This document shows positions 1 to 64,000 of a DNA stretch of 64,000 nucleotides, one piece after another. The stretch lies in the sequence record MT764206.1. The stretch is one strand, 5' to 3'. The DNA is from Escherichia phage JEP6. The position numbers were made by a program, and so were the translations under genes. How positions within the stretch are numbered: position 1 is the stretch's first letter; the number at the start of each line of letters is the position of its first letter. Below the pieces are notes generated by a model. The model ran no database searches. It saw only the letters and a list, made by a program, of their open reading frames with translations, and had not been told where the DNA came from.

Positions 1-933
1 TTCAGAAACTTTATCTTTAATTTTAGAAACAACTTTATCACCGGAACTTAATTGTGACAAACAGGTTGGACATAATCCACCTTCGTGATACATATTAATG
101 ACTTTATTATACGAGTCAATTTTTGATTTAATTAAAACTGCTTCTTGACCGATTTTATTAAATGCATCAGTCGGGTCTTCATCTAAAACAATATTAACTA
201 ATCTTTCGTTAGCTTCTTCTATTTCCGATTTTAGCGTTCTAGCTTCTTTTGCCAAATCATCATACATATTTTGAAGACGAGTAAGATTGTCACCAGACAA
301 TTTTTTCTGGCGTTCAACATTATCGTTATATATTTTAATTTGTTGGATAATACTATCTTTTTTAACATCAAGCACTTGGTTTTGTGAGTTTAATTCACGT
401 ATTAGTGCTTTATTAAGCTTATCCATTTCAGCTAATGTTCCTACCTCAAGCAGGTCTTCCACAAGCTTTCTTCGCGCAGGGGTCGACAAACCCATGAAAG
501 GGGTATACCCTGCTGTACCAAGGACAACAATCTGCTTGAAACTGGCATATGACATTCCGATAAGCTGTTCAAATTCTGCTTGGAAATCTTTACTGCTGGC
601 AGATTCATTAAGACGTGTACCGTTAACGGTGATTTCGAAAACGTTTGGTTTTTGTCCTCTTTTGATATAGTACTTTTTCTCATCATATTCCATCCACAGT
701 TCAACTAAAAGTTCTTTCTTATTTGTGCTGTTTATTAATTGACCTTTCTTTACATCACGAAATGGCTTGCCAAAAAGCCCAAATGTGATGGCTTCTAGCA
801 TAGTAGACTTACCACCGCCATTTCGTCCAGTAATAAGAGTTTTTTGAACCTTATCTAATTGAATGTCAATCCCATTTTGACCAACTGACATTATATTTTT
901 ATATTTTACTCTATTAAGTTTAAAATTCTTCAC
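1..933 (-). CDS. 46: recombination endonuclease subunit gp46 (Rad50/SbcC-like ATPase), N-terminal part; gene continues beyond window start
   Basis: minus-strand ORF open to position 1; Walker A GRNGGGKST near N-terminus; probable GTG start at 933 overlapping stop of upstream ORF; sits downstream of gene 47. Confidence 0.85.
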   Translation of the reverse strand, partial: MKNFKLNRVKYKNIMSVGQNGIDIQLDKVQKTLITGRNGGGKSTMLEAITFGLFGKPFRDVKKGQLINSTNKKELLVELWMEYDEKKYYIKRGQKPNVFEITVNGTRLNESASSKDFQAEFEQLIGMSYASFKQIVVLGTAGYTPFMGLSTPARRKLVEDLLEVGTLAEMDKLNKALIRELNSQNQVLDVKKDSIIQQIKIYNDNVERQKKLSGDNLTRLQNMYDDLAKEARTLKSEIEEANERLVNIVLDEDPTDAFNKIGQEAVLIKSKIDSYNKVINMYHEGGLCPTCLSQLSSGDKVVSKIKDKVSE

Positions 934-1193
934 AAAAGATTCCTTTTAATGTATCTTTTAGACCATTCTATCATATCATCATAATCTAAAAAGTATTCAT
1001 CAAATTCAGTCATGCAAACAACACCTTGTGCTGTTTTTGATGTAATATAAATTATTCCAACATATCTAGAATCTTCTTCGGTATAATCAATGTTTGCTAT
1101 GAATTCATCGTTAATGTCAAATGTCGAAAACTTCACAGTATGCATCCTTAATACAAGATACAGCCATATCTCGCAATGATTTAGGTGTGTCAT
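930..1193 (-). CDS. hypothetical small protein (46.1 position); true start may be internal
   Basis: ORF track 87 aa; stop overlaps gp46 start. Confidence 0.35.
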   Translation of the reverse strand: MTHLNHCEIWLYLVLRMHTVKFSTFDINDEFIANIDYTEEDSRYVGIIYITSKTAQGVVCMTEFDEYFLDYDDMIEWSKRYIKRNLL

Positions 1194-1380
1194 TATCTAA
1201 AATGTTGAAGTTAAAAGATACAGCCCAGTCAGTGCAGACCGTGACCTTTTTAATACAATTATCTTCAACTTCTAGTGGTTCAAACCAATATTCAATAATT
1301 TCTTTATGCCCAATATCATCTTTTACTTCGCATTCAAAATGCTGACTCATCATAACATTTTTAAATTCATCAAAAGTCAT
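1117..1380 (-). CDS. hypothetical small protein (46.2 position)
   Basis: ORF track 87 aa; ATG overlaps gp47 stop (ATGA coupling). Confidence 0.45.
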   Translation of the reverse strand: MTFDEFKNVMMSQHFECEVKDDIGHKEIIEYWFEPLEVEDNCIKKVTVCTDWAVSFNFNILDNDTPKSLRDMAVSCIKDAYCEVFDI

Positions 1381-2396
1381 TGTGTTGCCTCTACATATAG
1401 CTGATTTGCATATTGAATAAGTGCTTCACGGTCAGAATCAGTGATGTCTGGAATTGCATTAATATACTCTTCCATTAATGTCTGAAGCGATTGAACTTCA
1501 ACTTCTTCACTGTCATCTGACTCGACAGAGTTATCAATCTTTGACACAACTCGTAACGAATGCACAACTTTTTCTAGTTCAGATTCGAACTTCGTCAGAT
1601 TTTTGTCTACTTCAGTTACTATAACACGTACTGATAGATTTGTAAAATCTTTATAGTCAATTTTTCCTTTAAATGGATAATGAATTCTACGATGCCAGGT
1701 AGTATTGTTTGGAATAAATTCCATTCGTTCTGTTTCTGTATCAAACATCCAGAACCCACGAGGGTCATTCTCGTCACCGGCAGTTAGTGTCCATGGTGTC
1801 CCAATATATCTGACGTTAGCAGCCTCAGAGATAGTATGGAAGTGACCAGACCACACCTCTTTATAAGTCTTAAGGAAATCGGGTTCAAGACCATGAGATT
1901 TCATTCCTTTATAAAAATAAAATCCATTCAGTTCCCAGTGACCAACACAAAAAGAAGCAGATGAAGTTTTGATGTGCTCAAGAATTTCACCAGTATTTTC
2001 TTCGCACATCCAAGGAATTAAATCAATCAAACATCCGTCAAAATCTACTGTAGTAGGCTTATCATATACTTTAACATTAGGATATTTAGCCAAAAGCTCA
2101 GTAGAGGCATTTGGATGCATTACATTTTTATAGTGGAGATCGTGATTTCCTACAATAGTATGTAATGTGATTCCAGCGTCATCAAGCATTTGAACTATTT
2201 CACGGGCAAACTCCATAGTTTTGTGTGTGATTGCTTTTCGCACATCAAAAATATCACCATATTGAATCCAGGTAGTAATTCCATTTTTCTTAGAATATTC
2301 TATTGCTTGTTTAATTCCATCAATTTGAATACCGCGAATCCACTCATCATCAGCTTTAACGCCTAAATGCCAATCACCTAAATTTAAAATTTTCAT
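1377..2396 (-). CDS. 47: recombination endonuclease subunit gp47 (Mre11/SbcD-like phosphoesterase)
   Basis: 339 aa; calcineurin-like phosphoesterase motifs LGDWHLG and GNHD; adjacent to gene 46. Confidence 0.9.
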   Translation of the reverse strand: MKILNLGDWHLGVKADDEWIRGIQIDGIKQAIEYSKKNGITTWIQYGDIFDVRKAITHKTMEFAREIVQMLDDAGITLHTIVGNHDLHYKNVMHPNASTELLAKYPNVKVYDKPTTVDFDGCLIDLIPWMCEENTGEILEHIKTSSASFCVGHWELNGFYFYKGMKSHGLEPDFLKTYKEVWSGHFHTISEAANVRYIGTPWTLTAGDENDPRGFWMFDTETERMEFIPNNTTWHRRIHYPFKGKIDYKDFTNLSVRVIVTEVDKNLTKFESELEKVVHSLRVVSKIDNSVESDDSEEVEVQSLQTLMEEYINAIPDITDSDREALIQYANQLYVEATQ

Positions 2397-2533
2397 ATAT
2401 CAAGAACCGTCATTGAAATGCAAAATAAAATTATTGAAATAAATCCATCTGGAGTGCTAAAGAACCCAATCCAACACGCTCTAGTGAATAGATAAAATGC
2501 AAGAAAAAGTATCACATATCCAAGAAATATCAT
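2393..2533 (-). CDS. small hydrophobic peptide (46 aa, MIFLGYVILFLAFYLF...)
   Basis: below 60-aa track cutoff; GGAG RBS 8 nt upstream of ATG; stop overlaps gp47 ATG (ATGA). Confidence 0.3.
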   Translation of the reverse strand: MIFLGYVILFLAFYLFTRACWIGFFSTPDGFISIILFCISMTVLDI

Positions 2534-2556
2534 TATATCAAACTCCGTATAAAGCT

Positions 2557-2574
2557 AAAGGGCCGAAGCCCTTT
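2557..2574 (-). terminator. hairpin AAAGGGC-CGAA-GCCCTTT at the 3' end of a-gt
   Basis: GC stem with tetraloop directly after a-gt stop codon. Confidence 0.4.
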
Positions 2575-3775
2575 ATTTTGTAATAATGTCAAACTGTTCT
2601 TTAAAGCAGAAGCTTGAATCTTGGTGCTGATACAAAAATTCATATGCTTTTTCTCGCTCACGGTCATAAAGAGCTCGGTCAGATGACAGTTCTTTAATAC
2701 GCTCGAATGTTGATTCCATGTCATTTTCATCAAACCAAATGATACCACTATCATGCGAGGTCAAAGGAGTATTATCAACACGGAATTTTAAATTATCACC
2801 CGTTGATTTCCAAAATACCGGAATTGTACCGCAAGCACCTAATTCAAGATGAGTATATTCGAGTGAGCGTTGTAAGTATTTCTGGTTAAGTTTACTCAAC
2901 TGATATCCAAAGCCAGATTTACTCATTCGTTCAAGCATTTCACTATTAATATAACAATCTAGGATTTGTGCCGGTTGATTCGGCGTGAGATTCATTTTAT
3001 CAATCTCACGATTACCATAATATTCATACGGAATACCTTTTTCCTTAATTGCAATAAAAGCAGGGGAACGTTCAAGACCTTCCATTACAGTGGATTTACC
3101 AGCAGGTTTTAAGAATTTTTCGTGAAAATCAAACATCTGATAAAAACCTTTCCATGTAGTCGTACGACCAATCCAACGGTTGATGTTCATGTTAATTTCA
3201 GAAACATCTTTCCAATAAGTTGACCGAACCTTCACAATATCCATAGGAGGCTGAAAATTATATACTGTTGGTGCTTCTTCAATATCATCAAACAGAGAAA
3301 CAGTTTCTGGATACCATTCTTTCATCAGAACTTTATTAAAATCGCCATTATCAGAATGACTAAAAATAACATCAGCTCGACGAACAGTTTCTTCTAATCC
3401 CAAATTTCGACGCAAAGAAAGCACAGAATGATCATGCTGATAAACTACAACACGAATAGAAGGTTTAATATTATCTAAAAGTTTTTTATAGTTATTAATC
3501 GTAGCTTCTTGAACGGAAGTAGCAGGAACAGAATTAATAATTAGAATATCACAATCATTTACCAGCTTAAGTGCTTTATCGTATTCTTTAGCTAAAATAA
3601 CTGGAATTGAAAATGATTTGTGGTCATGAGAACTTGTACGAGTAAATGATTTATCTTTAGCATAAACCAAAGTTACTTCATGACCATTTTTAATAAACCA
3701 ATCACGCTGCTCAAGAGAAAATTTAGTTACACCGCAACCTTCAAGACCCCGAGCCAGAAAAATGCATACTTTCAT
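2573..3775 (-). CDS. a-gt: DNA alpha-glucosyltransferase
   Basis: 400 aa; N-terminus MKVCIFLARGLEGCGVTKFS and overall sequence match recalled T4 AGT; position between 47 and 55. Confidence 0.85.
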   Translation of the reverse strand: MKVCIFLARGLEGCGVTKFSLEQRDWFIKNGHEVTLVYAKDKSFTRTSSHDHKSFSIPVILAKEYDKALKLVNDCDILIINSVPATSVQEATINNYKKLLDNIKPSIRVVVYQHDHSVLSLRRNLGLEETVRRADVIFSHSDNGDFNKVLMKEWYPETVSLFDDIEEAPTVYNFQPPMDIVKVRSTYWKDVSEINMNINRWIGRTTTWKGFYQMFDFHEKFLKPAGKSTVMEGLERSPAFIAIKEKGIPYEYYGNREIDKMNLTPNQPAQILDCYINSEMLERMSKSGFGYQLSKLNQKYLQRSLEYTHLELGACGTIPVFWKSTGDNLKFRVDNTPLTSHDSGIIWFDENDMESTFERIKELSSDRALYDREREKAYEFLYQHQDSSFCFKEQFDIITK

Positions 3776-3828
3776 TTAATATCCTCTTTGTTTTGGTTTA
3801 TTTTATCAAAAAATTTATAAAGCAATAT

Positions 3829-3844
3829 AGGAGCCGAAGCTCCT
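3829..3844 (-). terminator. hairpin AGGAGC-CGAA-GCTCCT
   Basis: GC hairpin with CGAA loop downstream of small ORF 3883-4023. Confidence 0.35.
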
Positions 3845-3882
3845 ATCCGCATAATACGCCATACAAAGGCTCGTTAGAGCTT

Positions 3883-4023
3883 CTAAATTTTTATGCGCTT
3901 ATATGTTATAGTTCCTTCTGCTTTAGCTTTATCGTAAGACTCTTTAAAGCGTCTCATCATTTCTACTTTAGAGGAACGAATTTTATTATAATCTATTTCA
4001 GAAGTCTGGTGTTCATCTTTCAT
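3883..4023 (-). CDS. hypothetical small protein (46 aa)
   Basis: ATG overlaps stop of ORF 4020-4226 (ATGA); followed by hairpin. Confidence 0.3.
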   Translation of the reverse strand: MKDEHQTSEIDYNKIRSSKVEMMRRFKESYDKAKAEGTITYKRIKI

Positions 4024-4226
4024 AACTGCCACCATTTTTTGACTTGATAAGAATCAACCCACACTTTCATATTAGGGTCTGCTCTTACAATAGGAGGATT
4101 AACTTCTTTAATTGAACTATCATGGTATTCTTTTTCAGAAATTTTCACGCAAAGATGACCGTTCAAAGATTCAGTAAATCCTGCATTAATTTTAAGACGC
4201 TTGAATTTTACGTGTGTAAGCATCAA
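4020..4226 (-). CDS. hypothetical protein
   Basis: ORF track 68 aa; co-oriented, coupled to neighbours. Confidence 0.4.
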   Translation of the reverse strand: MMLTHVKFKRLKINAGFTESLNGHLCVKISEKEYHDSSIKEVNPPIVRADPNMKVWVDSYQVKKWWQL

Positions 4227-4509
4227 TCATATCCTCAATCTGCGATCTAGTAGTCTTCCAAAGAATACTGATGAGTTCATCGTTATATGGCTGTTTTAGA
4301 ATATCCCGACTTTTCTTGATAGCATATTCGTATTGAGCAAAATTATTATTTTCAGCTGCGATCTGAGCGTGCTTATAAAGACGATTCAGTTCGCGTTTGT
4401 TTTTAGACAATAACTTATTTGCTTTTCTTTCTGCTTCAAGACGGTTCTTTTCTTCAATAGAAGAAATAAGCTTTTCCACTTCATCATTAATTTCGGGTTT
4501 ATCAGTCAT
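4192..4509 (-). CDS. hypothetical protein
   Basis: ORF track 105 aa. Confidence 0.5.
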   Translation of the reverse strand: MTDKPEINDEVEKLISSIEEKNRLEAERKANKLLSKNKRELNRLYKHAQIAAENNNFAQYEYAIKKSRDILKQPYNDELISILWKTTRSQIEDMIDAYTRKIQAS

Positions 4510-4510
4510 A

Positions 4511-4729
4511 TTATTTCTCTAATATAAAATAAAAATCATCATCTGTTAAATGATACCGATAGTTTAATTCTACACCATTAGATTTAAAAGCGGTATCATA
4601 CGGATTTTCTGGATCAATATCAATGTCAAGAGCTAAAACTTCCCTGAGATACATTTTAAGTAAATAGGGAATAGCTTCAACTTCAGGTATTTCTTCCAAG
4701 AATCCGGAGAGGTTAATCGTTAGCCTCAT
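4511..4729 (-). CDS. hypothetical protein
   Basis: ORF track 72 aa; directly downstream of gene 55. Confidence 0.5.
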
Positions 4730-5270
4730 ATAAAAAATCCAAACTAGGAGAATCGTCTACAACACTTTTCTTTTCAGCCCCTGGTGTTCTATAGGTTGAT
4801 TCTTCGTAATGCGTCATTTTATCGTAGATGTCTTGAATAAAAGTTTCATCTACTAACGCAACCATATCGTCGTCACGACTGTCATAGACATTGTGAACGA
4901 AGTAACTATATTTCTTTGCAACTTCCTTACGTTCTTTTTTAATACGTTGGACGAATGCATTAAAACAAGCTTGAGTTATATACGCATGTGGGTTTTTATA
5001 TTTCGTTTCATCAAAATTATGAAGCCCCTTAATAGAAGCTTCTATACCATCTGCAATCATTTCTTGTTTCCAAGACTGGGTGTATCCTGAAAAGTTGAAA
5101 CGTTTAGATAAGCCTTCTGCAATAAGCATAATGGCTAATCCGATAGTATCATTCTGACGAACTACTTTATTTGGGTCTTTATTATTTGCTAATTCTGTTT
5201 TCCAATCAATAATAGCTTGTAAAAGCTCTTTATTGTTTACGTAATTATATTTAGGCTTAGTTTCTGACAT
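4713..5270 (-). CDS. 55: late-transcription sigma factor gp55
   Basis: 185 aa from ATG at 5270 ([23 protein letters not shown]...) matches recalled T4 gp55; GAGGTG RBS; track ORF starts 2 codons upstream at GTG. Confidence 0.9.
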
Positions 5271-5307
5271 TTTCACCTCTTAGCTCAATTCATAGATCTA
5301 TTATATC

Positions 5308-5337
5308 ATAATATTTGAAGATCTATCTTAAAGCATA
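5308..5337 (-). promoter_or_regulatory. possible MotA-box-type middle promoter upstream of gene 55
   Basis: minus-strand TATGCTTTAA followed 14 nt later by TATTAT; spacing is marginal. Confidence 0.2.
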
Positions 5338-5348
5338 GAGGATATCAG

Positions 5349-5618
5349 TTATCTAAGTAAACAGTATGCTTGGAATACTTTCTCCATCATCTTTTTAAAT
5401 TCATGAATATCTATATAATGACTAGTTAAATCAGCATGATATAAAAAGTCTAAAAACTTTTCATGTGTGCTAACATATTCGCTTTCATTTAATTCAGAAA
5501 CATGGCTTTCCCAATATCCAACACCAGTCTTATTTGGGAAAAATGAAATTTTCATGTATTGGTCAACATAGAAAATGCCATAATTTTCAATAGTAATAGA
5601 AATATTAATAAATTTCAT
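5349..5618 (-). CDS. hypothetical protein
   Basis: ORF track 89 aa. Confidence 0.5.
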   Translation of the reverse strand: MKFINISITIENYGIFYVDQYMKISFFPNKTGVGYWESHVSELNESEYVSTHEKFLDFLYHADLTSHYIDIHEFKKMMEKVFQAYCLLR

Positions 5619-5830
5619 ACATTCATCAACTTAGCCGCTTCAAGAGCTGCATCTAGTGAATCAAATTGGTCAACGTATTCAATCAATTCGCCGTAATTAG
5701 CGTATAACCACCATTGGCTAAATTCATACTCAAGGATGAATCCGTTTCCTTCAATTTGAGTTAAACCAATGCCATTTGTATTTACTTCATACCCAGCAAG
5801 ACGTAAATCGTTAATAAGAGCTTCGTTCAT
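5615..5830 (-). CDS. hypothetical protein
   Basis: ORF track 71 aa; overlaps neighbour by 4 nt. Confidence 0.5.
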   Translation of the reverse strand: MNEALINDLRLAGYEVNTNGIGLTQIEGNGFILEYEFSQWWLYANYGELIEYVDQFDSLDAALEAAKLMNV

Positions 5831-5832
5831 AA

Positions 5833-6159
5833 TTATACCTTAGTAATTTTCAGGTCTGCAAATTTTTTCTTGCGTTGATTTTTCATGCGACGAATAGCTT
5901 TATCGGAAATTTCATGCTTTTGATAAGCTTTAGATTCTACACCAAAAGCTTTAACATCAAATTCTGACAAGATATATTGAACCAACAATTCACGGACAGT
6001 ATTGCGTCCAATCTTCTGATCATTCTGTTTCATCATCTGATGAAGCTCTTTTTCCCATTTATCCAAAATTTGAGGAGTTACAATATCGCCTTTTTCTAGC
6101 AAAGAAACTACTTTATCATATGCGTAAGAATTAATGACGTTTTTAATTTGAATAGTCAT
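5833..6159 (-). CDS. hypothetical protein
   Basis: ORF track 108 aa. Confidence 0.5.
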   Translation of the reverse strand: MTIQIKNVINSYAYDKVVSLLEKGDIVTPQILDKWEKELHQMMKQNDQKIGRNTVRELLVQYILSEFDVKAFGVESKAYQKHEISDKAIRRMKNQRKKKFADLKITKV

Positions 6160-6197
6160 ACATTATCCTCAATTACGTTAAAATTTTATTATCCAAA

Positions 6198-6213
6198 AAG
6201 GGCCGAAGCCCTT
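6198..6213 (-). terminator. hairpin AAGGGC-CGAA-GCCCTT followed by T-run on minus strand
   Basis: stem-loop at 3' end of ORF 6212-6412; A5 on plus strand at 6195-6199. Confidence 0.45.
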
Positions 6214-6412
6214 AGCTAAACTTTTTGGCACCCTTCCAGCCTTCGTACATCATTGCGACTGACAATGACAAAGCTCCTTCACATGCTGCATACTTATTAT
6301 TCCAGAACCAATTTAGAAAAACTTCATCCTCAATACCATTGTGTTTCATGTTCTGGAAAAATTTGGCGCGTTCTTCACGAAGCTTTTGCGATAATTTAGA
6401 TTCAGGATTCAT
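6212..6412 (-). CDS. hypothetical protein
   Basis: ORF track 66 aa. Confidence 0.45.
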   Translation of the reverse strand: MNPESKLSQKLREERAKFFQNMKHNGIEDEVFLNWFWNNKYAACEGALSLSVAMMYEGWKGAKKFS

Positions 6413-6628
6413 TTAAATTTCCCAATTACCATTTTCATCAATAAATTTAATCCAGTCATTTACTGACCACTTGGTCGTATCGCCTTTTGGAGTAACATTT
6501 AAAGTATATAACCCCTGCTTAAAAAGCATTCGTTTGATATTCATATTTTCCTCAGCTGTAACGATAGCACTCGTTTGATTTACGTTTAGCAACTCGTTGA
6601 GAAATATTATAATCAAAATCATCGTCAA
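6413..6628 (-). CDS. hypothetical small protein; likely true start at internal ATG 6544 (GAGGAAAA RBS)
   Basis: ORF track 71 aa; upstream part overlaps neighbour. Confidence 0.4.
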   Translation of the reverse strand: MTMILIIIFLNELLNVNQTSAIVTAEENMNIKRMLFKQGLYTLNVTPKGDTTKWSVNDWIKFIDENGNWEI

Positions 6629-6890
6629 TGTAAACTGATTTTTTCAACTTTCTTACTTCACCACGTAATTGACGATTCAATTCATTCTTAACCTCTGAAT
6701 CAACACCTCGCATACGTCGCCATTTATCTGAGCGAAAAATGTTTTCAACCATATCTTTATGACTTACCCCATCAGGAGCTTTACGCTTTCCGAAATAGTC
6801 ATAATCACGCACTTTTAAGTCTTTACGACGATACGTTTTACCCATAGAGTTTAATTTCCTTAGCAACTGAACTAAATACAGCACGGTCAC
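6552..6890 (-). CDS. hypothetical basic protein; start may be internal (about 6845)
   Basis: ORF track 112 aa. Confidence 0.45.
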   Translation of the reverse strand: MTVLYLVQLLRKLNSMGKTYRRKDLKVRDYDYFGKRKAPDGVSHKDMVENIFRSDKWRRMRGVDSEVKNELNRQLRGEVRKLKKSVYIDDDFDYNISQRVAKRKSNECYRYS

Positions 6891-7020
6891 AAATCATGTG
6901 TTTATGTAACTTAAGTATAAGATAATAAACATCATAACCATTTACGTAAGTAACGCGAACAGCATTACCATTAATAAGATAATACTGTCCCTTTTTAATT
7001 TCTTTATCAATCATAACCAT
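6838..7020 (-). CDS. hypothetical protein
   Basis: ORF track 60 aa; early promoter immediately upstream. Confidence 0.45.
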   Translation of the reverse strand: MVMIDKEIKKGQYYLINGNAVRVTYVNGYDVYYLILKLHKHMICDRAVFSSVAKEIKLYG

Positions 7021-7050
7021 ATCAATTCCTCAAAGGCAATTCATGTGTTA

Positions 7051-7080
7051 ATAATACCACGGTTTGAACTTGTTGTAAAC
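7051..7080 (-). promoter_or_regulatory. T4-type early promoter (GTTTACA-N17-TATTAT)
   Basis: minus-strand -35 GTTTACA and -10 TATTAT with 17-nt spacer and A/T-rich upstream tract; about 30 nt upstream of ORF start 7020. Confidence 0.6.
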
Positions 7081-7177
7081 AACTTTGTGAAAATATTTTA
7101 GGGAATGATAAGAAAGGAACGATAGCTTAGAATGGTAATATACAGAATGTAAGAAAGAAAGGCCCAGAAGGCCTATC

Positions 7178-7501
7178 TTAGTCTTCTATGATATCTCTAT
7201 CATATCCAAGTGAAATGAGGGTTTCTTTGAAGTGTTTAATGTTCTTTTGTCTGGAATCATTAATGAAAATGACTGGATAACGAATGTTAAGAGATGTGAA
7301 TCCGGCGCGTTTAGCAAGAGATACAATCAGTGGACGATCATACTCAATCTTACCATTATTTGTAAGAACTTTATAGAAAGTAAAAGGAGCACTGAGCTCC
7401 TTTAGAAGTTTTGTAACTGATTGACATCCAGGACAACGACCTACTTCATCTGGAATTCCATAGACTTCAATCTTATTCTTTAAGTTCGAGTTTTGTTCCA
7501 C
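7178..7501 (-). CDS. nrdH: glutaredoxin/NrdH-like redoxin (CPGC motif)
   Basis: CxxC active-site motif EVGRCPGCQS; no in-frame ATG, probable GTG start at 7501 with AAGGA RBS; located next to nrdG/nrdD. Confidence 0.55.
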   Translation of the reverse strand: MEQNSNLKNKIEVYGIPDEVGRCPGCQSVTKLLKELSAPFTFYKVLTNNGKIEYDRPLIVSLAKRAGFTSLNIRYPVIFINDSRQKNIKHFKETLISLGYDRDIIED

Positions 7502-7784
7502 GAGAAATAATTCCTTGGTAAGCCCAATAAGGAGGATTAACAGAATCCTCGCCAGAGTTTTCTTCAGGAAAATAAACCTGGATAACGAAGCCGGATTCAT
7601 CAAAGGTAAAATAAACCGTAGGCAGTTCACCTAACAAATCGGCACGAGCGTTGATTTCTTCGAGGTCTTGTTCACGTCCAGCCCAGAAGCTTGGGTTCAG
7701 ACTACATTCATAGAAATAATAGTCATTACCGAACATATCAAAACCATTCCAACTCTCTACTACATACCGCTCAAAACTAATCAT
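7473..7784 (-). CDS. hypothetical protein
   Basis: ORF track 103 aa. Confidence 0.5.
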   Translation of the reverse strand: MISFERYVVESWNGFDMFGNDYYFYECSLNPSFWAGREQDLEEINARADLLGELPTVYFTFDESGFVIQVYFPEENSGEDSVNPPYWAYQGIISRGTKLELKE

Positions 7785-7786
7785 AA

Positions 7787-8002
7787 TTAAGCCTTTTTAT
7801 CAAGAACAGCATTCAGCTTGTTAGTAATTTTATCCAGACGCTCATTGAACTCACTAGAAGATAAACCTTTTTCTGGAGAAATTAAGCTAATCACGAAAAA
7901 TATAGCAATAAAAGGAATAAGGAAAATAGCTCCAACTGCCATAAACAGAAAGAATGTTACAGTTGTAAGAAAATCAGCTAAACCTTTACGAAATTTATAC
8001 AT
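7787..8002 (-). CDS. hypothetical membrane protein
   Basis: ORF track 71 aa; hydrophobic segment TVTFFLFMAVGAIFLIPFIAIFFVISLI. Confidence 0.5.
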   Translation of the reverse strand: MYKFRKGLADFLTTVTFFLFMAVGAIFLIPFIAIFFVISLISPEKGLSSSEFNERLDKITNKLNAVLDKKA

Positions 8003-8011
8003 ATTTTATCC

Positions 8012-8125
8012 TTAATTAATTAACCAAGCATTGATAAGTACTAAACTATACTGCGAATAAAATTCTGGACCAAAATGAAAAATCATATCATTTATAGTAT
8101 CCATAATGTAATTCAATTTAATCAT
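8012..8125 (-). CDS. possible small peptide (37 aa) downstream of nrdG
   Basis: internal ATG of track ORF 8012-8236; fills the 115-nt gap after nrdG; weak RBS. Confidence 0.25.
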   Translation of the reverse strand: MIKLNYIMDTINDMIFHFGPEFYSQYSLVLINAWLIN

Positions 8126-8588
8126 GTTTCCACACCCCATCGGTATTTGACCAAAGTCGCTGATTATCTGATCCTCGCCACAACTTTTTAGTCGGAAGAT
8201 TTTTCTCATACTTCCCATCAATAATAACATCAACATATTTAAGCATTTCTAGTTGTTTAATATCTTCAAACTTATATCCTGTCCACAACCAAATGCTTTT
8301 ATTGGGATAAAGATTTTTAATAGTTTGAACCACAGAGTGAATCACGTCTCTGTTATCAGGATAAAGAGGGTCACCTCCAGTTATAGTCAATCCTTCTATA
8401 TAATCATTATTCAAACATTCAATTAATTGCTCTAGTGTTTCACCAGTGAATGGAATACCATTTCTAGCATTCCATGTTGATTTATTATAACACCCTTCGC
8501 ATTTATGCAAACATCCAGTAACAAAAAGAACGGTCCTGCACCCAGGACCATTAACAAAATCGCAAGGATAAAATCTATCATAATTCAT
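8118..8588 (-). CDS. nrdG: anaerobic ribonucleotide reductase activating protein (radical SAM)
   Basis: 156 aa; radical-SAM cysteine cluster CLHKCEGC; overlaps nrdD stop. Confidence 0.9.
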   Translation of the reverse strand: MNYDRFYPCDFVNGPGCRTVLFVTGCLHKCEGCYNKSTWNARNGIPFTGETLEQLIECLNNDYIEGLTITGGDPLYPDNRDVIHSVVQTIKNLYPNKSIWLWTGYKFEDIKQLEMLKYVDVIIDGKYEKNLPTKKLWRGSDNQRLWSNTDGVWKHD

Positions 8589-9864
8589 TGGTGTTTAACC
8601 CTATGCATGATTTCTTTATTTTTACCGAGATTAAATCCGCGTTCGTTCGGATTTCCCAAATAACCACATGTTCTTCTTATTGTGTTCATCTTTTTAGGAT
8701 CAGTTTCTCCACAAATAGAACAAACAAATCCGTTTTCAGTAGGAGTCATTTCATGGGTGCTTCCGCATGTAAAACATTTATCTACTGGCATATTAACACC
8801 AAAATAATCTAAATGTTGTGCAGCATAATCCCATACGGCCTCAAGACCTTTTAAGTTATTTTTCATATCAGGAAGTTCAACATAAGAAATGTGACCACCT
8901 GTCGCAATGAAATGATATGGCGCTTCACGAGAAATCTTTTCAAACGGAGTAATATTTTCTTCTACTGAAACATGGAAACTATTAGTGTACCAACCTTTAT
9001 CGGTAACATCTTTTACGCTTCCATATTTTTCTGTATCAAGTTTACAGAAGCGATAACAAAGGTTTTCAGCAGGAGTCGAATATAAACTAAAAGCAAATCC
9101 GGTTCTTTCAGTCCACTGTTTAAGATGGGCATTCATTTTAGTTAAAATTTCCTGTCCAATATCACGACCGACAAGAATATTCAATTCATGAATACCAATG
9201 TATCCTAAAGACACTGAACTTCTACCGTTTTTAAATAACTCAATTATGTCGTCATCAGGTTTAAGACGAACCCCAAATGCACCTTCTTGGTAAAGAATAG
9301 GAGCAACAGTCGCTTTAACTCCTTTTAAGGAACTAATTCTACACATCAAAGCTTCAAAACACAAATCCATTCGTTCATTGAATAATTCAACAAATTTCTG
9401 TTCATTGAACTGTGTTCCAATATAAGAATCTAACGCGATGCGAGGAAGATTCAATGTTACAACACCAAGATTATTACGTCCATCAAGAATTTCATTGCCA
9501 GTCGAATCTTTCCATACGCTCAAGAAACTACGGCAACCCATTGGAGAAACAGGAACAGATGAACCAGTGATAGCTTTATTATTCTTAGCTGAAATAATAT
9601 CAGGATACATCCTTTTGCTTGCGCACTCTAGAGCAAGCTGCTTAATATCATAGTTCGGATCGTCTTTGTAAAGATTAACACCTTCTTCAACAAACATAAC
9701 AAGCTTAGGGAAAATAGGAGTTATCCCATCACGACCAAGACCTTTAATACGATTTTTCAGAATTGCTTTCTGAATCATTCGTTCAGTCCAGTCAGTTCCC
9801 GTACCAAATGTAATTGTTACAAAAGGCGTTTGTCCGTTTGAACTAAAGAGAGTATTTACTTCAT
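8585..9864 (-). CDS. nrdD: anaerobic ribonucleoside-triphosphate reductase NrdD, exon 2
   Basis: C-terminal glycyl-radical motif RRTCGYLG and zinc-ribbon CFTCGSTHEMTPTENGFVCSICG; frame continues from exon 1 across a 1045-nt intron giving ...DAFQAYE-Y-EVNTLF... and a 605-aa product. Confidence 0.85.
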
Positions 9865-10909
9865 CATTATATTCAGCATGAGTCGCAAATTCATGCCCGT
9901 TTATATGAAACAACAAAATTTGGATAGTCCATAGATATGCAACGTTCTTTTATAGTGCTAGGATGAAAATTTAGCGCTTTAGCTGCTTCTATATAAGACG
10001 TATACTTAATACCGTCAACAACCACATATTCAGGAACTTTATGAATAGTAGTCTTAATACTCAAAACAAGAGGATGAGTTTCGACTTCACTTTCAGTGCA
10101 ATTTAAATATTCCGCTGCTTTTTTAAAACTTCTAAAAGTTTTATTTTTAAGCTTTATCGATACTTGTTTTTTACTTTTTCGACTATTGATATTATTTTGC
10201 ACATGTTCCTTAGATCTTCCGTTTTTAGCATAATATTCAGCTACAGAAGATTTTATATTGTTTTTATGAGATTCGGATAACACTTTACCCTTATGAGCAT
10301 CTCTTAATTTTTGAATATGTTCTTCAGTATCCGGATGCTTATAAAACTTTTTACCGCCTATGGATTTATTTAAACATTTTTTGCTATAAAAATATTTACG
10401 TATGACCTCTTCTTCATGTTTTAATGCATCTTTATAACTATCAAATGTTTTTAAAATTATCCATTTAGTAGGTGTATCAGTTTTTAAGCGTTCATTTATA
10501 TACTTAGATGACGTTGTGTAAGTTTTCCAGTTTGTGGGCTTGTTTTTAATTGTTCTAAATTTTTTATAACCGATATAAATGTCGCCATTAGAAAACTTAA
10601 CTAAGTATGTAAATGCGTCTTTATCTTTTATTTTAGTACAACGTCTTTTTATCCATTTCATTGTTTCACCTCGTATTCATAAGATAATCTTATTTATACA
10701 AGATGACTGCTGCATGTCGCCATGCAGATTAGACTATATCTTCATCTTTCGATGCCGGCCGTTTCGAATAGCATTAGCTTCTATTCTACACCGCTACATT
10801 CATCACGGTTAGTCGTTAGGCATTTAGTTCAAAAGAACATTTAGCACGGGATTGTCTACTAGAGAGGTTCCCCGTTTAGACCGGTTTTACATGAGCCTGA
10901 ATTAAATTA
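9865..10909 (-). mobile_element. self-splicing group I intron in nrdD (sunY-type), carrying a homing endonuclease ORF 3' of the ribozyme core
   Basis: exon 1 ends in U that can pair (U-G) with internal guide GCUCAU just inside the intron (P1); intron ends in G; removal restores the NrdD frame; boundaries inferred to within a few nt. Confidence 0.75.
9891..10661 (-). CDS. GIY-YIG homing endonuclease (I-TevII-like), intron-encoded
   Basis: 256 aa; N-terminal GIY-YIG-type motif FTYLVKFSNGDIYIGY; lies entirely inside the nrdD intron. Confidence 0.8.
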   Translation of the reverse strand: MKWIKRRCTKIKDKDAFTYLVKFSNGDIYIGYKKFRTIKNKPTNWKTYTTSSKYINERLKTDTPTKWIILKTFDSYKDALKHEEEVIRKYFYSKKCLNKSIGGKKFYKHPDTEEHIQKLRDAHKGKVLSESHKNNIKSSVAEYYAKNGRSKEHVQNNINSRKSKKQVSIKLKNKTFRSFKKAAEYLNCTESEVETHPLVLSIKTTIHKVPEYVVVDGIKYTSYIEAAKALNFHPSTIKERCISMDYPNFVVSYKRA

Positions 10910-11447
10910 ACTCATACGCCTGAAACGCGTCGTATACGTCTTTTTCTGTTTTAGATTGGGCATAATTCAACGCATCAGCGATTTGCCATTTTTCTGCATC
11001 CTCAATATGTTTTGCATAGGTGCGTTTAACATATGGAGAAAGTACTTTATCTACATTCGCAAAAGTCGTTCCGCCATATTGATGAGAAGCAACCTGTGCA
11101 GTAATTTGTGCCATAATTGCAGTAGCAACGCCGATTGATTTAGGAGTTTCAATCTGCGCATTACCGAGCTTAAATCCGTTTTCAAGCATTCCTTTTAAAT
11201 CTACTAAACAGCAATTAGTAAATGGAAGAGCAGGGGAATAATCAATATCATGGAAATGGATAATTCCGCTTTCATGCGCTTTCATAATAAAAGACGGGAC
11301 CATATTTTTGGCAATGTGTTTAGACACAATACCAGCCATAAGGTCCCGTTGAGTTGGAAAAACACGAGAATCTTTATTAGCATTCTCGTTTAAAAGGTCT
11401 TTATTAGTTTTATGAATCAATCCTTCAATTTCTTTTTCAATTGTCAT
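10910..11447 (-). CDS. nrdD: anaerobic ribonucleoside-triphosphate reductase NrdD, exon 1
   Basis: N-terminal 179 codons plus 1 nt; track ORF 10902-11447 runs 2 codons into the intron before a stop. Confidence 0.85.
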
Positions 11448-11917
11448 TTTAAACTCTTTCTAAGCTGCTTCTTAAATGAAGCTATTAATTGTGTTTTGGT
11501 GTCAGATTCATTATATTCAAATCCTCTTTGAAGCATCTCAGCCATCATTTCCTCTTTTCCTAAACGAGAAAATTCCTTTGATTTATCTCCAACAAAGTTA
11601 GGGTGAATATTATTTTGGGTGTAATCGGATTTTAAATAAGTAAGTAAATTTTCTAGCCATTCAAGATAATCAACGCCTTGTCCTTTTAAACCAGAACGAT
11701 TAAATTTATGTTTCATTTGACCTTCTGCAGCATTGCAGAGATTACAAAGCAATCCACGTACCTTTCCTGCTTTTGGTCCATTTAATTCATGGTCATGGTC
11801 GAGGTGATTAGCTTGAACATCAGGATTTAGTTCTCGTTGGCAAATTAAGCATTTACCGTTTTGTGCATTATAAAATTTTTGTTTTTCTTCTTTGTATAAT
11901 TTGCCAGTCAATAACAT
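11444..11917 (-). CDS. 49: endonuclease VII (Holliday junction resolvase) gp49
   Basis: 157 aa; sequence MLLTGKLYKEEKQKFYNAQNGKCLICQRELN... matches recalled T4 endo VII with zinc-binding Cys cluster. Confidence 0.9.
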   Translation of the reverse strand: MLLTGKLYKEEKQKFYNAQNGKCLICQRELNPDVQANHLDHDHELNGPKAGKVRGLLCNLCNAAEGQMKHKFNRSGLKGQGVDYLEWLENLLTYLKSDYTQNNIHPNFVGDKSKEFSRLGKEEMMAEMLQRGFEYNESDTKTQLIASFKKQLRKSLK

Positions 11918-11959
11918 AATAAAACCCTTACCTTGAATAGATAAGGGTATTTATTATTT

Positions 11960-12136
11960 TCAAGTATTGTAAAACATTCGATGCAATCGCTTATATTGTC
12001 GAATCATCTTTTTAGTAGGACGAGAATAAGTTCCTACACAAGTGGTCATATTAGGGTCTGTAGAATTTCCTTTAATAAAAAGTTTCCAAACCTTACCGCC
12101 ATTTAACTTTTCAGTATAAATCAATTCAGTTTTCAT
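11960..12136 (-). CDS. hypothetical small protein (58 aa)
   Basis: below track cutoff; ATG shares a nucleotide with stop of ORF 12136-12600 (TAATG). Confidence 0.3.
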   Translation of the reverse strand: MKTELIYTEKLNGGKVWKLFIKGNSTDPNMTTCVGTYSRPTKKMIRQYKRLHRMFYNT

Positions 12137-12600
12137 TAAAATGCTCGGTCAGAAAAAGAAATTTGAGTTTCAAGCCATTCAATATATTCTGCCGCAGCTT
12201 GCATCAAATTTCCTTCATAACCATCGTTGTTTTCTTGCGCAGCTAATTTAGCTAATGCATATGAAATGCGTTCACCTTGAAAAGCGGCTTTAGGTTTATG
12301 AATAGCTTGATCAACTCGTTCTACAACTTCTTCAATTTCGCCATTTTCTACTGATTCAGTATTCCACAAGCACCAATACGTAATTGGCTTATCGTAGATG
12401 TTAATAACCTTTCCATCAGAAAGTTCAATTTCAATAATTCCAGTATCAGGTTCTATATCATCTTCACATTCTTTTGCGAGTTCACGAACTTTAAAGACAG
12501 TACCTGCACTAAGTTCTGGCCAATAATTACATAGCCCTTTATCAGCACGATTAATTCTAAACCACTTATCTACTGTAATCATGTCCCATCTCCATATCAA
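12136..12600 (-). CDS. hypothetical protein (at the position of T4 pin)
   Basis: ORF track 154 aa; identity to PinA not verifiable from sequence alone. Confidence 0.5.
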   Translation of the reverse strand: MIWRWDMITVDKWFRINRADKGLCNYWPELSAGTVFKVRELAKECEDDIEPDTGIIEIELSDGKVINIYDKPITYWCLWNTESVENGEIEEVVERVDQAIHKPKAAFQGERISYALAKLAAQENNDGYEGNLMQAAAEYIEWLETQISFSDRAF

Positions 12601-12705
12601 TTAAGTCATTTATCGTAGGTTCATTATATACTATTTCTTCATCAGTGTAAACCGGTTCTTCCGGCTCTGGCTCTACAGTTTCCCATCTAGCCGCCCACCA
12701 GGGTT

Positions 12706-13026
12706 TTATAGCGTAATCCATTCTCGTATTGTCTGAGTTACTACACGTTCACGGGGCTCGACCAGTTCAACAGTCGGAACTGCATAATACCAGTCAGAAT
12801 GGTAAGAACCTGAACGGCATTCATTTACGGAAACATGTACATTATGTTTTGGACTAAAATAAACACACTGACGATATTGACATTTACCGTCTTGCACCCA
12901 GTCTTCTATTTCGATAGGTTTAAGATAATCCGAAAAATCGAAATCATAATTTTCTGAAAATGCATCATGGTCTTCGATGATTTCACTCAGAACTGCATCA
13001 ACATCTAATTTATTTTCAATATTCAT
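12706..13026 (-). CDS. hypothetical protein
   Basis: ORF track 106 aa. Confidence 0.5.
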   Translation of the reverse strand: MNIENKLDVDAVLSEIIEDHDAFSENYDFDFSDYLKPIEIEDWVQDGKCQYRQCVYFSPKHNVHVSVNECRSGSYHSDWYYAVPTVELVEPRERVVTQTIREWITL

Positions 13027-13036
13027 TTTTCACCAA

Positions 13037-13246
13037 TTAATTTCGCAATTTATTAAGTTCTTCATAATCAATCCAGGATTCTAGTCCTGATGGCAAATCA
13101 GATTCAATTTCCCAAAGAAGCTCTTCAATTTTCTGAAGACGTTCTAATTCTTCAGCTGGAATAGTAACCATTGATGGAGCTCTTGATACGCTAATATCGT
13201 AAATCATATTTACCCCAGTTTGACCATACAATCGCCATATTTCCAT
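13037..13246 (-). CDS. hypothetical protein
   Basis: ORF track 69 aa. Confidence 0.45.
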   Translation of the reverse strand: MEIWRLYGQTGVNMIYDISVSRAPSMVTIPAEELERLQKIEELLWEIESDLPSGLESWIDYEELNKLRN

Positions 13247-13425
13247 TTAGAAATAGACTTTTCACCATTAGAATAATAAACTTCGAGTTTAGCACGGCCA
13301 TTTTTAATTTGAATAACCTTTGCTGTCATCAAAGTTCCATACCCATAATAAACTGCAACCTCATCACCTACATATACCGCGCTTCCGCGGTAGTCATGGA
13401 TATAATCAGTTCCTTCGAGCATCAT
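13210..13425 (-). CDS. hypothetical protein
   Basis: ORF track 71 aa. Confidence 0.45.
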   Translation of the reverse strand: MMLEGTDYIHDYRGSAVYVGDEVAVYYGYGTLMTAKVIQIKNGRAKLEVYYSNGEKSISKWKYGDCMVKLG

Positions 13426-13685
13426 TTAAAGTATTCCCGCAATTGGTCAAATCCACCAATATGACTTCCATCAGGAGCAAATACTTGTGGCATCGTCAGT
13501 CCAATTTGAGTATCACGACCCAGTTTAGTTAGAAGCTCAGCGATTTTCTCATCATCAAAAACACCTTTTTCCGGCATAATGTTGATAAATTCAAACGGCT
13601 GTTTCTTCACAGTCAAGAGACGTTTTGCATTATCGCAATACACACATTTGTGGATGTTGCTATCATAACCATATACTTTAAACAT
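13422..13685 (-). CDS. nrdC: thioredoxin/glutaredoxin NrdC
   Basis: 87 aa; CVYC redox motif; sequence MFKVYGYDSNIHKCVYCDNAKRLL... matches recalled T4 NrdC. Confidence 0.9.
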   Translation of the reverse strand: MFKVYGYDSNIHKCVYCDNAKRLLTVKKQPFEFINIMPEKGVFDDEKIAELLTKLGRDTQIGLTMPQVFAPDGSHIGGFDQLREYFK

Positions 13686-13686
13686 A

Positions 13687-13977
13687 TTATTCCTTAATTC
13701 CTAGTACTTGTTTAAAAGTCTCGTCGTAATCAAGACTTTGACCTGTTTGTTCTTTATGTTTGTATATAATATCACTTACTTCTGATAGCATATTTTTATA
13801 TGAACGAGTTAAAGCAGATTTAAGCACGCTGTATCTATCAGGAAATTTACCATGTTCATTATAATAAGCTATTGCTAATTCACGGACTGCCTTTTCAGCA
13901 GTCTCCATATATTCTTTACGCTTGGTCATTTTCTTCTCGGTTAAATCGGTGTTTGCAATGACGACATTTATATTCAA
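13687..13977 (-). CDS. hypothetical protein; start may be internal
   Basis: ORF track 96 aa. Confidence 0.45.
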
Positions 13978-14233
13978 GCTCTGGTTTACGCCAGTTAATC
14001 AATTGGACCTGTTCAGTACCACATTTTGGGCAATTCGGAACATTCTTAGAAGCCCTTTCGCGGCGTTCAACCATAACCATAATGGCATCCCAAGCAGGAG
14101 GTTTAAAGTCTAGATCGTCACAGCCATGAATCTTTCCACGCATTTCCAAATCGTCTTCTTCACCAGCCATAATAATTTTAATTAGACTAGAATTACTTGA
14201 AGCTGCAATGTCTTCTAATAGACGCTTTTTCAT
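13916..14233 (-). CDS. hypothetical zinc-ribbon protein
   Basis: 105 aa; CPKCGTEQ...CRHCKH two CxxC pairs. Confidence 0.5.
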
Positions 14234-15159
14234 TTCAATACCTCAATAGCATTGCGTAAACCATTTGCTTTGGCGGTTAAAGCCTTAAGAACTTTAGTAT
14301 GCTCTTCAATTTGTTTTTCAACTTCAATCAAACGAGCATTGAGATATTCGCGTTCTTCACTCAGATTATCAGCCTTTTCTGCTTTAGGTTCTTTTACAAC
14401 TTGCTTATATGTATTAGGGTTCTTCAGTTTAATTAGAATGCGTGAACTGTACAGCATTGAACCATTATCTTCGGTTTCGTCATACATTTCCACTACGTCC
14501 ATCATCTCCACCATCGTGCAGAGTTTATAAGACAACGAACGAATAATTTTGTTGTGCTTATTAATTTCTCTAGCTGTCATGGTGCCGAGATTACGTGAGT
14601 AATAATAAGGAACCTGGATATTAATTAATACTGATGAACCACCTGGCTTGTGTGTTACTTCATCAGCAATAACCCAATCCTTAACATGAACTGTATTTGT
14701 ACGGTCATCGCCCGCGGTAAATAGTTTACGAGCATGCTTAAAAAGCATATTCACTTGGTCATTGAATTGACAAGCGAATTTATCAGCAAATTTAGTTTCG
14801 GGAATGGTAGATAACCAATCAGCCAAATGGGTCTTTTTAACATCGTTAACAATAGTAAATTCAACCAAATCGGTTATAGATGTCTCAGATTTAATGAAGC
14901 TCGGCTTCATAAAGTTTTTAATGTTATCACTAGCTACAGTAGAAGATAACAGACGAGAACGTTTAAACCATTGAAGCAAATTGCCTAACGAATGTGAATA
15001 CGCATTTTGTGTATCTTTACAAATATGGTTTTCCCATCCAATATAGTCTAAAAAATCACGAAGAATATTATTGATTACTGCTCTGTGTCCTATCTGATAA
15101 TTACGATGTTTAGTAATAAGACTGTCAAAATAATCAATATAATGTTTACGAGTTTTCAT
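14230..15159 (-). CDS. hypothetical protein with C-terminal coiled coil (paralog cluster member 1)
   Basis: 309 aa; heptad-rich C-terminal 50 aa; same architecture as next three ORFs. Confidence 0.6.
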   Translation of the reverse strand: MKTRKHYIDYFDSLITKHRNYQIGHRAVINNILRDFLDYIGWENHICKDTQNAYSHSLGNLLQWFKRSRLLSSTVASDNIKNFMKPSFIKSETSITDLVEFTIVNDVKKTHLADWLSTIPETKFADKFACQFNDQVNMLFKHARKLFTAGDDRTNTVHVKDWVIADEVTHKPGGSSVLINIQVPYYYSRNLGTMTAREINKHNKIIRSLSYKLCTMVEMMDVVEMYDETEDNGSMLYSSRILIKLKNPNTYKQVVKEPKAEKADNLSEEREYLNARLIEVEKQIEEHTKVLKALTAKANGLRNAIEVLK

Positions 15160-15211
15160 GTTCTTCTCACTTGGTTAATGATTTATACTCCGAGCCATCC
15201 TTGGCTTTAAA

Positions 15212-16213
15212 TTACTTAATTAACTGTAAAGCTTGTTCCAGACGATCAAGACGATTAACAGATTCTTCCCAAATCCTTTTAGCCTGCTCATATTCTTTCT
15301 GCGCTTTATTAGAAATTTCTAGAACTTCTTTATAAGCTTTTTCTAGTGCAATAACTTCTGGACGAATTTCTATCGGTTCAGGTGAATCATCAAGACATTC
15401 CATTAGTTCCTCAAGGGTAGTTTCTTCTTTAGGAGTATTCACAATTTCATCACATTTTTGTTGGTAAATTTCTTTATCAGTTAGTGAATAAGCACATTTC
15501 ACTTCACGAAGGCTAATTACGAGTTTATATCCTTCCCAGCCGCATATATTCTTAAAAGGATATGTATGAATACTTTTTACAGTTTCCATACAGCCCAAAG
15601 CCGCCTCTAATTGATGAGTTATAGTGCTAGCAATTGAGAAAAATTTATTAATGTTCTTTTGGTTAGCTTCTGGTGTAAAAAATCTGTAATTAATAAAAAT
15701 AGCTACTTTGTTTTTATCAAGCTCATATTCTTCTGCTATAATCATATCATCAGCTAAGGGATGAATTTGACGATAATCGCCATAACATAATTTAGAAGCT
15801 GATTTTAGAATTTGCTTCGTAAAACTCCTAAATTCACTAACCCAACGACGAGTAAAAATATTCTCAGGGTCTTCTTTAGTATTAAGATGATAAGTATTAA
15901 CATCACCGAACCAATTATATCCTACTACATCTTTGGTTCGTTTAATTTCTTTCCCAAAATTACCAAGAATATCCCGATTAACCAAATATGAAAGAAGACG
16001 AGACTCTTTAAAGGTTTTCTTGATAAGATCTTTATCTACACGGCTAGAAATTTTACGAATTTCATGAATAAATTTAGTAGAAGAAACAATACTTGCATCA
16101 ACACTATTGAGCCATTGATTGATAATAGAAAGAACGCTATTTTGGCCAAACATCGGTATAGCTTTATCATCAATAACGCTATTGAATGATTTGATATATT
16201 CGTTACGAGTCAT
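15212..16213 (-). CDS. hypothetical protein with C-terminal coiled coil (paralog cluster member 2)
   Basis: 333 aa from ATG 16213 preceded by GAGGAG RBS; track start 16264 is an upstream extension. Confidence 0.6.
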   Translation of the reverse strand: MTRNEYIKSFNSVIDDKAIPMFGQNSVLSIINQWLNSVDASIVSSTKFIHEIRKISSRVDKDLIKKTFKESRLLSYLVNRDILGNFGKEIKRTKDVVGYNWFGDVNTYHLNTKEDPENIFTRRWVSEFRSFTKQILKSASKLCYGDYRQIHPLADDMIIAEEYELDKNKVAIFINYRFFTPEANQKNINKFFSIASTITHQLEAALGCMETVKSIHTYPFKNICGWEGYKLVISLREVKCAYSLTDKEIYQQKCDEIVNTPKEETTLEELMECLDDSPEPIEIRPEVIALEKAYKEVLEISNKAQKEYEQAKRIWEESVNRLDRLEQALQLIK

Positions 16214-16270
16214 AATAATCTCCTCAGTAGAAAGTAAAAACATTATACCACATCCTTGTGGCAAAGTAAA

Positions 16271-17293
16271 CTAGTTCAGTGCATTTAGTGCATTGTTCAG
16301 TTTAGAACGTTGCTTTGTCAGATTTTGAACCCTTGACTGAGCTTGTTTTAACACCTTTTCAGCTTCTAACACTTCATTGGTCGCTTTAACGAGTTCATCA
16401 TCTACTGCCTTAAGAGACTTCTCAATCGCGTCAGCGTGCCATTTTTCTACAGGTTTAAAATTTGAATTTTCAGTAGGAAGAAAACTCACTTTATTAAGTT
16501 TACATGCATCTATATTGCTTGAGCTATACATCCAAAATTTAGGATCGTTTGATGAGTAATTAGATGAATTTAAGGTATTTTGCACTTCCTGCTTTTTCTC
16601 TTGAACAATTTCATCCTTTCTCAAAAATTCATATTTAAATGAAACGATCATATCAAGTTCATATGTTGTTGTATGTTCCCAATTTCGCTCAAAATGAGGT
16701 AAAATCTTAGATTGAACAGCAGCAACAACATCCATATACTTAAATGCTTCTGTCAGCTGTGATTTAAGACATTCACAAATTGAAAGAGAATTTTTTGTAT
16801 TAGGTTTAAAGCTAATTCGTGCAGTTCTATTATTTTCTTTTAATGGTCTTACTTCCATCTGAAGAGTATAACCATCAAATTTCAGGTTCTTTAAGTTAAT
16901 GTCAGAACCTTTTAATCGACTCGCAATTGATAAAATTTGTTTTAATTGTTTACGGAATAGAGCAATAAATCTCCATTCAAGACGATAATGATTTGGATTA
17001 AAAAATCCAGTTGATAGATCAGTCTTACTTTGACCAACGCCTCGAACAAATAGAGGATTTTTATAATCAATAGTTTTACAGAAATCGGTGAGCTGCTCGC
17101 GAGCAGTCATTTGTGTAATATACCCTGCTTTACTAAAATTACGCACCCATTCACTGCTATTCGTATACTTAAAGTGATGAATAACACGATTAACTTTATC
17201 AGGGTCTAAATTATTTTCACACAAAAATGTCATAACATCACGAGTATAACTGGCATTACGAACCATATCTTCAATTTGAGAACGAGTTTTCAT
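16271..17293 (-). CDS. hypothetical protein with C-terminal coiled coil (paralog cluster member 3)
   Basis: 340 aa; N-terminus MKTR... like member 1. Confidence 0.6.
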   Translation of the reverse strand: MKTRSQIEDMVRNASYTRDVMTFLCENNLDPDKVNRVIHHFKYTNSSEWVRNFSKAGYITQMTAREQLTDFCKTIDYKNPLFVRGVGQSKTDLSTGFFNPNHYRLEWRFIALFRKQLKQILSIASRLKGSDINLKNLKFDGYTLQMEVRPLKENNRTARISFKPNTKNSLSICECLKSQLTEAFKYMDVVAAVQSKILPHFERNWEHTTTYELDMIVSFKYEFLRKDEIVQEKKQEVQNTLNSSNYSSNDPKFWMYSSSNIDACKLNKVSFLPTENSNFKPVEKWHADAIEKSLKAVDDELVKATNEVLEAEKVLKQAQSRVQNLTKQRSKLNNALNALN

Positions 17294-17301
17294 GGTGTTC
17301 C

Positions 17302-18225
17302 TTAAGATTTAAGTAAATCAACAATTTTAATTAATTTTTCACGTTCAGATTTAGCTTTACTACTCAATCCAGATAGTCTGAAAATTTCATCGTCATATTG
17401 TTGAATAGAAATATTCAGCTCTTCAATTTGCTTATTAAAATAATCAATTTGTTCAGAATGCTTTTCATTACTGCGAACTGGTACAGGTTTTGTAGGCAAT
17501 TTAGATGAACTGGATTCATCTGGGCGATAAATTAAAATGCAATTTGAACCAATCGGACATTTAGCACCAGACACATATTCTAATGTTCCGGCTTCTTTTA
17601 AAACTTCAAAGGCTAAACAGAGATGATGCCCCATATTAACATAATCTGTAGAGCGAGCTCTGACGTAATAATCATCTCCACGAGTGCTAAATTTAAAGCA
17701 TTTAAGGTCTTCTGTATTATTGGTCTTAAAAATCATTTGTTTATCTAGACCTTTAGCTAATCGAGCACCTAATGCTAATAATCGTCGTTGATTTTCCCAC
17801 AAATCCGCAATCATTTGGTCGAATGATAATTTTGGCATTAGTCGACCATAAAGGTCATATCCTTTATTATAATTGCGAAGAATTTCACTCGCATTAATAC
17901 GAGACAATGCTCCAATTTTATTAAGGGCTTTCATGATGCGATTAGATAAAAGCATTCCAGACCCGTTTGTTCGTTGTAAATGTTTTTCTAATCCAAATCC
18001 AATATCAACTTTAAACTTATCTAAAATTTCGGCGTGAACATCTTTATCGATAACATTTAAATTTAGTACTGGGTTAAATTTATGAAAAAATTTATCTGAC
18101 TCGTCGCGTTGAAGTACAGTCCATTCATTTGATTTTTTATTAACTAAAGATTTAATTACTGCATTGACATTATTAATTGCTACTGACATATTTTCCTCAC
18201 TCAATTTCAATTTTACTAAATACAC
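17302..18225 (-). CDS. hypothetical protein with C-terminal coiled coil (paralog cluster member 4)
   Basis: 307 aa. Confidence 0.6.
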   Translation of the reverse strand: MYLVKLKLSEENMSVAINNVNAVIKSLVNKKSNEWTVLQRDESDKFFHKFNPVLNLNVIDKDVHAEILDKFKVDIGFGLEKHLQRTNGSGMLLSNRIMKALNKIGALSRINASEILRNYNKGYDLYGRLMPKLSFDQMIADLWENQRRLLALGARLAKGLDKQMIFKTNNTEDLKCFKFSTRGDDYYVRARSTDYVNMGHHLCLAFEVLKEAGTLEYVSGAKCPIGSNCILIYRPDESSSSKLPTKPVPVRSNEKHSEQIDYFNKQIEELNISIQQYDDEIFRLSGLSSKAKSEREKLIKIVDLLKS

Positions 18226-18604
18226 AGAATATGATGGAAAAGACTATATAAGCACCGCATACAGATTGAACTAATACCATTCCAAAGAACCAAACAATAT
18301 TATCAAACAATGTCTGTTTTACGTCGAAAGGACGTAAACTTACAGTAATATTATCACCTTTTTCTATTGAAGAATACATCTCTGGGGAAATATATTCACT
18401 AAATCTATAACCGTCTTTGAGTTCATATATAGCAATAAACGATAAACTAGACCCCTTTCCTTGTGTTCCTGTAATAGTATTAACTACAGTAACATCATAA
18501 TCTTTATAATGCATATAATCATTAATTGCGTAATAACCATATGCAATTACTATACATAAACAACATATCAATAAATTCAATCTTTTAATTATCAACTGTT
18601 TCAT
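18197..18604 (-). CDS. hypothetical membrane protein
   Basis: 135 aa; N- and C-terminal hydrophobic segments. Confidence 0.5.
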   Translation of the reverse strand: MKQLIIKRLNLLICCLCIVIAYGYYAINDYMHYKDYDVTVVNTITGTQGKGSSLSFIAIYELKDGYRFSEYISPEMYSSIEKGDNITVSLRPFDVKQTLFDNIVWFFGMVLVQSVCGAYIVFSIIFCVFSKIEIE

Positions 18605-18659
18605 AATAATCTCAATTAAAAGGGCTTAGAACCATTATACCATCCTTGGTATAAAGCGG

Positions 18660-19187
18660 TTATGCGAGTACCGTCTTTAACCGTTCTTCAAACTTCCGAA
18701 GAGTATTCTGGCGTTCAGCTCTTTGCTTTTTGTAAGTTTCAATACGCTCTGAAATGAGAGTGTATCGTTCATTTACTGATTCTTTCATAAAATCAGGAAT
18801 TTCACGAGAAGCTTTAATCTCGTCAAATTTATCAATAACAGCTTGCTCTTCAGCAATTAAGTTATCATACATCAAAATATCTTTCTTGATGAACTCAATA
18901 TCTTCTTGAGTTACACGAGATAATTTAGATGCTTTATCCTTTTTGTACTGTTCGTTAGTATCACGAGACCAGTGTAATGTACGATTTTTATTCGTATTCT
19001 TGTAAATTTCTACAATACCGATCTCATCGATAATAACGATCCAATTCCAACGGGATTTGTAAATTTGTCCTCCATCAACAGTGATTTCACCTCCGATTGA
19101 GATGTCATTAAAGAACTTGCTTTGTGCTTCTGATTTAAATTTACCATCGTTGTAATTTACCAGGTTGAAAATATCTTTAGCGTTCAT
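18660..19187 (-). CDS. hypothetical protein
   Basis: ORF track 175 aa; early promoter upstream. Confidence 0.55.
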   Translation of the reverse strand: MNAKDIFNLVNYNDGKFKSEAQSKFFNDISIGGEITVDGGQIYKSRWNWIVIIDEIGIVEIYKNTNKNRTLHWSRDTNEQYKKDKASKLSRVTQEDIEFIKKDILMYDNLIAEEQAVIDKFDEIKASREIPDFMKESVNERYTLISERIETYKKQRAERQNTLRKFEERLKTVLA

Positions 19188-19215
19188 TTTGTGTTCCTCC
19201 GTAGTTGATAGTTGT

Positions 19216-19245
19216 ATAGTACCACAGAGGAACGGTCTTGTAAAC
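19216..19245 (-). promoter_or_regulatory. T4-type early promoter (GTTTACA-N17-TACTAT)
   Basis: conserved -35/-10 with 17-nt spacer upstream of ORF start 19187. Confidence 0.6.
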
Positions 19246-19247
19246 CA

Positions 19248-19562
19248 CTAAAAGAAACTTCTTTCACAATTTTTTCCACTGAACCATGCGCTCACTGCTT
19301 TCTTAGTCTCAGGAGCAGTGTTATCCATAAACCATTCAAAGGCAGCCTTTTTATGATTCTGGAGGGCTTCTCGGGCTTTAATCTGCTCACGGTCTATTAA
19401 CACTAACATATGAGCCTTTCTTGTCACCATGGGCTTCTTATGATTTTTTGAATACTCCCAATCATTTGTCCATCGCATCGTTGTTGCGAATTGAAGTACA
19501 GCTTCTTTAATCTTAGTTTCGTAAATTTCACGAGCCTTTGAGTATAACATCATTACCTCCAT
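19248..19562 (-). CDS. hypothetical protein
   Basis: ORF track 104 aa. Confidence 0.5.
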   Translation of the reverse strand: MEVMMLYSKAREIYETKIKEAVLQFATTMRWTNDWEYSKNHKKPMVTRKAHMLVLIDREQIKAREALQNHKKAAFEWFMDNTAPETKKAVSAWFSGKNCERSFF

Positions 19563-19652
19563 TTACCAGTTTAATTCTAGTCATCTTTTTAATGGCAGTC
19601 CATATAATCTATTTCTGAACTGCCTTTTTGTCTTAGAAGTCCTCTTATGAAT

Positions 19653-20639
19653 TTATTTCAGAAGAGTAACCTCAGCGATTTCTTCCCAACCGTTTTTGTC
19701 GGTCATAATGAAGTCAGCAAGATAAAGAGCAGTACGCAGTGAAACATTACGTAAACGGTTAACATTGACTTTCATCCATGATAATGCTTTATAAGTTTCT
19801 TCATCAGAAAGACCGCGCTTTTGCATCATGTCAGTTGAAAGAATAACATCTTCAACCCTGACCATAATTTCTTCATTAGTGTGAACACCCAAATCCAAAT
19901 AAACCGAGCGGGACACTAATGCTTGTAAATGTGGAGCAAGTTTAGTACCACGGTCTAATTCGCGGTCAATGTCAACGTTTGTGATAAAAACAATCGTTCC
20001 TTTAAATTCAAACTCACGCTCAATGCCTTTTTCTTCTAAGTAAGAAGACGCAGTGCTCCAGCAGACTTTACGGGTCTCTCCAGTGTCCAGAGCGGCTTTT
20101 AGAAGATTAAGAATGTCCATATCAGAGAAAACATCCACATCATCAATCAAAAGGACAGAATTCTCTTCACGATTATTCCAAAGCTGCTCATAAAGACCAA
20201 TACCAGAGATTTTACCATTAATGCTTTTATATTCAATGTATCCAATATCATTTGCTTTATTTAAAGCTTTATCTAAAGAATACGTTTTACCAATACCTGC
20301 TGCGCCAGAGATAATTAATGAACGAATATTTCCGTTAATAATACCATTCGTCATCATTCCCATAACATTAAATCTTTTATTAATGCGGGTTTTCATATCT
20401 TCATATGATTCTTTAACTTCTTCAACTTTTACACCATCATATGAAATATCTGATTTGTAAACCCAAACACCGCGACGTTTACCGTCAATTTCAACAAAAA
20501 CTTTACCATCTCCTTGTGCATCTACCGGAGCATTATCTGGGAACCATTCTCCTAAGAGCTCAAAAGTTCCAGAGATTTCTTTACCGAAGTAGATACCCTT
20601 ATTGATAGTTACAGTTTTCATTTTATTCTCCAATTTCAC
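19653..20639 (-). CDS. P-loop NTPase (AAA-like ATPase)
   Basis: 328 aa; Walker A GAAGIGKT and Walker B VLLIDDVD. Confidence 0.6.
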   Translation of the reverse strand: MKLENKMKTVTINKGIYFGKEISGTFELLGEWFPDNAPVDAQGDGKVFVEIDGKRRGVWVYKSDISYDGVKVEEVKESYEDMKTRINKRFNVMGMMTNGIINGNIRSLIISGAAGIGKTYSLDKALNKANDIGYIEYKSINGKISGIGLYEQLWNNREENSVLLIDDVDVFSDMDILNLLKAALDTGETRKVCWSTASSYLEEKGIEREFEFKGTIVFITNVDIDRELDRGTKLAPHLQALVSRSVYLDLGVHTNEEIMVRVEDVILSTDMMQKRGLSDEETYKALSWMKVNVNRLRNVSLRTALYLADFIMTDKNGWEEIAEVTLLK

Positions 20640-20656
20640 ATTTGTTTTGATAGGGT

Positions 20657-20686
20657 AATAGTATCACACTACTACCCTACTGTAAA
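20657..20686 (-). promoter_or_regulatory. T4-type early promoter (GTTTACA-N17-TACTAT)
   Basis: upstream of ATPase gene start 20639. Confidence 0.6.
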
Positions 20687-20690
20687 CAAT

Positions 20691-20954
20691 TTATTTTAAT
20701 GTTTGCCAAATTTTTACTGCTTCGCGACGAGATACTTCTACAGCTCCAAGTTCTACGGCTTTTTGGCGTCGGCGAGCATGTAAGTCATAATGTTTAATGC
20801 GTTTATCTTGAAACCAAGAACGTTTCATTCCTATTGCTTCTGCCATTTTATGAAGCTCTTCAATATCTCCATCAGTGAACATATGACAATTTTTAGTTGG
20901 ATGACCGCGAAGTTTCCATCCATGATTCATTAAAACATCTACGTAAACTGTCAT
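20691..20954 (-). CDS. hypothetical protein
   Basis: ORF track 87 aa. Confidence 0.5.
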   Translation of the reverse strand: MTVYVDVLMNHGWKLRGHPTKNCHMFTDGDIEELHKMAEAIGMKRSWFQDKRIKHYDLHARRRQKAVELGAVEVSRREAVKIWQTLK

Positions 20955-21136
20955 TGATTCTTCTCCAAATAAGTTTCGATAATTTTCTGAGCGAGATAAA
21001 CTGCATTATCTTCAGTTGCATCTTCTAAGAAACTTTCAAAACACTCTGAAATTTCTTCTGTGTCAATCAACTTTTTTACTTCAATTGGTGTAATTTTCAT
21101 TTTGTTTTCCGTTTAAGTGTTTGTTTTGATAGTTGT

Positions 21137-21166
21137 ATAGTACCATAAAGCTTTATGCTTGTAAAC
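21137..21166 (-). promoter_or_regulatory. T4-type early promoter (GTTTACA-N17-TACTAT)
   Basis: conserved element between terminator 21199-21216 and downstream ORFs. Confidence 0.6.
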
Positions 21167-21198
21167 CACTTTGTGAAAAAATTTTTGAAATAAAAAAA

Positions 21199-21216
21199 GG
21201 GAGCCCGAAGGCTCCC
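21199..21216 (-). terminator. intrinsic terminator GGGAGCC-CGAA-GGCTCCC plus T-run
   Basis: 7-bp GC stem with tetraloop; A7 on plus strand (T7 on minus) immediately after; directly downstream of nucleotidyltransferase gene. Confidence 0.7.
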
Positions 21217-21218
21217 TA

Positions 21219-22232
21219 TCATTTATAATAACTTCGGTGGTTTTCAAGATAGACCTTCTCAAGGAAGTCATCCCAGAAACTCATGTCTACTGTTTTAGGC
21301 ATACCGTTCTTAGAAGCTTCAGTAGATGCTGCTTCTACTTGATCGACCACATCTTCCAAAAACTCTTGAACCGTTTTAAATGGATGTTTACCCAACTTCA
21401 CGTCGAGAATAAATGGAGCATCTTGGAGTGGATAAACCAAGTCACCAGTTTTGTAAATTTCCAATAGTTGGAGTCCACCACGACAAGCATGACTCAGAGC
21501 TTTCCAGTCAATGCCTTCATTGGCTTCGGCCTTACGAGCGCGTTCACCGTATTCAGCATCTAATTTGTTCAGTGACTGCTTAAGCTCAATAAGAGAAAGC
21601 GTTGTCTGATATTTACGACCCAACACTGTGTAAAACGTTTGTGGGCCTGTTTTCTCATGATTATGGAACACCCATTCACAGAATTCGTTTTCTGGAAGAC
21701 GATGCTTAATATCTTCAACTTTAGTGCGGCGCTGCTTAATAGAACCATCTTCTTGGTAATCAACCCATTGCTCGGGGATTTGATTAACTACTTTCAATAC
21801 ATCACGTAATGCAGCCAAACGAGAACCCTTAACACCGTATTTAGAAGCTTGTTTGCGGACATATCCTAAATAGGATTTCATGTTAGTCGTATAAAAACGA
21901 GAACGGTTGTCTTGAATAAACTTCCACACATCAGGCAAATCAGATTTAACCACTAGTTCAGGTGGAGTGTGAAGCATATCCAATGCTACAGTTTCACCAT
22001 CTGCTGCTAATTTAAAGAAATACTTAAGACTATACAATTCGTGGTCAATATCATCTTTAGTGTTTTTAGATGATGTGTTGTTGGTGTTTTTACTCATGTG
22101 CTCTTTGACATTTCCGATAAGAATATCACGAGCAGGAGGAACAAAGATTTCTTTAAAATCTACATCAGATTCTGGGGTAGAAGTTCCATAAAGATGACTA
22201 CCAAAATAACTTTTCATTACTGTTTTCATCAT
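21219..22232 (-). CDS. predicted Pol-beta-superfamily nucleotidyltransferase
   Basis: 337 aa; motif GSHLYGTSTPESDVD (GS-x10-DxD) near N-terminus, further acidic residue in ALDMLH. Confidence 0.55.
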   Translation of the reverse strand: MMKTVMKSYFGSHLYGTSTPESDVDFKEIFVPPARDILIGNVKEHMSKNTNNTSSKNTKDDIDHELYSLKYFFKLAADGETVALDMLHTPPELVVKSDLPDVWKFIQDNRSRFYTTNMKSYLGYVRKQASKYGVKGSRLAALRDVLKVVNQIPEQWVDYQEDGSIKQRRTKVEDIKHRLPENEFCEWVFHNHEKTGPQTFYTVLGRKYQTTLSLIELKQSLNKLDAEYGERARKAEANEGIDWKALSHACRGGLQLLEIYKTGDLVYPLQDAPFILDVKLGKHPFKTVQEFLEDVVDQVEAASTEASKNGMPKTVDMSFWDDFLEKVYLENHRSYYK

Positions 22233-22690
22233 TCAGCCTTATATTCAATAACAGGACACACTTTAGCTTTACGAGCTTTTAAAAATTCAACGATAACCGA
22301 TTTCTTGGGTTGAATAGGAGGTAAACCTTTATACGCCCTATCAATATTTTCTACGTGTAAAGCATAATCCTTTTTCCATTTATAATCTTTATATTTTTCA
22401 CGCAAATGTGCAGGAATAACAAATGAACCAATAATAAGTAAAACAACCAAAAGCGCAAGTATAAATGCTGATGGAATAAGAGTCCATAAACTACCAAAAA
22501 TAAGCCAACGCTGTAGGCTTTCTGCACAGATGATAGTTAGACCTACGAGTATAGTACATCCGAAAAAAGAAACGAAAAATGTAGGAATGGCAATAGACCA
22601 AAAATATGCGCATAGTGTCTTAGGTCGTTGCCATTCATCGTTAAACAATTTGAATAATTTATAGTGCCAAGAGTTTTCATTAATAATCAT
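22229..22690 (-). CDS. hypothetical membrane protein
   Basis: 153 aa; several hydrophobic helices. Confidence 0.5.
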   Translation of the reverse strand: MIINENSWHYKLFKLFNDEWQRPKTLCAYFWSIAIPTFFVSFFGCTILVGLTIICAESLQRWLIFGSLWTLIPSAFILALLVVLLIIGSFVIPAHLREKYKDYKWKKDYALHVENIDRAYKGLPPIQPKKSVIVEFLKARKAKVCPVIEYKAE

Positions 22691-22692
22691 AA

Positions 22693-22911
22693 TTATCCTT
22701 TCATTGAAGGTGTAACAGTTGTTAAATACTTAATCATAGCTTCAGCTTCTGATTTTGATAATGAAATTTCTCCATTGTTTTGACGAATAGAAATAAAATC
22801 CGGATGACGGTCACCACCGGCTTTTAAAACACACATATAAGTATCAGTTTCATCTTCAATATTTGAAATGATTGAAGCAGTTCCACACGAATGTGGTTTT
22901 TGATAAATCAA
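22693..22911 (-). CDS. hypothetical protein
   Basis: 72 aa; C-terminus resembles that of ORF 23220-23774. Confidence 0.45.
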   Translation of the reverse strand: MIYQKPHSCGTASIISNIEDETDTYMCVLKAGGDRHPDFISIRQNNGEISLSKSEAEAMIKYLTTVTPSMKG

Positions 22912-22949
22912 TACAGCTTTTCTTCCACCATTTGACTGTTCATAAACTT

Positions 22950-23213
22950 TTAATACATCAACAAATCACTTCTTTTATCAATAGCTAAAATGTTATTTTC
23001 ATCTTCAATGTTAAATCCTTCGGATACTTCATAAAGTGTCACCCATAAATCACCTATATCGATAGTAGCATTTTCCTTTCCATGACTTTCAAGAGCATGA
23101 CAAATTTTCTTAATTTCGTCATAACTCATTTTAATAATATCATCTCCTTGACTAAGAAAGATGTCATTTTTAAATTCAACACGAATTAAACCGCTTCCAC
23201 TTGAAATAAACAT
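22950..23213 (-). CDS. hypothetical protein
   Basis: ORF track 87 aa. Confidence 0.45.
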   Translation of the reverse strand: MFISSGSGLIRVEFKNDIFLSQGDDIIKMSYDEIKKICHALESHGKENATIDIGDLWVTLYEVSEGFNIEDENNILAIDKRSDLLMY

Positions 23214-23219
23214 ATTTCC

Positions 23220-23774
23220 TCACTTTGAAATCATAGTTGGAATAACAGAATCAAGATAAGTCTTTAACGCAATAGCTTCGTCTTTGTTTAATGTAATGAT
23301 ATGTGATCGAAAATCGTCAATTTGACGAATAGATACTACATCTCCTTCTTCATAGCATTTTGATACATTTAAAACAGTTTCATCATTCTGATTGCAAGCG
23401 TTAGTAATAATAGCATTGCAATTTTTGAGCCATTTTAAACTATGTTTTCTTTCATTAGAATAATAAAAATATTTAATCTTAGCTATAAAACTATCCCAAT
23501 GGATAACTGATAAACACATTGACTCACTTTCAATGTTAAATCCTGGGCATGAAGAATAAAAATGAATTTTGTGCTCATCATTGATGCTTACTATTTTATC
23601 AGCATAAGGATATTCAATTTGGGTTAAATGAATAATTTCACTAGGTGTAAAATACAGCATATCGTCTTCTTGCGTCAAACGATACATGTTATTTACTTTT
23701 TCTATAGCCAATTCACCAAAAAGCGGACTAACTTCTAATACTAATCGTTTCATATTAATCCTTTTTATTGGCAC
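23220..23774 (-). CDS. hypothetical protein
   Basis: ORF track 184 aa. Confidence 0.5.
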   Translation of the reverse strand: MPIKRINMKRLVLEVSPLFGELAIEKVNNMYRLTQEDDMLYFTPSEIIHLTQIEYPYADKIVSINDEHKIHFYSSCPGFNIESESMCLSVIHWDSFIAKIKYFYYSNERKHSLKWLKNCNAIITNACNQNDETVLNVSKCYEEGDVVSIRQIDDFRSHIITLNKDEAIALKTYLDSVIPTMISK

Positions 23775-24033
23775 GAATTTGTTCTAAAATTTTAGAATAT
23801 TCCTTTGTATCAGATTTACGTACAATTGATACACTATAAGGCATACTATCGGTGTCTTTTATAAAGCGTTCCAAATGACACTCTAACAAAATTTCTGGAT
23901 TATAAATCGTGTACATCAAATTACCTGTTGCTCCACGATATTGGCAGATTTCTACTGATTGAACACCATTCCATAATTTTGTTAAAACTAAATCACCTAC
24001 TTCTAATTTAGGAAAGCCCATGTTATTCACCAA
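23755..24033 (-). CDS. hypothetical protein
   Basis: ORF track 92 aa. Confidence 0.45.
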   Translation of the reverse strand: MVNNMGFPKLEVGDLVLTKLWNGVQSVEICQYRGATGNLMYTIYNPEILLECHLERFIKDTDSMPYSVSIVRKSDTKEYSKILEQIRANKKD

Positions 24034-24208
24034 TTAAAGTTTCAATATAAGAATCAAGATTTACTTTAGCTTCTTCCATAAGAGTTTTGTATTTAATCTT
24101 GTTAGCATGTCCGGAGAAAGCTGATTCATCAATAATTGTTGATGTATGAACAGCTTTACTATACGTCTCAATTAATTCTCTTAATTTAAAAGCCTGCTCA
24201 CTTGTCAT
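24023..24208 (-). CDS. hypothetical small protein (member of small-protein family)
   Basis: 61 aa; MTSEQAFKLRELI N-terminal pattern. Confidence 0.45.
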   Translation of the reverse strand: MTSEQAFKLRELIETYSKAVHTSTIIDESAFSGHANKIKYKTLMEEAKVNLDSYIETLIGE

Positions 24209-24340
24209 TACATACTCCTTTGAATAATATCAATAATGTTGTTCACCAGATTATAAGTAAACATTGGGTAATTATATTGAATCATCACATACACAACAAA
24301 CAAAACTTTCATTCTCTTCTCCTTGGCAGTTGACAAGATT

Positions 24341-24370
24341 ACTATACCATAACCTTGCCAACTTGTAAAC
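24341..24370 (-). promoter_or_regulatory. T4-type early promoter (GTTTACA-N17-TATAGT)
   Basis: conserved element upstream of ORF 24023-24208. Confidence 0.55.
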
Positions 24371-24372
24371 CA

Positions 24373-24546
24373 TTAAATGACGTTTTCAATAAAATTCTGA
24401 AGCTTTGTGTGAGCATCAACCATGATTTTCATTTCTTCTTTGGCGAAAGCTGTACCTCTTTCCCGAGAAGAACATTCATAGTCAGAAACTGCATTAGCAT
24501 ATTCTTCAATTAGCTTCATTAAAAACATCTGCTTTTCAGTTTTCAT
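24373..24546 (-). CDS. hypothetical small protein (57 aa)
   Basis: below track cutoff; fills gap between ORFs; MKTEKQMFLMKLIEEY. Confidence 0.3.
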   Translation of the reverse strand: MKTEKQMFLMKLIEEYANAVSDYECSSRERGTAFAKEEMKIMVDAHTKLQNFIENVI

Positions 24547-24730
24547 TATTCCACCTAATCATTTCAAGATATTGGACTAACTTAGCTTTAGATTTATCCA
24601 AATCCTTTTTAGCTGCTTCTATACCGTCGTATGAATATCCTTCACAATGCTCAACTGCTAATTGATATGAATCTATTTCAATATCATGCGCTAATTTAAT
24701 GATTTTTTCAAACTGTTCGCGTGTTAGCAT
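24536..24730 (-). CDS. hypothetical small protein (small-protein family)
   Basis: 64 aa; MLTREQFEKIIKL. Confidence 0.45.
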   Translation of the reverse strand: MLTREQFEKIIKLAHDIEIDSYQLAVEHCEGYSYDGIEAAKKDLDKSKAKLVQYLEMIRWNNEN

Positions 24731-24732
24731 AC

Positions 24733-24915
24733 TTAAACTCTCGTATTATGATCGATAATTTCATCAAGAAACATATCTAACGCTTCTAAAGCATTATCAA
24801 CTTTAGCTTCAAATTCTTCAATACCTGATAAGGCAAAGTTAATGCGTTCCTCATCTGCTTTGCGAATTAAATCTACCAATTCTTTAATTTTATCCGCTTG
24901 TTCGATACTAATCAT
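24733..24915 (-). CDS. hypothetical small protein (small-protein family)
   Basis: 60 aa from ATG 24915 (GGTGG RBS, TAATG overlap with upstream stop); track start 24951 is an extension. Confidence 0.45.
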   Translation of the reverse strand: MISIEQADKIKELVDLIRKADEERINFALSGIEEFEAKVDNALEALDMFLDEIIDHNTRV

Positions 24916-25103
24916 TATTCCACCACATATGAAAGAGAGAATATTGCACACGCCATGTGAGTTGCAGCTTCATCACACATATCATAACGTTTCTTAAGAA
25001 GTTCTACAAGTTCTTCACTAGTGACTTCATCCATGTCGACGAAAAAATCACCATTAATGATGACGTAGATATTTCCTTCTTGATTAAGTGCTTCAATTTT
25101 CAT
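24915..25103 (-). CDS. hypothetical small protein
   Basis: 62 aa from ATG 25103 with GAGGAG RBS; track start 25148 (TTG) would overlap the promoter -10. Confidence 0.45.
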
Positions 25104-25131
25104 GATGTTCTCCTCTTTATCCGATGGTTGT

Positions 25132-25161
25132 ATAGTACCACGGCTCAAACGGAAAGTAAAC
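25132..25161 (-). promoter_or_regulatory. T4-type early promoter (GTTTAC-N18-TACTAT)
   Basis: conserved element between terminator and ATG 25103. Confidence 0.55.
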
Positions 25162-25177
25162 CGGTAAAATGAAAAAA

Positions 25178-25193
25178 GTCTCCCGAAGGAGAC
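25178..25193 (-). terminator. intrinsic terminator GTCTCC-CGAA-GGAGAC plus T-run
   Basis: hairpin just downstream of rI.-1-like ORF; A6 on plus strand (T6 on minus) follows. Confidence 0.65.
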
Positions 25194-25198
25194 TAATG

Positions 25199-25585
25199 TT
25201 ATTCGAGGGAAAGAAGATACTTACTCTGGTAAAACATTCCAGTAATATCATCTATCGTGCTTTGGATGGCTGGAGGCATTTCTTTATAAATGCTGTTAGA
25301 TTGGTCTAGTATGCGATCAATCATTTTAATTGTGTCGGTAGGAAGTTTACTAGCATCTGGAATTGAAGGTGTGTATTTTCTACCAGAATACCCCAAATAT
25401 TGCTCACCAAATTTATCAATCAAATCTGGCAACTCGGAGAAAATAAAATCGTATGCTTTGTGTCTAGCATAACTTTTAGTTTCAAAATGTGCAGAATGAA
25501 AATAAGCTTGTGCAGCCATTAATAAACCTAAGTATTCATCTGCCTTTGAAGGTTTTCCACTTTGTGAAAAGTCGCTGAATTTCAT
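25199..25585 (-). CDS. hypothetical protein (rI.-1 position)
   Basis: ORF track 128 aa; directly downstream of rI. Confidence 0.55.
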
Positions 25586-25875
25586 TCAGTCTCCAATTTA
25601 ATGTTCATAATTCTAGCGTATGATTGTGCCATCTCCGCGCCTCGTTCTATACATTCAAAATCAGAAGAGCACGGGTCATTTTTATAGGTCGTTCTCATAA
25701 AACTATAGAATTGTTCAGACGATTCTACGCTTTTATTTTCAAAAAGCATATAAACGTGCCTAATACCAGATTCCATAAATTTATCAAAATGAGGATCGAC
25801 ATTCGCTTCAATCGATGGAGATAAAACAAATGACAATCCTAGCATGGCAAATAGTGTCGTTGCTTTTAAGGCCAT
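25582..25875 (-). CDS. rI: lysis inhibition regulator (antiholin) RI
   Basis: 97 aa; N-terminal signal-anchor MALKATTLFAMLGLSFVLSPSIEA; sequence matches recalled T4 RI. Confidence 0.85.
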   Translation of the reverse strand: MALKATTLFAMLGLSFVLSPSIEANVDPHFDKFMESGIRHVYMLFENKSVESSEQFYSFMRTTYKNDPCSSDFECIERGAEMAQSYARIMNIKLETE

Positions 25876-25887
25876 AAAGGCCTCCTA

Positions 25888-26100
25888 TCATTTTTGCCCT
25901 GTATTTACTTTATGCCGATGCACGGCCTTAACTTTATCAAGGTATTTTTCAAAATTTCGCAATCTAGTATAGTCTGCCGGAGATTGGTTGAGTGATACTT
26001 CTCGACGCAAAGCTGAAATGATATTTCCAACTTCCCTACGAATTTCATCTAATTGAAGAACGGTAAGATTGCGAAGTTGCTTTTCAGTTAATTGTAGCAT
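25888..26100 (-). CDS. hypothetical protein (rI.1 position)
   Basis: ORF track 70 aa. Confidence 0.5.
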
Positions 26101-26125
26101 ATATACCCCTTTAGTTAGATAAACC

Positions 26126-26133
26126 TATTTATA
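26126..26133 (-). promoter_or_regulatory. possible late promoter (TATAAATA on minus strand)
   Basis: exact TATAAATA about 25 nt upstream of ORF start 26100; could be chance in AT-rich DNA. Confidence 0.3.
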
Positions 26134-26142
26134 ACTTTTGCA

Positions 26143-26724
26143 CTAACCGAGCTTTTTAGTTAATTCATTCCAATGTTTTCTACACAAAGAAACATAAATT
26201 TCATCACCAATACAGATTTGATTACCTTCTTTAACTGGTGTTCCATCTTCCATTAATCGAGCTGTCATAATAGCTTTTTTACCACAATGACAAACTGCCT
26301 TTAGTTCAATAAGTTTATCTGCAATCGCCAAAAGTTCTTTAGAACCTTCAAATAATTTTCCAGCGAAATCAGTCCTTAGCCCATAAGCCATAACAGGAAC
26401 ATTATATGTATCAACAATTCGACTTAATTGATGCACCTGTTCAGTTTTTAAAAACTGAGCTTCATCTACAAATACACAATGAATATCTTTTTGTGCTTCA
26501 GCCCATTTATAGAACTCAAAAATATCCATATCATCCGTAATAATATTCGCTTCCTGCTTAATTCCAATGCGAGAAACGACTTCACAGACAGAATCGCGAG
26601 TATCAATAGCAGGCTTAAGAACTAATACACCCATTCCGCGTTCTTTATAATTATGTGCAGCAGTCAAAAGAGAAGCAGATTTTCCAGCATTCATTGCTGC
26701 GTAAGTAAAAATTAAACTCGCCAT
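26143..26724 (-). CDS. tk: thymidine kinase
   Basis: 193 aa; P-loop AAMNAGKS; C-terminal zinc-binding CHCG...C...C typical of TK1-type kinases. Confidence 0.9.
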   Translation of the reverse strand: MASLIFTYAAMNAGKSASLLTAAHNYKERGMGVLVLKPAIDTRDSVCEVVSRIGIKQEANIITDDMDIFEFYKWAEAQKDIHCVFVDEAQFLKTEQVHQLSRIVDTYNVPVMAYGLRTDFAGKLFEGSKELLAIADKLIELKAVCHCGKKAIMTARLMEDGTPVKEGNQICIGDEIYVSLCRKHWNELTKKLG

Positions 26725-26725
26725 C

Positions 26726-26914
26726 TTAGTCCTTAGTTAAATTTTCTAAATATGTTTTTAAATCATTTTCAGCTTTATCGATAGATTTTACTAATTCGTA
26801 ATATGTTTCGGCATCTCCATATTCAGAAGATATTTCAAAAGACAAATCCTTTTCTAAACTAATAATTTCACCAACTAAAAATAATATTTCGTTCTTTTGT
26901 TCGCGAGTAATCAT
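26726..26914 (-). CDS. hypothetical small protein (small-protein family)
   Basis: 62 aa; MITREQKNEILFL. Confidence 0.45.
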   Translation of the reverse strand: MITREQKNEILFLVGEIISLEKDLSFEISSEYGDAETYYELVKSIDKAENDLKTYLENLTKD

Positions 26915-27096
26915 AAGGAATTTATATAATCAATAAGTTCTTGTTCTTTATTATCGAATTCTTTAGAAAGTTCTTCGTACTCGTTTGCACTAAAAGGACC
27001 GCATTCATTACAAACTTTTTCCAATTCACTATTTTTATCCATAACTTCGTGGATAAGAGAAAAGAGTTTGTCTTTTTGTTCTTTGCTTAGGCTCAT
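26911..27096 (-). CDS. hypothetical small protein (small-protein family)
   Basis: 61 aa; MSLSKEQKDKLFSL. Confidence 0.45.
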   Translation of the reverse strand: MSLSKEQKDKLFSLIHEVMDKNSELEKVCNECGPFSANEYEELSKEFDNKEQELIDYINSL

Positions 27097-27266
27097 ATAT
27101 TAATTTCCAGAAGTTTTAAAATAATTCGCTTTTGCTTAAATATTTCCATAGTTAAATGATCAGTATCTTTTTGGCCAATTCCAATGGCAAAACCTTTATT
27201 AGCAGCGAGTTCAATTAAATTATCAAGTTCACGTGACACTTCATATTGTAACTCAGAACTATTCAT
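27093..27266 (-). CDS. hypothetical small protein (57 aa)
   Basis: below track cutoff; ATGA overlaps at both ends with flanking ORFs. Confidence 0.35.
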   Translation of the reverse strand: MNSSELQYEVSRELDNLIELAANKGFAIGIGQKDTDHLTMEIFKQKRIILKLLEINI

Positions 27267-27475
27267 TTCGGTTTACCTTCTTTAACGAAATCTGGATAAG
27301 GATAAAATCCCGAATAAAATCCTTCACCTTTATGATTGATGCATCCTTTATTAGAACAATAGCACCAATAATCGAAATCACAAGCCATTTCATCGTTGCA
27401 TAAAGCAAAAACAACTGGCCATTTACACTTTTCACAATGGGCATTTTTAAGAATACTAGTTTGGCTCATAACCAT
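27263..27475 (-). CDS. hypothetical Cys-rich (probable zinc-binding) small protein
   Basis: 70 aa; CEKCKW...C...C...C...CYC...GC pattern. Confidence 0.45.
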   Translation of the reverse strand: MVMSQTSILKNAHCEKCKWPVVFALCNDEMACDFDYWCYCSNKGCINHKGEGFYSGFYPYPDFVKEGKPK

Positions 27476-27693
27476 GTAACCTTTAAGCAGTATTCTTCTA
27501 CATGCTGTTTACGACCTTTCTTATCAATAAAGGTATATTCAACGAATGTTCCAATGTAGTCTTTATCTACATCATGCGGACTATTAATTGGACATTTAGT
27601 ACGGCAAATGCGTTCCCATTGACGAATAATTACTGCCTTATTCTTTGGGTCATATGGATGTGGATAATGTATATTCATAATAATGGTTCCCAA
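27466..27693 (-). CDS. hypothetical protein
   Basis: ORF track 75 aa. Confidence 0.45.
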   Translation of the reverse strand: MGTIIMNIHYPHPYDPKNKAVIIRQWERICRTKCPINSPHDVDKDYIGTFVEYTFIDKKGRKQHVEEYCLKVTWL

Positions 27694-28142
27694 TCAACAA
27701 TCACAATTTCTAATTTAGAGGAATATGTATCTAAAATCCCCTCAATAATATCCCAGTTCCCTTTACCTATGCCTGCACCAATCCTAGGCATATAGATTGT
27801 AGGTTTAATCAGTTTATTTTCACCAAACTCATTTAATTCTAACATACAATTCATTAAAGCGAAATACTCAAAATTTGGCCCTGGTTGAAATTGAGTATAA
27901 AGATTAAAGCAGTAAGCTTTATGAGTCCTAAAGTATTTTTCATAGACTGAATAAGAACCAAGTTTAGTTACATCACCCCATTCAGTCTGTAGTTTATCAG
28001 CTTCCAGAATTTTAGGGAAAGCTTTGGTTAATTGACCTGCGACTCCAGCTTTCATCGTATGAAAACAATTGCATCCATGCGCAATATTTTTACCTTCAGC
28101 GAAAAGGGCGACAATATCGCCCTTGATATATTTTACAATCAT
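27675..28142 (-). CDS. macro-domain-like protein (possible ADP-ribose binding/hydrolase)
   Basis: 155 aa; GDIV...IAHGCNC...MKAGVAGQL resembles macro-domain core motifs (GDIT...NAAN...GGGV); assignment tentative. Confidence 0.45.
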   Translation of the reverse strand: MIVKYIKGDIVALFAEGKNIAHGCNCFHTMKAGVAGQLTKAFPKILEADKLQTEWGDVTKLGSYSVYEKYFRTHKAYCFNLYTQFQPGPNFEYFALMNCMLELNEFGENKLIKPTIYMPRIGAGIGKGNWDIIEGILDTYSSKLEIVIVDWEPLL

Positions 28143-28486
28143 TTAGTACTCAATCCTCGATTATAAGAATCTACCAAACGGTCAACCATTGAATGACAAG
28201 CGGCTTTATCTTTCTCCTCCGCAACTGAACATTCTAAGGTATTCCACTTTTTAGCATATCGTTTTAATAATGTATCGTTTTTGTATCTGCTTGATTTATC
28301 TCTTTCTCCATCTTTATATGCATATATTAATTTCTGCGCAAATTCAGCTTGGCACGCTTTATTTTTCCCACAATAATCTGCCGCAGTGCGGTTTACATAT
28401 TCTCTAATTTCAGTATATGATGTATCTGCTGACGCAGAAGCAGAAAATGAAATTAATCCTATACATAAAACCAAAATTTTAGTCAT
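28139..28486 (-). CDS. hypothetical secreted protein (signal peptide, 4 Cys)
   Basis: 115 aa; N-terminal signal peptide MTKILVLCIGLISFSASASA. Confidence 0.5.
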   Translation of the reverse strand: MTKILVLCIGLISFSASASADTSYTEIREYVNRTAADYCGKNKACQAEFAQKLIYAYKDGERDKSSRYKNDTLLKRYAKKWNTLECSVAEEKDKAACHSMVDRLVDSYNRGLSTK

Positions 28487-28652
28487 TTACTATTTCCAAA
28501 AGTTTATTATTTTTAAGGTAATTAGCCTTTTCTAGGACTTCAGAAGCATATTTAGAACCAGCTTTAACATTCCATCCTGAATTATAAGAGGATATTGCTT
28601 TTCTTATATCGCCCTTATGTATATTTAACCAATAAGAAAGTTCAATGTACGC

Positions 28653-29024
28653 TCAGGAAGCTGAATTGGATCGTTTATTCAACATTCTTTTTATTTCAGC
28701 ATCGGTCATATTATAACCAAGTTCCTTAACTCTTGCTCGCATAGTAGGCAAATAATTTTGGAACATTCCGTAGGCGTGATGCTTTGGTTTAGATTTTAAA
28801 TTAACTCCGCCAGAGCTTTCTTGCCATAAAATAGCAGCCATTATATGACCTAATCCGCTCTTGTGGATATTTTTGTGTGTTTTATATTTTCCATCCTTAG
28901 AAAATTGTTCCCCGAATTGATACGCGTAACGCATGTTATCGAGTTGGACATTACTGAAAGTATGCTCGGAGCTATGTGCCATCATTGAAATGGCCAATAG
29001 ACCAGCGAGTAGTGCTTTTCTCAT
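28653..29024 (-). CDS. SLT-like lytic transglycosylase domain protein with signal peptide, terminated by an in-frame TGA; frame stays open a further 56 codons to 28479
   Basis: 123 aa to the TGA; ES (ILWQESSGG) and GMFQ motifs before the stop, YNSG motif after it in the same frame; extended frame ends in coupling overlap with next gene. Confidence 0.55.
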   Translation of the reverse strand: MRKALLAGLLAISMMAHSSEHTFSNVQLDNMRYAYQFGEQFSKDGKYKTHKNIHKSGLGHIMAAILWQESSGGVNLKSKPKHHAYGMFQNYLPTMRARVKELGYNMTDAEIKRMLNKRSNSAS

Positions 29025-29031
29025 GCTTACC

Positions 29032-29493
29032 TCATTGAGTTTTAATTACTGCTTTAGAAGCCTTTCCTGGTAAACGACGACTGTTGATAATTGCCATCCT
29101 ACATTGAAGTGACGGGTCTTTGAACTTCGCGTTAGGTTTACAAACTGTAAATCCAAGCCAAAGATTTCCATCTGTGATTTCTAGACGTCCAGGACGATAT
29201 TCAACCCCATCAATAAAATCCTCGTCAATGTCAGGACGCGGAGGCATACTCAGGAATTCATTAACTTCTAAAACATGGTCTTTTATTTTATGGAATAATT
29301 CAAAAACATATGTCTCATCAATCTCCCGTTGAATTGCGCGATCAAGAAGATGTTGAGAATATTTTAGATGAAACGATGAGACCCCTGCTGCTTTTGATGC
29401 CTCACGAATCTCATTGTTAATTTGACGAAACTCCGACTCAAAGTGACGACGAAGCTTATTTCGACGGATAAAAACTTCTGTGTTGATAGTCAT
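29032..29493 (-). CDS. regB: endoribonuclease RegB
   Basis: 153 aa; sequence MTINTEVFIRRNKLRRHFESEF... matches recalled T4 RegB. Confidence 0.85.
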   Translation of the reverse strand: MTINTEVFIRRNKLRRHFESEFRQINNEIREASKAAGVSSFHLKYSQHLLDRAIQREIDETYVFELFHKIKDHVLEVNEFLSMPPRPDIDEDFIDGVEYRPGRLEITDGNLWLGFTVCKPNAKFKDPSLQCRMAIINSRRLPGKASKAVIKTQ

Positions 29494-29520
29494 GTTATTC
29501 TCCTCTTAACTGATAGAAAA

Positions 29521-29550
29521 ATTATACCACAGTCAAGAGGAAAAGTAAAC
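29521..29550 (-). promoter_or_regulatory. T4-type early promoter (GTTTAC-N18-TATAAT)
   Basis: conserved element about 28 nt upstream of regB start. Confidence 0.6.
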
Positions 29551-29552
29551 AA

Positions 29553-29831
29553 TTATTCTTTAAATCTAATCAATTTATTCATAGACTTTGAAACTTCTGC
29601 ACGAACCTCATGTAGATTTTTGAGCTGTTCAAGACGCTGCTCATAGTAAGCAATTTCATCTTCTTCGAGACAGTCCTGTGAATCTTCTTTAAGATAACGT
29701 GCATAGTCCTGGAAAGCGTTACGAACTACTTCCTGGAAGTCATCAAGACTTTGAATTTTCTTAGGAGCAACAGATACACGACGAGGGGCAGTATAATACT
29801 CATAACCAAACCCTGCGCTTAATTGAGCCAT
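29553..29831 (-). CDS. hypothetical protein (vs.3 position)
   Basis: 92 aa from ATG 29831 (TAATG overlap with upstream stop); track start 29873 is an extension. Confidence 0.45.
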
Positions 29832-30097
29832 TAGTATTTTTCCTCTGGTTGGAACACAGCACGGCAAGCCCACATACTGGCTTCTTTGAGTTTCGTTTTA
29901 GCAATAGTTAACTGATCGAGGCTTTCGGCGTAATTCTTCGCGAGTTCACAGTCTTCACAATTATCTAGTGCTTCCCAGAATTCATCGTATAAAGCATCAA
30001 AGATAAGTCCTAAACGAACTTCAGCGTCTTTGATAGCATTCACTTTACCGATTTTCTTTTCAGTATGCGGCTTATAACCCTTAATATCTTCAATCAT
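29831..30097 (-). CDS. hypothetical small protein (vs.4 position; Acb2 candidate by position only)
   Basis: 88 aa from ATG 30097 with GAGGAAG RBS; position relative to regB and the GrcA-like gene. Confidence 0.4.
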
Positions 30098-30311
30098 ATT
30101 TGACTTCCTCACCAGTACATAAATCATATTCAACTAAACGAATAGGTTCATGAATGCCATATCCTTGAACAGAAATTTCTGTAGTAGGATAAATTCCATC
30201 AATATCGCCCATATTCCACGCTTCATTAAATTGCTGTTCGCCTGAATTACTAAACCATTCGGCGAAAGCATTTAGCACATCTTCAGAACCTTCAATAATT
30301 ATCTTTGCCAT
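30090..30311 (-). CDS. hypothetical protein (vs.5 position)
   Basis: ORF track 73 aa. Confidence 0.45.
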   Translation of the reverse strand: MAKIIIEGSEDVLNAFAEWFSNSGEQQFNEAWNMGDIDGIYPTTEISVQGYGIHEPIRLVEYDLCTGEEVKYD

Positions 30312-30673
30312 TACAAACTCTCGGTAAAGGTACGAGCGATAACGTCGCGCTGCTGTTCCGGAGTCAGAGAGTTAAAGCGAACTGCATAACCGGATACACG
30401 GATGGTCAGCTGCGGATATTTTTCCGGATGCTTAACTGCATCTTCCAGAGTTTCACGACGCAGAACGTTAACGTTCAGGTGTTGACCACCTTCAATTTTA
30501 ACTGTAGGCTGTTGCTCAATTTCAATTTCACGGGCATGCAAACCGTAGAAAATTTCTGGGTCTACAAAAGAGTCCTCTTTAAAGGTTTTAGAAACGATAA
30601 TTCGTGCTTGAATACCATCTTCAAAATAAATAGTACCTTTATGTGTGCCTTCAAGAATTTGATATGCTTTCAT
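30311..30673 (-). CDS. autonomous glycyl radical cofactor (GrcA/YfiD-like)
   Basis: 120 aa; C-terminal ~60 aa ([59 protein letters not shown]) essentially identical to recalled E. coli GrcA, including glycyl-radical RVSGY. Confidence 0.8.
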
Positions 30674-30680
30674 ATAAACC

Positions 30681-31010
30681 TCAATTAGAAAATAAATTTA
30701 TCCAAGATTGTTCTTTAATTAAAAATGGCTCAGAATCATATGCCATTAAACTCTGTGTGATTAGTCCTTTAAAAGGCCCATCAATAAATTCCATGGTAAA
30801 ATATGGAATTTTATTCATTAGCCGTGCATTAGGAGCAGTACACAAAACTCTGCATCCTTTGAATACACCTTTTTGTAATTTGTATTGCTTAGGATAAAAT
30901 TCACTTAAAATGTTATTTTTTGCCAAAATTTCAAAATGATTCACCAATTTATTTTTAATAGTTTTTGGCGAAAAATAAAGATATTCGAAAAGCTGAGTGT
31001 CTGTCATCAT
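30681..31010 (-). CDS. hypothetical protein
   Basis: 109 aa from ATG 31010 (ATGA overlap with upstream stop); track start 31061 is an extension. Confidence 0.45.
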
Positions 31011-31546
31011 TGCATTCCGATTACGAAAAACTGCGGACGAGTAATACCACCAATACAACATTTAATATTACAGCAGCAGTGTACAGTGTCAATGTGGACA
31101 CTATAAATCTTATCCATATCAGGAGATTTGACAGGCTCATCAATTATATATAAAATTCGCGAAAGCGATAAACCTCTGAACTTGCTTCCTTTATTACCAA
31201 TAAAACTGCGCACAGAATCAGTAAATAAACGAAAACGTATATCATCATTAGAATAACGCGAAAATTCCTTTTTAATGTTATTTGCAGAAATTTTAGCGTA
31301 AGCTGAAGTATTAGAAAGAACAATAACCGTTCCGCCATCATATAACCAATTAGCAGCAAAGTTAGTCACAGCAATTGATTTACCTGATTGACGTCCACCA
31401 TCTAGTCGAAGTGTGCAATACTGTTTAAGTAAGTCTTCAAATGGTGGGACATAACCGTTCTTACAAATTTCTTCTACTCTAGCATCAGAATGGTGTGTAA
31501 AAGCATTCATCAGGGATAGATAAGGTCCAGTTAAAAATGTTCTCAT
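31007..31546 (-). CDS. small P-loop NTPase with Cys-rich C-terminus
   Basis: 179 aa; Walker A GGRQSGKS, Walker B LYIIDEP; occupies the position where T4 has denV. Confidence 0.5.
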   Translation of the reverse strand: MRTFLTGPYLSLMNAFTHHSDARVEEICKNGYVPPFEDLLKQYCTLRLDGGRQSGKSIAVTNFAANWLYDGGTVIVLSNTSAYAKISANNIKKEFSRYSNDDIRFRLFTDSVRSFIGNKGSKFRGLSLSRILYIIDEPVKSPDMDKIYSVHIDTVHCCCNIKCCIGGITRPQFFVIGMQ

Positions 31547-31627
31547 TTAGTTTCTCTTTTAGGTTGGGCCATTCCGTGGCGCATGAATTGTCCATTTCTG
31601 TATTTACCCCTCCAAGTAATTATGAAT

Positions 31628-31657
31628 ATACTATCACAATTCTAGGAGAAAGTAAAC
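31628..31657 (-). promoter_or_regulatory. T4-type early promoter (GTTTAC-N18-TAGTAT)
   Basis: conserved element between ipII stop and ORF start 31546. Confidence 0.55.
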
Positions 31658-31659
31658 TG

Positions 31660-31962
31660 TTATTTACCTTTAATTACTTTAGCTGCTTCGATAGCCGCTT
31701 GCTGAAGGTCATCCATAGACATACCGAATTTAGAAGCAAAGTTATCAATTTTCTTTTCGACAGCATTCAAAGGCTTGGCCTGTTTACCTTCATTAGCGCC
31801 AGGAAGAGCGAGAATACGCTCTTTGTCAATATAAAGGCTTACAAGTTTCTTACGGTCTTTATCGGACAAATCATGAAATGAATGGGCCTTTTTATTTATA
31901 GCGGCTTCTAATTTACCTGCACTCACTCGCGCTTCAGTAATAAATTCTTGATATGTTTTCAT
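31660..31962 (-). CDS. ipII: internal protein II
   Basis: 100 aa; N-terminal capsid-targeting sequence MKTYQEFITEA; matches recalled T4 IPII. Confidence 0.85.
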   Translation of the reverse strand: MKTYQEFITEARVSAGKLEAAINKKAHSFHDLSDKDRKKLVSLYIDKERILALPGANEGKQAKPLNAVEKKIDNFASKFGMSMDDLQQAAIEAAKVIKGK

Positions 31963-32021
31963 ATGTTTCCTTTAAATGTAAATATTTTAATTGGTAATTG
32001 ACTGTTTAAGTAACTGTGAAT

Positions 32022-32051
32022 ATATTATCACAATTCTAAGAGAAAGTAAAC
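32022..32051 (-). promoter_or_regulatory. T4-type early promoter (GTTTAC-N18-TAATAT)
   Basis: conserved element between e stop and ipII start. Confidence 0.55.
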
Positions 32052-32056
32052 TGCTT

Positions 32057-32581
<525 letters not shown>

Positions 32582-33037
32582 TTAAAAGAGGTTGTTCATT
32601 ATTCGGTAAAGTGAAGGACCCATCACATATTGCCACTGAGTACGAGGAATAAGAGCAAAAGCGTCCATCTCTGGAATCATAACACCATCTTTATTTTCAA
32701 AATAAGACTCGCAATGGCAATTTCTAAACATCTCATGCTCTACTGGAATCGTATAATAAAATAGCTGTAAGTCTTTATTACTAGAATATTTAAATACACC
32801 TAGGTCTTCTAGAAGGTCTGGATTATAATTGCTAAAACCGGTCTCTTCTAAGCATTCTCTTTTTGCAGCTTCCAGTGCATTCAAATCAGAACTTTCTACA
32901 CGGCCCTTTGGAATATCCCAGCGGTGTGCCATCATTCCAGGCTTACGAGAACCAGTAACCCGACCCATAAATAAATCTTTATCTTCTGTCATAAAGATAA
33001 TACCAGCTGATAAGGTTTTCATTTTAATTTCCTGCAT
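32582..33037 (-). CDS. nudE: Nudix hydrolase
   Basis: 151 aa; Nudix box GRVESSDLNALEAAKRECLEETGF; alternative start at second ATG 33022 (AGGAAA RBS). Confidence 0.8.
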   Translation of the reverse strand: MQEIKMKTLSAGIIFMTEDKDLFMGRVTGSRKPGMMAHRWDIPKGRVESSDLNALEAAKRECLEETGFSNYNPDLLEDLGVFKYSSNKDLQLFYYTIPVEHEMFRNCHCESYFENKDGVMIPEMDAFALIPRTQWQYVMGPSLYRIMNNLF

Positions 33038-33507
33038 TCAGTGATAAAGTTATTTAAATTTTGAGCATATTTCTTTTCATCAAAAATCTTTTGCTGTCTG
33101 CGTAAACGCCATGGCATTTCAATGAACATACGCCATATTCCTGATAATACTGCTGCTGTAAAAATATTAACAAGTATAGTTAAAAGAACCCAATCTCCTA
33201 TTCTGTCCATTGGATTTTTTATAAAAAAGTAAAATACGAACGATGATATAGGAAGACTAATGATATACCACAGAATAACCTTCTTATCTGTGAACCAATC
33301 GGCATTCGTTAACTTAGCGCGACCATTTTGAATACACACGAATTTATCATCTGTTACAGTAAATGGTTTAGCTGCTTGATATCCCATTCTAAACTCCCTA
33401 ATTAATCGTTTCTTTGTATCTTCGGAACAACCATTCCAATCAACTCTATCAACTGAAATGCCATCATCCCCATCATCTAAATCATACCAGCGAGTTTTTA
33501 AAATCAT
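33019..33507 (-). CDS. hypothetical membrane protein
   Basis: 162 aa; two hydrophobic helices; C-terminal FITECRKLK junction motif. Confidence 0.5.
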   Translation of the reverse strand: MILKTRWYDLDDGDDGISVDRVDWNGCSEDTKKRLIREFRMGYQAAKPFTVTDDKFVCIQNGRAKLTNADWFTDKKVILWYIISLPISSFVFYFFIKNPMDRIGDWVLLTILVNIFTAAVLSGIWRMFIEMPWRLRRQQKIFDEKKYAQNLNNFITECRKLK

Positions 33508-33878
33508 TTAATTTTCCTGCAATCGCTCACAAACTCTTTCATTGATTCATTTTCAATATAAGACATGTAGCTATTATATTCTTTTAATTGTATTTTGTAA
33601 TCCTTTTTTCTTTGCCAATTTATTTTAAAATTATCATAATGAAAATATAACATAGTACCAAAGAATGAAAACAATGAAATAATTTTAGTATAACAAAGCT
33701 CACTCCAAACTTCTATTATATCTATTATACCGCTGACGTTACTACGGATGTTTAAAATAAGACAGTCAATTAACAATCCAAAAAGACTACCTGCAAGAGC
33801 TGCAAATGCTGATACGGCAAGAATTAATAGTGCCTCTGGAAACGAATATTTAACTTTATTTAGTTTTGGCTTTTGCAT
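33504..33878 (-). CDS. hypothetical membrane protein
   Basis: 124 aa; C-terminal FVSDCRKIK. Confidence 0.5.
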   Translation of the reverse strand: MQKPKLNKVKYSFPEALLILAVSAFAALAGSLFGLLIDCLILNIRSNVSGIIDIIEVWSELCYTKIISLFSFFGTMLYFHYDNFKINWQRKKDYKIQLKEYNSYMSYIENESMKEFVSDCRKIK

Positions 33879-34273
33879 CGTGATTCCTTAACAAATTTCA
33901 TAATTTCATCAAATTCATACGCAGCAAGTTTAAGCTGATATTCCTTTTTAATCTTTTTACACTGTGCTTTCCAATCACGTACACGTTTACGATAATGTCT
34001 TCCTTGATACCAATATCCTATCCAATTTACAGGTACTAATAAAAGTGGAACTATTAATGGAAGAATTAGCATTAACACAAGTATTTCGCCAGAATCAATA
34101 TCAGTCATAACATCTAAAACGCCTCCAATAATCAATAGAATTACAAATGATATGAGTATAACAGGACCTATTAATACATCAGTAGAAATTAGCTGGCGCT
34201 TTAATTCATACTTTAAGGGTTTACTTGGAAGATACATTGATGGTTTTGACATATTCTCTACATTCCTTAACAA
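33860..34273 (-). CDS. hypothetical membrane protein
   Basis: 137 aa; hydrophobic central helices. Confidence 0.5.
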   Translation of the reverse strand: MLRNVENMSKPSMYLPSKPLKYELKRQLISTDVLIGPVILISFVILLIIGGVLDVMTDIDSGEILVLMLILPLIVPLLLVPVNWIGYWYQGRHYRKRVRDWKAQCKKIKKEYQLKLAAYEFDEIMKFVKESRCKSQN

Positions 34274-34835
34274 ATTTTTCTAGTAATAAATCACTTTCAA
34301 AATTAGGATTTTCCACGAATTTATCAAAAAGATCATCAACAATATTCAAGATATTTCTTTTACTAAGAATACGTTTATTTTCATGCTTCGTTTCAGAATC
34401 AACTATAAGAGTAAAGAAATATTTCTTTCCCTGAAATTTTACTGTAGTATCAATATAGAATAAATTTGACTTTTGTAAGTTACGTTTAAACCATGCGTCA
34501 CTTAAACTATAAATGCCGAGATAATCATAATCGTCGTTTAAATAACATACTGTCCATTCAGGAGAAATGAAATCAGTAAATTCAACATCAAAATCACACG
34601 TCAATAAATGAATTGATTCAATACTGTTAATAAGTATTCCAGGACGTATTAAAGACTTTTTACCTCTGGAAAATCTTCCAGAAAGACTTTCATTAGTTTC
34701 ATATGAAGAACCCCAATAGTAATTACGTCCTTCTGCCATGCGTTTAAGAGCATTTAGTAATTGGTCTGGAACATCAACCTGTCTTTGGAACTCTTCAAAC
34801 ATTGAATTGAAATCACTTTGCATTTTCATTTTCAT
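34221..34835 (-). CDS. hypothetical protein
   Basis: ORF track 204 aa. Confidence 0.5.
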   Translation of the reverse strand: MKMKMQSDFNSMFEEFQRQVDVPDQLLNALKRMAEGRNYYWGSSYETNESLSGRFSRGKKSLIRPGILINSIESIHLLTCDFDVEFTDFISPEWTVCYLNDDYDYLGIYSLSDAWFKRNLQKSNLFYIDTTVKFQGKKYFFTLIVDSETKHENKRILSKRNILNIVDDLFDKFVENPNFESDLLLEKFVKECREYVKTINVSSK

Positions 34836-34856
34836 TCCTATTTACTCCAAGTAATA

Positions 34857-34870
34857 GGGGCCGAAGCCCC
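34857..34870 (-). terminator. hairpin GGGGC-CGAA-GCCCC
   Basis: GC hairpin directly downstream of ORF 34877-35470. Confidence 0.45.
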
Positions 34871-34876
34871 TTATCA

Positions 34877-35470
34877 TTATTTCAGAGAATTAATGTATTC
34901 CTGAACATCGGCAGAGGTAGTTTCAACCCCGGAAATATTACCGTTAAAGGTTTCAACTCGAGCAAGAGTATCTTCAATATCAACCTTAGTCAGTGCTGCA
35001 ATTTCAACTACATCATCGGCAGTACTAATTCCAAGGGCATTTGCTGCACGAGTTTCACGGATATATTCCAATTTAACTGCAAGTTCTTGACGAGCATCAT
35101 CTAACTCAACTACTTTCTTAGCGATTTCAATTCGCATTTCAGCATAACCGTCAGCCTTAGTAGTCAACTGCTCAGCTGTTCGACGATATAGTAAACCGAG
35201 TTTAGCATGCATTGTTACATCTTGACCTTCGGAAAGAAGTTTACGAATTTCACGCTCTTTTGATTCGGCTTGTCGATTCTTTTCGACAATAAGTTCACGA
35301 ATACGTTTTTCTTCATTAATAGATTTAACAGAAGCAGTTTTTAGATCTTTAATTTTATCAAGTAGTTTTGCTGCTGCAGCAGTATACTGTTCTTCAACAG
35401 ATAAATTTTTAGCCATAGCAGAACCAAGTTTAGTGCGAATAAATTCAACAATTTTCTTCAGTGTGTTCAT
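34877..35470 (-). CDS. hypothetical coiled-coil protein
   Basis: 197 aa; long heptad-repeat regions. Confidence 0.55.
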
Positions 35471-35511
35471 AGTATTTCCTTAGGTTGATTAAAAATAAAA
35501 TCTGTGGAAGA

Positions 35512-35541
35512 ATTATATCATGCTACTTAAGAGATGTAAAC
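35512..35541 (-). promoter_or_regulatory. T4-type early promoter (GTTTACA-N17-TATAAT)
   Basis: conserved element about 40 nt upstream of ORF start 35470. Confidence 0.6.
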
Positions 35542-36046
35542 TATTTTTAATTTTACAAATTCGTTCAGCTTCTTCAACAGCGGCAGTGATAATGCTTTTA
35601 GCTATAGGAGTACTAATACTAGTAGCTTTTACACTTAACACGATTTCTTTATCTTCACCAGGCCAACCCCACGATTTTTCACCATGAGTGCCTTTAATTA
35701 CAGCAGACACCTCAAGTGAGCATCCATTATCGCATGTTTTTACATTAACAACCCAAGTGTCACTTTTCTCAACCGGTTTATCCCAGTAAATATTAAGAAT
35801 ACGTGGGACATCAAATTTAGCAGGGCAAATCTTAACCGTAAGACCTTCGCTTTCTAGCCAATTAATAAGAGGGCGTTCATACATGCGGCGATGTGGGCTT
35901 TGAACTCGACAAGCTTTGTACCCATTGCTCGCGGCTTCACTAAGCTCTTCTAATACCTGCTTTTGCATTATTGATAAGATACCATCAAAAGATTTTTCGG
36001 AAGTTTCATTCAGTTCGGTATAAAGAGACATAACAGTTTTCCTCAA
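35513..36046 (-). CDS. hypothetical protein
   Basis: ORF track 177 aa. Confidence 0.5.
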   Translation of the reverse strand: MRKTVMSLYTELNETSEKSFDGILSIMQKQVLEELSEAASNGYKACRVQSPHRRMYERPLINWLESEGLTVKICPAKFDVPRILNIYWDKPVEKSDTWVVNVKTCDNGCSLEVSAVIKGTHGEKSWGWPGEDKEIVLSVKATSISTPIAKSIITAAVEEAERICKIKNSLHLLSSMI

Positions 36047-36087
36047 ATTATAGGCTCATAATATCTCAATCATGAGCCTATGTAAAC

Positions 36088-36351
36088 TTATTTCATATTA
36101 TTGAAATATTCTTCTGCGATTTCGTCGTTATCATGGTAAACTTTAGAAGACAGTTTAACATAACTTTCAGCAGTGAACATGTTAATCACAACCTTTACAG
36201 TATACCACTGACCATCTTCATTACCCATTACTGCGTAAGTTTCAAACATCGGATGGTCAGGACCGATAACTTTAATATCATTCACTGTACGACCAAAATC
36301 TTCTGAAACACATTTCATAAAGAAGTTGAACAGTTCGCCGTAATTATCCAT
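36088..36351 (-). CDS. hypothetical protein
   Basis: 87 aa from ATG 36351 with GGAGA RBS; track start 36405 would overlap the promoter. Confidence 0.5.
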   Translation of the reverse strand: MDNYGELFNFFMKCVSEDFGRTVNDIKVIGPDHPMFETYAVMGNEDGQWYTVKVVINMFTAESYVKLSSKVYHDNDEIAEEYFNNMK

Positions 36352-36395
36352 TTCATTCTCCAAGTTGTTTTTCTGTATCAGTAGTTGATAGTTGT

Positions 36396-36425
36396 ATAGT
36401 ACCATGGAAGGACAAGGATGTAAAC
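36396..36425 (-). promoter_or_regulatory. T4-type early promoter (GTTTACA-N17-TACTAT)
   Basis: conserved element upstream of ATG 36351. Confidence 0.6.
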
Positions 36426-36558
36426 CGTTTTGTGAAAAATTTTTTAAAAAGTTTTAGGGAATTCTAGGGCAGGGAGGGGCAATTAAAAGATAGGATAATA
36501 TATTATAAAGGGTAGAAACTAAATGATGTCTAGAGAGGCCTGGAAAGGCCTAGATACC

Positions 36559-36586
36559 AAAAAGCCCCAACCTTTTGGCTAGGGCT
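36559..36586 (-). terminator. intrinsic terminator (10-bp stem, AAAA loop, T5)
   Basis: minus-strand AGCCCTAGCC-AAAA-GGTTGGGGCT followed by TTTTT, just downstream of CTS-protein gene. Confidence 0.65.
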
Positions 36587-36593
36587 AAGAATG

Positions 36594-37067
36594 TTATTTG
36601 ATTTGTTTAGCAGACCAAATGCGGTCTTTAATAATTTTTTGGATGTCTTCAACATACTCAAGAGAGTGAGCATGTGGGTTATCTTTGAAACTATAAGCAC
36701 GAGCTAGCTTTTGGCCTTCAGTTTTGATTACTAAAAGCTCTTTAAGGATAGCTTCATATTTAGCGATAATTCCTTTAACAATATTTTTTTCTTGTGCAGC
36801 TTTAGGATCTGCTTTAGGCGCAGGTTTACCCGAAGCCTTTGCAAAAGCAGCGCCAGTAGCAACTAGACTTTTCCAGGCCATACTAACTGCATTTCCCGTA
36901 AATCCTTCTGCTTTCATGTCGCGAGCAAATTGGAATCGTGATTCGTCAGAAGCATCTTTATAGGAATATTTACCCGCTGCAATGGCTGCTTTTGCGACAG
37001 CTTGAATTTCGGTGCTAGATGCTTCATTTAACACCGCTTCATTTAAAAATTGAGCATATGATTTCAT
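36594..37067 (-). CDS. internal-protein-like gene with capsid-targeting sequence (IPIII/IPI-type)
   Basis: 157 aa; N-terminal MKSYAQFLNEA resembles the CTS of ipII (MKTYQEFITEA); late promoter upstream. Confidence 0.6.
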   Translation of the reverse strand: MKSYAQFLNEAVLNEASSTEIQAVAKAAIAAGKYSYKDASDESRFQFARDMKAEGFTGNAVSMAWKSLVATGAAFAKASGKPAPKADPKAAQEKNIVKGIIAKYEAILKELLVIKTEGQKLARAYSFKDNPHAHSLEYVEDIQKIIKDRIWSAKQIK

Positions 37068-37107
37068 CTTATTTCCTGTTTTAATTCGTGGATTTAATAT
37101 ACTACTA

Positions 37108-37115
37108 TATTTATA
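37108..37115 (-). promoter_or_regulatory. late promoter (TATAAATA on minus strand)
   Basis: exact TATAAATA about 40 nt upstream of CTS-protein gene start, between tRNA-operon terminator and the gene. Confidence 0.5.
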
Positions 37116-37117
37116 CT

Positions 37118-37145
37118 AAAAAGCCCCAACCTTTCGGTCGGGGCT
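37118..37145 (-). terminator. intrinsic terminator of the tRNA/stable-RNA operon
   Basis: minus-strand AGCCCCGACC-GAAA-GGTTGGGGCT (10-bp stem, GAAA loop) followed by TTTTT. Confidence 0.7.
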
Positions 37146-37454
37146 AAGCCTTGCGGCAACCTTGTCGGGGTTCCACCTGCTAAGGCAAGTGTTTGTACGA
37201 AACGCCGGGATTCGAACCCGGTTATTAAGTAGTTGACGCTACTCAATATTTTTAAAAGGCCATATCTCGACCATATCCGAACGTTCCGTCAAAAACGCTA
37301 CTCGGCTTATGGCAAAGATATTTCCTCGAATCGATAATTCGGTGCGCCGTTTCTGCTGTGATGTAAGAGGGCATCAATAAACGTAAAGATTATTAACGCA
37401 ATTCCTTACTCAGGGAACATCAGTCCGACGACTTACCGGTAGCGACCCGGTTTC
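37146..37454 (-). ncRNA. putative stable RNA region (like T4 species 1/2, RNA C/D)
   Basis: about 300 nt without ORF between ORF 37455-37805 and the terminator, on the tRNA strand; contains tRNA T-arm-like hairpin CCGGGTTCGAATCCCGG; exact ends undetermined. Confidence 0.4.
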
Positions 37455-37805
37455 TTAATATTCTTTTAAAGAATCAATATATTCACGGCGTTTACGCCAC
37501 AAATCAATTGCTTCATACGCGGATTCAGCATTTCGAATTAGCCGGCATTTATGTAAAGACTTATGATTTTGATATTGTGTAGATAACGGAATTGTATCTA
37601 AAAGGTCTTTACGATCAAAATATTCGTAACCATCTAAACCAAATGAACGATTTTTGAGAAATTGCCAATGACCATATTCGTTTTCGACATAAACATAATC
37701 TGCATGCTGATAAAGCAAATTAATTACACGTTCAGAAATAACAGTATCATTATGATTAAAATAGAATGTTAAATCATGAACTACTAAATAAACATTACCT
37801 TTCAT
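37455..37805 (-). CDS. hypothetical protein inside the tRNA operon
   Basis: 116 aa from ATG 37805 with GAGGA RBS; track start 37853 would overlap tRNA-Arg. Confidence 0.45.
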   Translation of the reverse strand: MKGNVYLVVHDLTFYFNHNDTVISERVINLLYQHADYVYVENEYGHWQFLKNRSFGLDGYEYFDRKDLLDTIPLSTQYQNHKSLHKCRLIRNAESAYEAIDLWRKRREYIDSLKEY

Positions 37806-37823
37806 ATTTTCCTCACTTATAAT

Positions 37824-37900
<77 letters not shown>

Positions 37901-37903
37901 TAA

Positions 37904-38569
37904 TTAAAATTTCATTTTTCGACCTTTAAACCATCCTTCTGGAATTGGGTCAGTTTTCTTAATACGTTTAGAAACTTTTTCATCTAATGAATGAATCCAC
38001 ATCATACCAAATTGGGAATTCTTTTCGCCCTGTTGGTGTTTATTTCTGGCGTGAGATTCTTTCATTTTATTAATAGTTTCAGGAGTATGATGCTTATTTA
38101 AAAATCTGCTATTATTTAAAAATTTTTCCCTGTATTCAGGAGTTGACCACAAGCGTTTAAATACATTTGAACCATGTTTACGATATTTTTCTTGAAGTAA
38201 AATATCATTTTTAAAACGTGACTTAAACGATTTAGCTCCTTTTAAACTAGCGTCTTTCTTCTGGTTTAGCATCCCAGGAATATTTATATGATCCCATCCA
38301 CCTTCACCACCTAATTTCAAATTATAAACATCAGGGCGCTTTAAAAACTCTTCAGTCACAATATTCTTTTCTGACTCAAACATAGAGGTTTTATCGTCAA
38401 AGAACTCTAATATTTCTTTAGAAAAATTTTCTATACCATACTTATCTTGGGCTCTTTTTAATAATTTACCAGAACCCATATATCCATCATCTAAATTTTC
38501 GGTAGAATGCACACCAATATAAATTTTATTATTAATTTTATTTGTTATTTTATAAGTGTAATGGAACAT
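37904..38569 (-). CDS. segB: GIY-YIG homing endonuclease (SegB-like) within the tRNA cluster
   Basis: 221 aa; N-terminal YTYKITNKINNKIYIGV...GYMGSG GIY-YIG motif; located between tRNA-Ile and tRNA-Arg. Confidence 0.7.
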   Translation of the reverse strand: MFHYTYKITNKINNKIYIGVHSTENLDDGYMGSGKLLKRAQDKYGIENFSKEILEFFDDKTSMFESEKNIVTEEFLKRPDVYNLKLGGEGGWDHINIPGMLNQKKDASLKGAKSFKSRFKNDILLQEKYRKHGSNVFKRLWSTPEYREKFLNNSRFLNKHHTPETINKMKESHARNKHQQGEKNSQFGMMWIHSLDEKVSKRIKKTDPIPEGWFKGRKMKF

Positions 38570-38610
38570 AAATATCTCCTATTTCTAAGAGTATTTATGT
38601 TCCCAAAATA

Positions 38611-38682
38611 TGGCCCTGGGTGGAATTGAACCACCATCTGGCGATTATGAGTCGCTTGCTTGAACCTTCCAGCTACAGGGCC
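38611..38682 (-). tRNA. tRNA-Ile (anticodon CAU; lysidine-type AUA reader, Met not excluded)
   Basis: manual fold: acceptor GGCCCTG/CAGGGCC, anticodon loop CTCATAA, T-loop TTCAATT; no encoded CCA. Confidence 0.7.
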
Positions 38683-38688
38683 TTGATA

Positions 38689-38761
38689 TGCTGATTGACG
38701 GAATCGAACCGCCGACGTCCTCATTACAAGTGAGGTGCTCTACCTACTGAGCTAAATCAGC
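38689..38761 (-). tRNA. tRNA-Thr (anticodon UGU)
   Basis: acceptor GCTGATT/AATCAGC, D-arm GCTC-AGTAGGTA-GAGC, anticodon loop CTTGTAA, T-loop TTCGATT. Confidence 0.85.
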
Positions 38762-38768
38762 GAAATTA

Positions 38769-38855
38769 CGGAGGCGATAGGATTTGAACCTATGAGTCGC
38801 CGGAGCGACTGCCGGTTTTCAAGACCGGTGCATTAAACCACTCTGCCACGCCTCC
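38769..38855 (-). tRNA. tRNA-Ser (anticodon UGA), type II with long variable arm
   Basis: acceptor GGAGGCG/CGCCTCC, anticodon stem CCGGT/ACCGG with loop CTTGAAA, long variable arm, T-loop TTCAAAT. Confidence 0.8.
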
Positions 38856-38857
38856 AG

Positions 38858-38931
38858 TCTCCGTGGCAGGATTTGAACCTACGACATTCTGCTCCCAAAG
38901 CAGACGCTCTACCAAACTGAGCTACACGGAG
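38858..38931 (-). tRNA. tRNA-Pro (anticodon UGG)
   Basis: acceptor CTCCGTG/CACGGAG, D-arm GCTC-AGTTTGGTA-GAGC, anticodon loop TTTGGGA, T-loop TTCAAAT. Confidence 0.85.
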
Positions 38932-38941
38932 TAAATTAAAT

Positions 38942-39015
<74 letters not shown>

Positions 39016-39020
39016 AAATT

Positions 39021-39107
39021 TGGTGCGAGAAGTGGGACTCGAACCCACAAGGAAATCATTCCGCAGCATTTTAAGTGCTGTGCCTTTACCAATTTGACCA
39101 TTCTCGC
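39021..39107 (-). tRNA. tRNA-Leu (anticodon UAA), type II
   Basis: acceptor GCGAGAA/TTCTCGC, anticodon stem CAGCA/TGCTG loop CTTAAAA, long variable arm, T-loop TTCGAGT, CCA encoded. Confidence 0.8.
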
Positions 39108-39113
39108 GTTATA

Positions 39114-39746
39114 TTATTTATTACGTGAAAAAGACTGTTCTATCAATTCTGGACACTTTCGTTCTATCCATTTTCTAGCTTTTTGTGGGCTTATACCTAT
39201 TATTTTAGCAGCTTTACTAACCCATCCAAATTTAGAATAATCGATTTTAACTAATTCTTCGTAAATTTCATCAGTTAAAATCTTTTCATTAATATTTACC
39301 AGTAAATGATATAATTTGTTATCATTAGCAATTTTAATGAATCTTTTATAGTTTCCGCCTTTACTTAAACCTAATGAAGTAATTGCAGATGATATAGTAG
39401 CCGAATTTAATAATGCGTTTAAAATTTCTTCATCACTAACATTATAACGCTTTTTATTATTTTTAATATTTTTACCAGCAAAAGTATCAGTTTGCGAGTG
39501 ACAGTTTGGACATAATAATCTTAAATTTGATTTAAGATGATTTTTGTTATTTCCATCAATATGGTCTAATTGCAGAACAATATGCTTATTTTGCCATTTT
39601 GAAATTTTACAAATTGCACACTCATATGGAAAAATATTTTCTTTTATTATTTTGTCTTTCAGCTTTCCTGTGCTAAAATTTGGGTGTTTTCCTTCAAAAA
39701 TTTCAGCTAATTTAGTATCCATAATATGATTCCCAATTATTAACAA
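39114..39746 (-). CDS. HNH homing endonuclease (Mob-like) immediately upstream of the tRNA cluster
   Basis: 210 aa; HNH motif LQLDHIDGNNKNHLKSNLRLLCPNCH. Confidence 0.7.
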   Translation of the reverse strand: MLIIGNHIMDTKLAEIFEGKHPNFSTGKLKDKIIKENIFPYECAICKISKWQNKHIVLQLDHIDGNNKNHLKSNLRLLCPNCHSQTDTFAGKNIKNNKKRYNVSDEEILNALLNSATISSAITSLGLSKGGNYKRFIKIANDNKLYHLLVNINEKILTDEIYEELVKIDYSKFGWVSKAAKIIGISPQKARKWIERKCPELIEQSFSRNK

Positions 39747-39832
39747 AGGCTCTCAAACAAGAACCCTTGATGATAGAGGGTATTAATCAGTGCGGTACGA
39801 GTTAATAATAACAAATAATTCTTAAAGCATAT

Positions 39833-40126
39833 TTACCATTTATGATGATACATATTTACGATGCATTCAAGACCCAAAGGATTCTTGAAAATATCATATT
39901 CAAGAGGACCTTTTTCTGTTTCAATAAAGAAATCAAAATTTACTGTATTAAATTTACGGTCTTCCTTCACTAATTTAACTTGAGAAGATGAACGGTCAAT
40001 GTAAACCTTTTCAACTTCAAAACATGTTAAAATGCCATAATCATCAATCAAGGCTTTAGCAGCATCTTGATCATATTTATATCCATTTTCAACGGACGAT
40101 ACTTTCGCATAAAGAATCATTATCAA
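39833..40126 (-). CDS. hypothetical protein
   Basis: ORF track 97 aa. Confidence 0.45.
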   Translation of the reverse strand: MIMILYAKVSSVENGYKYDQDAAKALIDDYGILTCFEVEKVYIDRSSSQVKLVKEDRKFNTVNFDFFIETEKGPLEYDIFKNPLGLECIVNMYHHKW

Positions 40127-40536
40127 CCTTCATCAACAATAGTATGCGTATTGGCATTTACAATTTGCCACCAATCAAATCGATTAGAACCATACATCGG
40201 TTTGTTTTCATTTTCTTTAATAATGTCACGGAGTTCATCTTCAGTGGCGGCTTTCGCGATTAAATCAGCATATCCACCACGAGGATAATAATTATCACCT
40301 GCAAAAAGTAAAAAGTTTGGTTTAATGTTATTGAACTCTTCAAGAGTAATAACTTTTCCTGTTGGTTGAACAATCTCTACATATTTATATCCCAATTTTT
40401 GAGCAGCATCTACTGCTTCAAGCAAAGTATCATGAGCCCATCCTATTTGACAATTCGGCTTTTTAGATGGATTAGCCTGATAATCCGCGTACACTTTATA
40501 CATTCTATTCACCTTTAGAAATTTTATCCATAACAA
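40123..40536 (-). CDS. hypothetical protein; start probably internal (MYKVYADYQ, about 40503)
   Basis: ORF track 137 aa. Confidence 0.45.
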   Translation of the reverse strand: MLWIKFLKVNRMYKVYADYQANPSKKPNCQIGWAHDTLLEAVDAAQKLGYKYVEIVQPTGKVITLEEFNNIKPNFLLFAGDNYYPRGGYADLIAKAATEDELRDIIKENENKPMYGSNRFDWWQIVNANTHTIVDEG

Positions 40537-40690
40537 TAGCGATTAAACCAATTAAAAATGCTACTACAAGTGAAAACACGTTTTCTGCTGTAGTCAATAA
40601 TCCGCATATAAATCCAACAAACATTGAAAAACTAAAAGCAGAAGCAGAAATTGCAATAGCAACATTTCGAATTAATTCACAACGTTTCAT
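40505..40690 (-). CDS. hypothetical small membrane protein
   Basis: 61 aa, largely hydrophobic; early promoter upstream. Confidence 0.45.
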   Translation of the reverse strand: MKRCELIRNVAIAISASAFSFSMFVGFICGLLTTAENVFSLVVAFLIGLIAIVMDKISKGE

Positions 40691-40718
40691 TTTATTCTCC
40701 TCAGTAGTTGATAGGGTA

Positions 40719-40748
40719 ATAGTATCACAACTAAAACCCTATGTAAAC
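40719..40748 (-). promoter_or_regulatory. T4-type early promoter (GTTTACA-N17-TACTAT)
   Basis: conserved element upstream of ORF start 40690. Confidence 0.6.
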
Positions 40749-40766
40749 AACTTTGTGAAATATTTA

Positions 40767-41054
40767 TTACAAAAGATTTTTAGCAATAATTTTGAGCTGA
40801 GCTACTGAAATATGCTTGGCTTTAAACAACGCAGTTTCTTCAGCAGGAGAGATAACGATTGTAGCACCATCCTTTTTAGCAGACCACCCATCGCCTAGGT
40901 AAACAGTACCTTTGATTTCTTCGCCATCAACCAGACTAATCATTGGTTTACCTTCTCGTCCTTTATTTGCTTTAATAACTTCAGAAGTAAGAGTAGCTTC
41001 GGTAATGGTAGAAACCGGGGTAGTTGTAGAAGTAAACTCTTTGAAAGTTTTCAT
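40767..41054 (-). CDS. internal-protein-I-like small protein (ipI locus)
   Basis: 95 aa; N-terminal MKTFKEFTS CTS-like leader; position between 57B and the tRNA region. Confidence 0.55.
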   Translation of the reverse strand: MKTFKEFTSTTTPVSTITEATLTSEVIKANKGREGKPMISLVDGEEIKGTVYLGDGWSAKKDGATIVISPAEETALFKAKHISVAQLKIIAKNLL

Positions 41055-41084
41055 TTTATTTTCCTAATTAATTTTGATGAGATA

Positions 41085-41114
41085 ATAGTATCACTACCTC
41101 ATCAGCATGTAAAC
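41085..41114 (-). promoter_or_regulatory. T4-type early promoter (GTTTACA-N17-TACTAT)
   Basis: conserved element about 30 nt upstream of ipI-like ATG. Confidence 0.6.
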
Positions 41115-41126
41115 AACTTTGTGAAA

Positions 41127-41823
<697 letters not shown>

Positions 41824-41824
<1 letters not shown>

Positions 41825-42537
41825 TATAGTACCTTTAGTGTATTTTTAATTTTAGAAAAAAGTTCTTCAAGAGAACCATCGTTTGTAATTACTAAATCGC
41901 CATCACGAATTGGCAATCCAGCTTCTGTAATATGTGTATCATTGGATTTTTGACCAGGACGAACTACATGAATTACTGTAGCACCCATCGCCCTAGCCGC
42001 ATCCATTTCATGATCTTGACGAGTATCAGGAACGATATAATAATCATAACCTGAGTTAAATTTATCAAGATAATCTAAAGCAAATAATTTTACCCAATAC
42101 ATGCGGTCGAAGTTATTAACAATCAAATCCGTACCTAGGGCTTGCATCAGACGACGGACTGACCATTGATCTTCAATATTATTTATAACGTCAGCAATCT
42201 TATTAAATGCTACGAAATTAACTGCGTCATCAAAAACAAATACGCCTTTAATTGGGCTTTTACTATTAAGATAGCAAAATGCTTGTTCCATAATCGTAAT
42301 TACTTCTAATTTAGTCAGATTTAAATTAGTCTCACGATCATAGTCAATTCCTTCAAACTCTTTACGAGTTAAGCAAGGATAGTCAGTGCTTGCTGCAAAT
42401 ACACCCCATGCATAAGCCAATGCATCTTTAATAGGACCAGCAAGTTGATATTTAACTGCAGAATAATTTTCCATGATAAAATCTGCAGTAGTATCTTTTC
42501 CACTACGCTTTACACCACTTAAAAAGATTAGTTTCAT
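41824..42537 (-). CDS. 1: deoxynucleoside monophosphate kinase gp1
   Basis: 237 aa; P-loop GVKRSGKDT. Confidence 0.85.
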
Positions 42538-42586
42538 ATGTTTCTCCTCAAATTTAGTTAAGATTATAACACATGAAACTGAAGCA

Positions 42587-43117
42587 TTAAACTTCTGCTA
42601 TAATTTTGCCATCTTTTTCTACTTGAAAATACGTATAAGGAATCGTTGCTGTACATACTAAAGCCGGGTCTGAATCTTCCGTGTAGCTAAATTCTACTTC
42701 AGACAGGTCAGAAACCCAAGGCTTATAAAAATTTATTGACATCACGATTTCAGTTTTACTGTTATCTAAAATGTAAAGCGTAATGTATTCAGGACCTGTT
42801 TTTTGGGCAGTATTTTCGCCTGTAAGATAGTTACTAGTTCCTAGCATCCATTCATACATTCCTATCCACGACTTAAGTTCTTCATCAACTATAAATCTCA
42901 CGATGAGTGGATCGTACTCAAATGTAACTCCTGGACGCTGTGCTCTACCTAGTCCAAACGGCCCAGTCACGGTATCAGTAACAGGTATCCTAATTCCCGG
43001 AATAGGAACTGACTGAGCATTTAAAGTAAAAGCAGATGTAGTATTACTATGCGGTATTGATACTACAAAGTTAGTTGTATTTGCTTGGTTAAAAATTTGT
43101 TGCAGTGCTTGCGACAT
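42587..43117 (-). CDS. 3: tail completion/sheath stabiliser gp3
   Basis: 176 aa from ATG 43117 (MSQALQQIFNQ...); track ORF is an upstream extension. Confidence 0.8.
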   Translation of the reverse strand: MSQALQQIFNQANTTNFVVSIPHSNTTSAFTLNAQSVPIPGIRIPVTDTVTGPFGLGRAQRPGVTFEYDPLIVRFIVDEELKSWIGMYEWMLGTSNYLTGENTAQKTGPEYITLYILDNSKTEIVMSINFYKPWVSDLSEVEFSYTEDSDPALVCTATIPYTYFQVEKDGKIIAEV

Positions 43118-43223
43118 ATATTCCTCATAATGCTTTATAAATGTTGGTGGTATAATGGGTCTAAGTCCCTTCCATTCAATTCCAATTAGAACAAACAACA
43201 GAAAAGAATGGAAGATAATAGAA

Positions 43224-44048
43224 TTAGATATTTGACCAGACTTTGTTTGCAGAGAAACGTTTTCCTTTTGAAACGAACTGCTGAAGTGGCATTAACACAA
43301 CGTTCGCCCAGTCTTTCGGGGCGATTTCAACAAGGCTACCCATAATATTACCAGGTATATATGCCTTAATCATTTGGTCTGCACCCCTAAATCCTTTCAC
43401 TTGACTCCAATCAATTTTTAATTTCGTTTTATTAGTAATAGTAGGTGTATTTGAATATTGCTTTAAAAGCTCTTCTAGAAACTGTTGACGAGCTTTAGGT
43501 GGAATATAGTGCAAGTTTAATCCATACATTAAATTATGCTTACCTAAACCAAGGTAAATTATCAAAGGAAATTTATCCCAGTAAGGAAGAGTTTCCTTGT
43601 GTTTAGCATCATAAGCAAAAGCATATATTCGTCCCGGCTGCGGGCGAACAACTTTATGTCCTTTTACCTGCTTAATAGTTTCAGCAAACCACTTTCTGGT
43701 TTTATTATTAATTGCTGCACCTTCATTACGAATTTTATCACGCAATGTTTGCCTGAATGAATTTATCATAAGCAGTTGTCTTTCTTGCTTATTGAGTTTA
43801 TTCATTGGTTTTGATTCAAGCTTTTGAATCTTTTCAGCTGTTTTAATTCCTGAAGCATATTTTGACATTGCCGAAGTAAACGTAGAGTATTTGATTCCTC
43901 TTTCTTCAGCAAATTGCTTTCCTGTCATTCCTTTTGCTTTGGCCTTTTTGTATTCAAGACCTATTTGAATCCATTTCTTTTCGTTTAATGATTGCTTAAC
44001 CTTTGGAACTTGGGGAGTGCTTTCATTAATTATTTGAAAAATAGCCAT
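43224..44048 (-). CDS. 2: DNA end protector protein gp2
   Basis: 274 aa; position between 4 and 3. Confidence 0.8.
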
Positions 44049-44500
44049 TATGCCCCCTTAAAGCCAAGAGCTCGTAATCCATCTTCTGTTAGAATTCTAA
44101 ATTTTATTCCACGCTTTTCAGCTAAAGATTGTGCTGCTTTCCATTTGTCAGTATTAACGGAATATGTATAAATTTCATTCATAAATCTTTTCTTCGCTGC
44201 GGTTGTTAGATGTGCTGGTTTAATTGGTGGTTGTGTTTCTTTTTTAGGCTTTATTTCAATAAAAAATTCTTGTCCAGAAGAATCTTTCATCCAAATATCC
44301 ATGAAGTATCTACGTTTTTTCCCTTCTGCATTACAAAAATAAGGAATTACTGCTGTTTCACTACCCCATGCAATAATTTCTGGATTTTTATCTAACCATT
44401 CAAAAAAGAATTTTTCCCAATTTGATCTATACGTAATTTTTTTAGGGTCACCTCTATATTTTGATATATTTTTAGGAACCCATTTTCCAGAATATGCCAT
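44048..44500 (-). CDS. 4: head completion protein gp4
   Basis: 150 aa; divergently arranged to gene 53 with late promoters between. Confidence 0.8.
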
Positions 44501-44511
44501 TGGATTCTCCT

Positions 44512-44519
44512 TATAAATA
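44512..44519 (+). promoter_or_regulatory. late promoter (TATAAATA) for gene 53
   Basis: exact TATAAATA 28 nt upstream of gene 53 ATG. Confidence 0.6.
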
Positions 44520-44526
44520 GATAATA

Positions 44527-44534
44527 TATTTATA
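44527..44534 (-). promoter_or_regulatory. late promoter (TATAAATA on minus strand) for gene 4
   Basis: exact TATAAATA 27 nt upstream of gene 4 ATG; divergent partner of the gene 53 promoter. Confidence 0.55.
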
Positions 44535-44547
44535 AACAGGAGGGCCC

Positions 44548-45138
44548 ATGCTCTTTACATTTTTTGATCCGATTGAATATGCGGCCAAAACGGTGAATAA
44601 AAACGCGCCGACTATTCCTATGACAGATATTTTTAGAAACTATAAAGACTATTTCAAACGCGCTCTTGCGGGATACCGCTTACGTACTTATTATATCAAA
44701 GGTTCACCACGCCCGGAAGAATTAGCAAATGCTATATATGGAAATCCACAGTTGTATTGGGTTTTATTGATGTGTAATGATAATTATGATCCATATTATG
44801 GATGGATTACTTCGCAGGAAGCTGCTTATCAAGCATCTATACAAAAATACAAAAATGTAGGTGGAGACCAAATAGTATATCATGTGAATGAGAATGGTGA
44901 AAAATTTTATAATTTAATATCATACGATGATAATCCATATGTTTGGTATGACAAAGGCGATAAAGCTAGAAAATATCCTCAATATGAAGGAGCACTTGCT
45001 GCGGTAGATACGTATGAAGCTGCTGTTCTTGAAAATGAAAAACTTCGTCAAATAAAAATAATAGCAAAATCAGACATCAATTCATTTATGAACGACCTTA
45101 TACGTATAATGGAGAAATCTTATGGAAATGATAAGTAA
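44548..45138 (+). CDS. 53: baseplate wedge protein gp53
   Basis: 196 aa; position immediately upstream of gene 5. Confidence 0.85.
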   Translation: MLFTFFDPIEYAAKTVNKNAPTIPMTDIFRNYKDYFKRALAGYRLRTYYIKGSPRPEELANAIYGNPQLYWVLLMCNDNYDPYYGWITSQEAAYQASIQKYKNVGGDQIVYHVNENGEKFYNLISYDDNPYVWYDKGDKARKYPQYEGALAAVDTYEAAVLENEKLRQIKIIAKSDINSFMNDLIRIMEKSYGNDK

Positions 45139-46894
45139 TAACCTTAATTGGTTTGTTGGTGTTGTTGAAGATAGAATGGACCCATTAAAATTAGGTCGTG
45201 TTCGTGTTCGTGTGGTTGGTCTGCATCCACCTCAAAGAGCACAAGGCGACGTAATGGGTATTCCAACTGATAAATTACCATGGATGTCAGTTATTCAACC
45301 TATAACTTCTGCAGCAATGTCTGGAATTGGAGGCTCCGTTACTGGTCCGGTAGAAGGAACTAGAGTTTATGGTCATTTTTTAGACAAATGGAAAACTAAC
45401 GGAATTGTCCTTGGCACATATGGTGGAATAGTTCGCGAAAAACCTAATAGACTTGAAGGATTTTCTGACCCAACTGGGCAGTATCCTAGACGTCTAGGAA
45501 ATGATACTAACGTATTAAACCAAGGCGGAGAAGTAGGATATGATTCGTCTTCTAACGTTATCCAAGACAGTAATTTAGATACTGCAATAAATCCCGATGA
45601 TAGACCGCTATCAGAGATTCCAACTGATGATAATCCAAATATGTCAATGGCTGAAATGCTTCGCCGTGATGAAGGATTAAGACTAAAAGTTTATTGGGAT
45701 ACAGAAGGATATCCGACAATTGGTATTGGTCATCTTATCATGAAGCAGCCAGTTCGTGATATGGCCCAAATTAATAAAGTTTTATCAAAACAAGTTGGTC
45801 GTGAAATTACTGGAAATCCAGGTTCTATTACAATGGAAGAAGCGGTAACTTTATTTGAGCGTGATTTGGCTGATATGCAACGTGACATTAAATCACATTC
45901 TAAAGTAGGACCAGTCTGGCAAGCTGTCAACCGTTCTCGTCAAATGGCGTTAGAAAATATGGCATTTCAGATGGGTGTTGGTGGTGTAGCTAAATTTAAC
46001 ACAATGTTAACTGCTATGTTAGCCGGAGATTGGGAAAAAGCATATAAAGCCGGACGTGATTCATTGTGGTATCAACAAACAAAAGGCCGTGCATCCCGTG
46101 TTACCATGATTATTCTTACAGGGAATTTGGAATCATACGGTATTGAAGTGAAAACCCCAGCTAGGTCTCTATCAGCAATGGCTGCTACTGCAGCTAAATC
46201 TTCTGACCCTGCTGACCCTCCTATTCCAAATGACTCGAGAATTTTATTCAAAGAACCAGTTTCTTCATATAAAGGTGAATATCCTTATGTGCATACAATG
46301 GAAACTGAAAGCGGACATATTCAGGAATTTGATGATACCCCTGGGCAAGAACGATATAGATTAGTTCATCCAACTGGAACTTATGAAGAAGTATCACCGT
46401 CAGGAAGAAGAACAAGAAAAACTGTTGATAATTTGTATGATATAACAAATGCTGATGGTAATTTTTTGGTAGCCGGTGATAAAAAGACTAACGTCGGTGG
46501 ATCAGAAATTTATTACAACATGGATAATCGTTTACATCAAATCGATGGAAGCAATACGATATTTGTTCGAGGAGATGAAACGAAAACTGTTGAAGGTAAT
46601 GGAACTATCCTAGTTAAAGGTAATGTTAAAGTAGTTATTCAAGGAACAGCAGATATAACCGTTGAACAGGAAGCATACATAACTGTTGAAAAAGACACGA
46701 CTGTTAATGTTAACCAAAACGCAGACATAAGTGTTAAAAATAAAGCAACTGTTAATGCTGAAAATATGGATGTCAACGTTGAGCAAGATTTAAATTTTTC
46801 AGCGACAAATATTAATTTAAGTGCATCTAATACTGTTCATATGGATGGCGGGGTTCTTTCTAAAGTATCAGGTGGAAACGTACAGGTTGGTTAA
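45122..46894 (+). CDS. 5: baseplate central hub/spike protein gp5 with lysozyme domain
   Basis: 590 aa; N-terminus MEMISNNLNWFVGVVED; internal T4-lysozyme-like domain (MAEMLRRDEGLRLKVYWDTEGYPTIGIGHL); C-terminal octad beta-helix repeats. Confidence 0.9.
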   Translation: MEMISNNLNWFVGVVEDRMDPLKLGRVRVRVVGLHPPQRAQGDVMGIPTDKLPWMSVIQPITSAAMSGIGGSVTGPVEGTRVYGHFLDKWKTNGIVLGTYGGIVREKPNRLEGFSDPTGQYPRRLGNDTNVLNQGGEVGYDSSSNVIQDSNLDTAINPDDRPLSEIPTDDNPNMSMAEMLRRDEGLRLKVYWDTEGYPTIGIGHLIMKQPVRDMAQINKVLSKQVGREITGNPGSITMEEAVTLFERDLADMQRDIKSHSKVGPVWQAVNRSRQMALENMAFQMGVGGVAKFNTMLTAMLAGDWEKAYKAGRDSLWYQQTKGRASRVTMIILTGNLESYGIEVKTPARSLSAMAATAAKSSDPADPPIPNDSRILFKEPVSSYKGEYPYVHTMETESGHIQEFDDTPGQERYRLVHPTGTYEEVSPSGRRTRKTVDNLYDITNADGNFLVAGDKKTNVGGSEIYYNMDNRLHQIDGSNTIFVRGDETKTVEGNGTILVKGNVKVVIQGTADITVEQEAYITVEKDTTVNVNQNADISVKNKATVNAENMDVNVEQDLNFSATNINLSASNTVHMDGGVLSKVSGGNVQVG

Positions 46895-46895
46895 T

Positions 46896-48932
46896 ATGAA
46901 TTATAACGAAATTGTTGATGAATTAGTTGATACCATACAATCAGCTTGTTCAATTATTCCCGAAGGTTATTATAGACGAGTTAAATGGGAATTATACAAT
47001 CCCAATAAAGAAATGATTCAACCCGATAATGGGGTTGAATGGGACACTGAAATTATTAAATTAGATACCCATCTTTACACCGAAAATCCATTTGGTCATT
47101 CTTCTGATACATTTACTGAATCATCTAATGGAGAAACCCAAACTGGTGTTTTTTGTCATAAAATCGGCGTGTATTTTCCAACTCAAACTGCGTTAGAAGA
47201 TTACGTTGAACAAATTGGTGCAACTTTACTTCCAGGTAATACTTGGTATGGTGCTGATTTATCGAAACGTGAATTTTTTAAAACTGAAATTGAATATGAT
47301 ATGTATCGCATTGAAAATCGCGGAGGTACATGGCATCATACGGGTCCTAGAATAGATGCTAGGACAATGATCGGTGTTAACAATGACTATACAATGTATG
47401 TTAACTTTAACGGTTTAGGAGATTATCGAAGAGCATATTTAAAATATTATGAAGATAAACCATGCACATATGTCGGTTTAACACTAAATTTAAATATAGA
47501 TACATCAATTCCCGGTATTCCTTATTCACCTCCATCAATTATTGGAGAGCTTCCACTTAATGCAATTTCATGCGTTAATTTTACTGCCCAATTTCCATAC
47601 AATGGCTTAACATCTGCAATTATTGAGGCTTGGAACACCTCAAGAGATTCATTTAAACTATATTGGGATATGTTGCCTGGTATGCCGGCAATTAGCGGAA
47701 GTGATTTTGAAAAATATTTTAATTCGGCATATACACATTTATCTGTAGCAATGGAAGAGCTTGGAAATTCGGCAATTGCCATGTGTCAATATGTTCAGCA
47801 ACAAGCCTTTATGGTTTTTAAAAATTCTGTTTCACAAGTTCTAAATATTGTCGGTGGCGGATGGGATTTATTAAAAAGTTTTTTACCTAAAATAACAATA
47901 ATGGGCATATCTATTGATATTGAAGATTTATGTACATCAACAGATGGTGTTCAAAAATTGAAGGAAACCTTTGAAAATTTTAATCTGGAAGATACTATTA
48001 GTTCAATTTATTCTGCAATGGGTTCTGCATATGACTATTCTATAGAACGCGTTAAAATGTATTCGCGGGATTTAGTTGATGCAATAACAGATTTATATGA
48101 TTGGGCCTGGTCAAAATTAATGATGGCCGGTGTCGCTTTATCAAAATTATGTGTTGATTTAGCACAAATCTGGAGCATGCCGCCAATTATTCCAAATCCA
48201 GTGTGGTCTGTTATCACTTTAGTGAAGGAAATGATGAAACAAATTCCTCCATTAGATATGATTATGTCAGGTAATTTTCCTGGATTTACTGCTTCTGATG
48301 TATATCAGATGGTTATGTCTATCGTATCTGAAAAAATTAAACAAGTTTATACTGAAATAGAATCATTAAAAACCCAAGCATTGGATGTATGGAATGAAAT
48401 TAAACTAAAAACACAGGAATATAAAAAGCAAACGATTGAATTTAAACAATATTTATCAGGAATGGCTGAAAAGGTTGAAGATGAAATAACTATAGCAAAA
48501 AAGAAAGCGTTACAAGAAGCTGAATCCGCTTTAAATGTTTTAAAGGATAAATATAACAGTATTAAAGACTTAATAAAAAATAAACAGATTTCTGTGTCTG
48601 ATGTATTAGATTTAGCTTTGACTGAATTTCGAAAAATTCCATTAATTTCACAAATGGAATCATTATTATCTTTAGCTGGAGCATCTATCGATGATATAAT
48701 GAAAGTATATGAAAATAGCGTTACTAAAGCAAAATCATTATATCACGAATTCACCGATGGCGCTCGGTCAATGAAAGATCTATGCAAATCATTATACAAT
48801 CAAATTTCGACTTTATGTTTGAGTAAGGTTGTGCAATGGATTAATAAAATGCTTGGAATATTTGGATTAAGTATTACATTTCCAACAGTATCAATATGCA
48901 TTCCATGCTTAAAAACTCCTATGAGGAATTAA
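46896..48932 (+). CDS. large uncharacterised protein (678 aa) between gene 5 and gene 6
   Basis: continuous ORF from ATG 2 nt after gp5 stop to 1 nt before gp6 ATG; N-terminal globular part, C-terminal coiled-coil region and hydrophobic Cys-containing tail; no motif recognised. Confidence 0.65.
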   Translation: MNYNEIVDELVDTIQSACSIIPEGYYRRVKWELYNPNKEMIQPDNGVEWDTEIIKLDTHLYTENPFGHSSDTFTESSNGETQTGVFCHKIGVYFPTQTALEDYVEQIGATLLPGNTWYGADLSKREFFKTEIEYDMYRIENRGGTWHHTGPRIDARTMIGVNNDYTMYVNFNGLGDYRRAYLKYYEDKPCTYVGLTLNLNIDTSIPGIPYSPPSIIGELPLNAISCVNFTAQFPYNGLTSAIIEAWNTSRDSFKLYWDMLPGMPAISGSDFEKYFNSAYTHLSVAMEELGNSAIAMCQYVQQQAFMVFKNSVSQVLNIVGGGWDLLKSFLPKITIMGISIDIEDLCTSTDGVQKLKETFENFNLEDTISSIYSAMGSAYDYSIERVKMYSRDLVDAITDLYDWAWSKLMMAGVALSKLCVDLAQIWSMPPIIPNPVWSVITLVKEMMKQIPPLDMIMSGNFPGFTASDVYQMVMSIVSEKIKQVYTEIESLKTQALDVWNEIKLKTQEYKKQTIEFKQYLSGMAEKVEDEITIAKKKALQEAESALNVLKDKYNSIKDLIKNKQISVSDVLDLALTEFRKIPLISQMESLLSLAGASIDDIMKVYENSVTKAKSLYHEFTDGARSMKDLCKSLYNQISTLCLSKVVQWINKMLGIFGLSITFPTVSICIPCLKTPMRN

Positions 48933-48933
48933 A

Positions 48934-50913
48934 ATGACAACTCCTGTAAATTATCAATTAACAAGAACAGCAAATGCTATTCCCGAGATATTCGTCGGGG
49001 GTACGTTTGCTGAAATAAAACAAAACCTCATTGAATGGCTTAATGGCCAAAATGAATTTTTGGATTATGATTTTGAAGGCTCAAGATTAAACGTTCTGTG
49101 CGACCTTTTGGCTTATAATACATTGTACATTCAGCAGTTTGGTAATGCTGCTGTGTATGAAAGCTTTATGCGTACTGCTAACTTACGAAGTTCAGTTGTT
49201 CAAGCTGCACAAGATAACGGATATTTACCTACTTCAAAATCCGCTGCGCAGACCGAAATTATGTTAACATGCACCGACGCATTGAATAGGAATTACATTA
49301 CTATTCCTCGTGGTACTCGCTTTTTAGCATATGCAAAAGATACTTCTGTTAATCCATATAACTTCGTTTCTACCGAAGACGTTATTGCTATTCGTGATAA
49401 AAATAACCAATATTTTCCGCGTTTAAAATTGGCCCAGGGACGTATAGTAAGAACTGAAATCATTTATGATAAATTAACACCTATTATCATTTATGATAAA
49501 AATATTGATAGAAACCAGGTTAAATTATATGTTGATGGAGCGGAATGGATTAACTGGACGAGAAAGTCAATGGTTCATGCTGGTTCTACATCAACAATTT
49601 ACTACATGCGTGAAACTATTGATGGAAATACTGAATTTTATTTTGGTGAAGGTGAGATTTCCGTTAATGCGGCAGAAGGAGCATTGACTGCTAATTATAT
49701 TGGAGGTCTTAAACCTACTCAGAACTCTACGATTGTTATTGAGTATATCAGTACTAACGGTGCAGATGCGAATGGTGCAGTCGGATTTTCATACGCAGAT
49801 ACATTAACAAATATAACTGTCATCAATATTAATGAAAACCCAAACGATGACCCAGATTTTGTTGGGGCAGATGGCGGCGGTGACCCAGAAGATATTGAAC
49901 GTATTCGCGAATTGGGTACTATTAAACGTGAAACCCAACAACGCTGCGTAACTGCAACCGACTATGATACATTCGTTTCAGAAAGATTCGGTTCTATTAT
50001 TCAAGCGGTTCAGACTTTCACTGATTCTACTAAACCTGGTTATGCATTTATTGCTGCTAAACCTAAATCAGGACTATATTTAACTACTGTACAACGTGAA
50101 GATATTAAAAATTATCTAAAAGATTATAATTTAGCTCCTATTACACCATCAATTATTTCTCCTAATTATCTTTTTGTTAAGACTAATTTAAAAGTCACAT
50201 ATGCTTTAAATAAACTACAAGAATCCGAGCAGTGGCTTGAAGGTCAAATAATTGATAAAATTGATCGCTATTATACCGAAGATGTAGAAATTTTTAACTC
50301 ATCTTTCGCTAAATCTAAGATGTTGACATATGTAGATGATGCAGATCATTCTATCATTGGCTCATCCGCGACAATTCAAATGGTACGTGAAGTACAAAAC
50401 TTCTATAAAACGCCTGAAGCGGGTATTAAATACAATAATCAAATAAAAGATCGTTCTATGGAATCTAATACGTTTTCATTTAATTCTGGACGAAAAGATG
50501 TAAATCCTGATACTGGTTTAGAAGAAGATGTATTATATGACGTTCATATAGTATCAACAGACCGAGATTCTAAAGGAATTGGCAAAGTTATTATTGGTCC
50601 ATTTGCTTCTGGCGATGTTACAGAAAATGAAAACATTCAGCCATATACAGGCAATGATTTTAATAAATTAGCAAGTTCCAATGGACGTGACAAATACTAT
50701 GTTATCGGTGAAATAAATTATCCAGCTGACATGATTTATTGGAATATCGCTAAAATTAATTTAACATCCGATAAATTTGAGGTTCAGACTATTGAGCTAT
50801 ATTCTGATCCAATAGACGATGTTATTTTCACACGCGATGGTTCACTGATCGTATTTGAAAATGATTTACGTCCACAATACTTAACTATCGATTTGGAGCC
50901 TATATCACAATGA
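48934..50913 (+). CDS. 6: baseplate wedge protein gp6
   Basis: 659 aa; size and position upstream of gp7. Confidence 0.85.
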   Translation: MTTPVNYQLTRTANAIPEIFVGGTFAEIKQNLIEWLNGQNEFLDYDFEGSRLNVLCDLLAYNTLYIQQFGNAAVYESFMRTANLRSSVVQAAQDNGYLPTSKSAAQTEIMLTCTDALNRNYITIPRGTRFLAYAKDTSVNPYNFVSTEDVIAIRDKNNQYFPRLKLAQGRIVRTEIIYDKLTPIIIYDKNIDRNQVKLYVDGAEWINWTRKSMVHAGSTSTIYYMRETIDGNTEFYFGEGEISVNAAEGALTANYIGGLKPTQNSTIVIEYISTNGADANGAVGFSYADTLTNITVININENPNDDPDFVGADGGGDPEDIERIRELGTIKRETQQRCVTATDYDTFVSERFGSIIQAVQTFTDSTKPGYAFIAAKPKSGLYLTTVQREDIKNYLKDYNLAPITPSIISPNYLFVKTNLKVTYALNKLQESEQWLEGQIIDKIDRYYTEDVEIFNSSFAKSKMLTYVDDADHSIIGSSATIQMVREVQNFYKTPEAGIKYNNQIKDRSMESNTFSFNSGRKDVNPDTGLEEDVLYDVHIVSTDRDSKGIGKVIIGPFASGDVTENENIQPYTGNDFNKLASSNGRDKYYVIGEINYPADMIYWNIAKINLTSDKFEVQTIELYSDPIDDVIFTRDGSLIVFENDLRPQYLTIDLEPISQ

Positions 50914-53900
50914 CAGTAAAAGCACCTTCAGTCACTAGTCTCAGAATTTCCAAGTTATCCGCAAATCAGGTGCAAGTACGCTGGGATGACGTTGGTGCTA
51001 ATTTCTACTATTTTGTAGAAATCGCTGAGACAAAAACAGACTCGGGGGAAAATCTCCCGAGTAATCAATACAGATGGGTTAACTTAGGATATACTGCAAA
51101 TAACAGCTTCTTTTTTGATAATGCTAATCCATTGACATCGTACATTATTAGAGTAGCTACCGCTGCGCAGGATTTTGAGCAGTCTGATTGGATTTATACT
51201 GAAGAGTTTGAAACTTTTGCTACAAATGCTTATACATTTCAAAACATGATTGAAATGCAATTAGCTAATAAATTCATTCAGGAAAAATTTACTCTTAATA
51301 ATTCTGACTATGTCAATTTTAATAATGACACTATAATGGCTGCATTGATGAATGAATCATTTCAATTCAGCCCATCATATGTTGATGTTTCATCAATAAG
51401 TAATTTTATTATTGGTGAAAATGAGTATCATGAAATACAAGGTTCTATTCAGCAAGTATGTAAGGATATTAACCGAGTTTATTTGATGGAATCAGAAGGG
51501 ATTTTATACCTTTTTGAGCGTTATCAACCTGTAGTTAAAGTATCCAATGATAAAGGACAAACTTGGAAAGCTGTAAAGCTCTTCAATGACCGCGTAGGAT
51601 ATCCTTTATCTAAGACAGTATATTACCAATCTGCGAACACAACATACGTTCTAGGATACGACAAGATTTTCTATGGCCGCAAATCGACTGATGTTAGATG
51701 GTCAGCTGATGATGTCAGATTTAGTTCTCAGGATATAACATTCGCTAAACTTGGCGACCAATTACAAGAAATTTTTGCCACTTACGCGACTTTACCAGCG
51801 AATGTATATCGCATTGCAGAAGCTATTACTTGCACCGATGATTACATTTACGTTGTCGCCAGAGACAAAGTTAGATACATAAAAACGAGTAATGCACCTA
51901 TAGATTCTGATCCATTATCTCCAACATATTCGGAAAGGCTTTTTGAACCTGATACAATGACTATAACCGGAAATCCTAAAGCAGTATGTTATAAAATGGA
52001 TTCTATTGGTGATAAAGTCTTTGCTCTTATTATTGGTGAAGTTGAAACATTAAATGCTAATCCTAGAACATCAAAAATAATTGATTCTGCCGATAAAGGA
52101 ATATATGTTTTAAATCATGCCACGAAAACATGGAAAAGAGTTTTTGGCAACACTGAAGAAGAAAGAAGACGTATTCAACCTGGATATGCGAATATGTCAA
52201 CTGATGGTAAATTAGTTTCTCTGTCTTCGAGTAATTTTAAATTTTTAAGTGATAACATTGTTAATGACCCTGAAACTGCAGCGAAATATCAGTTAATCGG
52301 TGCTGTTAAATATGAATTTCCTCGTGAATGGCTAGCTGATAAGCATTATCATATGATGGCATTTATAGCAGATGAAAAATCTGATTGGGAAACTTTTACA
52401 CCTCAGCCGATGAAATACTATGCAGAACCATTCTTTAACTGGTCTAAAAAATCTAACACACGCTGTTGGATAAACAACTCTGATAGAGCTGTAGTAGTTT
52501 ATGCTGATTTAAAATACACCAAAGTTATAGAAAATATTCCGGAAACATCACCAGATAGATTAGTTCATGAATACTGGGATGATGGTGATTGTACGATAGT
52601 AATGCCAAATGTTAAATTCACGGGATTTAAAAAATACGCGTCTGGGATGCTTTTTTATAAGTCTTCTGGTGAAATAATTTCTTACTATGATTTTAACTAT
52701 CGAGTGAGAGACACGGTTGAAATAATTTGGAAGCCAACTGGAATATTTTTAAAAGCATTTTTACAAAACCAAGAGCATGAGACTCCTTGGTCACCAGAAG
52801 AAGAGCGTGGACTAGCTGACCCCGATTTAAGACCATTAATTGGCACAATGATGCCTGATTCTTATTTGCTACAGGATTCGAATTTTGAAGCATTTTGCGA
52901 AGCATATATTCAGTATCTTTCTGATGGATACGGAACTCAATACAATAATTTACGAAATTTAATTCGTAACAAATATCCACGAGAAGAGCATGCATGGGAA
53001 TATTTGTGGTCAGAGATATATAAAAGAAACATTTATTTAAATGCTGATAAACGCGATGCTGTTGCGAGATTCTTTGAATCACGTAGCTACGATTTTTATT
53101 CTACTAAAGGAATTGAAGCATCATACAAGTTTCTTTTTAAAGTTCTTTATAATGAAGAAGTTGAAATTGAAATTGAATCTGGGGCTGGTACTGAATATGA
53201 TATAATCGTTCAATCTGATTCTTTGACTGAAGATTTAGTAGGACAAACGATTTATACGGCAACAGGAAGATGTAATGTTACTTATATAGAAAGAAGCTAT
53301 TCTAATGGTAAATTGCAATGGACCGTAACTATTCATAATCTTTTGGGAAGATTGATTGCCGGTCAAGAAGTTAAAGCAGAAAGACTTCCTAGTTTTGAAG
53401 GCGAAATTATTCGTGGAGTTAAAGGGAAGGATTTGCTTCAAAATAATATAGACTATATTAATAGAAGTCGGTCATATTATGTAATGAAAATTAAATCCAA
53501 TTTGCCTTCTTCCCGCTGGAAATCTGACGTTATTCGTTTTGTTCATCCAGTAGGATTTGGATTTATAGCAATTACCCTTTTAACAATGTTTATTAATGTT
53601 GGTTTAACTCTTAAACACACAGAGACTATAATTAATAAATACAAAAACTATAAATGGGATTCTGGATTGCCTACTGAATATGCTGATAGAGTAGCTAAAT
53701 TAACTCCAACCGGTGAAATTGAGCATGATTCAGTAACAGGCGAAGCAATTTATGAGCCTGGCCCAATGGCTGGCGTAGAATATCCTCTTCCTGATGACTA
53801 TAATGCTGAAAATAATAATTCAATATTTCAAGGTCAATTGCCATCTGAACGACGTAAATTAATGAGTCCTCTATTTGACGCTTCTGGAACAACATTTGCA

Positions 53901-53993
53901 CAATTTAGAGATTTAGTTAATAAACGTCTAAAAGATAATATAGGAAATCCAAGAGACCCTGAAAATCCAACACAGGTTAAAATAGATGAATGA
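50910..53993 (+). CDS. 7: baseplate wedge protein gp7
   Basis: 1027 aa; ATGA overlap with gp6. Confidence 0.85.
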   Translation: MTVKAPSVTSLRISKLSANQVQVRWDDVGANFYYFVEIAETKTDSGENLPSNQYRWVNLGYTANNSFFFDNANPLTSYIIRVATAAQDFEQSDWIYTEEFETFATNAYTFQNMIEMQLANKFIQEKFTLNNSDYVNFNNDTIMAALMNESFQFSPSYVDVSSISNFIIGENEYHEIQGSIQQVCKDINRVYLMESEGILYLFERYQPVVKVSNDKGQTWKAVKLFNDRVGYPLSKTVYYQSANTTYVLGYDKIFYGRKSTDVRWSADDVRFSSQDITFAKLGDQLQEIFATYATLPANVYRIAEAITCTDDYIYVVARDKVRYIKTSNAPIDSDPLSPTYSERLFEPDTMTITGNPKAVCYKMDSIGDKVFALIIGEVETLNANPRTSKIIDSADKGIYVLNHATKTWKRVFGNTEEERRRIQPGYANMSTDGKLVSLSSSNFKFLSDNIVNDPETAAKYQLIGAVKYEFPREWLADKHYHMMAFIADEKSDWETFTPQPMKYYAEPFFNWSKKSNTRCWINNSDRAVVVYADLKYTKVIENIPETSPDRLVHEYWDDGDCTIVMPNVKFTGFKKYASGMLFYKSSGEIISYYDFNYRVRDTVEIIWKPTGIFLKAFLQNQEHETPWSPEEERGLADPDLRPLIGTMMPDSYLLQDSNFEAFCEAYIQYLSDGYGTQYNNLRNLIRNKYPREEHAWEYLWSEIYKRNIYLNADKRDAVARFFESRSYDFYSTKGIEASYKFLFKVLYNEEVEIEIESGAGTEYDIIVQSDSLTEDLVGQTIYTATGRCNVTYIERSYSNGKLQWTVTIHNLLGRLIAGQEVKAERLPSFEGEIIRGVKGKDLLQNNIDYINRSRSYYVMKIKSNLPSSRWKSDVIRFVHPVGFGFIAITLLTMFINVGLTLKHTETIINKYKNYKWDSGLPTEYADRVAKLTPTGEIEHDSVTGEAIYEPGPMAGVEYPLPDDYNAENNNSIFQGQLPSERRKLMSPLFDASGTTFAQFRDLVNKRLKDNIGNPRDPENPTQVKIDE

Positions 53994-54990
53994 TTCAAGT
54001 GTTATCTATCGTGCGATAGTTACTTCAAAATTTAGAACAGAAAAAATGTTGAATTTTTATAATTCAATTGGAAGTGGTCCGGATAAAAACACTATCTTTA
54101 TCACATTTGGAAGATCAGAACCGTGGTCATCAAATGAAAATGAGGTGGGTTTTGCCCCACCTTATCCAACCGATTCTGTATTAGGCGTAACTGACATGTG
54201 GACGCATATGATGGGAACAGTAAAAGTTCTTCCATCAATGCTTGATGCTGTTATTCCTCGTCGAGATTGGGGAGATACTAGATATCCGGATCCGTATACA
54301 TTTAGAATTAACGATATTGTAGTGTGTAACTCAGCTCCTTACAACGCTACTGAATCAGGCGCAGGCTGGTTAGTATATCGTTGTTTAGATGTTCCTGATA
54401 CTGGAATGTGTTCAATCGCATCTTTAACTGATAAGGATGAATGCCTTAAGCTAGGTGGAAAATGGACTCCTTCTGTTAGGTCAATGACTCCTCCTGAAGG
54501 TCGAGGAGATGCTGAAGGAACAATTGAACCTGGGGACGGGTATGTATGGGAATATCTTTTTGAGATTCCGCCTGATGTATCTATAAATAGATGCACGAAT
54601 GAATATATCGTGGTTCCTTGGCCCGAGGAATTAAAAGAAGACCCGACTAGATGGGGATATGAAGATAACCTCACTTGGCAGCAAGATGATTTTGGATTAA
54701 TTTACCGTGTTAAGGCAAATACTATCCGTTTTAAAGCATATTTAGATTCAGTTTATTTTCCTGAAGCTGCATTGCCAGGAAATAAAGGATTTAGACAAAT
54801 ATCGATAATCACGAATCCTCTTGAAGCTAAAGCTCATCCAAATGACCCAAACGTTAAAGCTGAAAAGGATTATTATGATCCAGAAGATTTAATGAGGCAT
54901 TCGGGCGAAATGATTTATATGGAAAATAGGCCACCTATTATTATGGCAATGGATCAAACAGAAGAAATCAATATTCTGTTTACATTTTAA
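53986..54990 (+). CDS. 8: baseplate wedge protein gp8
   Basis: 334 aa; N-terminus MNDSSVIYRAIVTSKFRTEKMLNFY. Confidence 0.85.
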   Translation: MNDSSVIYRAIVTSKFRTEKMLNFYNSIGSGPDKNTIFITFGRSEPWSSNENEVGFAPPYPTDSVLGVTDMWTHMMGTVKVLPSMLDAVIPRRDWGDTRYPDPYTFRINDIVVCNSAPYNATESGAGWLVYRCLDVPDTGMCSIASLTDKDECLKLGGKWTPSVRSMTPPEGRGDAEGTIEPGDGYVWEYLFEIPPDVSINRCTNEYIVVPWPEELKEDPTRWGYEDNLTWQQDDFGLIYRVKANTIRFKAYLDSVYFPEAALPGNKGFRQISIITNPLEAKAHPNDPNVKAEKDYYDPEDLMRHSGEMIYMENRPPIIMAMDQTEEINILFTF

Positions 54991-54995
54991 ATTAA

Positions 54996-55018
54996 GGGAG
55001 CCCATGGGCTCCCTTTTT
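54996..55018 (+). terminator. intrinsic terminator GGGAGCC-CATG-GGCTCCC plus T5
   Basis: perfect GC-rich palindrome followed by TTTTT, 6 nt after gp8 stop. Confidence 0.8.
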
Positions 55019-55021
55019 CTT

Positions 55022-55029
55022 TATAAATA
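55022..55029 (+). promoter_or_regulatory. late promoter (TATAAATA) for gene 9
   Basis: exact TATAAATA 25 nt upstream of gp9 ATG, right after the terminator. Confidence 0.6.
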
Positions 55030-55053
55030 CTATAAACTCATAAGGAAACCGCT

Positions 55054-55920
55054 ATGTTCATTCAAGAACCAAAGAAATTGATTGATACCGGCGAAATTGG
55101 TAACGCTTCTACTGGTGATATCTTATTCGACGGTGGTAATAAAATTAATAGTGATTTTAATGCAATTTATAACGCGTTTGGCGATCAGCGTAAAATGGCA
55201 GTAGCAAATGGTACTGGTGCTGACGGCCAAATTATCCATGCTACTGGATATTATCAAAAGCATTCTATCACAGAGTACGCAACTCCGGTGAAAGTTGGTA
55301 CTAGACATGATATTGATACCTCTGCTGTAGGTGTTAAAGTTATCATTGAAAGAGGCGAACTTGGTGATTGCGTTGAATTTATTAACTCAAATGGATCTAT
55401 ATCAGTTACCAATCCTTTAACGATTCAAGCGATTGATTCAATTAAAGGTGTTTCAGGTAATTTGGTAGTAACTAGTCCATATAGTAAAGTTACTTTACGT
55501 TGTATTTCATCTGATAATTCTACGTCAGTTTGGAATTATTCTATTGAAAGTATGTTTGGCCAAAAGGAATCACCGGCCGAAGGTACGTGGAATATTTCTA
55601 CATCTGGATCAGTTGACATTCCATTATTTCATCGTACTGAATACAATATGGCTAAATTGTTAGTTACATGCCAATCAGTAGATGGAAGAAAAATTAAAAC
55701 GGCAGAAATAAATATTCTTGTAGATACTGTTAATTCAGAGGTCATTTCTTCTGAATATGCTGTCATGCGAGTTGGGAATGAAACCGAAGAAGACGAAATC
55801 GCTAATATTGCATTTAGTATTAAAGAAAATTACGTAACGGCGACTATAAGTTCTTCAACTGTCGGTATGAGAGCAGCAGTTAAAGTTATCGCTACGCAGA
55901 AAATCGGGGTGGCTCAATAA
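55054..55920 (+). CDS. 9: baseplate protein gp9 (long tail fiber attachment)
   Basis: 288 aa; position. Confidence 0.85.
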   Translation: MFIQEPKKLIDTGEIGNASTGDILFDGGNKINSDFNAIYNAFGDQRKMAVANGTGADGQIIHATGYYQKHSITEYATPVKVGTRHDIDTSAVGVKVIIERGELGDCVEFINSNGSISVTNPLTIQAIDSIKGVSGNLVVTSPYSKVTLRCISSDNSTSVWNYSIESMFGQKESPAEGTWNISTSGSVDIPLFHRTEYNMAKLLVTCQSVDGRKIKTAEINILVDTVNSEVISSEYAVMRVGNETEEDEIANIAFSIKENYVTATISSSTVGMRAAVKVIATQKIGVAQ

Positions 55921-57725
55921 TGAAACAAAATATTAATATCGGTAATGTTGTTGATGATGGTACCGGTGACTACCTGCGTAAAGGTGGTATAAAAATAAAT
56001 GAAAACTTTGATGAACTTTATTATGAACTTGGTGATGGAGATGTTCCATATTCAGCCGGTGCCTGGAAAACTTATAATGCTTCATCTGGACAAACACTAA
56101 CGGCAGAATGGGGAAAATCATATGCCATTAACACTTCATCTGGAAGAGTAACTCTACAACTTCCTAAAGGAACCGTTAATGATTATAATAAAGTAATTAA
56201 AGCTAGGGATGTATTTGCAACATGGAATGTTAATCCAGTTACTCTAGTAGCCGCTTCTGGTGATACTATTAAAGGATCATCGTCATCAGTTGAAATTAAT
56301 ATTCAATTTAGTGATTTAGAGCTCGTTTATTGCGCTCCAGGACGCTGGGAGTATGTCAAAAATAAGCAAATCGATAAAATTATCAGTTCAGACATTAGTA
56401 ATGTAGCTCGTAAAGAATTTTTAGTCGAAGTTCAAGGGCAAACAGACTTTTTAGATGTTTTCCGTGGAACTAGTTATAATGTCAATAACATCAGAGTAAA
56501 ACATCGTGGTAACGAATTGTATTACGGTGATGTATTTAGCGAAAACAGTGACTTTGGCTCTCCGGGCGAAAATGAAGGCGAATTAGTTCCTCTTGATGGA
56601 TTTAATATTCGATTAAGACAGCCTTGTAATATTGGTGACACTGTTCAAATTGAAACATTTATGGATGGTGTATCACAATGGAGAAGTTCATATACTAGAC
56701 GCCAAATAAAAGTACTAGATTCAAAACTAACATCAAAGACTTCTTTAGAAGGAAGCATTTATGTTACTGATTTATCGGCGATGAAATCAATTCCATTTTC
56801 TGCATTTGGATTAATTCCTGGTGAACCCATTAATCCTAACTCTCTTGAGGTTCGTTTTAATGGAATTTTACAGCAGCAGGCTGGAACAGCTGGATATCCT
56901 CTGTTTTTGTGTGAAGGCGCTAATTCAGATACGCAAGAAGGATGTATATCTCTTGGTGGCGAATGGAAAGAATCAAACACCGATTATTCTATAGAATATG
57001 AAGACGGAAAACCTATCAGTCTTTTATTTGATAGAAAATTTGAATCCGGTGACATTATCGTTATAACATGGTTCAATAATGATTTAGGAACTCTTTTAGA
57101 AAAAGATGACATCATTGAATTGACTGATGACCGTTATGTTAGTAAAGGGTCAGCTACTGAAGTTACTGGTGATGTGGCCTTAACAGATTTTGATAAAATC
57201 GGTTGGCCAAATGTTGAAAAAGTTGATTCTTATACTAGAACGTATAATTCAATATCATCTATTTTCGACAGCATTTATCCTGTTGGTTCAATTTATGAAA
57301 ATGCTATAAACCCAAATAATCCGGTGACTTATATGGGATTTGGTTCATGGAAATTATTTGGTAAAGGACAAGTTTTAGTAGGATGGAATGATGATGTTAC
57401 AGATCCAAACTTTGCATTAAACAATAATGATTTAGATTCTAGCGGAAATCCTTCACATACCGCCGGTGGAACAGTTGGTACAACATCAGTAACGCTTGAA
57501 AACGCAAATCTTCCTGCAACTAAAACCGACGAAAGAGTTTTAATTGAAGACGAAAATGGATCGGTTATTATTGGAGGTTGCCAATATGACCCAGATGAAA
57601 CTGGTCCTATATATACAAAATATCGTGAAGACTACGCAACAACAAACTCTTCACATACTCCTCCTGCTAATATTAGTAATATTCAACCGTCTATTACTGT
57701 ATACCGTTGGATAAGGATTGCATAA
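55920..57725 (+). CDS. 10: baseplate protein gp10
   Basis: 601 aa; TAATG overlap with gp9 stop. Confidence 0.85.
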
Positions 57726-58384
57726 TGAGTTTACTTAATAATAAAGCGGGAGTTATTTCCCGCTTAGCAGATTTTCTTGGTTTTAGAACTAAGAAAAATG
57801 ATATTTCGGTTATGAATAATCAGCCAGTAGGTGCTGTAACAATTTCACAAATAGCAAAAGGTTTTTATGACTCAAATGTAGAATCTGCTATCAATGATGT
57901 TAGAAATATGGCAGAGCAACAGGTTGGAGCTGTATTAGTTAATATAAGCGGCGTATCTCCTACTGGCGTGCAACAAACAGACTATTGGTCATTTGAAGGA
58001 ACCGTTACTGATACTTCAGCCAAACCAGGTGATCCAGTTATTGTTAACATGTTTGGTATTCCAGTTAAAGCTACTAATGGAATGACTTCAATTGAATTTA
58101 CTAGTGCTGTTAGAACAGCTCTACAGGAAATGGTTGTAAAATTTATTGCAATTGATTCGTTTGAAGACCATCCTACTATAGGGAATAAAATACAAGTTAA
58201 GTATTTAGATAACCAAGAACATATCTTAGAGCAATACTCTGATAAAGGAATTACTTTCAAACAAGAAATAATTTCTCCTTCTAAACCCGGGTATGGAACT
58301 TGGCAATTATTAGGTGCGCAAACTGTTACGCTAGATAGTCACACACAACCTACAGTATTTTATTATTTTGAGAGAATAGCATGA
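57725..58384 (+). CDS. 11: baseplate protein gp11 (short tail fiber attachment)
   Basis: 219 aa from ATG 57725 ([20 protein letters not shown]); TAATG overlap with gp10 stop; track ORF starts 6 codons upstream. Confidence 0.85.
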
Positions 58385-59931
58385 GTAACAATACATATCA
58401 GCACGTATCAAATGAATCAAAATATGTTAAATTCGATCCCACTGGATCGAATTTTCCTGGCACTGTTACGACAGTACAGTCTGCATTATCAAAAATAAGT
58501 AATATCGGCGTAAATGGTATTCCTGATGCAACTATGGAAGTTAAAGGAATAGCAATGATTGCATCAGAGCAAGAGGTTTTAGATGGAACAAATAATTCTA
58601 AAATCGTTACACCAGCTACATTAGCAACAAGATTATTGTATCCAAATGCTACTGAAACTAAGTATGGTTTAACGCGCTATTCAACAAATGAAGAAACATT
58701 AGAAGGCTCAGATAATAATTCATCAATAACGCCGCAAAAACTGAAATACCATACTGATGATGTGTTCCGAAATAGATATTCATCTGAGTCATCAAACGGG
58801 GTTATTAAAATATCATCTACGCCTGCAGCTTTGGCTGGTGTCGATGATACTACGGCGATGACTCCGTTGAAAACCCAAAAACTTGCAATAAAATTAATTT
58901 CACAAATAGCTCCTTCAGAAGACACTGCAACAGAATCTGTGAGAGGAGTAGTTCAATTATCTACTGTTGCGCAAACTCGTCAAGGAACTCTCCGCGAAGG
59001 ATATGCAATTTCTCCGTATACCTTTATGAATTCTGTTGCAACACAAGAATATAAGGGTGTTATACGTTTAGGAACACAATCGGAAATTAACAGTAATTTA
59101 GGAGATGTTGCAGTAACAGGTGAAACACTAAATGGTCGAGGAGCTACTGGTTCTATGCGTGGGGTGGTAAAATTAACGACGCAAGCCGGTATTGCCCCTG
59201 AAGGTGATAGCTCTGGAGCATTAGCATGGAACGCAGATGTAATTAATACTCGTGGTGGACAAACTATTAATGGTTCTTTAAATTTAGACCATCTTACAGC
59301 AAACGGAATTTGGTCGCGCGGCGGAATGTGGAAAAATGGCGATCAACCTGTTGCCACTGAAAGATATGCGTCAGAAAGAGTTCCAGTTGGAACTATTATG
59401 ATGTTTGCGGGAGATTCGGCACCTCCGGGTTGGATTATGTGCCACGGTGGAACAGTGTCAGGAGATCAATATCCTGATTATAGAAACACAGTTGGAACAA
59501 GATTTGGTGGGGATTGGAATAATCCAGGGATTCCTGATATGCGAGGTCTTTTCGTCAGAGGAGCTGGCACAGGAGGTCATATTTTAAATCAACGAGGACA
59601 AGATGGTTATGGGAAGGATAGACTTGGTGTAGGATGTGACGGAATGCATGTTGGTGGTGTTCAAGCACAACAAATGTCATACCATAAACACGCCGGTGGT
59701 TGGGGGGAAAATAACAGAAGTGAAGGCCCATTTGGCGCGTCTGTTTATCAAGGATATCTTGGAACTAGAAAATATTCCGACTGGGATAATGCTTCATACT
59801 TCACTAATGATGGATTTGAATTGGGTGGACCGAGAGATGCACTTGGTACACTTAATCGTGAAGGATTAATTGGTTATGAAACTAGACCATGGAATATATC
59901 ATTAAACTATATTATTAAAATTCATTACTAA
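58381..59931 (+). CDS. 12: short tail fiber protein gp12
   Basis: 516 aa; N-terminus [27 protein letters not shown]; conserved C-terminal receptor-binding region. Confidence 0.85.
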
Positions 59932-59940
59932 GGATTACAA

Positions 59941-61398
59941 ATGATTGAATTAAAAGAGTTACCTTTTGTTGATAGCGTTCCTGGCGAAGGTCAGGAGCGT
60001 ATTTCATGGATTAAAAATGGTGAAGAAATATTAGGAGCTAGTACTAAGTATGGAAACGATGGATCAATGAATAGACCAACTGTTTCCGTGTTTAAAAATG
60101 TTGAGGTTCTTGACGAAAATATAGGAATTCTTAAAACAGCATTAGAAACATCCCAGGAAGATATTAAAACCATTCAGGGTATCTTAGATGTATCTGGTGA
60201 TATAGAAGCTTTATCGCAAATAAGTATCAATAAAAAGGATATCACTGATCTTAAAACGCTTACGAGTGAACATACCGAAATATTAAATGGAACTAATAAT
60301 ACTGTCGATAGCATTCTTGCTGACATTGGTCCATTTAATTCGCAAGCAAATTCAGTTTATAGAACGATTAGAAATGATTTGTTATGGATTAAAAGGGAAT
60401 TAGGACAATATGCTGGGCAAGACATTAACGGTCTTCCTGTTGTAGGAAATAGCAGCACTGGTATGAAGCACCGTATCATTAATAATACAGATGCTATAAC
60501 TTCCCAAGGAATACGCCTAAGTGATTTGGAAGAAAAATTTATTGAATCTGATGTAGGTTCACTGACAATTGAAGTCGGAAATCTTAGACAAGAGCTTGGA
60601 CAAAGACCGTCTTCATTCAGTGAAAGCATATATTCACGTGTTCATAATTTAGATCAATCGCAGATTAATCTTAGTTCCGAAATTAAATCTATCAAAACTT
60701 CTATTGGATATCCAGGAAATACTTCAATAATCACAGATGTTAACACTAATACCCAAGAAATTTCAGCTTTAAATGATGAACTAAATAAAAGCGGAGGTGT
60801 TAAACAGCGATTAACTGTCATTGAAACATCAATTGGCTCAGATGATATTCCTTCTAGTATTAAAGGTCAAATTAAAGATAATACTACCTCTATTGAGTCT
60901 TTAAATGGAATTGTAGGTGAAAACACCTCGTCTGGTTTAAGAGCTAATGTTTCATGGCTAAACCAAATTGTTGGAACTGATTCTAGTGGAGGTCAGCCTT
61001 CTCCTCCTGGGTCTCTTTTAAATAGGGTTTCAACTGTTGAAACTTCAGTTAATAGACTGAACAATGATGTTCAAAACTTACAAGTTGAAATTGGTAATAA
61101 CAATTCCGGAATTAAAGGCCAAGTTGTTGCACTAAATAAACTAGTAAGCGGCACAAATCCAAATGGTTCAACAGTAGAAGAGCGCGGATTAACTAATTCA
61201 ATAAAGGCTAATGAAACTAACATTTCTTCTATTAATCAAGAAATGCGTAGTATTAAAAGTAATGTATCTTCATTACAGGGGGATGTTCAGACTTTACAGG
61301 AAGCAGGTTATATCCCTGAAGCTCCAAAGGATGGTCAAGCTTACGTTCGTAAAGACGGCGAATGGGTACTACTTTCTACCTTTTTATCACCAGCATAA
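59941..61398 (+). CDS. wac: fibritin (whisker antigen control)
   Basis: 485 aa coiled-coil protein ending in foldon [27 protein letters not shown]. Confidence 0.9.
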
Positions 61399-61401
61399 CA
61401 T

Positions 61402-61417
61402 GGGGCCGCAAGGCCCC
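61402..61417 (+). terminator. hairpin GGGGCC-GCAA-GGCCCC followed by T-rich tract
   Basis: GC hairpin 4 nt after wac stop, T5 at 61425-61429. Confidence 0.6.
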
Positions 61418-61430
61418 AAAGGATTTTTAA

Positions 61431-63132
<1,702 letters not shown>

Positions 63133-63173
63133 TAAATATTATAAACTAATTAAAGCCCAGATTAGGAGAAATC

Positions 63174-63992
63174 ATGTTTGGTTATTTTTATAATTCGTCT
63201 TTTAGACGATATGCTACCTTGATGGGCGATTTGTTTTCAAATATCCAAATCAAACGTCAGTTAGAATCTGGTGATAAGTTTATACGTGTTCCTATTACGT
63301 ATGCATCAAAGGAACACTTCATGATGAAATTAAATAAATGGACATCAATAAATTCACAAGAAGATGTAGCTAAAGTTGAAACTATTCTACCTCGTATAAA
63401 TTTACATTTAGTTGATTTTAGCTATAATGCTCCATTTAAAACAAACATTTTAAATCAGAATTTACTACAAAAAGGCGCAACTTCTGTAGTATCGCAGTAT
63501 AATCCATCTCCTATTAAAATGATTTATGAATTGAGTATCTTTACTCGCTACGAAGATGATATGTTTCAAATAGTTGAACAGATTCTTCCATATTTTCAAC
63601 CTCATTTTAATACAACTATGTACGAGCAGTTTGGAAATGATATTCCATTTAAAAGGGATATTAAAATTGTATTAATGTCTGCTGCTATAGACGAAGCTAT
63701 AGATGGGGATAATTTATCTCGTCGTAGAATTGAATGGTCATTAACATTTGAAGTAAATGGATGGATGTATCCTCCAGTAGATGATGCAGAAGGATTAATT
63801 CGTACTACTTATACAGATTTTCACGCCAATACAAGAGATTTGCCTGATGGCGAAGGTGTTTTTGAATCTGTCGATAACGAAGTTGTTCCTCGAGATATTA
63901 ACCCAGAAGACTGGGATGGAACAGTAAAACAAACTTTCACTAGTAATGTAAATAGACCAACACCGCCAGAACCTCCTGGCCCAAGAACATAG
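63174..63992 (+). CDS. 15: tail sheath stabiliser / tail terminator gp15
   Basis: 272 aa; position after gp14. Confidence 0.8.
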   Translation: MFGYFYNSSFRRYATLMGDLFSNIQIKRQLESGDKFIRVPITYASKEHFMMKLNKWTSINSQEDVAKVETILPRINLHLVDFSYNAPFKTNILNQNLLQKGATSVVSQYNPSPIKMIYELSIFTRYEDDMFQIVEQILPYFQPHFNTTMYEQFGNDIPFKRDIKIVLMSAAIDEAIDGDNLSRRRIEWSLTFEVNGWMYPPVDDAEGLIRTTYTDFHANTRDLPDGEGVFESVDNEVVPRDINPEDWDGTVKQTFTSNVNRPTPPEPPGPRT

Positions 63993-64000
63993 AGGTTATT

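Follow-up and report, generated by a model that had tools for sequence, protein, structure and literature searches.

A T4-like phage locus with vs.8 and vs.7 in their conserved position and no denV between vs.8 and e

Genes and promoter elements of the locus

The locus was analyzed within a 64-kb stretch of the Escherichia phage JEP6 genome (MT764206.1), referred to here as the window. Its genes follow the order vs.6-vs.7-vs.8-ipII-e, and vs.3 and regB are also present in the window. The features of the locus are summarized in Table 1. As had been described from the sequence before, a 179-aa ORF on the minus strand contains the Walker A and Walker B motifs GGRQSGKS and LYIIDEP and is coupled to a 109-aa ORF. 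The coupling consists of an ATGA at 31007-31010, in which the ATG of vs.7 overlaps the TGA of vs.8. The longest mechanical ORF in the vs.7 frame comprises 126 aa and overlaps vs.8 by 55 nt, while the 109-aa length is backed by homologues and by PHROG 2049.

Table 1. Features of the locus and their positions in the 64-kb window
Feature	Position	Strand	Remarks
vs.4 orthologue	29834-30097	-	97.7% identical to T4
vs.5, 73-aa ORF	30090-30311	-	
vs.6, GrcA-like glycyl-radical protein	30311..30673	-	downstream neighbour as in T4; 98% T4 Vs.6; Pfam Gly_radical E=2.5e-18
vs.7 orthologue, 109 aa	30681..31010	-	Pfam PF26834 Phage_T4_Y06J family
vs.8 orthologue, 179 aa	31007..31546	-	predicted stand-alone P-loop (ASCE, RecA-like) ATPase domain
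Vs.8 Cys-rich variable segment CCCNIKCCIGG	31046..31078	-	residues 157-167
Vs.8 Walker B and catalytic Glu, LYIIDEP	31133..31153	-	residues 132-138; checked against sequence
Vs.8 Walker A, GGRQSGKS	31376..31399	-	residues 50-57; checked against sequence
Putative deletion junction	31603..31609	-	single GGGTAAA remaining; two copies 507 bp apart in denV-positive relatives; alignment
PeSL-like cassette copy 1	31614..31664	-	former denV promoter and SD, now directly before vs.8
ipII, internal virion protein II	31660..31962	-	flanked by two promoter copies; 93% identical to T4 IpII; PHROG 7857
ipIII absent between ipII and e	31963-32056		
Early-promoter cassette copy 2	32008..32058	-	88% identical; between e and ipII
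e, T4 lysozyme	32057..32545	-	directly after ipII; 96% identical to T4 e

Profile searches matched Vs.8 to PHROG 1488 (E=2.7e-79, residues 3-179 on profile positions 2-177 of 177) and Vs.7 to PHROG 2049 (E=3.6e-54), both of which are annotated as unknown function. Judged by these profiles, both ORFs are genuine conserved genes and not chance ORFs.

Several observations were made on neighboring genes. The vs.4 homologue in an STML-198-type locus carries the Pfam domain Acb2_Tad1_hairpin, and the neighborhood thus includes a counter-defence gene of the cyclic-nucleotide-sponge type. The T4 Vs.5 protein (58 aa) matches the 73-aa vs.5 of the window in two frames; since the STML-198 homologue fits the 73-aa version, the T4 reference vs.5 appears to be frameshifted. 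Elsewhere in the window, the interval from gene 5 (tail lysozyme) to gene 6 contains a 678-aa ORF at 46896-48932 (plus strand). A match to PHROG 5296 (unknown function) spans the entire protein, which also shows weak similarity to tape-measure proteins. In BF15 the corresponding place is taken by two short ORFs of about 180 and 100 aa, and T4 carries the short genes 5.1-5.4 there.

vs.8 and vs.7 are found at the same position in T4

A megablast search with positions 30300-32000 against 50,697 phage records gave matches in 854 of them, nearly all T4-like phages and T4 included. Vs.8 of the window is 97% identical to residues 41-219 of T4 Vs.8 (NP_049732), and Vs.7 is 100% identical to T4 Vs.7 (NP_049731), whose gene has the same ATGA overlap with vs.8 and which shows no difference from the window protein. 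T4 Vs.8, also listed as 'ORF 64.0' and as '25.0 kDa protein in the regB-denV intergenic region' (PHROG 1488), has the same strand, motifs and neighbors as its counterpart in the window. It differs in having Y and S in place of C157 and I161 and, in its RefSeq model, 40 extra N-terminal codons, an extension that is not conserved.

The T4 RefSeq order is regB, vs.3, vs.4, vs.5, vs.6 (GrcA), vs.7, vs.8, denV, ipII, ipIII and e. The preliminary description had placed T4 denV between the GrcA-like gene and ipII and had proposed that the P-loop protein and its partner fill this slot. While denV does lie in this interval in T4, vs.7 and vs.8 lie there as well and denV follows vs.8, so that T4 itself has the same two genes next to vs.6 in the same order. 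The position of vs.8 between vs.7/vs.6 and the ip/denV/e block is conserved in T4 and its relatives. In a DNA alignment, window and T4 were collinear up to and including vs.8 and once more starting at the end of ipII, and the T4 denV block was absent from the window and from its close relative BF15. The window was also considered as a copy of a known phage, and this was rejected: the best match reached only 95.7% identity at 95% coverage over 24 kb, and the window is therefore regarded as mosaic.

Translation starts of vs.8 were compared between lineages. The leader upstream of the start MRTF (window 31547-31600; T4 NC_000866.4 64793-64912) contains 1-nt and 7-nt indels between lineages, and the upstream ATGs consequently occupy all three frames. 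VIPECOOM01-type phages have them in frame (195 aa, MDNSCA...), whereas the window and BF15 have them out of frame and T4 has them in the remaining, third frame. Starting at MRTF, which the lineages have in common, gives 179-180 aa, the same length as PHROG 1488. Comparison of these leaders suggests that 40 codons of the 219-aa T4 RefSeq model of vs.8 are probably superfluous, an annotation artefact. An upstream ORF of 36 aa (MDNSCATEW...) at 31485-31595 (minus strand) begins 13 nt beyond GGAGGGG, the former SD of denV, and runs across the start of vs.8 in a different frame; one may speculate that it affects vs.8 translation in phages without denV. In the T2 record (AP018813.1, excerpt 3757-4289) vs.8 matches in three frames, implying two frameshifts, and T2 vs.8 is either a pseudogene or affected by sequencing error.

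Vs.8 is predicted to be a single-domain P-loop ATPase

By tblastn, Vs.8 was detected in 1009 phage records, every one from a T4-like phage that infects enterobacteria. Among 5.8 billion proteins, a word-indexed search returned 27 clusters, and a full HMMER scan matched 50 of 1.84 billion cluster representatives, almost all of about 130-185 aa and three longer (233-259 aa). To define conserved residues, 18 members with identities down to 40% were aligned. Invariant throughout were the N-terminal helix Y-L-x-L-M-x-A-F, the Walker A motif DGGRQSGK (18/18), R113 and R124-G125, residues I134, I135, E137 and P138 of Walker B (D136 is conserved in at least 90%) and the C-terminal F-x3-G-x-Q. Vs.8 has the GxxxxGK[ST] signature, an hhhhDE motif with the catalytic Glu and a RecA-like alpha/beta core, as expected for ASCE P-loop proteins.

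Comparison with the T4 large terminase gp17 by hhalign placed GGRQSGKS on LSRQLGKT and FRG..LYIIDEP on VRG..MIYIDEC, a weak match (E=0.0026, probability 11%). The Walker A motif of Vs.8 contains a P-loop arginine, as does SRQLGKT of gp17. PHROG 2 (terminase large subunit) matched residues 45-142 with E=1.5e-5, and Pfam Terminase_6N scored 12.6 bits, below its cut-off of 22. Scans of Vs.8 with Pfam, NCBIfam and PADLOC yielded only sub-threshold P-loop matches (AAA_14, Terminase_6N, HerA), and a profile search of PDB sequences gave best E-values of about 0.07, for FtsY and a DNA translocase coupling protein. Foldseek searches against viral models retrieved small (143-176 aa) uncharacterised proteins of other T4-like and jumbo phages.

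Two assignments to known families were rejected. Vs.8 is not a large terminase subunit: Terminase_6N remained below threshold, subdomain II and the nuclease domain of these proteins are missing, the protein ends after the core strand at residue 179, and vs.8 belongs to the early genes, far away from those for packaging. Compared with the terminase ATPases of gp17 (2o0h), Sf6 gp2 (4idh) and phi29 gp16 (5hd9), its core comprises only about 135 residues. Nor is it an SF2 helicase. Identity to the RecA1 domains of Mfd (6ac6), DDX1 (8tbx) and RIG-I-like proteins is 8-14%, and the single 179-aa domain is not accompanied by a second RecA domain, so that Vs.8 cannot be a canonical monomeric helicase. 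Vs.8 thus looks like the ATPase core of terminases and helicases while belonging to neither family. Public records label Vs.8 and Vs.7 as 'endoribonuclease', 'TraG-like protein', 'large terminase subunit', 'terminase-6 domain-containing protein' or 'baseplate tail tube initiator'. The labels disagree with one another, and nothing found in this analysis backs them.

From these features, Vs.8 would most likely hydrolyse ATP as an oligomer or together with a partner, and the invariant R113 and R124 could serve as arginine fingers. The C-terminal strand, ending G-M/T-Q, is conserved. During early infection the protein would most likely target nucleic acid or a host factor. Genes for host takeover and counter-defence (regB, vs.4/Acb2, the ip genes) form its neighborhood. 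Vs.8, usually together with Vs.7, might be a minimal one-domain terminase/helicase-like ATPase serving as a new ATP-driven counter-defence or nucleic-acid-remodelling factor, a proposal that we make with low confidence. Literature searches on Vs.8 and Vs.7 retrieved no functional experiment or paper.

Vs.7 was found by tblastn in 929 phage records with the same host spread as Vs.8. Its conserved core covers approximately residues 42-93 and contains two G-x-F-K/E-G motifs. Scans with Pfam, NCBIfam and PADLOC matched nothing in Vs.7, and its homologues carry a precomputed Pfam PF26834 (Phage_T4_Y06J) annotation. An AF2 model built from a three-sequence alignment reached a pLDDT of 44.6. T4, BF15 and a distant metagenomic relative all have the overlap between the vs.8 stop and the vs.7 start, and Vs.7 is usually co-translated with Vs.8. 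A strict pairing of both genes was rejected, as STML-198-type phages have a vs.5-like ORF after vs.8.

The segment CCCNIKCCIGG had been described as an unusual C-terminal tail. It proved to be internal: 12 more residues follow, and these form the conserved C-terminus. Across the 18 homologues the segment contains 0-5 Cys, varies in length and is the most variable part of the alignment. The Vs.8 model has its lowest confidence here, with a mean pLDDT of 46 for residues 161-170 and values below 50 for residues 162-168.

These comparisons bear on several readings of the two ORFs. That a novel small P-loop NTPase with a Cys-rich tail and a partner ORF replaced denV would agree with the absence of denV and with the place of the ORFs, which adjoin the expected denV position. 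However, T4 has both ORFs here alongside denV, tblastn found them in 1009 and 929 phage records, and the Cys pattern is not conserved. Since T4 carries vs.7 and vs.8 at the same position, the proposed replacement is refuted, and we give it next to no credence. Neither ORF resembles DenV, and no match of Vs.8 or Vs.7 to Pfam PF03013 (Pyr_excise) was obtained. The 55-nt overlap of the longest ORF in the vs.7 frame with vs.8 might suggest a single gene broken by a frameshift, but every Vs.8 family member ends in ...FFVIGMQ followed by a stop, and T4, BF15 and the distant metagenomic relative share the layout of two ORFs with overlapping stop and start. In STML-198-type phages, moreover, a vs.5-like gene stands after vs.8 instead of vs.7. 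The constant Vs.8 end and the two-ORF layout in relatives refute the idea of one gene, whose probability we regard as negligible. The five Cys within nine residues of the cluster HCCCNIKCC could also be read as a functional metal-binding or redox motif giving the window Vs.8 a special property, and two to three of them (CC..C) are kept among Tequatrovirus and Mosigvirus members. Yet several members with all catalytic motifs have 0-1 Cys there, conserved Cys/His ligands were not found among the 18 homologues, and the motif would lie in the stretch most variable in length and sequence and modelled with least confidence (residues 162-168). We therefore consider a metal or redox function unlikely.

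denV is absent from the window

As stated in the preliminary description, nothing resembling DenV is encoded in the window. Using tblastn, neither T4 DenV (best E 6.9) nor the wV7-type DenV, which is 78% identical to it (best E 3.9), matched anywhere in the 64 kb, which represent part of a genome of roughly 168 kb. T4 IpIII likewise had no match in the window.

The region between vs.8 and e was compared among relatives. T4 has the order vs.8-denV-ipII-ipIII-e, wV7 and fPS-90 have vs.8-ip4-denV-e, and LF82-5 has vs.8-ipII-ip-denV-ip-e. N2 carries a 3' denV remnant after vs.8, followed by ipII and denV. In pEK20 denV is internally deleted, and T2 shows vs.8-ip4-e without denV. BF15 combines a junction of the window type with a remnant of DenV residues 96-137 further on. 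Independent lesions or relocations of denV are thus seen in pEK20, N2, LF82-5, BF15 and T2. The compact vs.8-ipII-e layout was contiguous in two of 740 matching records, vB_Eco_F26 and Salmonella phage Manna.

BF15 is 100% identical to the window across the junction query, and its whole 167.8-kb genome contains no intact denV. The remnant (excerpt 6996-7121, MW822007.1 about 56495-56620) is 74% identical and lies between ip-type genes and e; by its sequence it may be taken as another sign of repeated denV decay in this region. No denV was found within 18.6 kb around the same layout in F26, nor in T2 (AP018813.1) between vs.8 and e or in 14 kb around the locus. Wherever denV was seen in the relatives examined, it lay between vs.8 and e. 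This interval is fully visible in the window and contains ipII only.

The ipII/vs.8 spacer carries a putative former denV promoter

The 113-bp spacer between ipII and vs.8 holds a T4-type early promoter, TTTACT-N17-TAGTAT, followed by GGAGGGG. Its leader of about 55 nt is found directly upstream of the denV start in many phages, among them wV7, fPS-90, HP3 and VIPECOOM01. Relative to the early promoter consensus of the T4/PST group, TTTACW-N17-TAYWAT (PMC4122927), the promoter has one mismatch, located in the -10 hexamer (TAGTAT). It was not among the predictions of a generic sigma-70 scan, and the window did not match the exact T4 early-promoter pattern GTTTAC-N17-TANNAT, since the distance from GTTTAC is 18 here.

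The promoter is part of a 51-nt cassette. As a second copy is located between e and ipII, ipII is flanked by direct repeats. Copy 1 is predicted to form a hairpin of -20.3 kcal/mol (z=-3.75), and the hairpin of copy 2 is weaker (z=-1.49). Related copies precede ipIII, ipII and denV in T4 as well as denV in wV7, and all ip genes share a common leader and the first codons MKTYQEF. PeSL-mediated shuffling has been described in T4-type phages (Arbiol et al., 2010, PMC2839356; Comeau et al., 2014, PMC4122927), and PeSL-like sequences were reported at two highly variable T-even IP loci (Repoila et al., 1994, as cited in PMC2839356). Here the PeSL trait of a stem-loop with repeated copies flanking variable ORFs in a hyperplastic region was found. 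Like PeSL cassettes, the element is repeated, about 50 nt long, has an early promoter within a stem-loop and flanks small non-essential variable genes; unlike them, its -10 hexamer deviates by one base from the consensus TAYWAT, and the breakpoint described below lies at a 7-nt repeat on the edge of the element and not in a PeSL core.

The junction between vs.8 and ipII

To locate the breakpoint, the window was aligned with VIPECOOM01, pEK20, N2 and T4. vB_VIPECOOM01, which has the order vs.8-denV-ipII and the same leader as the window, reads ...TTGGAGAGGTAAA-ATG(denV)...AATGGGTAAA-TACAGAAATGG...(vs.8), while the window reads ...TTGGAGGGGTAAA-TACAGAAATGG.... Relative to vB_VIPECOOM01 the window lacks exactly 507 bp, counted between the ends of two GGTAAA copies. 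These direct repeats, GG(G)TAAA, provide a microhomology of only 6-8 nt; one lies at the denV SD and start codon, and the other follows the denV stop at a distance of about 85 bp.

Based on this alignment, a deletion between the 6-8-nt direct repeats GG(G)TAAA would have removed denV and its 3' flank. By comparison with denV-positive relatives, the denV early promoter and SD would have been left directly before the vs.8 leader. Such a deletion is the simplest account of the vs.8/ipII junction that the sequences suggest. More generally, the repeated early-promoter/stem-loop cassettes and the common IP leader are known to cause ip genes and denV to be gained, lost and reordered at this locus.

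Two other accounts of the missing gene and its junction were weighed. The gene might not have been lost but lie elsewhere in the genome, beyond the 64-kb window, as it does move among relatives (vs.8/denV/ipII in T4, ip4/denV/e in wV7, ipII/denV in N2, ip/denV/ip in LF82-5). All of these places are within the vs.8-to-e interval, however, and in the window this interval holds ipII only; BF15 in addition has no intact copy genome-wide and F26 none in 18.6 kb. Given that the interval is fully visible, we consider a relocated denV improbable. A homologous exchange or reordering between promoter cassettes, of the PeSL type and possibly with another phage, could alternatively have created the junction, with denV and ipIII lost separately between ipII and e. 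The uninterrupted vs.8/ipII junction is present in at least 48 database records, and LF82-5 and WFbE185 have the identical junction with denV on the far side of ipII. It is because some phages with this junction keep denV beyond ipII that cassette exchange is given appreciable weight. The cassette of about 51 nt on both sides of ipII, found upstream of ipIII, denV and e in relatives, would offer the substrate, the route is described in the PeSL literature, and N2 keeps a 3' denV remnant at the vs.8 side along with a denV copy beyond ipII. On the other hand, the breakpoint relative to VIPECOOM01 falls exactly on the GG(G)TAAA repeat and not inside the long cassette, and pEK20 shows that small internal denV deletions occur at this site. 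Cassette exchange, and not a private deletion, may thus have created or spread the junction, a serious possibility to which we give somewhat less than even weight; a shuffled origin of the junction together with separate losses of denV and ipIII is judged likewise.

Implications

The best explanation of the locus, which we hold with high confidence, is a mosaic Tequatrovirus in which vs.8 and vs.7 are T4 orthologues in their normal place and denV was lost without replacement. As long-sequenced ORFs of T4, vs.8 and vs.7 carry little weight as a discovery, and presence or absence of denV in the hyperplastic ip/denV/e region is an already known T-even polymorphism. The analysis corrects the reading of this locus as a 'replacement' of denV.

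Without a pyrimidine-dimer glycosylase the phage would be expected to have a UV sensitivity like that of T2 rather than T4, an expectation that follows from the absence of denV. T2 is, like the window, a natural case of a T-even phage lacking denV (v) function, and differs in having ip4 where the window has ipII. The higher UV sensitivity of T2 compared to T4 was reportedly mapped to the denV (v) function in classical work ascribed to Streisinger in 1956 and Harm in 1963. The prediction that the phage is about as UV-sensitive as T2 would be relevant where such phages are used or inactivated in the field. If the deletion between direct repeats is accepted, the locus offers a clean natural example of the loss of a 507-bp cassette at a short repeat. 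Vs.8 and Vs.7 are near-universal in Tevenvirinae, and the residual interest of the locus lies in the function of this widely conserved pair.

Follow-up and report, generated by a model that had tools for sequence, protein, structure and literature searches.

The 157-aa product of a minus-strand gene at positions 36594..37067 is probably an unnamed internal protein (Ip), encoded on a self-contained late-expression cassette at a third polymorphic Ip locus, and we consider this, together with the mechanism set out below, to be the best explanation. All positions are those of the window, which is the whole 64,000-nt stretch of Escherichia phage JEP6 (MT764206.1) that was analyzed. Internal proteins bearing a capsid-targeting sequence (CTS) are of a well-known kind, and with the candidate family the two loci of the Ip system become three. 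The initial annotation had already taken the product for a CTS-bearing internal protein, a reading that is supported by the CTS positions and their deep conservation, the composition of the protein, low model confidence at residues 8-15, a conserved expression unit and the detection of an ortholog in virions of Yersinia phage fD1.

The window is a segment of a Tequatrovirus genome that matches Salmonella phage SG1 best (99.8%) and is collinear with T4 at about 93-97%. The gene and a run of adenosines within it are located as follows:

36594..37067, minus strand: candidate internal-protein coding sequence, 157 aa (ORF call, dN/dS, phrog_2280, 511 phage records)
36784..36790, minus strand: A7 run at codon 93, in the Pro/Ala/Lys linker (truncated, frameshifted homologs diverge here)

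This ORF, whose product is MKSYAQFLNEAVLNEA... (N-terminal start, MKSYAQFLNEAVLNEASS; precursor of 17.2 kDa with a pI of 9.5), is a real, conserved gene under strong purifying selection. Comparison with three Tequatrovirus orthologs gives a dN/dS of 0.06-0.07, and comparison with a Mosigvirus ortholog (dS ~1.5) gives 0.09; hundreds of genomes from four genera keep the frame intact. The candidate was found by tblastn in 511 phage records, and among the matches listed all 60 candidate-gene records carry a generic annotation, mostly “hypothetical protein”. A search against PHROG HMMs matches the full length (residues 1-157) to phrog_2280, a family of “unknown function”, with E = 4e-60, and searches of Pfam, NCBIfam and PADLOC return no significant family. 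Over 36000-39800 Rfam detects tRNAs only, and neither the gene nor its surroundings yield an RNA element. An ORF on the opposite strand (36724..36963) was ruled out as a true gene, the substitution pattern being that of the minus-strand frame. Three homologs (P0006, P0008 and P0009) change frame after the residues AQEK.

The N-terminus of the protein is of the Ip type. The relevant elements, with the two canonical ip genes of the window for context, are:

37038..37067, minus strand: CTS, codons 1-10 MKSYAQFLNE, with targeting residues Y4 and F7 and a gp21 L/I-X-E site at L8-N9-E10↓A11 (IPIII-defined positions, motif scan, family conservation)
37023..37037, minus strand: second LNE↓A site, codons 11-15 AVLNE (15-nt tandem duplication, TTAAATGAAGCGGTG / TTAAATGAAGCATCT)
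31660..31962, minus strand: ipII, context (93% identical to T4 IPII)
40767..41054, minus strand: ipI, context (Pfam IPI_T4, 5e-52; 98% identical to T4 IPI)

Residues 1-10 of IPIII are enough for packaging, and amber-suppressor work assigns targeting mainly to residues 4 and 7 and processing to residues 8 and 10, with gp21 cleaving after L/I-X-E (review of Black laboratory work, PMC9026906). The candidate has all four of these experimentally defined positions: the targeting determinants Y4 and F7, and L8 and E10 of the processing site L8-N9-E10, which is then followed by A11. It departs from the T4 sequences at positions 3, 5, 6 and 9. The initial annotation had likened this N-terminus to the CTS of ipII, and the likeness holds: the ipII gene of the window begins MKTYQEFITEA, just as quoted there, and 6 of the 11 residues are identical in the candidate, with three conservative changes. 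The window contains no ipIII, and gene 21 lies outside it. When the 610 ATG-initiated frames of at least 40 aa in the window were scanned with the N-terminal pattern MK.[YF].[EQ]F.{1,3}E, only two matched, ipII and the candidate; in composition-preserving shuffles about 0.003 matches are expected per round, and one of 300 rounds had any match.

Homologs gathered from searches of 5.8 billion proteins and 1.84 billion representatives extend this signature well beyond the immediate relatives. At identities of 24-99% they all start M-x-x-[YF]-x-x-F-[LV]-x(1-6)-E; the aromatic residue at position 4 is conserved family-wide, as is F7. Among 12-14 homologs, whose identity is in some cases as low as 24-36%, there is no exception to M1 or F7, and L8 is nearly invariant; the whole alignment has nine invariant columns, and these two are the ones that fall in the CTS segment. 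The CTS codons vary synonymously between genera (TAT/TAC, TTT/TTC, TTA/TTG), which places the constraint on the peptide rather than on a recombination motif in the DNA. Indels and length variation between homologs cluster directly after the motif, as expected at a propeptide boundary. A cleavage site on alignment was one of the things by which the initial annotation proposed to judge the protein; LNE↓A is present twice, and [LV]-x(1-6)-E occurs in every homolog. The second site (L13-N14-E15↓A16) is absent from the alignments of Mosigvirus, Jiaodavirus and Muldoonvirus homologs. From these features we infer that the candidate is targeted to the prohead, and that gp21 cleaves it after E10 and/or E15. 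The Jiaodavirus homologs begin MKFKEF, similar to the MKTFKEF of IPI.

In its overall properties the protein resembles the known internal proteins as a type. Cleavage after E10 would leave a predicted mature form of 147 aa (16.0 kDa) and cleavage after E15 one of 142 aa (15.4 kDa), in either case with a pI of 9.5-9.6 and 14% Lys, which is within the range of T4 IPI-III (pI 9.0-9.65; 13-16% Lys). The processed N-terminal peptide would be AVLNEASSTEIQAVAK or ASSTEIQAVAK. Internal proteins are recognized as small, basic, Lys-rich and non-essential proteins of a polymorphic hyperplastic region, and the candidate has each of these attributes. An AlphaFold2 model from 12 sequences (overall pLDDT 81) depicts a three-helix domain (residues 18-75), a low-confidence linker rich in Pro, Ala and Lys (76-87) and a long helical hairpin (88-154); across the family, the linker keeps its composition and not its sequence. 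Residues 8-15 have pLDDT values below 50 in this model, and residues 1-15 in a 7-sequence AlphaFold model (overall pLDDT 73.5). Residues 8-15, which span both predicted cut sites, are predicted to be disordered.

Beyond the CTS the sequence resemblance to known internal proteins ends. BLASTP comparison with IPI and IPIII variants had been suggested at the outset, and against IPI, IPII, IPIII, Ip4 and Ip5 the similarity is confined to the first 11 residues, with nothing beyond. Neither sequence nor fold homology to Ip1, Ip2 or Ip3 was found: there is no match to the Pfam family IPI_T4, and the predicted fold is all-helical. A sequence-profile search of the PDB gives no matches at E ≤ 1, and Foldseek against BFVD and the PDB returns only self or noise, so that across Pfam, NCBIfam, PADLOC, the PDB profiles and Foldseek the mature part matches no family, anti-defense protein or specific fold. 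A displaced ipIII or Ip4 was ruled out as the identity of the gene, there being no similarity to either.

Among individual internal proteins, T4 IPIII and IPII share with the candidate a 10-residue CTS (M1, K2, Y4, F7, [L/I]8 and E10↓A11), a small, basic, Lys-rich and non-essential product (pI 9.5-9.65), and a patchy distribution in an e-proximal accessory region. They differ in showing no similarity past residue 11, in lying between denV and e (the candidate lies between e.8 and rnaC), and in being preceded by GTTTAC...TATACT and a stem-loop, whereas the candidate has a bare late promoter abutting a terminator. T4 IPI/IPI* (Pfam PF11634), a GmrSD inhibitor that is CTS-bearing, gp21-cleaved and injected with the DNA, provides the functional precedent, although it has a 19-residue propeptide and, according to reviews, a mixed alpha/beta fold, in contrast to the all-helical prediction for the candidate, and does not match it in sequence. 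Ip4 (RB14 and T2; IpIV in PST), which occupies the ipIII slot, has the same length of 157 aa, likewise starts with a CTS and carries an internal virion protein annotation, but its mature sequence is unrelated, it lies in a recognized Ip locus, and it is a named Ip in the databases. Ip4 and the candidate co-occur in fD1 and NBG2.

The gene forms a compact expression unit, bounded on both sides by related terminator sequences:

37117..37145, minus strand: intrinsic terminator closing the tRNA/rnaD/rnaC unit and abutting the late promoter (hairpin 37145->37122 and T-run)
37108..37115, minus strand: T4-type late promoter -10 element, exact TATAAATA, 41 nt 5' of the ATG (sequence scan)
37072..37077, minus strand: Shine-Dalgarno-like AGGAAA, 4 nt 5' of the ATG at 37067 (read from the sequence)
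36558..36586, minus strand: intrinsic terminator of the candidate gene, beginning 8 nt past the stop codon (hairpin 36586->36563 and T-run)
37113..37148, no strand assigned: 36-nt direct repeat, upstream copy (repeat search, T4 alignment)
36554..36589, no strand assigned: 36-nt direct repeat, downstream copy (86% identical to the upstream copy)

The initial annotation had given the gene an exact late promoter of its own and a terminator after it. Both are present. A second hairpin stands immediately 5' of the promoter, and each copy of the 36-nt direct repeat bounding the cassette has one of the two terminators as its core. Promoter prediction called nothing sigma-70-like upstream of the gene on the same strand. 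By count alone TATAAATA cannot be considered significant, as it occurs at chance frequency in this AT-rich window (15 observed, 12.4 expected), and its weight therefore rests on its position and its conservation across genera. The exact element is found at the same place in fD1, NBG2, KRT47 and KpV477, and it also precedes a tandem pair of CTS genes in PS2. The layout of terminator, TATAAATA, ~35-45 nt and ATG is identical in four Tequatroviruses, and recurs, with differing terminator sequences, in Jiaodavirus KpV477 and before the tandem pair of Muldoonvirus PS2. A variant matching at seven of eight positions (AATAAATA or GATAAATA) occurs in the Mosigvirus homolog and before the RB14-type gene described below. 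Synthesis at late times only would agree with entry of the protein into the prohead core.

The promoter also sets this cassette apart from the classical ip cassettes. Upstream of the canonical genes ipI, ipII, ipIII, Ip4 and Ip5 are GTTTAC...TATACT-type promoter-like sequences and a stem-loop, and these genes generally lack TATAAATA within 110 nt; the region upstream of the candidate has no GTTTAC...TATACT/stem-loop motif and so does not share the ip 5' regulatory region. The arrangement is reminiscent of the PeSL cassettes and hyperplastic regions (Arbiol 2010; Comeau 2014, PMC4122927), in which conserved compound elements of terminator and promoter bound accessory genes, and recombination between these elements leads to indels. 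PeSLs, however, consist of an early promoter and a stem-loop, and here an intrinsic terminator is joined to a late promoter.

The locus itself is polymorphic. One neighbor of the gene is an e.8 homolog (36088..36405); its other side faces homologs of rnaC and rnaD, followed by the tRNA genes. In the T4 alignment, window segments 36036-36588 and 37113-37455 overlap on a single copy of the repeat and terminator (T4 70825-70859), and T4 is without the 524 bp between the repeat copies (559 bp from start to start) that carry the promoter and gene. T2 and T6 share with T4 a clean single-terminator junction, in which the terminator is followed by GGTATCTAGGCC, and in Yersinia phage PST the gap between e.8 and tRNA-Arg is T4-sized (~540 nt) with no ORF annotated there; the candidate gene is absent from all four phages. 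The same gene occupies the slot in fD1 and NBG2. In RB14 the slot holds a different ORF of 187 aa, RB14ncORF136c, which starts MKTYAEFLTEAAKL, is annotated as hypothetical, “similar to RB69ORF148c/149c”, and is present in 165 records. KRT47 and fPS-65 have both genes in tandem, each with its own terminator after it. The slot is thus seen empty, with either gene, or with both.

The RB14-type protein (RB14ncORF136c and RB69ORF148c-149c; 187 aa, MKTYAEFLTEA) is similar to the candidate in its place between e.8 and rnaC, its CTS-like start, its flanking terminators, its hypothetical status and its match to phrog_2280 (1.4e-53), as well as in standing in tandem with it in KRT47 and fPS-65. It is nevertheless a distinct type: hhalign and BLASTP against the candidate family recover only the first 11 residues, its promoter element is of the seven-of-eight form, and its terminator differs. 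PHROGs groups the two proteins together, even though their similarity is limited to the CTS. For the candidate and this slot gene combined, all 100 of the annotations listed are generic, mostly “hypothetical protein”.

Beyond Tequatrovirus, the family is syntenic (from the tRNA cluster to the e.x genes) in Mosigvirus, Jiaodavirus and Muldoonvirus. Mosigvirus SHSML-52-1 has a syntenic homolog, and so does Jiaodavirus KpV477, the one Jiaodavirus examined for this, where the gene has an in-frame stop. In the Muldoonvirus (Serratia phage) PS2, an extra 72-aa ORF starting MKSFNEFINES lies immediately upstream of the homolog. The location was originally described as non-canonical, in that T4 ipIII lies between ipII and e. 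The T4 comparison confirms that position for ipIII, and the gene does lie between e.x-like genes and the tRNA cluster; yet the position is non-canonical relative to T4 only, because the slot is conserved across T4-like genera.

A slot that is empty, or singly or doubly filled by CTS genes, identifies the e.8-rnaC region as a third polymorphic Ip locus, and published descriptions of the two known hyperplastic Ip loci show the same pattern of occupancy. We propose that phages acquire and lose the cassette when the bounding terminator repeats recombine, which explains both the empty sites of T2, T4, T6 and PST and the alternative occupants elsewhere. The gene lies in neither of the two recognized Ip loci (ipI; ipII/ipIII). 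A 2025 study speaks of “two Ip loci” (PMC12373910), the named Ips of PST (IpIII-VI, in the annotation of the Krisch laboratory) are all in those two, and Nolan 2006 makes no mention of internal proteins. As far as the literature examined and the annotations listed show, the candidate family, its slot-mate and the locus have not been recognized as Ip.

Evidence from virions bears on packaging, and virion mass spectrometry was one of the checks that the initial annotation proposed. The product of g140 of Yersinia phage fD1 (67942-68415, 157 aa) is 98% identical to the candidate, and was detected by LC-MS/MS in purified virions, where it is classed as particle-associated (“PPAP”) at the strict threshold, with a mark that T4 expresses no protein like it (PMC8309999, Table S3). 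The same dataset is unspecific, in that 113-137 of 277 products (about 40-50%) scored alike, including DenV, NudE and lysozyme (PMC8309999), and the detection of g140 is thus consistent with packaging and weak as proof. In CsCl-purified virions of Jiaodavirus ValerieMcCarty, none of six predicted tryptic peptides of a distant homolog was found in the supplements searched, and this homolog is not among the virion proteins with >15 PSM. The paper on fPS-65 reports no proteomics.

The available observations suggest the following sequence of events. Judging from the conserved architecture, gp55-directed RNA polymerase would start late at TATAAATA, following the tRNA/rnaC terminator, and transcription would end at the gene's own terminator to give a monocistronic mRNA of ~0.5 kb. 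The CTS, by virtue of Y4 and F7 and in keeping with the fD1 virion detection, would draw the 157-aa basic precursor into the prohead core, where the prohead protease gp21 would cut after E10 and/or E15 (LNE↓A twice) and so release a protein of 15.4-16.0 kDa, predicted to be all-helical with the three-helix domain, Pro/Ala/Lys-rich linker and helical hairpin described above. The mature protein would then stay with the packaged DNA. Co-ejection with the DNA is inferred: by analogy with other internal proteins, it would enter the next host with the DNA and act before any phage gene is expressed. Ip1, Ip2 and Ip3 are specific inhibitors, each of a different type IV restriction enzyme of the GmrSD family (PMC12373910), and IPIII lacking its CTS is still active in the cytoplasm (bioRxiv 2022.04.14.488369). 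On this analogy the protein would most likely act as a stoichiometric inhibitor of a host nuclease directed at modified T-even DNA, with a GmrSD-family type IV restriction enzyme outside the coverage of Ip1-3 as a possible target. As the mature part matches nothing, the anti-restriction step rests purely on analogy.

Not all steps are equally secure, and other explanations were weighed against them. That the frame is a chance ORF between two terminators has practically no probability: the missing Pfam and NCBIfam families and the 100 of 100 generic annotations would agree with it, and it is already refuted by dN/dS values of 0.06-0.09 at dS of up to 1.5, an intact frame in hundreds of genomes of four genera, the PHROG match at 4e-60, the LC-MS/MS peptides and a confident AlphaFold model (pLDDT 81). 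A quite improbable alternative is that the product is a cytoplasmic late protein that is never packaged, its Ip-like N-terminus being a relic of recombination and its fD1 virion detection a contamination. The conserved 5' ends of ip genes are thought to mediate shuffling, and such a protein would fit with the many non-structural proteins in the fD1 dataset, with an upstream region unlike the canonical ip cassettes, and with the processed N-terminal peptide having gone unreported so far. Over the first 33 nt, however, identity to ipIII is only about 67%, and the genera use different synonymous codons for a peptide signature that they all keep. Of all columns in the protein, M1, F7 and L8 rank with the best conserved in homologs of which some are only 24-36% identical, a divergence over which a relic would decay, and late-only expression suits the timing of prohead assembly. 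The reading as a packaged internal protein is likely.

The main rival concerns function, and holds that the protein is packaged and processed, but serves the phage DNA itself (by charge neutralization or organization, by helping ejection or by protecting ends) through its Lys/Pro/Ala-rich linker and helical domains, instead of acting against host defenses. We regard this as unlikely, even though the basic composition of the Pro/Ala/Lys-rich linker is kept in all homologs where its sequence is not, the family is strongly conserved rather than diversifying (dN/dS 0.06-0.09), and the lysines of internal proteins contact DNA phosphates by solid-state NMR (as reviewed in PMC3012670). Such a structural role is disfavored by dispensability, since T2, T4, T6 and PST package and eject their DNA without the gene, and by the interchangeable slot occupants: elsewhere the slot has a dissimilar alternative CTS protein, which suggests host-specific accessory functions. 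In addition, all three of the T4 Ips studied are GmrSD inhibitors. Given packaging, the balance tips slightly toward an anti-defense role, by analogy with these proteins. Counting against the injected internal protein that we prefer are the strong conservation of the gene by dN/dS, where fast evolution might be looked for, a 5' region unlike that of the canonical ip genes with a CTS differing from T4 at positions 3, 5, 6 and 9, the in-frame stop in the KpV477 homolog, and the peptides not found for ValerieMcCarty.

A broader reading, which we offer tentatively and as somewhat short of probable, is that e.8-rnaC is a third hyperplastic Ip locus whose at least two protein types are injected inhibitors of defenses beyond those countered by Ip1-3, and which escaped notice because T2, T4 and T6 are all empty there. 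Candidate targets would then be further GmrSD clades or another immediate-acting defense against modified DNA, with Escherichia, Shigella, Salmonella and Yersinia as candidate hosts. Internal proteins are the first responders of the phage, acting before any phage gene is transcribed, and the candidate and its slot-mate add a third locus and two uncharacterized protein types to this system. The carriers include hundreds of sequenced therapeutic and environmental genomes of Tequatrovirus, Mosigvirus, Jiaodavirus and Muldoonvirus. T2, T4 and T6, with their clean empty site, are natural nulls suited to gain-of-function tests of the hypothesis, and a result could account for differences in host range among near-identical phages. 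The sequence MKSYAQFLNE, as a short CTS variant, would also widen the sequence space for protein packaging in T4-based delivery vectors.

The interval between e.8 and rnaC, which houses the candidate in JEP6, contains further ORFs with CTS-like starts in other phages (RB14, KRT47 and PS2), where they carry the database label hypothetical:

5100-5663 of the RB14 locus (L007) and 606-1169 of the KRT47 locus (L008): RB14ncORF136c, 187 aa, start MKTYAEFLTEA
2786-3004 of the Serratia phage PS2 locus (L006): 72-aa ORF, start MKSFNEFINES

We consider both to be candidate new internal proteins. RB14ncORF136c is found in 165 records, and also occurs in a split form, as RB69ORF148c/149c. It and the JEP6 candidate are both full-length matches to phrog_2280 (1.4e-53 and 4e-60, respectively), and in profile comparisons of the two proteins the alignment is limited to the first 11 residues. 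Either phrog_2280 is a composite, or the candidate and RB14ncORF136c are very remote paralogs that arose via tandem duplication.

Two sites within the candidate gene (36594-37067, minus strand) differ among its homologs:

36784-36790: A7 run, at candidate codon 93
37023-37052: 15-nt tandem duplication, TTAAATGAAGCGGTG / TTAAATGAAGCATCT

The database homologs P0006 (SfPhi01; 10 members), P0008 and P0009 change frame exactly at the A7 run, while the KpV477 homolog has an in-frame TAA (4229-4231 of its locus, L004) within the linker that holds this run in the window. In each of these versions, the N-terminal three-helix domain alone remains. The frameshifts and the linker stop could be homopolymer sequencing errors, or could represent recurrent truncation or slippage. 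The 15-nt duplication gives the Tequatrovirus versions two copies of the predicted protease site LNE|A; the Mosigvirus, Jiaodavirus and Muldoonvirus homologs lack the duplication.

The canonical ip genes are organized differently. In the window, ipII lies directly between vs.8 and e:

31007-31546: vs.8
31660-31962: ipII
31963-32070: upstream region of ipII
32057-32545: e
41055-41160: upstream region of ipI

The phage lacks both ipIII and denV (interval 31546-32057), and tblastn queries with T4 DenV, IPIII, Ip4 and Ip5 gave zero matches across the entire 64 kb. A promoter-like motif, GTTTAC...N17...TATACT/TATATT, accompanied by an inverted repeat (PeSL-like), is common to ipI and ipII of the window and to the ip genes of T4 (L001) and RB14. 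This arrangement is very different from the terminator and TATAAATA unit of the e.8-rnaC slot, which suggests that the classical internal proteins and those of the new slot are expressed at different times.

The surroundings of the slot also vary:

35513-36046: 177-aa ORF at the e.7 position, phrog_6869
37455-37853: 132-aa ORF (TTG start) between rnaD and tRNA-Arg
39109-39746: 210-aa HNH endonuclease ORF, phrog_14736 (6e-124)

Blastn gave no match between the 177-aa ORF and T4 e.7, 35487-36036 is a gap in the alignment with T4, and other relatives have a 58-aa ORF in its place. The e.7 position looks like another small replacement hotspot adjoining the slot. On the tRNA side, the HNH ORF occupies the position of T4 tRNA-Gln; the T4 alignment ends at 39108 and resumes at 39729, ARAGORN found no tRNA-Gln in the window, and the tRNAs number seven, versus eight in T4. 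The window's tRNA-Arg is too diverged from that of T4 for blastn alignment, and is overlapped by 30 nt by the 132-aa ORF as called. The 116-aa core of this ORF matches phrog_3355 (unknown function). It has no counterpart in T4; T2 has an ORF at the corresponding position, and KRT47 has an annotated gene there.

Follow-up and report, generated by a model that had tools for sequence, protein, structure and literature searches.

Two small RNAs at the distal end of the tRNA operon of Escherichia phage JEP6, very probable orthologues of RNA D and RNA C of phage T4

Genomic context of the locus

The window analysed here is a 64,000-nucleotide stretch of Escherichia phage JEP6, a T4-like phage of the genus Tequatrovirus; the 401 bases around the locus match 743 phage records by megablast, the closest being Salmonella phage SG1 at 99.8% identity. 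Seven tRNA genes, identified with ARAGORN and Rfam, occupy positions 37824-39107 on the minus strand and follow the order known from T4: Leu, Gly, Pro, Ser, Thr, Ile (read as CAU 'Met'), a GIY-YIG segB-like ORF, and Arg. The final tRNA gene 5′ of rnaD, tRNA-Arg (UCU), lies at 37824-37900 by tRNA scan and T4 alignment. Between it and rnaD, on the same strand, is a 116-aa ORF of unknown function (phrog_3355; 37455-37805), the stop codon of which is overlapped by the 5′ end of rnaD.

The rnaD orthologue, which corresponds to the species 2 RNA of T4, comprises 118 nt on the minus strand (37341-37458). It is separated by the spacer GAAUUA (37335-37340, minus strand, placed by T4 alignment) from the 139-nt, tRNA-like rnaC orthologue (37196-37334, minus strand), the counterpart of the T4 species 1 RNA; in other genera, the same A/U-rich spacer sits between a genuine tRNA ...CCA end and rnaC. 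Both assignments are based on T4 identity, covariance models, and covariation. The operon 3′ trailer (37146-37195, minus strand) was likewise placed by T4 alignment, lies outside both mature RNAs, and includes the hairpin CACUUGCCUUAGCAGGUG at 37191-37174. An intrinsic terminator then closes the tRNA/rnaD/rnaC transcription unit at 37118-37145 (minus strand): AGCCCCGACCGAAAGGTTGGGGCT followed by a T run, with a 10-bp stem containing 7 G-C pairs, which bears out the strong terminator that an earlier, sequence-only reading of this DNA had placed at the same position. Beyond the terminator is a 157-aa ORF (phrog_2280), preceded by the late-promoter-like TATAAATA at 37115-37108 and followed on its 3′ side by a near-copy of the operon terminator (36586-36563).

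The RNA ends given for the window are carried over from the T4 annotation by alignment, and if those annotated ends hold here, the trailer at 37146-37195 would be removed during maturation. The sequence-only reading had delimited the non-coding element as 37146-37454, a span whose boundaries need adjustment: aligned to T4, the unit begins 4 nt upstream at 37458, and positions 37146-37195 are only 3′ trailer.

Identity with RNA D and RNA C of phage T4

RNA D and RNA C have been known in phage T4 since the 1970s. In the T4 reference record (NC_000866, 70908-71171), the misc_RNAs rnaD (species 2 RNA, 119 nt) and rnaC (species 1 RNA, 139 nt) come right after tRNA-Arg and are followed by a terminator and gene e.8; the window is alike in order, strand, trailer, and terminator. 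Alignment of rnaD with its T4 counterpart extends over the full length, immediately 5′ of rnaC, with 115 of 118 aligned positions identical (97.5%) and the differences consisting of one 1-nt deletion and two substitutions. For rnaC, 137 of 139 bases are identical (98.6%), again over the full length, and one of the two substitutions turns a G-U pair into an A-U pair. Past rnaC, the trailer and terminator match T4 at 94.9% identity. Covariance models give concordant results: the rnaD model (R1) scores 132.5 bits on the window rnaD, and the rnaC model (R2) finds a single copy in the window at 178 bits. As in T4, rnaC is situated at the distal end of the tRNA cluster on the tRNA strand, with the trailer hairpin and terminator after it.

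Two differences from T4 concern the surroundings. Whereas T4 rnaD begins 2 nt after tRNA-Arg, in the window the 116-aa ORF intervenes, as it does in RB69 and phiC120 (ORF of about 115 aa); that rnaD does not start directly after tRNA-Arg is a difference of context and not of the RNA. The window also carries an extra cassette after the operon, comprising the 157-aa ORF with the duplicated terminator.

The sequence-only reading had likened this location to that of the T4 species 1 and 2 RNAs (RNA C and D). The two RNAs align base for base with T4 rnaD and rnaC, and therefore that interpretation was correct. The region very probably encodes two small, processed, stable non-coding RNAs, orthologues of T4 RNA D (about 118 nt) and RNA C (139 nt), with the biogenesis and function proposed below being inferred. 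The locus adds no new kind of element, rnaC and rnaD being already known in T4. A dual-omics study of T4 from 2022 detected RNAC and RNAD as discrete RNAs of the late class by RNA-seq, with confirmation by northern blot. Papers from 2010, 2022, and 2025 all call the function of RNA C and RNA D unknown, in agreement with what the sequence-only reading had stated.

Structured, non-coding sequence without an Rfam model

No ORF of at least 60 aa lies between position 37455 and the terminator, a stretch that had been read as free of ORFs on the tRNA strand; that strand has just two TTG-started ORFs of 50 and 41 aa, and the plus strand has one of 34 aa. Many GenBank records nevertheless put 'hypothetical protein' CDS features over the region, and ORFs of 34-50 aa do exist, so that small proteins have to be considered as its product. 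Homologues of 150 nt are too short for a longest-open-frame count to separate coding from non-coding sequence, and the question was judged by the ORF list, the indels among homologues, and the pattern of substitution, which together revealed no conserved open frame. Indels of 1 nt between close homologues, one of them between the window and T4, break the reading frames, and in the rnaC and rnaD alignments sequence variation follows base pairing rather than codons. The frequent G-U pairs fall on the minus strand only, their plus-strand equivalent being A-C mismatches. The curated records of T4, RB3, RB7, and RB68 have rnaC and rnaD at this place. That the region encodes small proteins is, against this evidence, scarcely credible, and the indels, the pairing-driven variation, and the G-U strand bias indicate that the 'hypothetical protein' features over the locus are probably mis-annotations.

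The stretch also folds better than expected by chance. The whole 351-nt stretch folds with a z-score of −7.2, and the 139-nt rnaC segment reaches −50.6 kcal/mol (z = −5.2), a value matched by none of 200 shuffles. For rnaD alone the signal is weaker than for rnaC (z = −2.2; 4 of 200 shuffles folded equally well). A covariation analysis, which the sequence-only reading had suggested as a check, found both RNA folds supported by compensatory changes. That reading's description of structured, non-coding sequence is upheld by folding energy beyond that of shuffles, by covariation, and by frame-breaking indels.

Known RNA families were searched as well. ARAGORN found no tRNA or tmRNA in 37146-37458, and an Rfam scan, also put forward earlier as a check, gave no match to any family in the region at the gathering score, including RF00005 (tRNA) and tmRNA. 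When the threshold was relaxed to E≤10, only chance-level matches appeared, the best being a 17-bit tRNA-Sec-like match at 37197-37289, to be set against a gathering score of 47. Neither rnaC nor rnaD has an Rfam model.

RNA C as a putative tRNA mimic

A consensus fold for rnaC was derived from an alignment of 23 distinct homologues, in which 98.3% of cells are paired and 28 of the 42 pairs show changes on both sides; none of 500 shuffles reaches the observed pairing, and slid controls are 36%-43% paired. From 5′ to 3′, the fold comprises a 7-bp acceptor-type stem, a 3-bp helix leading into a long interrupted arm (arm I; 37326-37257, minus strand) with a hexaloop at its tip, an A-rich linker of about 9 nt, a second hairpin of 9-10 bp (hairpin II; 37246-37225, minus strand) also bearing a hexaloop, the T arm, the 3′ acceptor strand, and a tail that reads UACAA or UCCAA.

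The acceptor-like stem, supported by covariation, joins CGAUUCG (37333-37327) with CGUUUCG (37204-37198) on the minus strand. This CGAUUCG/CGUUUCG form, with two U-U mismatches, is that of T4-type phages; elsewhere the stem is CGGUUCG/CGUUCCG, and in the Jiaodavirus type it is fully Watson-Crick (CGGUAUG/CAUACCG). The stem covaries between A-U and G-C, and the two U-U mismatches are conserved in most members. The T arm, recognised from sequence and covariation at 37205-37221 (minus strand), has a 5-bp stem and a canonical 7-nt T loop, UUCGAAU, for which the consensus across homologues is UUCRANY; its stem covaries between CCGGG/CCCGG and CCUGG/CCAGG. It is identical with the perfect T-arm-like hairpin (CCGGGTTCGAATCCCGG) that had been singled out at this position by the sequence-only reading. 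That reading had also failed to fold a complete cloverleaf, and rightly so, because rnaC has an acceptor stem and T arm only, with no D arm and no anticodon arm; ARAGORN, too, finds nothing to report.

The rnaC model matches genuine tRNAs at about 20 bits, which quantifies the tRNA-likeness of the rnaC ends. On the strength of its covarying helices, rnaC is firmly predicted to be a tRNA mimic without an anticodon, in which an acceptor-like stem stands beside a T arm in the manner of a tRNA 'minihelix' and the D and anticodon arms are replaced by the long arm and the 9-10-bp hairpin. The 3′ tail is U+CCA in the Marfavirus and Jiaodavirus types; that of T4 types is UACA, which, not being CCA, speaks against tRNA mimicry.

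Two further observations concern individual parts of the fold. In one lineage (L046 and L065), a non-canonical T loop, UGCAUGC, occurs together with an altered basal internal-loop GG that is otherwise invariant; this single event hints that the basal GG residues of rnaC might play the role of a D loop. An 11-nt GAAA-tetraloop-receptor motif (CCUAAG/UAUGG) was considered in arm I and rejected, because the segment pairs as an ordinary covarying helix.

tRNA minihelices, mascRNA, and the tRNA-like structures at viral 3′ ends are tRNA-like processing substrates, and rnaC resembles them in several respects. It shares their 7-bp acceptor-type stem beside a 5-bp T stem with a UUCRANY loop, the U discriminator-like base followed by CCA or ACA, the location in a tRNA array, and a leader like that of pre-tRNA. 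In contrast to a tRNA, it has no D arm, anticodon arm, or anticodon, it carries two acceptor-stem U-U mismatches in most members, its body consists of two hairpins with complementary loops, and it fails tRNA models. The YrlA RNAs are bacterial Y-RNA-like RNAs that bind Rsr/Ro, have tRNA-mimicking modules, and occur in some phages. Like them, rnaC is a non-decoding RNA with a tRNA-like T arm and acceptor-like stem, but it has no match to the Y RNA or YrlA families in Rfam at E≤10, and no Ro-binding helix was recognised in it; the E. coli host range also argues against an Rsr partner for rnaC.

A probable kissing contact between the two hexaloops of RNA C

The terminal hexaloop of arm I, UUGACG (37287-37292, minus strand), is complementary to the hexaloop of hairpin II, CGUCAA (37233-37238, minus strand), and the two are proposed as kissing partners. 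Complementarity is retained in all 23 distinct homologues, in which the kissing helix is 100% paired. Three classes of loop pair exist: UUGACG/CGUCAA in most homologues, UUGGCG/CGCCAA in Marfavirus, and UUGCAG/CUGCAA in the Jiaodavirus type. The classes differ by three base-pair substitutions, each of them compensated, which fall in two independent lineages; four of the six pairs are invariant. A scan of metagenome contigs for rnaC 3′ ends returned the same three loop classes, together with one unrelated match (L070), and no fourth class. Nearest-neighbour energies for the hexaloop duplexes range from −5.5 to −7.6 kcal/mol. Since the hexaloops are complementary and co-vary, they most likely form a 6-bp kissing helix, which may be either an intramolecular latch or a contact that joins two molecules.

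Loop-loop 'kissing' complexes are known from ColE1 RNA I/II, HIV-1 DIS, and TAR/TAR*. The loops of these complexes are likewise fully complementary, and the 6-nt loops of rnaC co-vary in a way that keeps all six pairs; rnaC differs in carrying both loops within one 139-nt RNA.

The fold of RNA D

The rnaD fold was examined in 24 T4-type homologues and 13 diverged ones, the latter aligned by the covariance model. Among 36 distinct homologues, 98.1% of cells are paired and 15 of 23 pairs are compensatory, counts that were made on a model-fitted alignment, which flatters structure. A 5′ hairpin (P1; 37451-37435, minus strand) has a stem that covaries at five of its five pairs. The long-range closing stem (P2), supported by covariation, brings together GUCGUCG (37432-37426) and CGGCG-C-AC (37349-37342) on the minus strand; it ends no more than about 1 nt short of the 3′ end as annotated and shows one G-C to C-G swap in Moonvirus. 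A CCC bulge lies within UUCCCUG (37417-37411, minus strand), of which UCCCUG is universal among homologues. The internal loop GACUGA/GAAA is invariant in T4 types and replaced in Karamvirus; a k-turn was tried for this loop and does not fit. The RNA also has P3, P4/P5, and a variable apical hairpin. In Vequintavirinae, Karamvirus, and Jiaodavirus, the tip of this hairpin forms a conserved loop, CCCUCAACGAU. Taken over the alignment, RNA D is well predicted to be a bent rod with a 5′ hairpin, a closing stem, invariant internal loops, the CCC bulge, and a variable tip.

The internal loop raises the question of whether rnaD might be a self-cleaving ribozyme, for example of a hammerhead-like kind, that frees the upstream tRNA. 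T4-type rnaD has CUGAUG...GAAAC in this loop and sits directly after a tRNA. A hammerhead, however, needs three helices around its CUGANGA / GAAA / UH core, and covariation supports two at the rnaD loop; in addition, the position that must be G8 in a hammerhead is an A in the Vequintavirinae copy A5-4b, Karamvirus homologues have other sequences in the loop, and no ribozyme family of Rfam matches at E≤10. Self-cleavage by rnaD is accordingly regarded as highly improbable.

In a T4-like phage evolved on a semi-permissive E. coli, the single SNP common to all three sequenced lines (3/3) lay in rnaD. Computed from the published coordinates, this SNP falls in the variable apical hairpin, some 41 nt away from the 3′ end of rnaD.

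Distribution and modularity

By BLASTN, rnaC and rnaD occur in about 800 phage records, all of them from phages of Enterobacterales except for one record named for Pseudomonas. When 5,426 complete E. coli genomes were searched by BLASTN with both RNAs, nothing matched, and therefore neither a homologue in the host nor a copy in a prophage is detectable. The RNAs are separable modules; wherever they occur, they lie within a tRNA cluster or next to one, on the strand of the tRNAs. Alone, rnaC takes up precisely the interval from one tRNA gene to the next in Kagamiyamavirus EcS1 (Phe/rnaC/Trp), Moonvirus (Met/rnaC/Gly), and Karamvirus (Trp/rnaC/Gly). Conversely, Dhakavirus has rnaD alone after tRNA-Arg, with a T4-type trailer directly 3′ of it, as if rnaC had been excised. 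In two Vequintavirinae phages rnaD follows tRNA-Met and tRNA-Tyr, and one phage has two copies; in T4, Dhakavirus, and Vequintavirinae alike, rnaD is directly 3′ of a tRNA.

Diverged rnaD copies were detected with the T4-type covariance model in Karamvirus (between tRNA-Asn and tRNA-Asp), Moonvirus, Marfavirus, and, weakly, Jiaodavirus; thus, both RNAs co-occur in most genera, in non-adjacent positions. A relaxed pattern scan of IMG/VR for rnaD returned 43 loci, most of the new ones being chance matches, and the covariance model confirmed as new only L049, L053, L056, L057, L063, and L065.

The Mosigvirus AV115 carries a tRNA-Asn::rnaC fusion, in which the 3′ half of tRNA-Asn is the rnaC T arm and acceptor strand. 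It looks as though recombination through the T loop had removed rnaD along with the greater part of rnaC. With rnaC missing from Dhakavirus and this fusion in AV115, any function of RNA C and RNA D must be accessory. Such recombination, together with the tRNA-like ends of rnaC, is also what could be said for rnaC (and perhaps rnaD) being a decaying tRNA gene or a functionless recombination scar. This explanation is nonetheless very improbable: rnaC retains 83%-86% nucleotide identity across genera, compensatory changes keep every helix and the loop-loop pairing, and discrete RNA species accumulate in T4.

A different alternative is that the RNAs are purely cis-acting parts of the operon, that is, folded spacers that set the order in which RNase P, RNase E, or RNase III cuts, or that act as barriers to 3′ exonucleases, the stable RNAs being by-products. 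Their constant association with tRNA clusters on the same strand would fit such a role, as would the resemblance of rnaC to an RNase P substrate and the dispensability of both RNAs in some natural phages. Position within the cluster varies, however: it is at the end in T4 and inside the cluster in Karamvirus, with Trp and Gly as neighbours, whereas in Vequintavirinae it follows Met or Tyr. In the window and in RB69, a protein gene parts rnaD from the tRNAs. The single-stranded segments and loops are invariant across genera, beyond what a spacer needs, the kissing-loop body is elaborate for a processing signal, and rnaD came under selection on a new host. A purely cis-acting role is on balance doubtful, with something still to be said for it.

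Proposed biogenesis and function

RNA D and RNA C would be co-transcribed with the tRNA genes. RNase P would then cut on the 5′ side of the rnaC acceptor stem, which would also free the 3′ side of rnaD, and the ends of both RNAs would be trimmed back to their terminal stems, with removal of the trailer and terminator. A conserved U at −1 and an A/U-rich leader, AAUUAU, precede rnaC as in a pre-tRNA, and they are the same whether rnaC comes after a tRNA-CCA or after the ...CACC end of rnaD. Work of the 1970s-80s from the Abelson, McClain, and Apirion laboratories reportedly established RNase P processing of the T4 RNAs, the 5′ end of RNA C (about 140 nt) included, and the same laboratories reportedly found the T4 tRNA region to be dispensable, with viable deletions.

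Once matured, RNA C would act as a non-decoding tRNA mimic that engages host factors reading the acceptor/T-arm half of tRNA. Candidate targets include processing, CCA-adding, or modification enzymes as well as tRNA-directed toxins and defence nucleases. RNA D would be its usually co-occurring partner, and the pair would confer a host-dependent, non-essential advantage. The cross-genus conservation of unpaired segments, the restriction to enterobacterial phages, the mobility of rnaD, the existence of loss variants, and the rnaD SNP fit a trans-acting, host-directed accessory role better than they fit a processing spacer. That RNA C, as a tRNA mimic with RNA D as partner, acts on the tRNA-directed machinery of the host is put forward tentatively, as a possibility to work with rather than a favoured conclusion. 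A search of the literature found no recent functional assignment or anti-defence role for RNA C or RNA D.

A more specific version is more speculative, and we consider it unlikely as it stands: RNA C would be a tRNA decoy, latched by its kissing loops and showing only the acceptor/T-arm face to enzymes or toxins that act on it, RNA D, now also present in the unrelated subfamily Vequintavirinae, would be a second decoy or a cofactor, and jointly the two would be determinants of host range or counter-defence. Targets of such a decoy might be nucleotidyltransferase or acetyltransferase toxins, acceptor-stem nucleases, and the CCA-adding and RNase P machinery.

Implications

Few gene products of the best-studied phage have gone unexplained for as long as RNA C and RNA D, and comparative analysis now yields testable hypotheses about them: covariation-backed folds and a loop contact that should be breakable and restorable by two point mutations. 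The tRNA-minihelix face of rnaC predicts recognition by RNase P and by CCA enzymes, and natural variants that are missing one or other RNA provide further handles on function. At the level of phage evolution, rnaD appears to travel from one phage subfamily to another in the company of tRNA genes. If the decoy reading were true, enterobacterial phages would possess, in RNA C and RNA D, determinants of host range or counter-defence that consist of RNA.

Neighbourhood of rnaD and rnaC in JEP6

The tRNA set of the window (37824-39746, minus strand) departs from that of T4. No tRNA-Gln was found upstream of tRNA-Leu in the window, its place being taken by a 210-aa ORF (39114-39746, minus strand) that weakly matches an HNH endonuclease, and a GIY-YIG segB-like ORF is encoded at 37904-38569 on the same strand. 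The sequence of tRNA-Arg, the last tRNA gene before rnaD (the orthologue of T4 species 2 RNA), also differs from its T4 counterpart. A 116-aa ORF (phrog_3355; 37455-37805, minus strand), which lacks a Pfam domain, separates the two genes, and an ORF is likewise placed in RB69 (ORF150c) and phiC120. In T4, 3′ processing of tRNA-Arg would also serve for the 5′ end of rnaD, whereas this is not possible in the window because the 116-aa ORF intervenes, its stop codon overlapping the first bases of rnaD.

Beyond rnaC, the orthologue of T4 species 1 RNA, the trailer region (37118-37170, minus strand) contains two copies of the heptamer CCCCGAC: one is within the 5′ arm of the terminator, and the other is about 28 nt upstream. 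As the heptamer is present twice, the 3′ arm of the terminator could pair with either copy, and an alternative, non-terminating fold is thus a possibility raised by the sequence.

The rnaC terminator is followed in the window by a cassette (36563-37115, minus strand) that is absent at the corresponding spot in T4. It comprises, all on the minus strand, a late-promoter-like match, TATAAATA (37115-37108), upstream of a 157-aa ORF (phrog_2280; 36594-37067), and a second terminator (36586-36563) that is a near-copy of the first, so that the ORF is flanked by both. The cassette looks like an insertion with duplicated terminators on either side.

Variants and homologues in other phages

Two IMG/VR contigs carry rnaC variants (L046, 5951-6106; L065, 4194-4349) with a non-canonical, palindromic T loop, UGCAUGC; in both, the basal internal loop has CUCG in place of a GG that is otherwise invariant. 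Possibly the T loop co-varies with a D-loop-like element, or else it may mediate dimer formation.

In Escherichia phage AV115 (OR352945), the 3′ half of a predicted tRNA-Asn (GUU) (L089, 1453-1535) is identical to the T arm, acceptor strand, and trailer of rnaC. This fusion appears to be a T-loop recombination in which rnaD was deleted together with most of rnaC. No complementarity is apparent between the 5′ and 3′ acceptor strands, and the tRNA-Asn may therefore be a pseudo-tRNA.

Many deposited T4-like genomes in GenBank bear 'hypothetical protein' CDS features over the rnaC/rnaD region, and Rfam 15 holds no family for rnaC or for rnaD. Additional tRNA-free gaps of 100-250 nt occur within the tRNA clusters of Karamvirus and Jiaodavirus (L032, L006, and L038), for example, 3′ of an rnaD-like element ahead of tRNA-Asp and between tRNA-Gln and tRNA-His; these may house more unannotated small RNAs.

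Homologues of rnaD are also found in rV5-like phages of the Vequintavirinae, immediately 3′ of tRNA-Met and tRNA-Tyr: A73 has one (L005, 1486-1610) and A5-4 has two, with differing apical hairpins (L009, 602-727 and 1496-1639). This suggests that modules of tRNA and rnaD have been transferred horizontally between Straboviridae and Vequintavirinae.

Follow-up and report, generated by a model that had tools for sequence, protein, structure and literature searches.

A predicted T4-type ipI locus in Escherichia phage JEP6, with a non-T4 trna.3 allele and an adjoining HNH endonuclease cassette

Introduction

Does the cluster of small genes next to the tRNA genes of Escherichia phage JEP6 hold a new internal protein, or the one already known from T4? 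The initial annotation, made from the sequence alone, read the region as a variable ipI-type locus with a small protein bearing a leader like the capsid-targeting sequence (CTS), three unknown ORFs and a flanking HNH endonuclease gene. In T4, internal protein I (IPI) is present at about 360 copies per capsid, and a T4 delta-ip1 mutant is restricted >10^6-fold by Eco94GmrSD and rescued by co-expression of IPI (PMC4437046). Ip1 is specific for GmrSD-CT596 (PMC12373910), and the CTS and gp21 processing of T4 internal proteins are covered elsewhere (PMC9026906). The locus was analyzed within a window comprising the whole 64,000-nucleotide stretch of JEP6 DNA (MT764206.1).

Results

Identity of the locus

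The region is almost certainly the canonical T4-type ipI locus of a Tequatrovirus, as judged from gene order and protein identity. All the ORFs described were present on the minus strand, the four small ones at the positions first given for them (Table 1), and the order 57B, ipI, trna.4, trna.3, trna.2 is that of phage T4 (NC_000866 72628-74410). Identities to the T4 proteins were 93/95 for IPI, 61/61 for Trna.4, 93/95 for Trna.2, 151/152 for 57B and 78/80 for 57A, and in a blastn mosaic the DNA was 93-97% identical to T4 on either side of two replaced segments. Differences from T4 were limited to the trna.3 allele, in its N-terminal half, and to the adjoining HNH cassette, both of which occur in many sequenced T4-like phages. 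All four small ORFs are real genes and match PHROG families (E 6e-35 to 1e-55). The three ORFs initially called unknown turned out to be T4's trna.2, trna.3 and trna.4 in T4 order, a constant and not a variable part of the locus; compared with their T4 counterparts (NP_049746-NP_049748, conserved hypothetical) they have the same order, spacing and strand, with Trna.4 100% and Trna.2 98% identical. Lengths of 95 aa for ipI and 61 aa for trna.4 stand as first given, but the ORFs reported as 97 aa and 137 aa are 95 aa and 126 aa, since the longest-ORF reading begins at upstream TTG codons. For trna.2 the ATG at 40120 is preceded by GAAGG and gives 95 aa, as in the HY03 annotation and T4 trna.2; for trna.3 the ATG at 40503 is preceded by AAGGTG and gives 126 aa, in agreement with the HY03 annotation, compared with 136 aa for T4 trna.3.

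Table 1. Features of the JEP6 ipI locus and its flanks, in window coordinates.
Feature	Position	Strand	Description
HNH endonuclease cassette	39114..39735	-	ORF 39114-39722, 202 aa; replaces tRNA-Gln; flanks the ipI unit, not part of it
Terminator-like hairpin 3' of trna.2	39748..39766	-	GGGUUCUU-GUUU-GAGAGCC(U), then UUUGUU; would close the trna.4-trna.3-trna.2 unit
trna.2	39833..40120	-	95 aa, acidic, soluble; T4 Trna.2 93/95; phrog_2023, E 8e-48
trna.3	40123..40503	-	126 aa; conserved C-terminal module ~62-126; N-terminal half (40319-40500) a non-T4 allele
trna.4	40505..40690	-	61 aa, hydrophobic; T4 Trna.4 61/61; phrog_1692, E 6e-35
Second PeSL cassette, ipI stop codon to trna.4	40685..40765	-	-35 TTTACA 40747-40742; -10 TACTAT 40724-40719, TG before -10
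ipI	40767..41054	-	internal protein I precursor, 95 aa; T4 IPI 93/95; PF11634; PDB 2JUB; phrog_4363
Predicted mature IPI*	40997-40770 (residues 20-95)	-	76 aa, 8.1 kDa, pI 9.0
Predicted IPI capsid-targeting propeptide	41054-40998 (residues 1-19)	-	MKTFKEFTSTTTPVSTITE; I-x-E cleavage motif at end
PeSL cassette before ipI	41049..41132	-	-35 TTTACA 41113-41108; -10 TACTAT 41090-41085, TG before -10; 13-bp hairpin spans -10

The internal protein

The 95-aa ORF does begin with MKTFKEFTS, as first noted, and this capsid-targeting leader is identical to that of T4, as is the cleavage junction (MKTFKEFTSTTTPVSTITE/ATLTSE), which matches an MKT-F/Y-x-E-F leader followed by the I/L-x-E motif of gp21; "CTS-like small protein" was an understatement for what is a canonical T4 IPI. 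Residues 20-95 matched the Pfam family PF11634 (IPI_T4) over profile positions 1-76 of 76 (E 5.4e-52, 174.1 bits against a 25-bit cutoff). Residues 1-76 of chain A of PDB 2JUB, the solved IPI*, aligned to the same stretch with 74 of 76 identical, and residue 1 of the structure coincides with the predicted mature N-terminus at residue 20. The ORF falls in phrog_4363, internal virion protein. Relative to T4 IPI (NP_049749; PDB 2JUB; PF11634) the length, the leader, the cleavage position and the slot between 57B and trna.4, adjoining the tRNA cluster, are all the same, and the differences are two conservative C-terminal substitutions, A84V and H86Q (A65V and H67Q in IPI* numbering). A tblastn search of the phage collection found IPI in 285 records, 188 of them at at least 90% identity, with an identical protein in Shigella phage Phaginator.

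The initial annotation implied an internal-protein variant not seen before, differing in specificity from T4 IPI. The protein does depart from T4 IPI at V84 and Q86, internal proteins act with high specificity on particular GmrSD variants (PMC12373910), and the ipI slot is variable in relatives; nevertheless this reading is very improbable given full-length identity of 97.9% to T4 IPI and of 74/76 to the solved IPI*, the same or a near-identical protein in well over 100 sequenced phages, and the observation that truly different proteins of the ipI slot have the leader alone in common with it.

Promoter/stem-loop cassettes and transcription

The proposal that the 95-aa ORF has its own early promoter held up. 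Directly upstream lies a sigma-70/T4-early type sequence, TTTACA-17 nt-TACTAT at 41113-41085, found by promoter scan and by direct reading, from which ipI would be transcribed within a promoter/stem-loop (PeSL) cassette whose hairpin folds at -14.8 kcal/mol (z = -2.65). The second cassette, after the ipI stop codon, would drive trna.4-trna.3-trna.2; its hairpin (ATAGGGT...ACCCTAT) encloses the -10 and folds at -20 kcal/mol (z = -2.94). When 41044-41140 was aligned with 40680-40775 the mean column identity was 86%, with a blastn repeat of ~84 bp, and both copies, at 41113-41085 and 40747-40719, fit the T4/PST PeSL consensus TTTACW-N17-TAYWAT (PMC4122927). At the site in SA20RB homologous to the second cassette, an early promoter overlapping a terminator has been annotated independently. 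Taken as a whole, the promoter scan did not exceed chance (24 sites vs 17.7 +/- 4.1 in shuffles), and the ipI promoter is credible because of where it lies, because it is duplicated ahead of trna.4 and because it agrees with the T4 consensus in the literature. A consensus promoter with an overlapping stem-loop is common to these cassettes and to the PeSL cassettes of T4-type phages (Arbiol et al. 2010, PMC2839356; Comeau et al. 2014, PMC4122927), and near-identical copies here likewise bracket a gene, ipI, that is exchanged between relatives, whereas recombination at the copies in the window is suggested by comparison and the stem sequences differ between its two copies.

The stretch directly upstream of ipI has no copy of the T4 late promoter motif TATAAATA; on the minus strand the closest one in that direction is at 42180-42187, inside gene 1, and the count of the motif in the window did not exceed chance (15 vs 12.4 +/- 3.7). 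Late supply of IPI for prohead assembly would possibly come from read-through or continued early/middle transcription. The SA20RB site homologous to the hairpin 3' of trna.2 is annotated as a rho-independent terminator, but the whole intergenic region in the window folds no better than shuffles (z = 0.26), so the terminator call rests on position and homology. Rfam (E <= 0.1) gave no RNA elements in 39109-42000.

The trna genes

Trna.4 has two predicted membrane-spanning segments, at about residues 10-33 and 38-54 (GRAVY 1.22, from the hydropathy profile), and against Pfam gave a sub-threshold match to DUF7554 alone. The listed members of the Trna.2 family are all at least 73% identical, and the AlphaFold2 model of Trna.2 is of low confidence (pLDDT 55). 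Profile searches with Trna.2 and Trna.3 gave no Pfam match and no PDB-sequence hit at E <= 1; none of the three proteins matched NCBIfam, and a literature search for trna.2, trna.3, trna.4 or their accessions found nothing relevant.

Their small size and location at an internal-protein locus could suggest that these three are themselves packaged and injected internal proteins. This is scarcely conceivable, as none has the MKT[F/Y]xEF leader, a search of all six frames of the 64-kb window with the motif MK[ST][FY].[ED]F finding two ORFs only, ipI and an ipII-like ORF at 31660-31962; moreover Trna.4 is a predicted two-helix membrane protein, and Trna.2 and Trna.3 are acidic (pI about 5) whereas internal proteins are basic. 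Because the CTS motif is absent, Trna.2, Trna.3 and Trna.4 are, on this criterion, non-packaged early proteins.

Trna.3 belongs to phrog_1411 (E 1.3e-55 over residues 1-126), carries a precomputed Pfam tag, PF26894, which has no counterpart among the Pfam models searched here, and was conserved in 762 phage records (tblastn, phage collection). Compared with T4 Trna.3 its C-terminal half is close, while its N-terminal half is another allele and the protein is 10 residues shorter overall. The C-terminal motif NFLLFAGDNYYPxGG...DWWQIVNA is present and forms invariant columns in a 19-sequence alignment. The N-terminal half has been exchanged as a discrete segment, 40319-40500, amid DNA that is 93-97% identical; there are several allele classes, and the one in the window occurs at at least 90% identity in about 240 sequenced phages, including RB27, HY03 and slur03. 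A profile search showed the C-terminal ~63 aa to exist also as independent proteins of 60-100 aa (560 cluster representatives, E <= 1e-3), and relatives occur in distant phages (Staphylococcus, Erwinia). In a Foldseek comparison against viral models, the Trna.3 model matched uncharacterised phage proteins alone.

The two halves of Trna.3 give the impression, though it is an impression only, of a similar order of secondary structure. An internal duplication was considered and rejected, as hhalign of the N-terminal against the C-terminal half was not significant (E 0.65, 10 columns). There were no paralogues of either domain in the window.

The identification of the T4-type locus may be extended, tentatively, by the suggestion that trna.4, trna.3 and trna.2 act early in counter-defence or host takeover and form a small anti-defence island with ipI (anti-GmrSD) and 57B/Acb1 (anti-CBASS), in which the activity of Trna.3 would reside in its conserved C-terminal module and its target specificity in the exchangeable N-terminal domain. 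The three genes lie behind their own early promoter and adjoin two proven anti-defence genes, ipI and, one gene further on, 57B/Acb1; 57B matches Pfam Acb1 with E 2.6e-60 (PMC9117128). The discrete exchange of the N-terminal half among several allele classes and the recurrence of the C-terminal ~63 aa as stand-alone proteins, with relatives in distant phages, point the same way. The suggestion is nonetheless rather unlikely, since the trna proteins gave no Pfam, NCBIfam or PDB hit, the genes are constant across T4-like phages with Trna.2 and Trna.4 nearly invariant, which fits a housekeeping accessory role equally, and the neighbourhood of anti-defence genes is circumstantial. Somewhat more doubtful still is a narrower form, in which Trna.3, possibly with Trna.2 and Trna.4, would be an early counter-defence factor of two domains whose N-terminal domain is cassette-swapped among T4-like phages to retarget it; within it, the C-terminal module could belong to a large family of phage mini-proteins that occur on their own and have no known relative in fold.

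The HNH cassette

As first noted, the locus is flanked by a putative HNH endonuclease gene. Its ORF matched phrog_14736, "HNH endonuclease", with E 5e-124, alongside ten further PHROGs labelled endonuclease or uncharacterised, nine being HNH; against Pfam HNH it scored 17.3 bits, below the cutoff of 21.4, with a CxxC...HxD...N...CxxCH pattern around residues 43-84. When the T4 and window junctions were set side by side, only the first 7 nt of tRNA-Gln (TGGGAAT, 39735-39729) remained, and neither ARAGORN nor Rfam found a tRNA-Gln. The ORF occurs in 63 phage records at at least 95% aa identity, 58 of them at at least 99%, and the cassette is absent from T4 and SA20RB, which have tRNA-Gln there. 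Presence in some genomes and absence from others at a site that is otherwise conserved, with almost identical copies across genomes, is taken here as the mark of mobility. Like the free-standing HNH homing endonucleases of phage tRNA clusters, of which T5 hegA is an example, it is a predicted endonuclease ORF inside a tRNA cluster, and it is 35% identical to T5 hegA. It differs in replacing tRNA-Gln rather than sitting between tRNA genes. T4 SegB is the GIY-YIG counterpart of HNH homing endonucleases in tRNA clusters.

Discussion

Published work already covers this locus and its main gene, including how that gene acts and how the slot varies, and the window carries the T4 version. The initial annotation had set against its own proposal a locus that matched T4 ipI exactly and had no novel ORFs, and this is nearly what was found, the exceptions being the N-terminal allele of trna.3 and the HNH cassette. 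"Variable ipI-type locus" was apt in that this is an ipI locus and variable across relatives, but the window carries the T4 gene and not a new variant. The broader statement that the locus is hypervariable and encodes injected anti-restriction proteins is borne out by published work (PMC12373910, PMC4122927, bioRxiv 10.1101/2025.11.20.689424).

Variability of the ipI slot across phages was confirmed. There were other CTS-bearing genes between 57B and trna.4 in fPS-65, teqhad and Ozark, as insertions or replacements exactly there, and variability of the slot in relatives is also documented in bioRxiv 10.1101/2025.11.20.689424. The duplicated PeSL-type repeats are proposed to let T4-like phages exchange genes in the slot, which would account for relatives with other capsid-targeted proteins there. 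Ip2, Ip3, Bas37_0260 and the 77-aa PST-type IP have the N-terminal leader in common with IPI and follow the same logic, as injected inhibitors of type IV restriction (PMC12373910; bioRxiv 10.1101/2025.11.20.689424), whereas their mature parts are unrelated to IPI in sequence and none of these proteins occupies the ipI slot in the window.

From the T4 literature we infer packaging, cleavage, injection and GmrSD inhibition for the JEP6 protein. By identity with T4 IPI, the leader MKTFKEF... would direct IPI to the prohead scaffolding core, where the prohead protease gp21 would cleave after Glu19 (I-T-E/A) to leave the basic 76-residue IPI*. Each head would take in some 360 copies of IPI*, to be ejected along with the DNA, and in the infected cell IPI* would block the GmrSD-type (CT596/Eco94) type IV restriction nuclease, which would otherwise cut glucosyl-hydroxymethylcytosine DNA.

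The practical value of the finding is in annotation: the phage is predicted to resist GmrSD restriction of the CT596/Eco94 type, and the separate absence of ipIII suggests that it may be sensitive to GmrSD of the ECOR17 type.

Results

The window comes from the genome of a T4-like phage (Tequatrovirus), and its ipI locus is already known. In the phage collection the top match over 20 kb was Salmonella phage SG1 (97.8% identity, 94% coverage) and that for 1.5 kb around the locus was Escherichia phage HY03 (97.0%, full coverage), with at least 80% of the 1.5 kb covered by 168 phage records. Every gene of 39100-42600 lies on the minus strand, in an order exactly matching that of T4 (NC_000866: 1, 57A, 57B, ipI, trna.4, trna.3, trna.2, tRNA-Gln, tRNA-Leu...) and arranged as in the HY03 annotation. 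DNA identity with T4 was 92.7% over 39729-40318 and 96.6% over 40501-43500; the segments without a T4 counterpart were the N-terminal half of trna.3 (40319-40500) and an HNH cassette (39109-39728). Compared with T4 gp1, the gene 1 product (237 aa) lacks 4 residues and has one substitution next to the gap (DDEGKESVNF in T4, DDAVNF in the window).

Features of the ipI locus, its surroundings and related loci (start to end as transcribed where descending)
Feature	Coordinates	Strand	Position
gene 1, dNMP kinase	42537-41824	-	first in transcription order
57A	41824-41582	-	after gene 1
57B	41582-41127	-	after 57A
ipI, 95-aa ORF	41054-40767	-	after 57B
trna.4, 61-aa ORF	40690-40505	-	after ipI
trna.3, "137-aa" ORF	40503 (true start)-40123	-	after trna.4
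trna.3, C-terminal module	40123-40318	-	residues ~62-126
trna.2, "97-aa" ORF	40120 (true start)-39833	-	after trna.3
HNH endonuclease gene	39722-39114	-	after trna.2
HNH cassette replacing tRNA-Gln	39114-39735	-	
tRNA-Leu and six more tRNA genes		-	tRNA cluster, beyond HNH gene
Early promoter element, ipI	41113-41085		directly upstream of ipI
Early promoter element, trna.4	40747-40719		upstream of trna.4
Terminator-like hairpin	39766-39748	-	downstream of trna.2
Nearest upstream late promoter motif	42180-42187	-	inside gene 1
tRNA Met (anticodon CAT)	38611-38682	-	tRNA cluster
116-aa ORF (phrog_3355)	37455-37805	-	between rnaD-like region and tRNA-Arg
vs.8 to e	30253-33047	-	second internal-protein locus
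ipII-like gene	31660-31962	-	after vs.8
lysozyme e	32057-32545	-	after ipII-like gene
Other capsid-targeted proteins, ipI slot of Ozark, teqhad and fPS-65	L003 1853-2086; L006 978-1545; L007 1308-1541 (stretches of relatives' DNA)		

The initial annotation, which described a variable ipI-type locus with a CTS-like small protein and three unknown ORFs, named the right locus and was accurate in its observations save for two start codons; the novelty was overstated, the locus being essentially identical to T4 ipI with no novel ORFs. The 95-aa protein is canonical IPI, identical to that of T4 at 93/95 residues (V84 for T4 A, Q86 for T4 H) and matching Pfam IPI_T4 over residues 20-95 (E 5.4e-52). 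Residue 1 of the solved mature form, IPI* (2JUB), aligns to residue 20 with 74/76 identical, which makes residues 1-19 (MKTFKEFTSTTTPVSTITE) the propeptide, with an I-x-E motif at its end. The computed mature protein (76 residues, 8.1 kDa, pI 9.0) fits the basic internal protein of roughly 8 kDa in T4 (PMC9026906). Besides ipI, only one other ORF in the window, the ipII-like gene, carries the leader motif.

That ipI has its own early promoter, as had been proposed, is supported by position, duplication and published consensus, not by scan count; the promoter scan as a whole was not above chance (24 sites vs 17.7 +/- 4.1). TTTACA-17 nt-TACTAT with a TG extension precedes ipI, a near-identical element precedes trna.4, and both intergenic stretches contain an ~84 bp repeat, about 80% identical by blastn (mean column identity of the alignment 86%), with hairpins across the -10 element of -14.8 kcal/mol (z = -2.65) at ipI and -20 (z = -2.94) at trna.4. 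Both match the promoter-early stem-loop (PeSL) cassettes described in T4-type phages (T4/PST consensus TTTACW-N17-TAYWAT; PMC4122927), and in phage SA20RB an independent annotation marks the equivalent sites as early promoters that overlap terminators. Downstream of trna.2 lies a terminator-like hairpin. Directly before ipI there is no T4 late promoter motif, so that IPI is supplied late, for prohead assembly, is something we infer.

The three other ORFs are T4's own trna.4, trna.3 and trna.2, as uncharacterised in T4 as here. Lengths of 95 and 61 aa for ipI and trna.4 stood, while those of 137 and 97 aa had been counted from TTG codons further upstream; trna.3 and trna.2 really begin at ATGs behind Shine-Dalgarno sequences (AAGGTG and GAAGG, respectively), giving 126 and 95 aa as in the HY03 annotation. 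Trna.4 has two hydrophobic segments and is identical to its T4 counterpart (61/61). Trna.2, counted from its ATG, is an acidic, well conserved protein found in T4-like phages only (93/95 identical to T4; the AlphaFold2 model, at pLDDT 55, is unreliable). Trna.3 shares 75 identities over 143 aligned columns with T4, the C-terminal half being close and the N-terminal half far more diverged. Among 1.8 billion cluster representatives, a profile search found 560 matches at E <= 1e-3; of the best 150 listed, almost all were 55-160 aa long and aligned to profile positions ~64-127 only, sharing the motif FLLFAGDxYYPxGG...DWW(Q/H)IV. The C-terminal ~63 residues (FLLFAGDNYYPxGG...DWWQIVNA) belong to a large stand-alone phage protein family, with no fold relative in PDB, and Foldseek placed the module also in uncharacterised proteins of distant phages. 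Trna.3 thus joins a variable N-terminal domain to a mini-protein module that is widespread. One profile match, a protein of 2031 aa, contained 11 stretches that matched; no sequence evidence was obtained for internal duplication in Trna.3.

In T4 and SA20RB, ...TTGTTAATAAT is followed by tRNA-Gln (TGGGAATTAGCC...ATTCCCA) and tRNA-Leu; in the window ...TTGTTAATAAT is followed by TGGGAAT, CATATT and the ATG of the HNH ORF, the stop of which lies 6 nt before tRNA-Leu. Neither ARAGORN nor Rfam found a tRNA-Gln. The HNH cassette has therefore replaced the body of this tRNA, of which the first 7 nt (TGGGAAT) alone remain, and the phage appears to have no tRNA-Gln in its cluster. Outside T4-like phages the nearest relative of the HNH protein was T5 hegA (35% identity). 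Neither the cassette nor the trna.3 N-terminal segment is new, since the trna.3 allele occurred at >=90% protein identity in 243 phage records, RB27 included, and the HNH protein at >=95% in 63 records (>=99% in 58 phage records). The 116-aa ORF is inserted where T4 has nothing, and ARAGORN called tRNA Met at a position of the cluster where T4 has an annotated tRNA-Ile; if the two correspond, this may be an Ile tRNA with a CAT anticodon that was called as Met.

Discussion

Variability, claimed for this locus initially, holds across phages but not in the window, which has the T4 occupant. By tblastn, Trna.3 homologues occurred in 762 phage records and IPI in only 285, and therefore the slot between 57B and trna.4 changes while trna.4-trna.3-trna.2 stay. 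In Ozark a further protein, of 77 aa (MKTYQEFIAE...), is encoded between trna.4 and ipI, the slot of teqhad holds nothing but this protein, and that of fPS-65 holds it with an 85-aa protein (MKTFKEFATKTTITE...), the fPS-65 annotation predicting a separate early promoter for each. In phage Bas37 another gene of the slot inhibits McrBC (bioRxiv 10.1101/2025.11.20.689424, preprint).

The neighbouring 57B is Acb1, an anti-CBASS nuclease of 2H-phosphodiesterase type (Pfam E 2.6e-60; PMC9117128), so ipI adjoins another proven anti-defence gene; RefSeq records label 57B "RNA ligase". The Trna proteins are not themselves internal proteins, since a motif search found no capsid-targeting leader in any of the three. 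Given their early promoter and the proximity of ipI and 57B, it is a reasonable guess, if a rather unlikely one, that they act in counter-defence or host takeover.

If the IPI mechanism is transferred from T4 studies on the strength of 98% identity, the leader would direct IPI to the prohead core and be cut off by gp21 protease, about 360 copies of IPI* would be packaged and then ejected alongside DNA, and IPI* would neutralise GmrSD-type type IV restriction enzymes, cutters of glucosyl-hydroxymethylcytosine DNA. Ip1, Ip2 and Ip3 each block one different GmrSD variant, with no cross-protection (PMC12373910). The second internal-protein locus differs from that of T4 (vs.8-denV-ipII-ipIII-e), with vs.8, the ipII-like gene and e in succession, and tblastn found neither ipIII nor denV within the 64-kb window. 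Without Ip3, the phage would be predicted from the literature to be sensitive to ECOR17-type GmrSD.

Follow-up and report, generated by a model that had tools for sequence, protein, structure and literature searches.

A putative non-PAAR spike-tip protein of the RB43 orf205w family and its matching gp5 tip in the T4-type baseplate operon of Escherichia phage JEP6

In T4-type phages, the baseplate hub gene 5 and the wedge gene 6 are separated by a short interval. This was described in a first-pass annotation of the DNA of Escherichia phage JEP6 (record MT764206.1) as holding only the small genes 5.1-5.4 in T4; genes 5.1 and 5.4 are indeed found there, but segC is as well. In JEP6 the whole interval is occupied by a single open reading frame (ORF) of 678 codons with an ATG start, at 46896-48932 on the + strand of the window, that is, the stretch of 64,000 nucleotides that was analysed. 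What is the protein that it encodes, how did it enter an otherwise T4-type operon, and what could its role be at the baseplate? On the basis of the letters alone, a replacement spike tip or ejected protein and a cargo- or effector-like protein had been put forward.

The gp5 stop codon TAA (46892-46894) is followed by 1 nt and then by the ATG of the ORF, and its own stop codon TAA (48930-48932) is separated by 1 nt from the gp6 ATG at 48934, so that the tight placement that had been noticed between both genes is borne out. Upstream, a T4-type late promoter precedes gene 53 (Table 1). The next copy of TATAAATA on the + strand is not encountered before 54582, and no terminator-like sites were found on the + strand between gene 5 and gene 6. 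With only this late promoter and without a terminator in between, the ORF is transcribed together with 53-5-6-7 as a late baseplate operon, in line with the embedding suggested by the first-pass annotation. Probably, it is also translationally coupled to gp5.

Table 1. Coordinates of the features at the gene 5 - gene 6 locus of JEP6 (positions in the window)
Feature	Position	Strand	Remarks
T4-type late promoter TATAAATA	44512..44519	+	5' of gene 53
Gene 53 (baseplate wedge), at the head of the operon	44548..45138	+	
Chimeric gene 5, 590 aa: OB domain, lysozyme, beta-helix	45122..46894	+	residues 1-502 99.2% identical to T4
Exchanged cassette, 2295 bp	46629..48923	+	replaces 1606 bp of T4: gp5 tip, 5.1, segC, 5.4
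Foreign gp5 beta-helix tip, codons 503-590, ending ...KVSGGNVQVG	46629..46894	+	30% T4, 90% SP18-type
678-aa ORF, RB43 orf205w orthologue (phrog_5296), putative non-PAAR spike-tip protein	46896..48932	+	
N-terminal alpha/beta region, residues 1-284	46896..47747	+	residues 1-200 pLDDT ~90
Helical region, residues 285-655, five long helices	47748..48860	+	AF2 prediction
Long charged helical hairpin, residues 466-566	48291..48593	+	lowest conservation within the family
Conserved hydrophobic C-terminal stretch, residues 649-671, containing C668	48840..48908	+	family mean Kyte-Doolittle 1.77
Right junction: T4-type gene 6 ribosome-binding site and start AGGAATTAAAATG	48924..48936	+	overlaps last codons and stop of the ORF
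Gene 6 (baseplate wedge)	48934..50913	+	98% identical to T4

The region from gene 5 to gene 6 (45122-50913) is 99.6% identical to that of Salmonella phage SG1 (species Tequatrovirus sgallinarium), in which the copy of the ORF is annotated as a hypothetical protein. This region is matched by 636 phage records, with a coverage of at least 80% in 8 of them (SG1, G8, F26, sutha and PD112, of which some are present both in GenBank and in RefSeq). For BYEP01 the coverage is 68%, the record ending there, and in the remaining records, T4 among them, the flanks alone match.

At the protein level the distribution is much wider. With tblastn, full-length homologues were found in 215 phage records belonging to at least 7 genera of the Straboviridae. 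The identity to the ORF is at least 99% in 9 records, all of the Tequatrovirus group, about 72% in WG01, LHE83 and SP18, 60% in KM16, 55% in Proteus phages, 46% in Cronobacter and Citrobacter phages, and about 41% in RB43, Lw1, Miller, KP15, Matisse and many Klebsiella and Enterobacter phages. Searching a protein database yielded 65 clusters, nearly all of 670-700 aa, and phrog_5296, a dedicated PHROGs family of unknown function, is matched at positions 1-673 of 685 (E = 0). The homologue in RB43 is RB43ORF205w (AAX78727.1), with 42-44% identity over 99% coverage (tblastn: 41.9%, E = 9e-158). By sequence, the ORF is thus a member of the RB43 orf205w / phrog_5296 family. It is surprising within Tequatrovirus, as had been remarked, but the family is widespread in other Straboviridae genera and has already been described. 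Pfam gave nothing significant for the ORF, and a sequence search of the PDB gave no homologue with a solved structure at E <= 1.

These full-length homologues (40-73% identity, 215 phage records, 65 protein clusters), together with the end-to-end match to phrog_5296, confirm from comparative data that the ORF is a real gene and not a chance reading frame. An assembly artefact or a fusion of 5.1-5.4, a possibility raised in the first-pass annotation, is ruled out. There is no similarity to gp5.1 or gp5.4, the T4 versions of which match nothing in the window or in the complete SG1 genome (tblastn, E <= 10), and several independent genomes carry an intact copy of the gene. A copy in phT4A that looked N-terminally truncated, and could have suggested a dispensable N-domain, is explained by an assembly gap of 100 Ns. 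The gene order 53-5-X-6-7, in which X is the homologue, is kept in Gaprivervirus, Moonvirus, Bragavirus, Slopekvirus and Pseudotevenvirus. In the Nanhuvirus LPCS28 the homologue still directly follows gp5, though gp6 is located elsewhere, while in a metagenomic relative with 29% identity gp25 sits between the homologue and gp6.

The family has been brought into focus by the work of Mattenberger et al. (bioRxiv 2025; PMC12407873), in which T4 gp5.4 was solved as a spike tip of the PAAR type, required on deep-rough LPS hosts. Gene 5.4 is absent from RB43, RB16 and Lw1, and the 5.1-5.4 locus of RB43 is held by orf205w, of about 690 aa, with residues 1-220 of mixed alpha/beta structure and the rest helical (PMC12407873). 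It was proposed as the RB43 spike tip ('putative spike tip protein'). A map of the RB43 baseplate at 17.7 Å displays a tip that is larger and can accommodate an AlphaFold model of low confidence; co-expression of orf205w with a gp5 beta-helix fragment gave no stable complex (PMC12407873). No paper was found on the family in Tequatroviruses of the SG1 group, and the literature on virion proteomics of KP15/KP27, slopekvirus and RB43 yielded no mass spectrometry evidence for the family protein. Mass spectrometry of Morganella phage MP1 missed gp5 itself and so says nothing on the homologue of the 678-aa protein; a 2026 Klebsiella paper deals with Jiaodaviruses of the gp5.4 type.

How the gene came to lie in a T4-type operon is apparent from the junctions. 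DNA comparison to T4 places these at 46628/46629, within gp5 codon 503, and at 48923/48924. Between the two, 5.1, segC and 5.4 have been replaced, as had been suspected for the small genes, since the similarity to T4 is lost after 46628 and regained at 48924. Gene 5 itself is chimeric. Residues 1-502 of gp5 are 99.2% identical to T4 and 66% to SP18, while for residues 503-590 the identity is 30% to T4, 89.8% to SP18 and 74% to KM16; gp6 is again of the T4 type (98%, against 69% to SP18). The resulting protein has 590 aa, compared to 575 in T4, and possesses a divergent, slightly longer beta-helix end with the shared ending ...GGNVQVG. The remaining hub is unchanged: the SG1 cluster gp25-26-51-27-28-29-48-54 is 97.6-98.5% identical over the full 7.3 kb to that of ordinary Tequatroviruses such as RB14, RB3 and T4 isolates. 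As the rest of the SG1 hub is T4-type, no structural element other than the 88 C-terminal residues of gp5 has changed together with the new gene.

In the SG1 group of Tequatrovirus, the 678-aa gene and its matching gp5 tip were acquired together as a 2.3-kb cassette, in our reading by homologous recombination, and this incoming cassette displaced the T4 gp5 tip, 5.1, segC and 5.4. The nearest sampled relatives have only about 71% nucleotide identity across the cassette, and no donor was identified among them; either the donor is unsampled or the exchange is old. The co-transfer of an orf205w-family gene with a gp5 tip into a T4-type phage appears to be the new element here, the family itself having been described before.

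The association with a particular gp5 end is not limited to JEP6. We compared 20 loci from at least 7 genera plus metagenomes, including LPCS28, where gp6 is not adjacent, and the relative with 29% identity. Without exception, the homologue starts -1 to +10 nt after the stop codon of a gp5-sized gene, and the product of this gene ends in ...(V/I/F)(S/T)G(G/A)(N/T)V(Q/S)VG (20/20). For comparison, T4 gp5 ends in ...TIDGSRIDIG. A mirror-tree analysis against the gp5 tip gave r values of 0.77-0.97 for every segment of the 678-aa protein through shared phylogeny, so that no segment is singled out.

Along with the arrival of this gene, the PAAR tip has been lost. A hidden Markov model (HMM) was built from six gp5.4/PAAR proteins (from T4 and from Acinetobacter, Vibrio, Campylobacter, Aeromonas and Rhizobium phages) and run against all six-frame ORFs of at least 40 aa in the window, SG1 and eight carrier loci. 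Only T4 gp5.4 was recovered (5e-45), the next best hit in the window, SG1 and the carrier loci having E = 2. By comparison, homologues of gp5.4 occur in 1422 phage records. The 678-aa ORF has no PAAR match in Pfam at E <= 1. Pfam and the PAAR HMM agree with the earlier impression that no PAAR-like motif is present, and Pfam also with the impression that there is no enzymatic one. A gp5.4-like PAAR tip can therefore be rejected as an identity for the protein, which has neither a PAAR profile match nor the compact beta-cone fold of about 100 residues.

The replacement spike tip of the first-pass annotation remains the best reading, given the co-transfer with the gp5 tip, the linkage to the gp5 motif in all 20 loci and the lack of any PAAR protein; because orf205w has been put forward as a spike tip in PMC12407873, it coincides with a hypothesis already published for RB43 and the family. 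We consider it probable that the 678-aa protein is a virion component that docks on the matching gp5 end and replaces gp5.4. A location at the spike tip is well supported rather than proven. The enlarged tip density of RB43, taken from the preprint (PMC12407873), would be in keeping with it. The docking mode, the copy number and any membrane activity are inferred.

Co-inheritance with the gp5 tip would also be expected of a dedicated chaperone. The 678-aa protein could thus be a non-virion assembly factor that folds or caps the variant gp5 beta-helix end while the hub is being assembled and is then released. T4 baseplate operons do carry annotated assembly factors, and both the silence of the literature on virion mass spectrometry and the failure of the RB43 authors to obtain a stable complex of orf205w with the gp5 fragment (PMC12407873) fit such a role. 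Nevertheless, we regard it as unlikely: the tip of RB43 virions shows additional density that no PAAR gene could explain (PMC12407873), a protein of 678 aa that is conserved along its whole length seems large for chaperoning a segment of 88 residues, and T4-type gp5 needs no such factor.

The predicted structure gives an impression of what the tip would look like. From an alignment of 60 sequences, AF2 produced a model with a mean pLDDT of 87.2 and a pTM of 0.80, a confident prediction where the published orf205w model was weak, and the model of a family member with 46% identity in BFVD, a collection of viral structures, superposes on it at TM 0.85. A structure search against BFVD matched only family members, and no structural neighbour was found for the N-terminal region, an alpha/beta domain without a known fold. 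Initially, the N-terminal part was taken to be globular, of about 330 aa and containing Cys and His. It is alpha/beta and globular in the model, and its cysteines are conserved, but it spans about 280 aa and the family alignment holds no conserved His. C18 and C190 are invariant, and C226 and C668 are conserved in about 95% of the family. By comparison, the metal site near the apex of PAAR tips has His/Cys ligands. The coiled-coil-rich C-terminal half with its hydrophobic, Cys-containing tail, also described at the outset, is broadly recovered in the AF2 helices of residues 285-655 and in residues 649-671 with C668, the one conserved hydrophobic stretch of the family. Residues 285-465 and 571-660 are the most conserved of the family, and the hairpin 466-570 the least. 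The model ends with a C-terminal strand of 10 residues (664-673). When the C-terminal part is taken away, strand 224-232 is lost in the prediction, which suggests that both strands pair and that C226 would be near C668.

With its large size and lack of an assigned function, the protein could also be viewed as a cargo, effector or anti-defence protein that is borne by the spike and is not a structural tip, by analogy with the toxin domains of PAAR and VgrG proteins in type VI secretion systems (T6SS), whose effectors hold the same position on a gp5/VgrG-like needle. This appears very improbable. Neither a toxin nor an enzymatic domain is detected by Pfam, and when 1.84 billion representative proteins were searched with a profile, no bacterial or T6SS relatives were found, so that the cargo or effector role initially suggested is not borne out. 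In addition, length and architecture are uniform in phages of hosts from Proteus to Klebsiella, whereas effectors are variable, and no immunity-like gene adjoins the homologues at the loci examined.

The same profile search returned 20 matches, namely 8 full-length family members, 5 fragments and 7 weak matches. The latter (E 2e-8 to 1e-3) align to residues ~290-670 via apolipoprotein-like amphipathic helices. All seven fit tape-measure PHROG profiles, P0072 and P0076 weakly so; three of them (P0073, P0075 and P0077) carry PF10145 (PhageMin_Tail), and two match phrog_5296 back at about 1e-11. The 678-aa ORF itself matches tape-measure PHROGs weakly (1e-5). This similarity is a lead and may be compositional.

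Since the only remote relatives fit tape-measure profiles, with matches back to phrog_5296, and the C-terminal segment is hydrophobic and conserved, a tape-measure-like internal protein has to be considered as well. Such a protein would reside in the lumen of the hub or tube, be ejected after the spike, and form or extend the channel to the inner membrane. We judge this quite unlikely, as the similarity is weak and confined to the amphipathic helices, the tape-measure core domain PF10145 is absent from the ORF according to Pfam, and the protein covaries with the end of gp5 that faces outward, away from the tube; furthermore, the extra density in RB43 is found at the tip (PMC12407873). The T4-type gp29 tape measure is kept in SG1, which likewise argues against this role and leads us to reject the 678-aa protein as the sole tail-length determinant of the phage.

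If the protein is indeed a spike tip, the following sequence of events can be envisaged. Expressed late from the late promoter of gene 53, a non-PAAR protein of the orf205w family, of about 77 kDa, would substitute for gp5.4 on the gp5 needle by docking on its matching flat beta-helix end of the ...G(G/A)(N/T)V(Q/S)VG type. Upon sheath contraction, it would be the first part of the phage to be driven into the envelope of the host and would reach the periplasm together with the spike. The helical half and the hydrophobic C-terminus may interact with components of the membrane or the periplasm and assist in DNA delivery, a function that would replace the sharpening of the needle by a PAAR cone. 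A bolder version can be entertained, although we consider it unlikely: the family would be a spike-tip device of a new class that does not sharpen the needle but delivers an amphipathic helical bundle. This bundle would be metastable, held shut by a four-Cys staple between the N-domain and the C-terminal strand, and would open at the envelope and insert into a membrane as a translocon- or fusion-like link from the tube to the inner membrane. If this were true, the chimera of the SG1 group would demonstrate that the device can be fitted onto a T4 baseplate with no more than 88 residues of gp5.

In contractile-tail phages, the step from puncture of the outer membrane to passage of DNA across the inner membrane is an unsettled question, and genetics is just beginning to define what the spike tip does, with gp5.4 as the case in point (PMC12407873). 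The orf205w family is widespread and functionally uncharacterised. The JEP6 locus can be regarded as a natural experiment: an otherwise T4-type baseplate has received an alternative 77-kDa module at the expense of its PAAR tip and of the C-terminal 88 residues of gp5, narrowing the determinant of compatibility to the gp5 end. The family is now found in a background for which T4 genetics, host mutants (hldD, ppiD) and high-resolution baseplate models are available. Owing to this natural chimera in a T4 background, its function can be tested with T4 genetics.

Finally, the protein can be compared with known systems. Helical-hairpin proteins such as the type III secretion (T3SS) translocators IpaB/SipB, the alpha-pore-forming YaxB/AhlC and the HlyD/MacA adaptors match it, but prefoldin and designed helical bundles score equally well, which points to a match with a generic coiled-coil hairpin, and none of these translocators, toxins or adaptors has sequence similarity or a common context with the ORF. 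With tape-measure proteins, it has long amphipathic helices, a hydrophobic segment and a proposed ejection in common. T4 gp5.4 and the PAAR-repeat tips (PDB 4KU0) share with it the slot between genes 5 and 6 and the late operon; the proposed site, the end of the gp5 trimer, is the same, and gp5.4 and the 678-aa ORF are mutually exclusive in the genomes examined. The closest parallel is RB43 orf205w, which also directly follows gp5, is accompanied by the same gp5 C-terminal motif, occurs without gene 5.4 and combines an alpha/beta with an all-helical architecture. Unlike in RB43, however, the ORF of JEP6 is found in a Tequatrovirus with its other structural genes of the T4 type and arrived with a chimeric gp5; its nearest relatives are SP18-like (73% amino acid and about 71% nucleotide identity), and its last codons overlap the ribosome-binding site of a T4-type gene 6.

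Downstream of the family member, meaning the 678-aa ORF or one of its homologues, the order of genes varies, and the sole constant link is the one with gp5. In Cronobacter phage LPCS28, the family member is followed by at least 11 small reverse-strand ORFs in place of gp6, and in a distant metagenomic relative the gp25 gene is found between the family member and gp6. On the constant side, the gp5/ORF junction was compared with the equivalent junctions in loci L003-L030. Besides encoding the conserved C-terminus of gp5, the codons GTn CAG GTn GGn TAA supply a purine-rich stretch right before the ATG of the ORF. The ...VQVG motif may hence be doubly constrained, as the end of the gp5 protein and as the ribosome-binding site of the downstream gene.

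Some family members appear short or split. The apparent N-terminal truncation of the 485-aa member in phT4A (NC_055712.1) was rejected, as it stems from an assembly gap inside the gene. Among the viral structure models of BFVD, two half-length members, A0A7T3TJJ6 (359 aa) and A0A7T3TJK5 (340 aa), have accession numbers that are close together; they may represent the split or frameshifted gene copy of a single phage.

Coordinates of the features discussed
Feature	Sequence	Position	Strand	Remark
gp5/ORF junction	window	46880-46898		
ORFs found in place of gp6	LPCS28 (L008)	5562-9067	reverse	
gp25 gene	metagenomic relative (L013)	2542-2967		
Run of 100 Ns in family gene	phT4A (L031)	3101-3200		
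SegC-like GIY-YIG homing endonuclease	window	38264-38566	-	54% identity to T4 SegC residues 8-108
Its counterpart, 'homing endonuclease'	SG1	13482-14147		among tRNA genes
Terminase large subunit gene, annotated as two pieces	SG1 (NC_054936.1)	39544-42396		outside window
Endonuclease gene	SG1	40424-41023		
Gene 5 stretch that in T4 holds oriE, repEB/repEA	window	45144-46628		matches T4 (L002) 1523-3007

A SegC-like gene lies in the window far from the interval between genes 5 and 6, with a counterpart in Salmonella phage SG1. In the latter, the annotation shows the terminase large subunit gene as two pieces with an endonuclease gene in between, which looks like a homing-endonuclease insertion.

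The interval between genes 5 and 6 may be a recombination hot spot. Gene 5 of T4 contains the origin oriE and the repEB/repEA ORFs, and the left recombination junction is situated about 110 bp downstream of oriE. The T4 segment that has been replaced includes the homing endonuclease gene segC.
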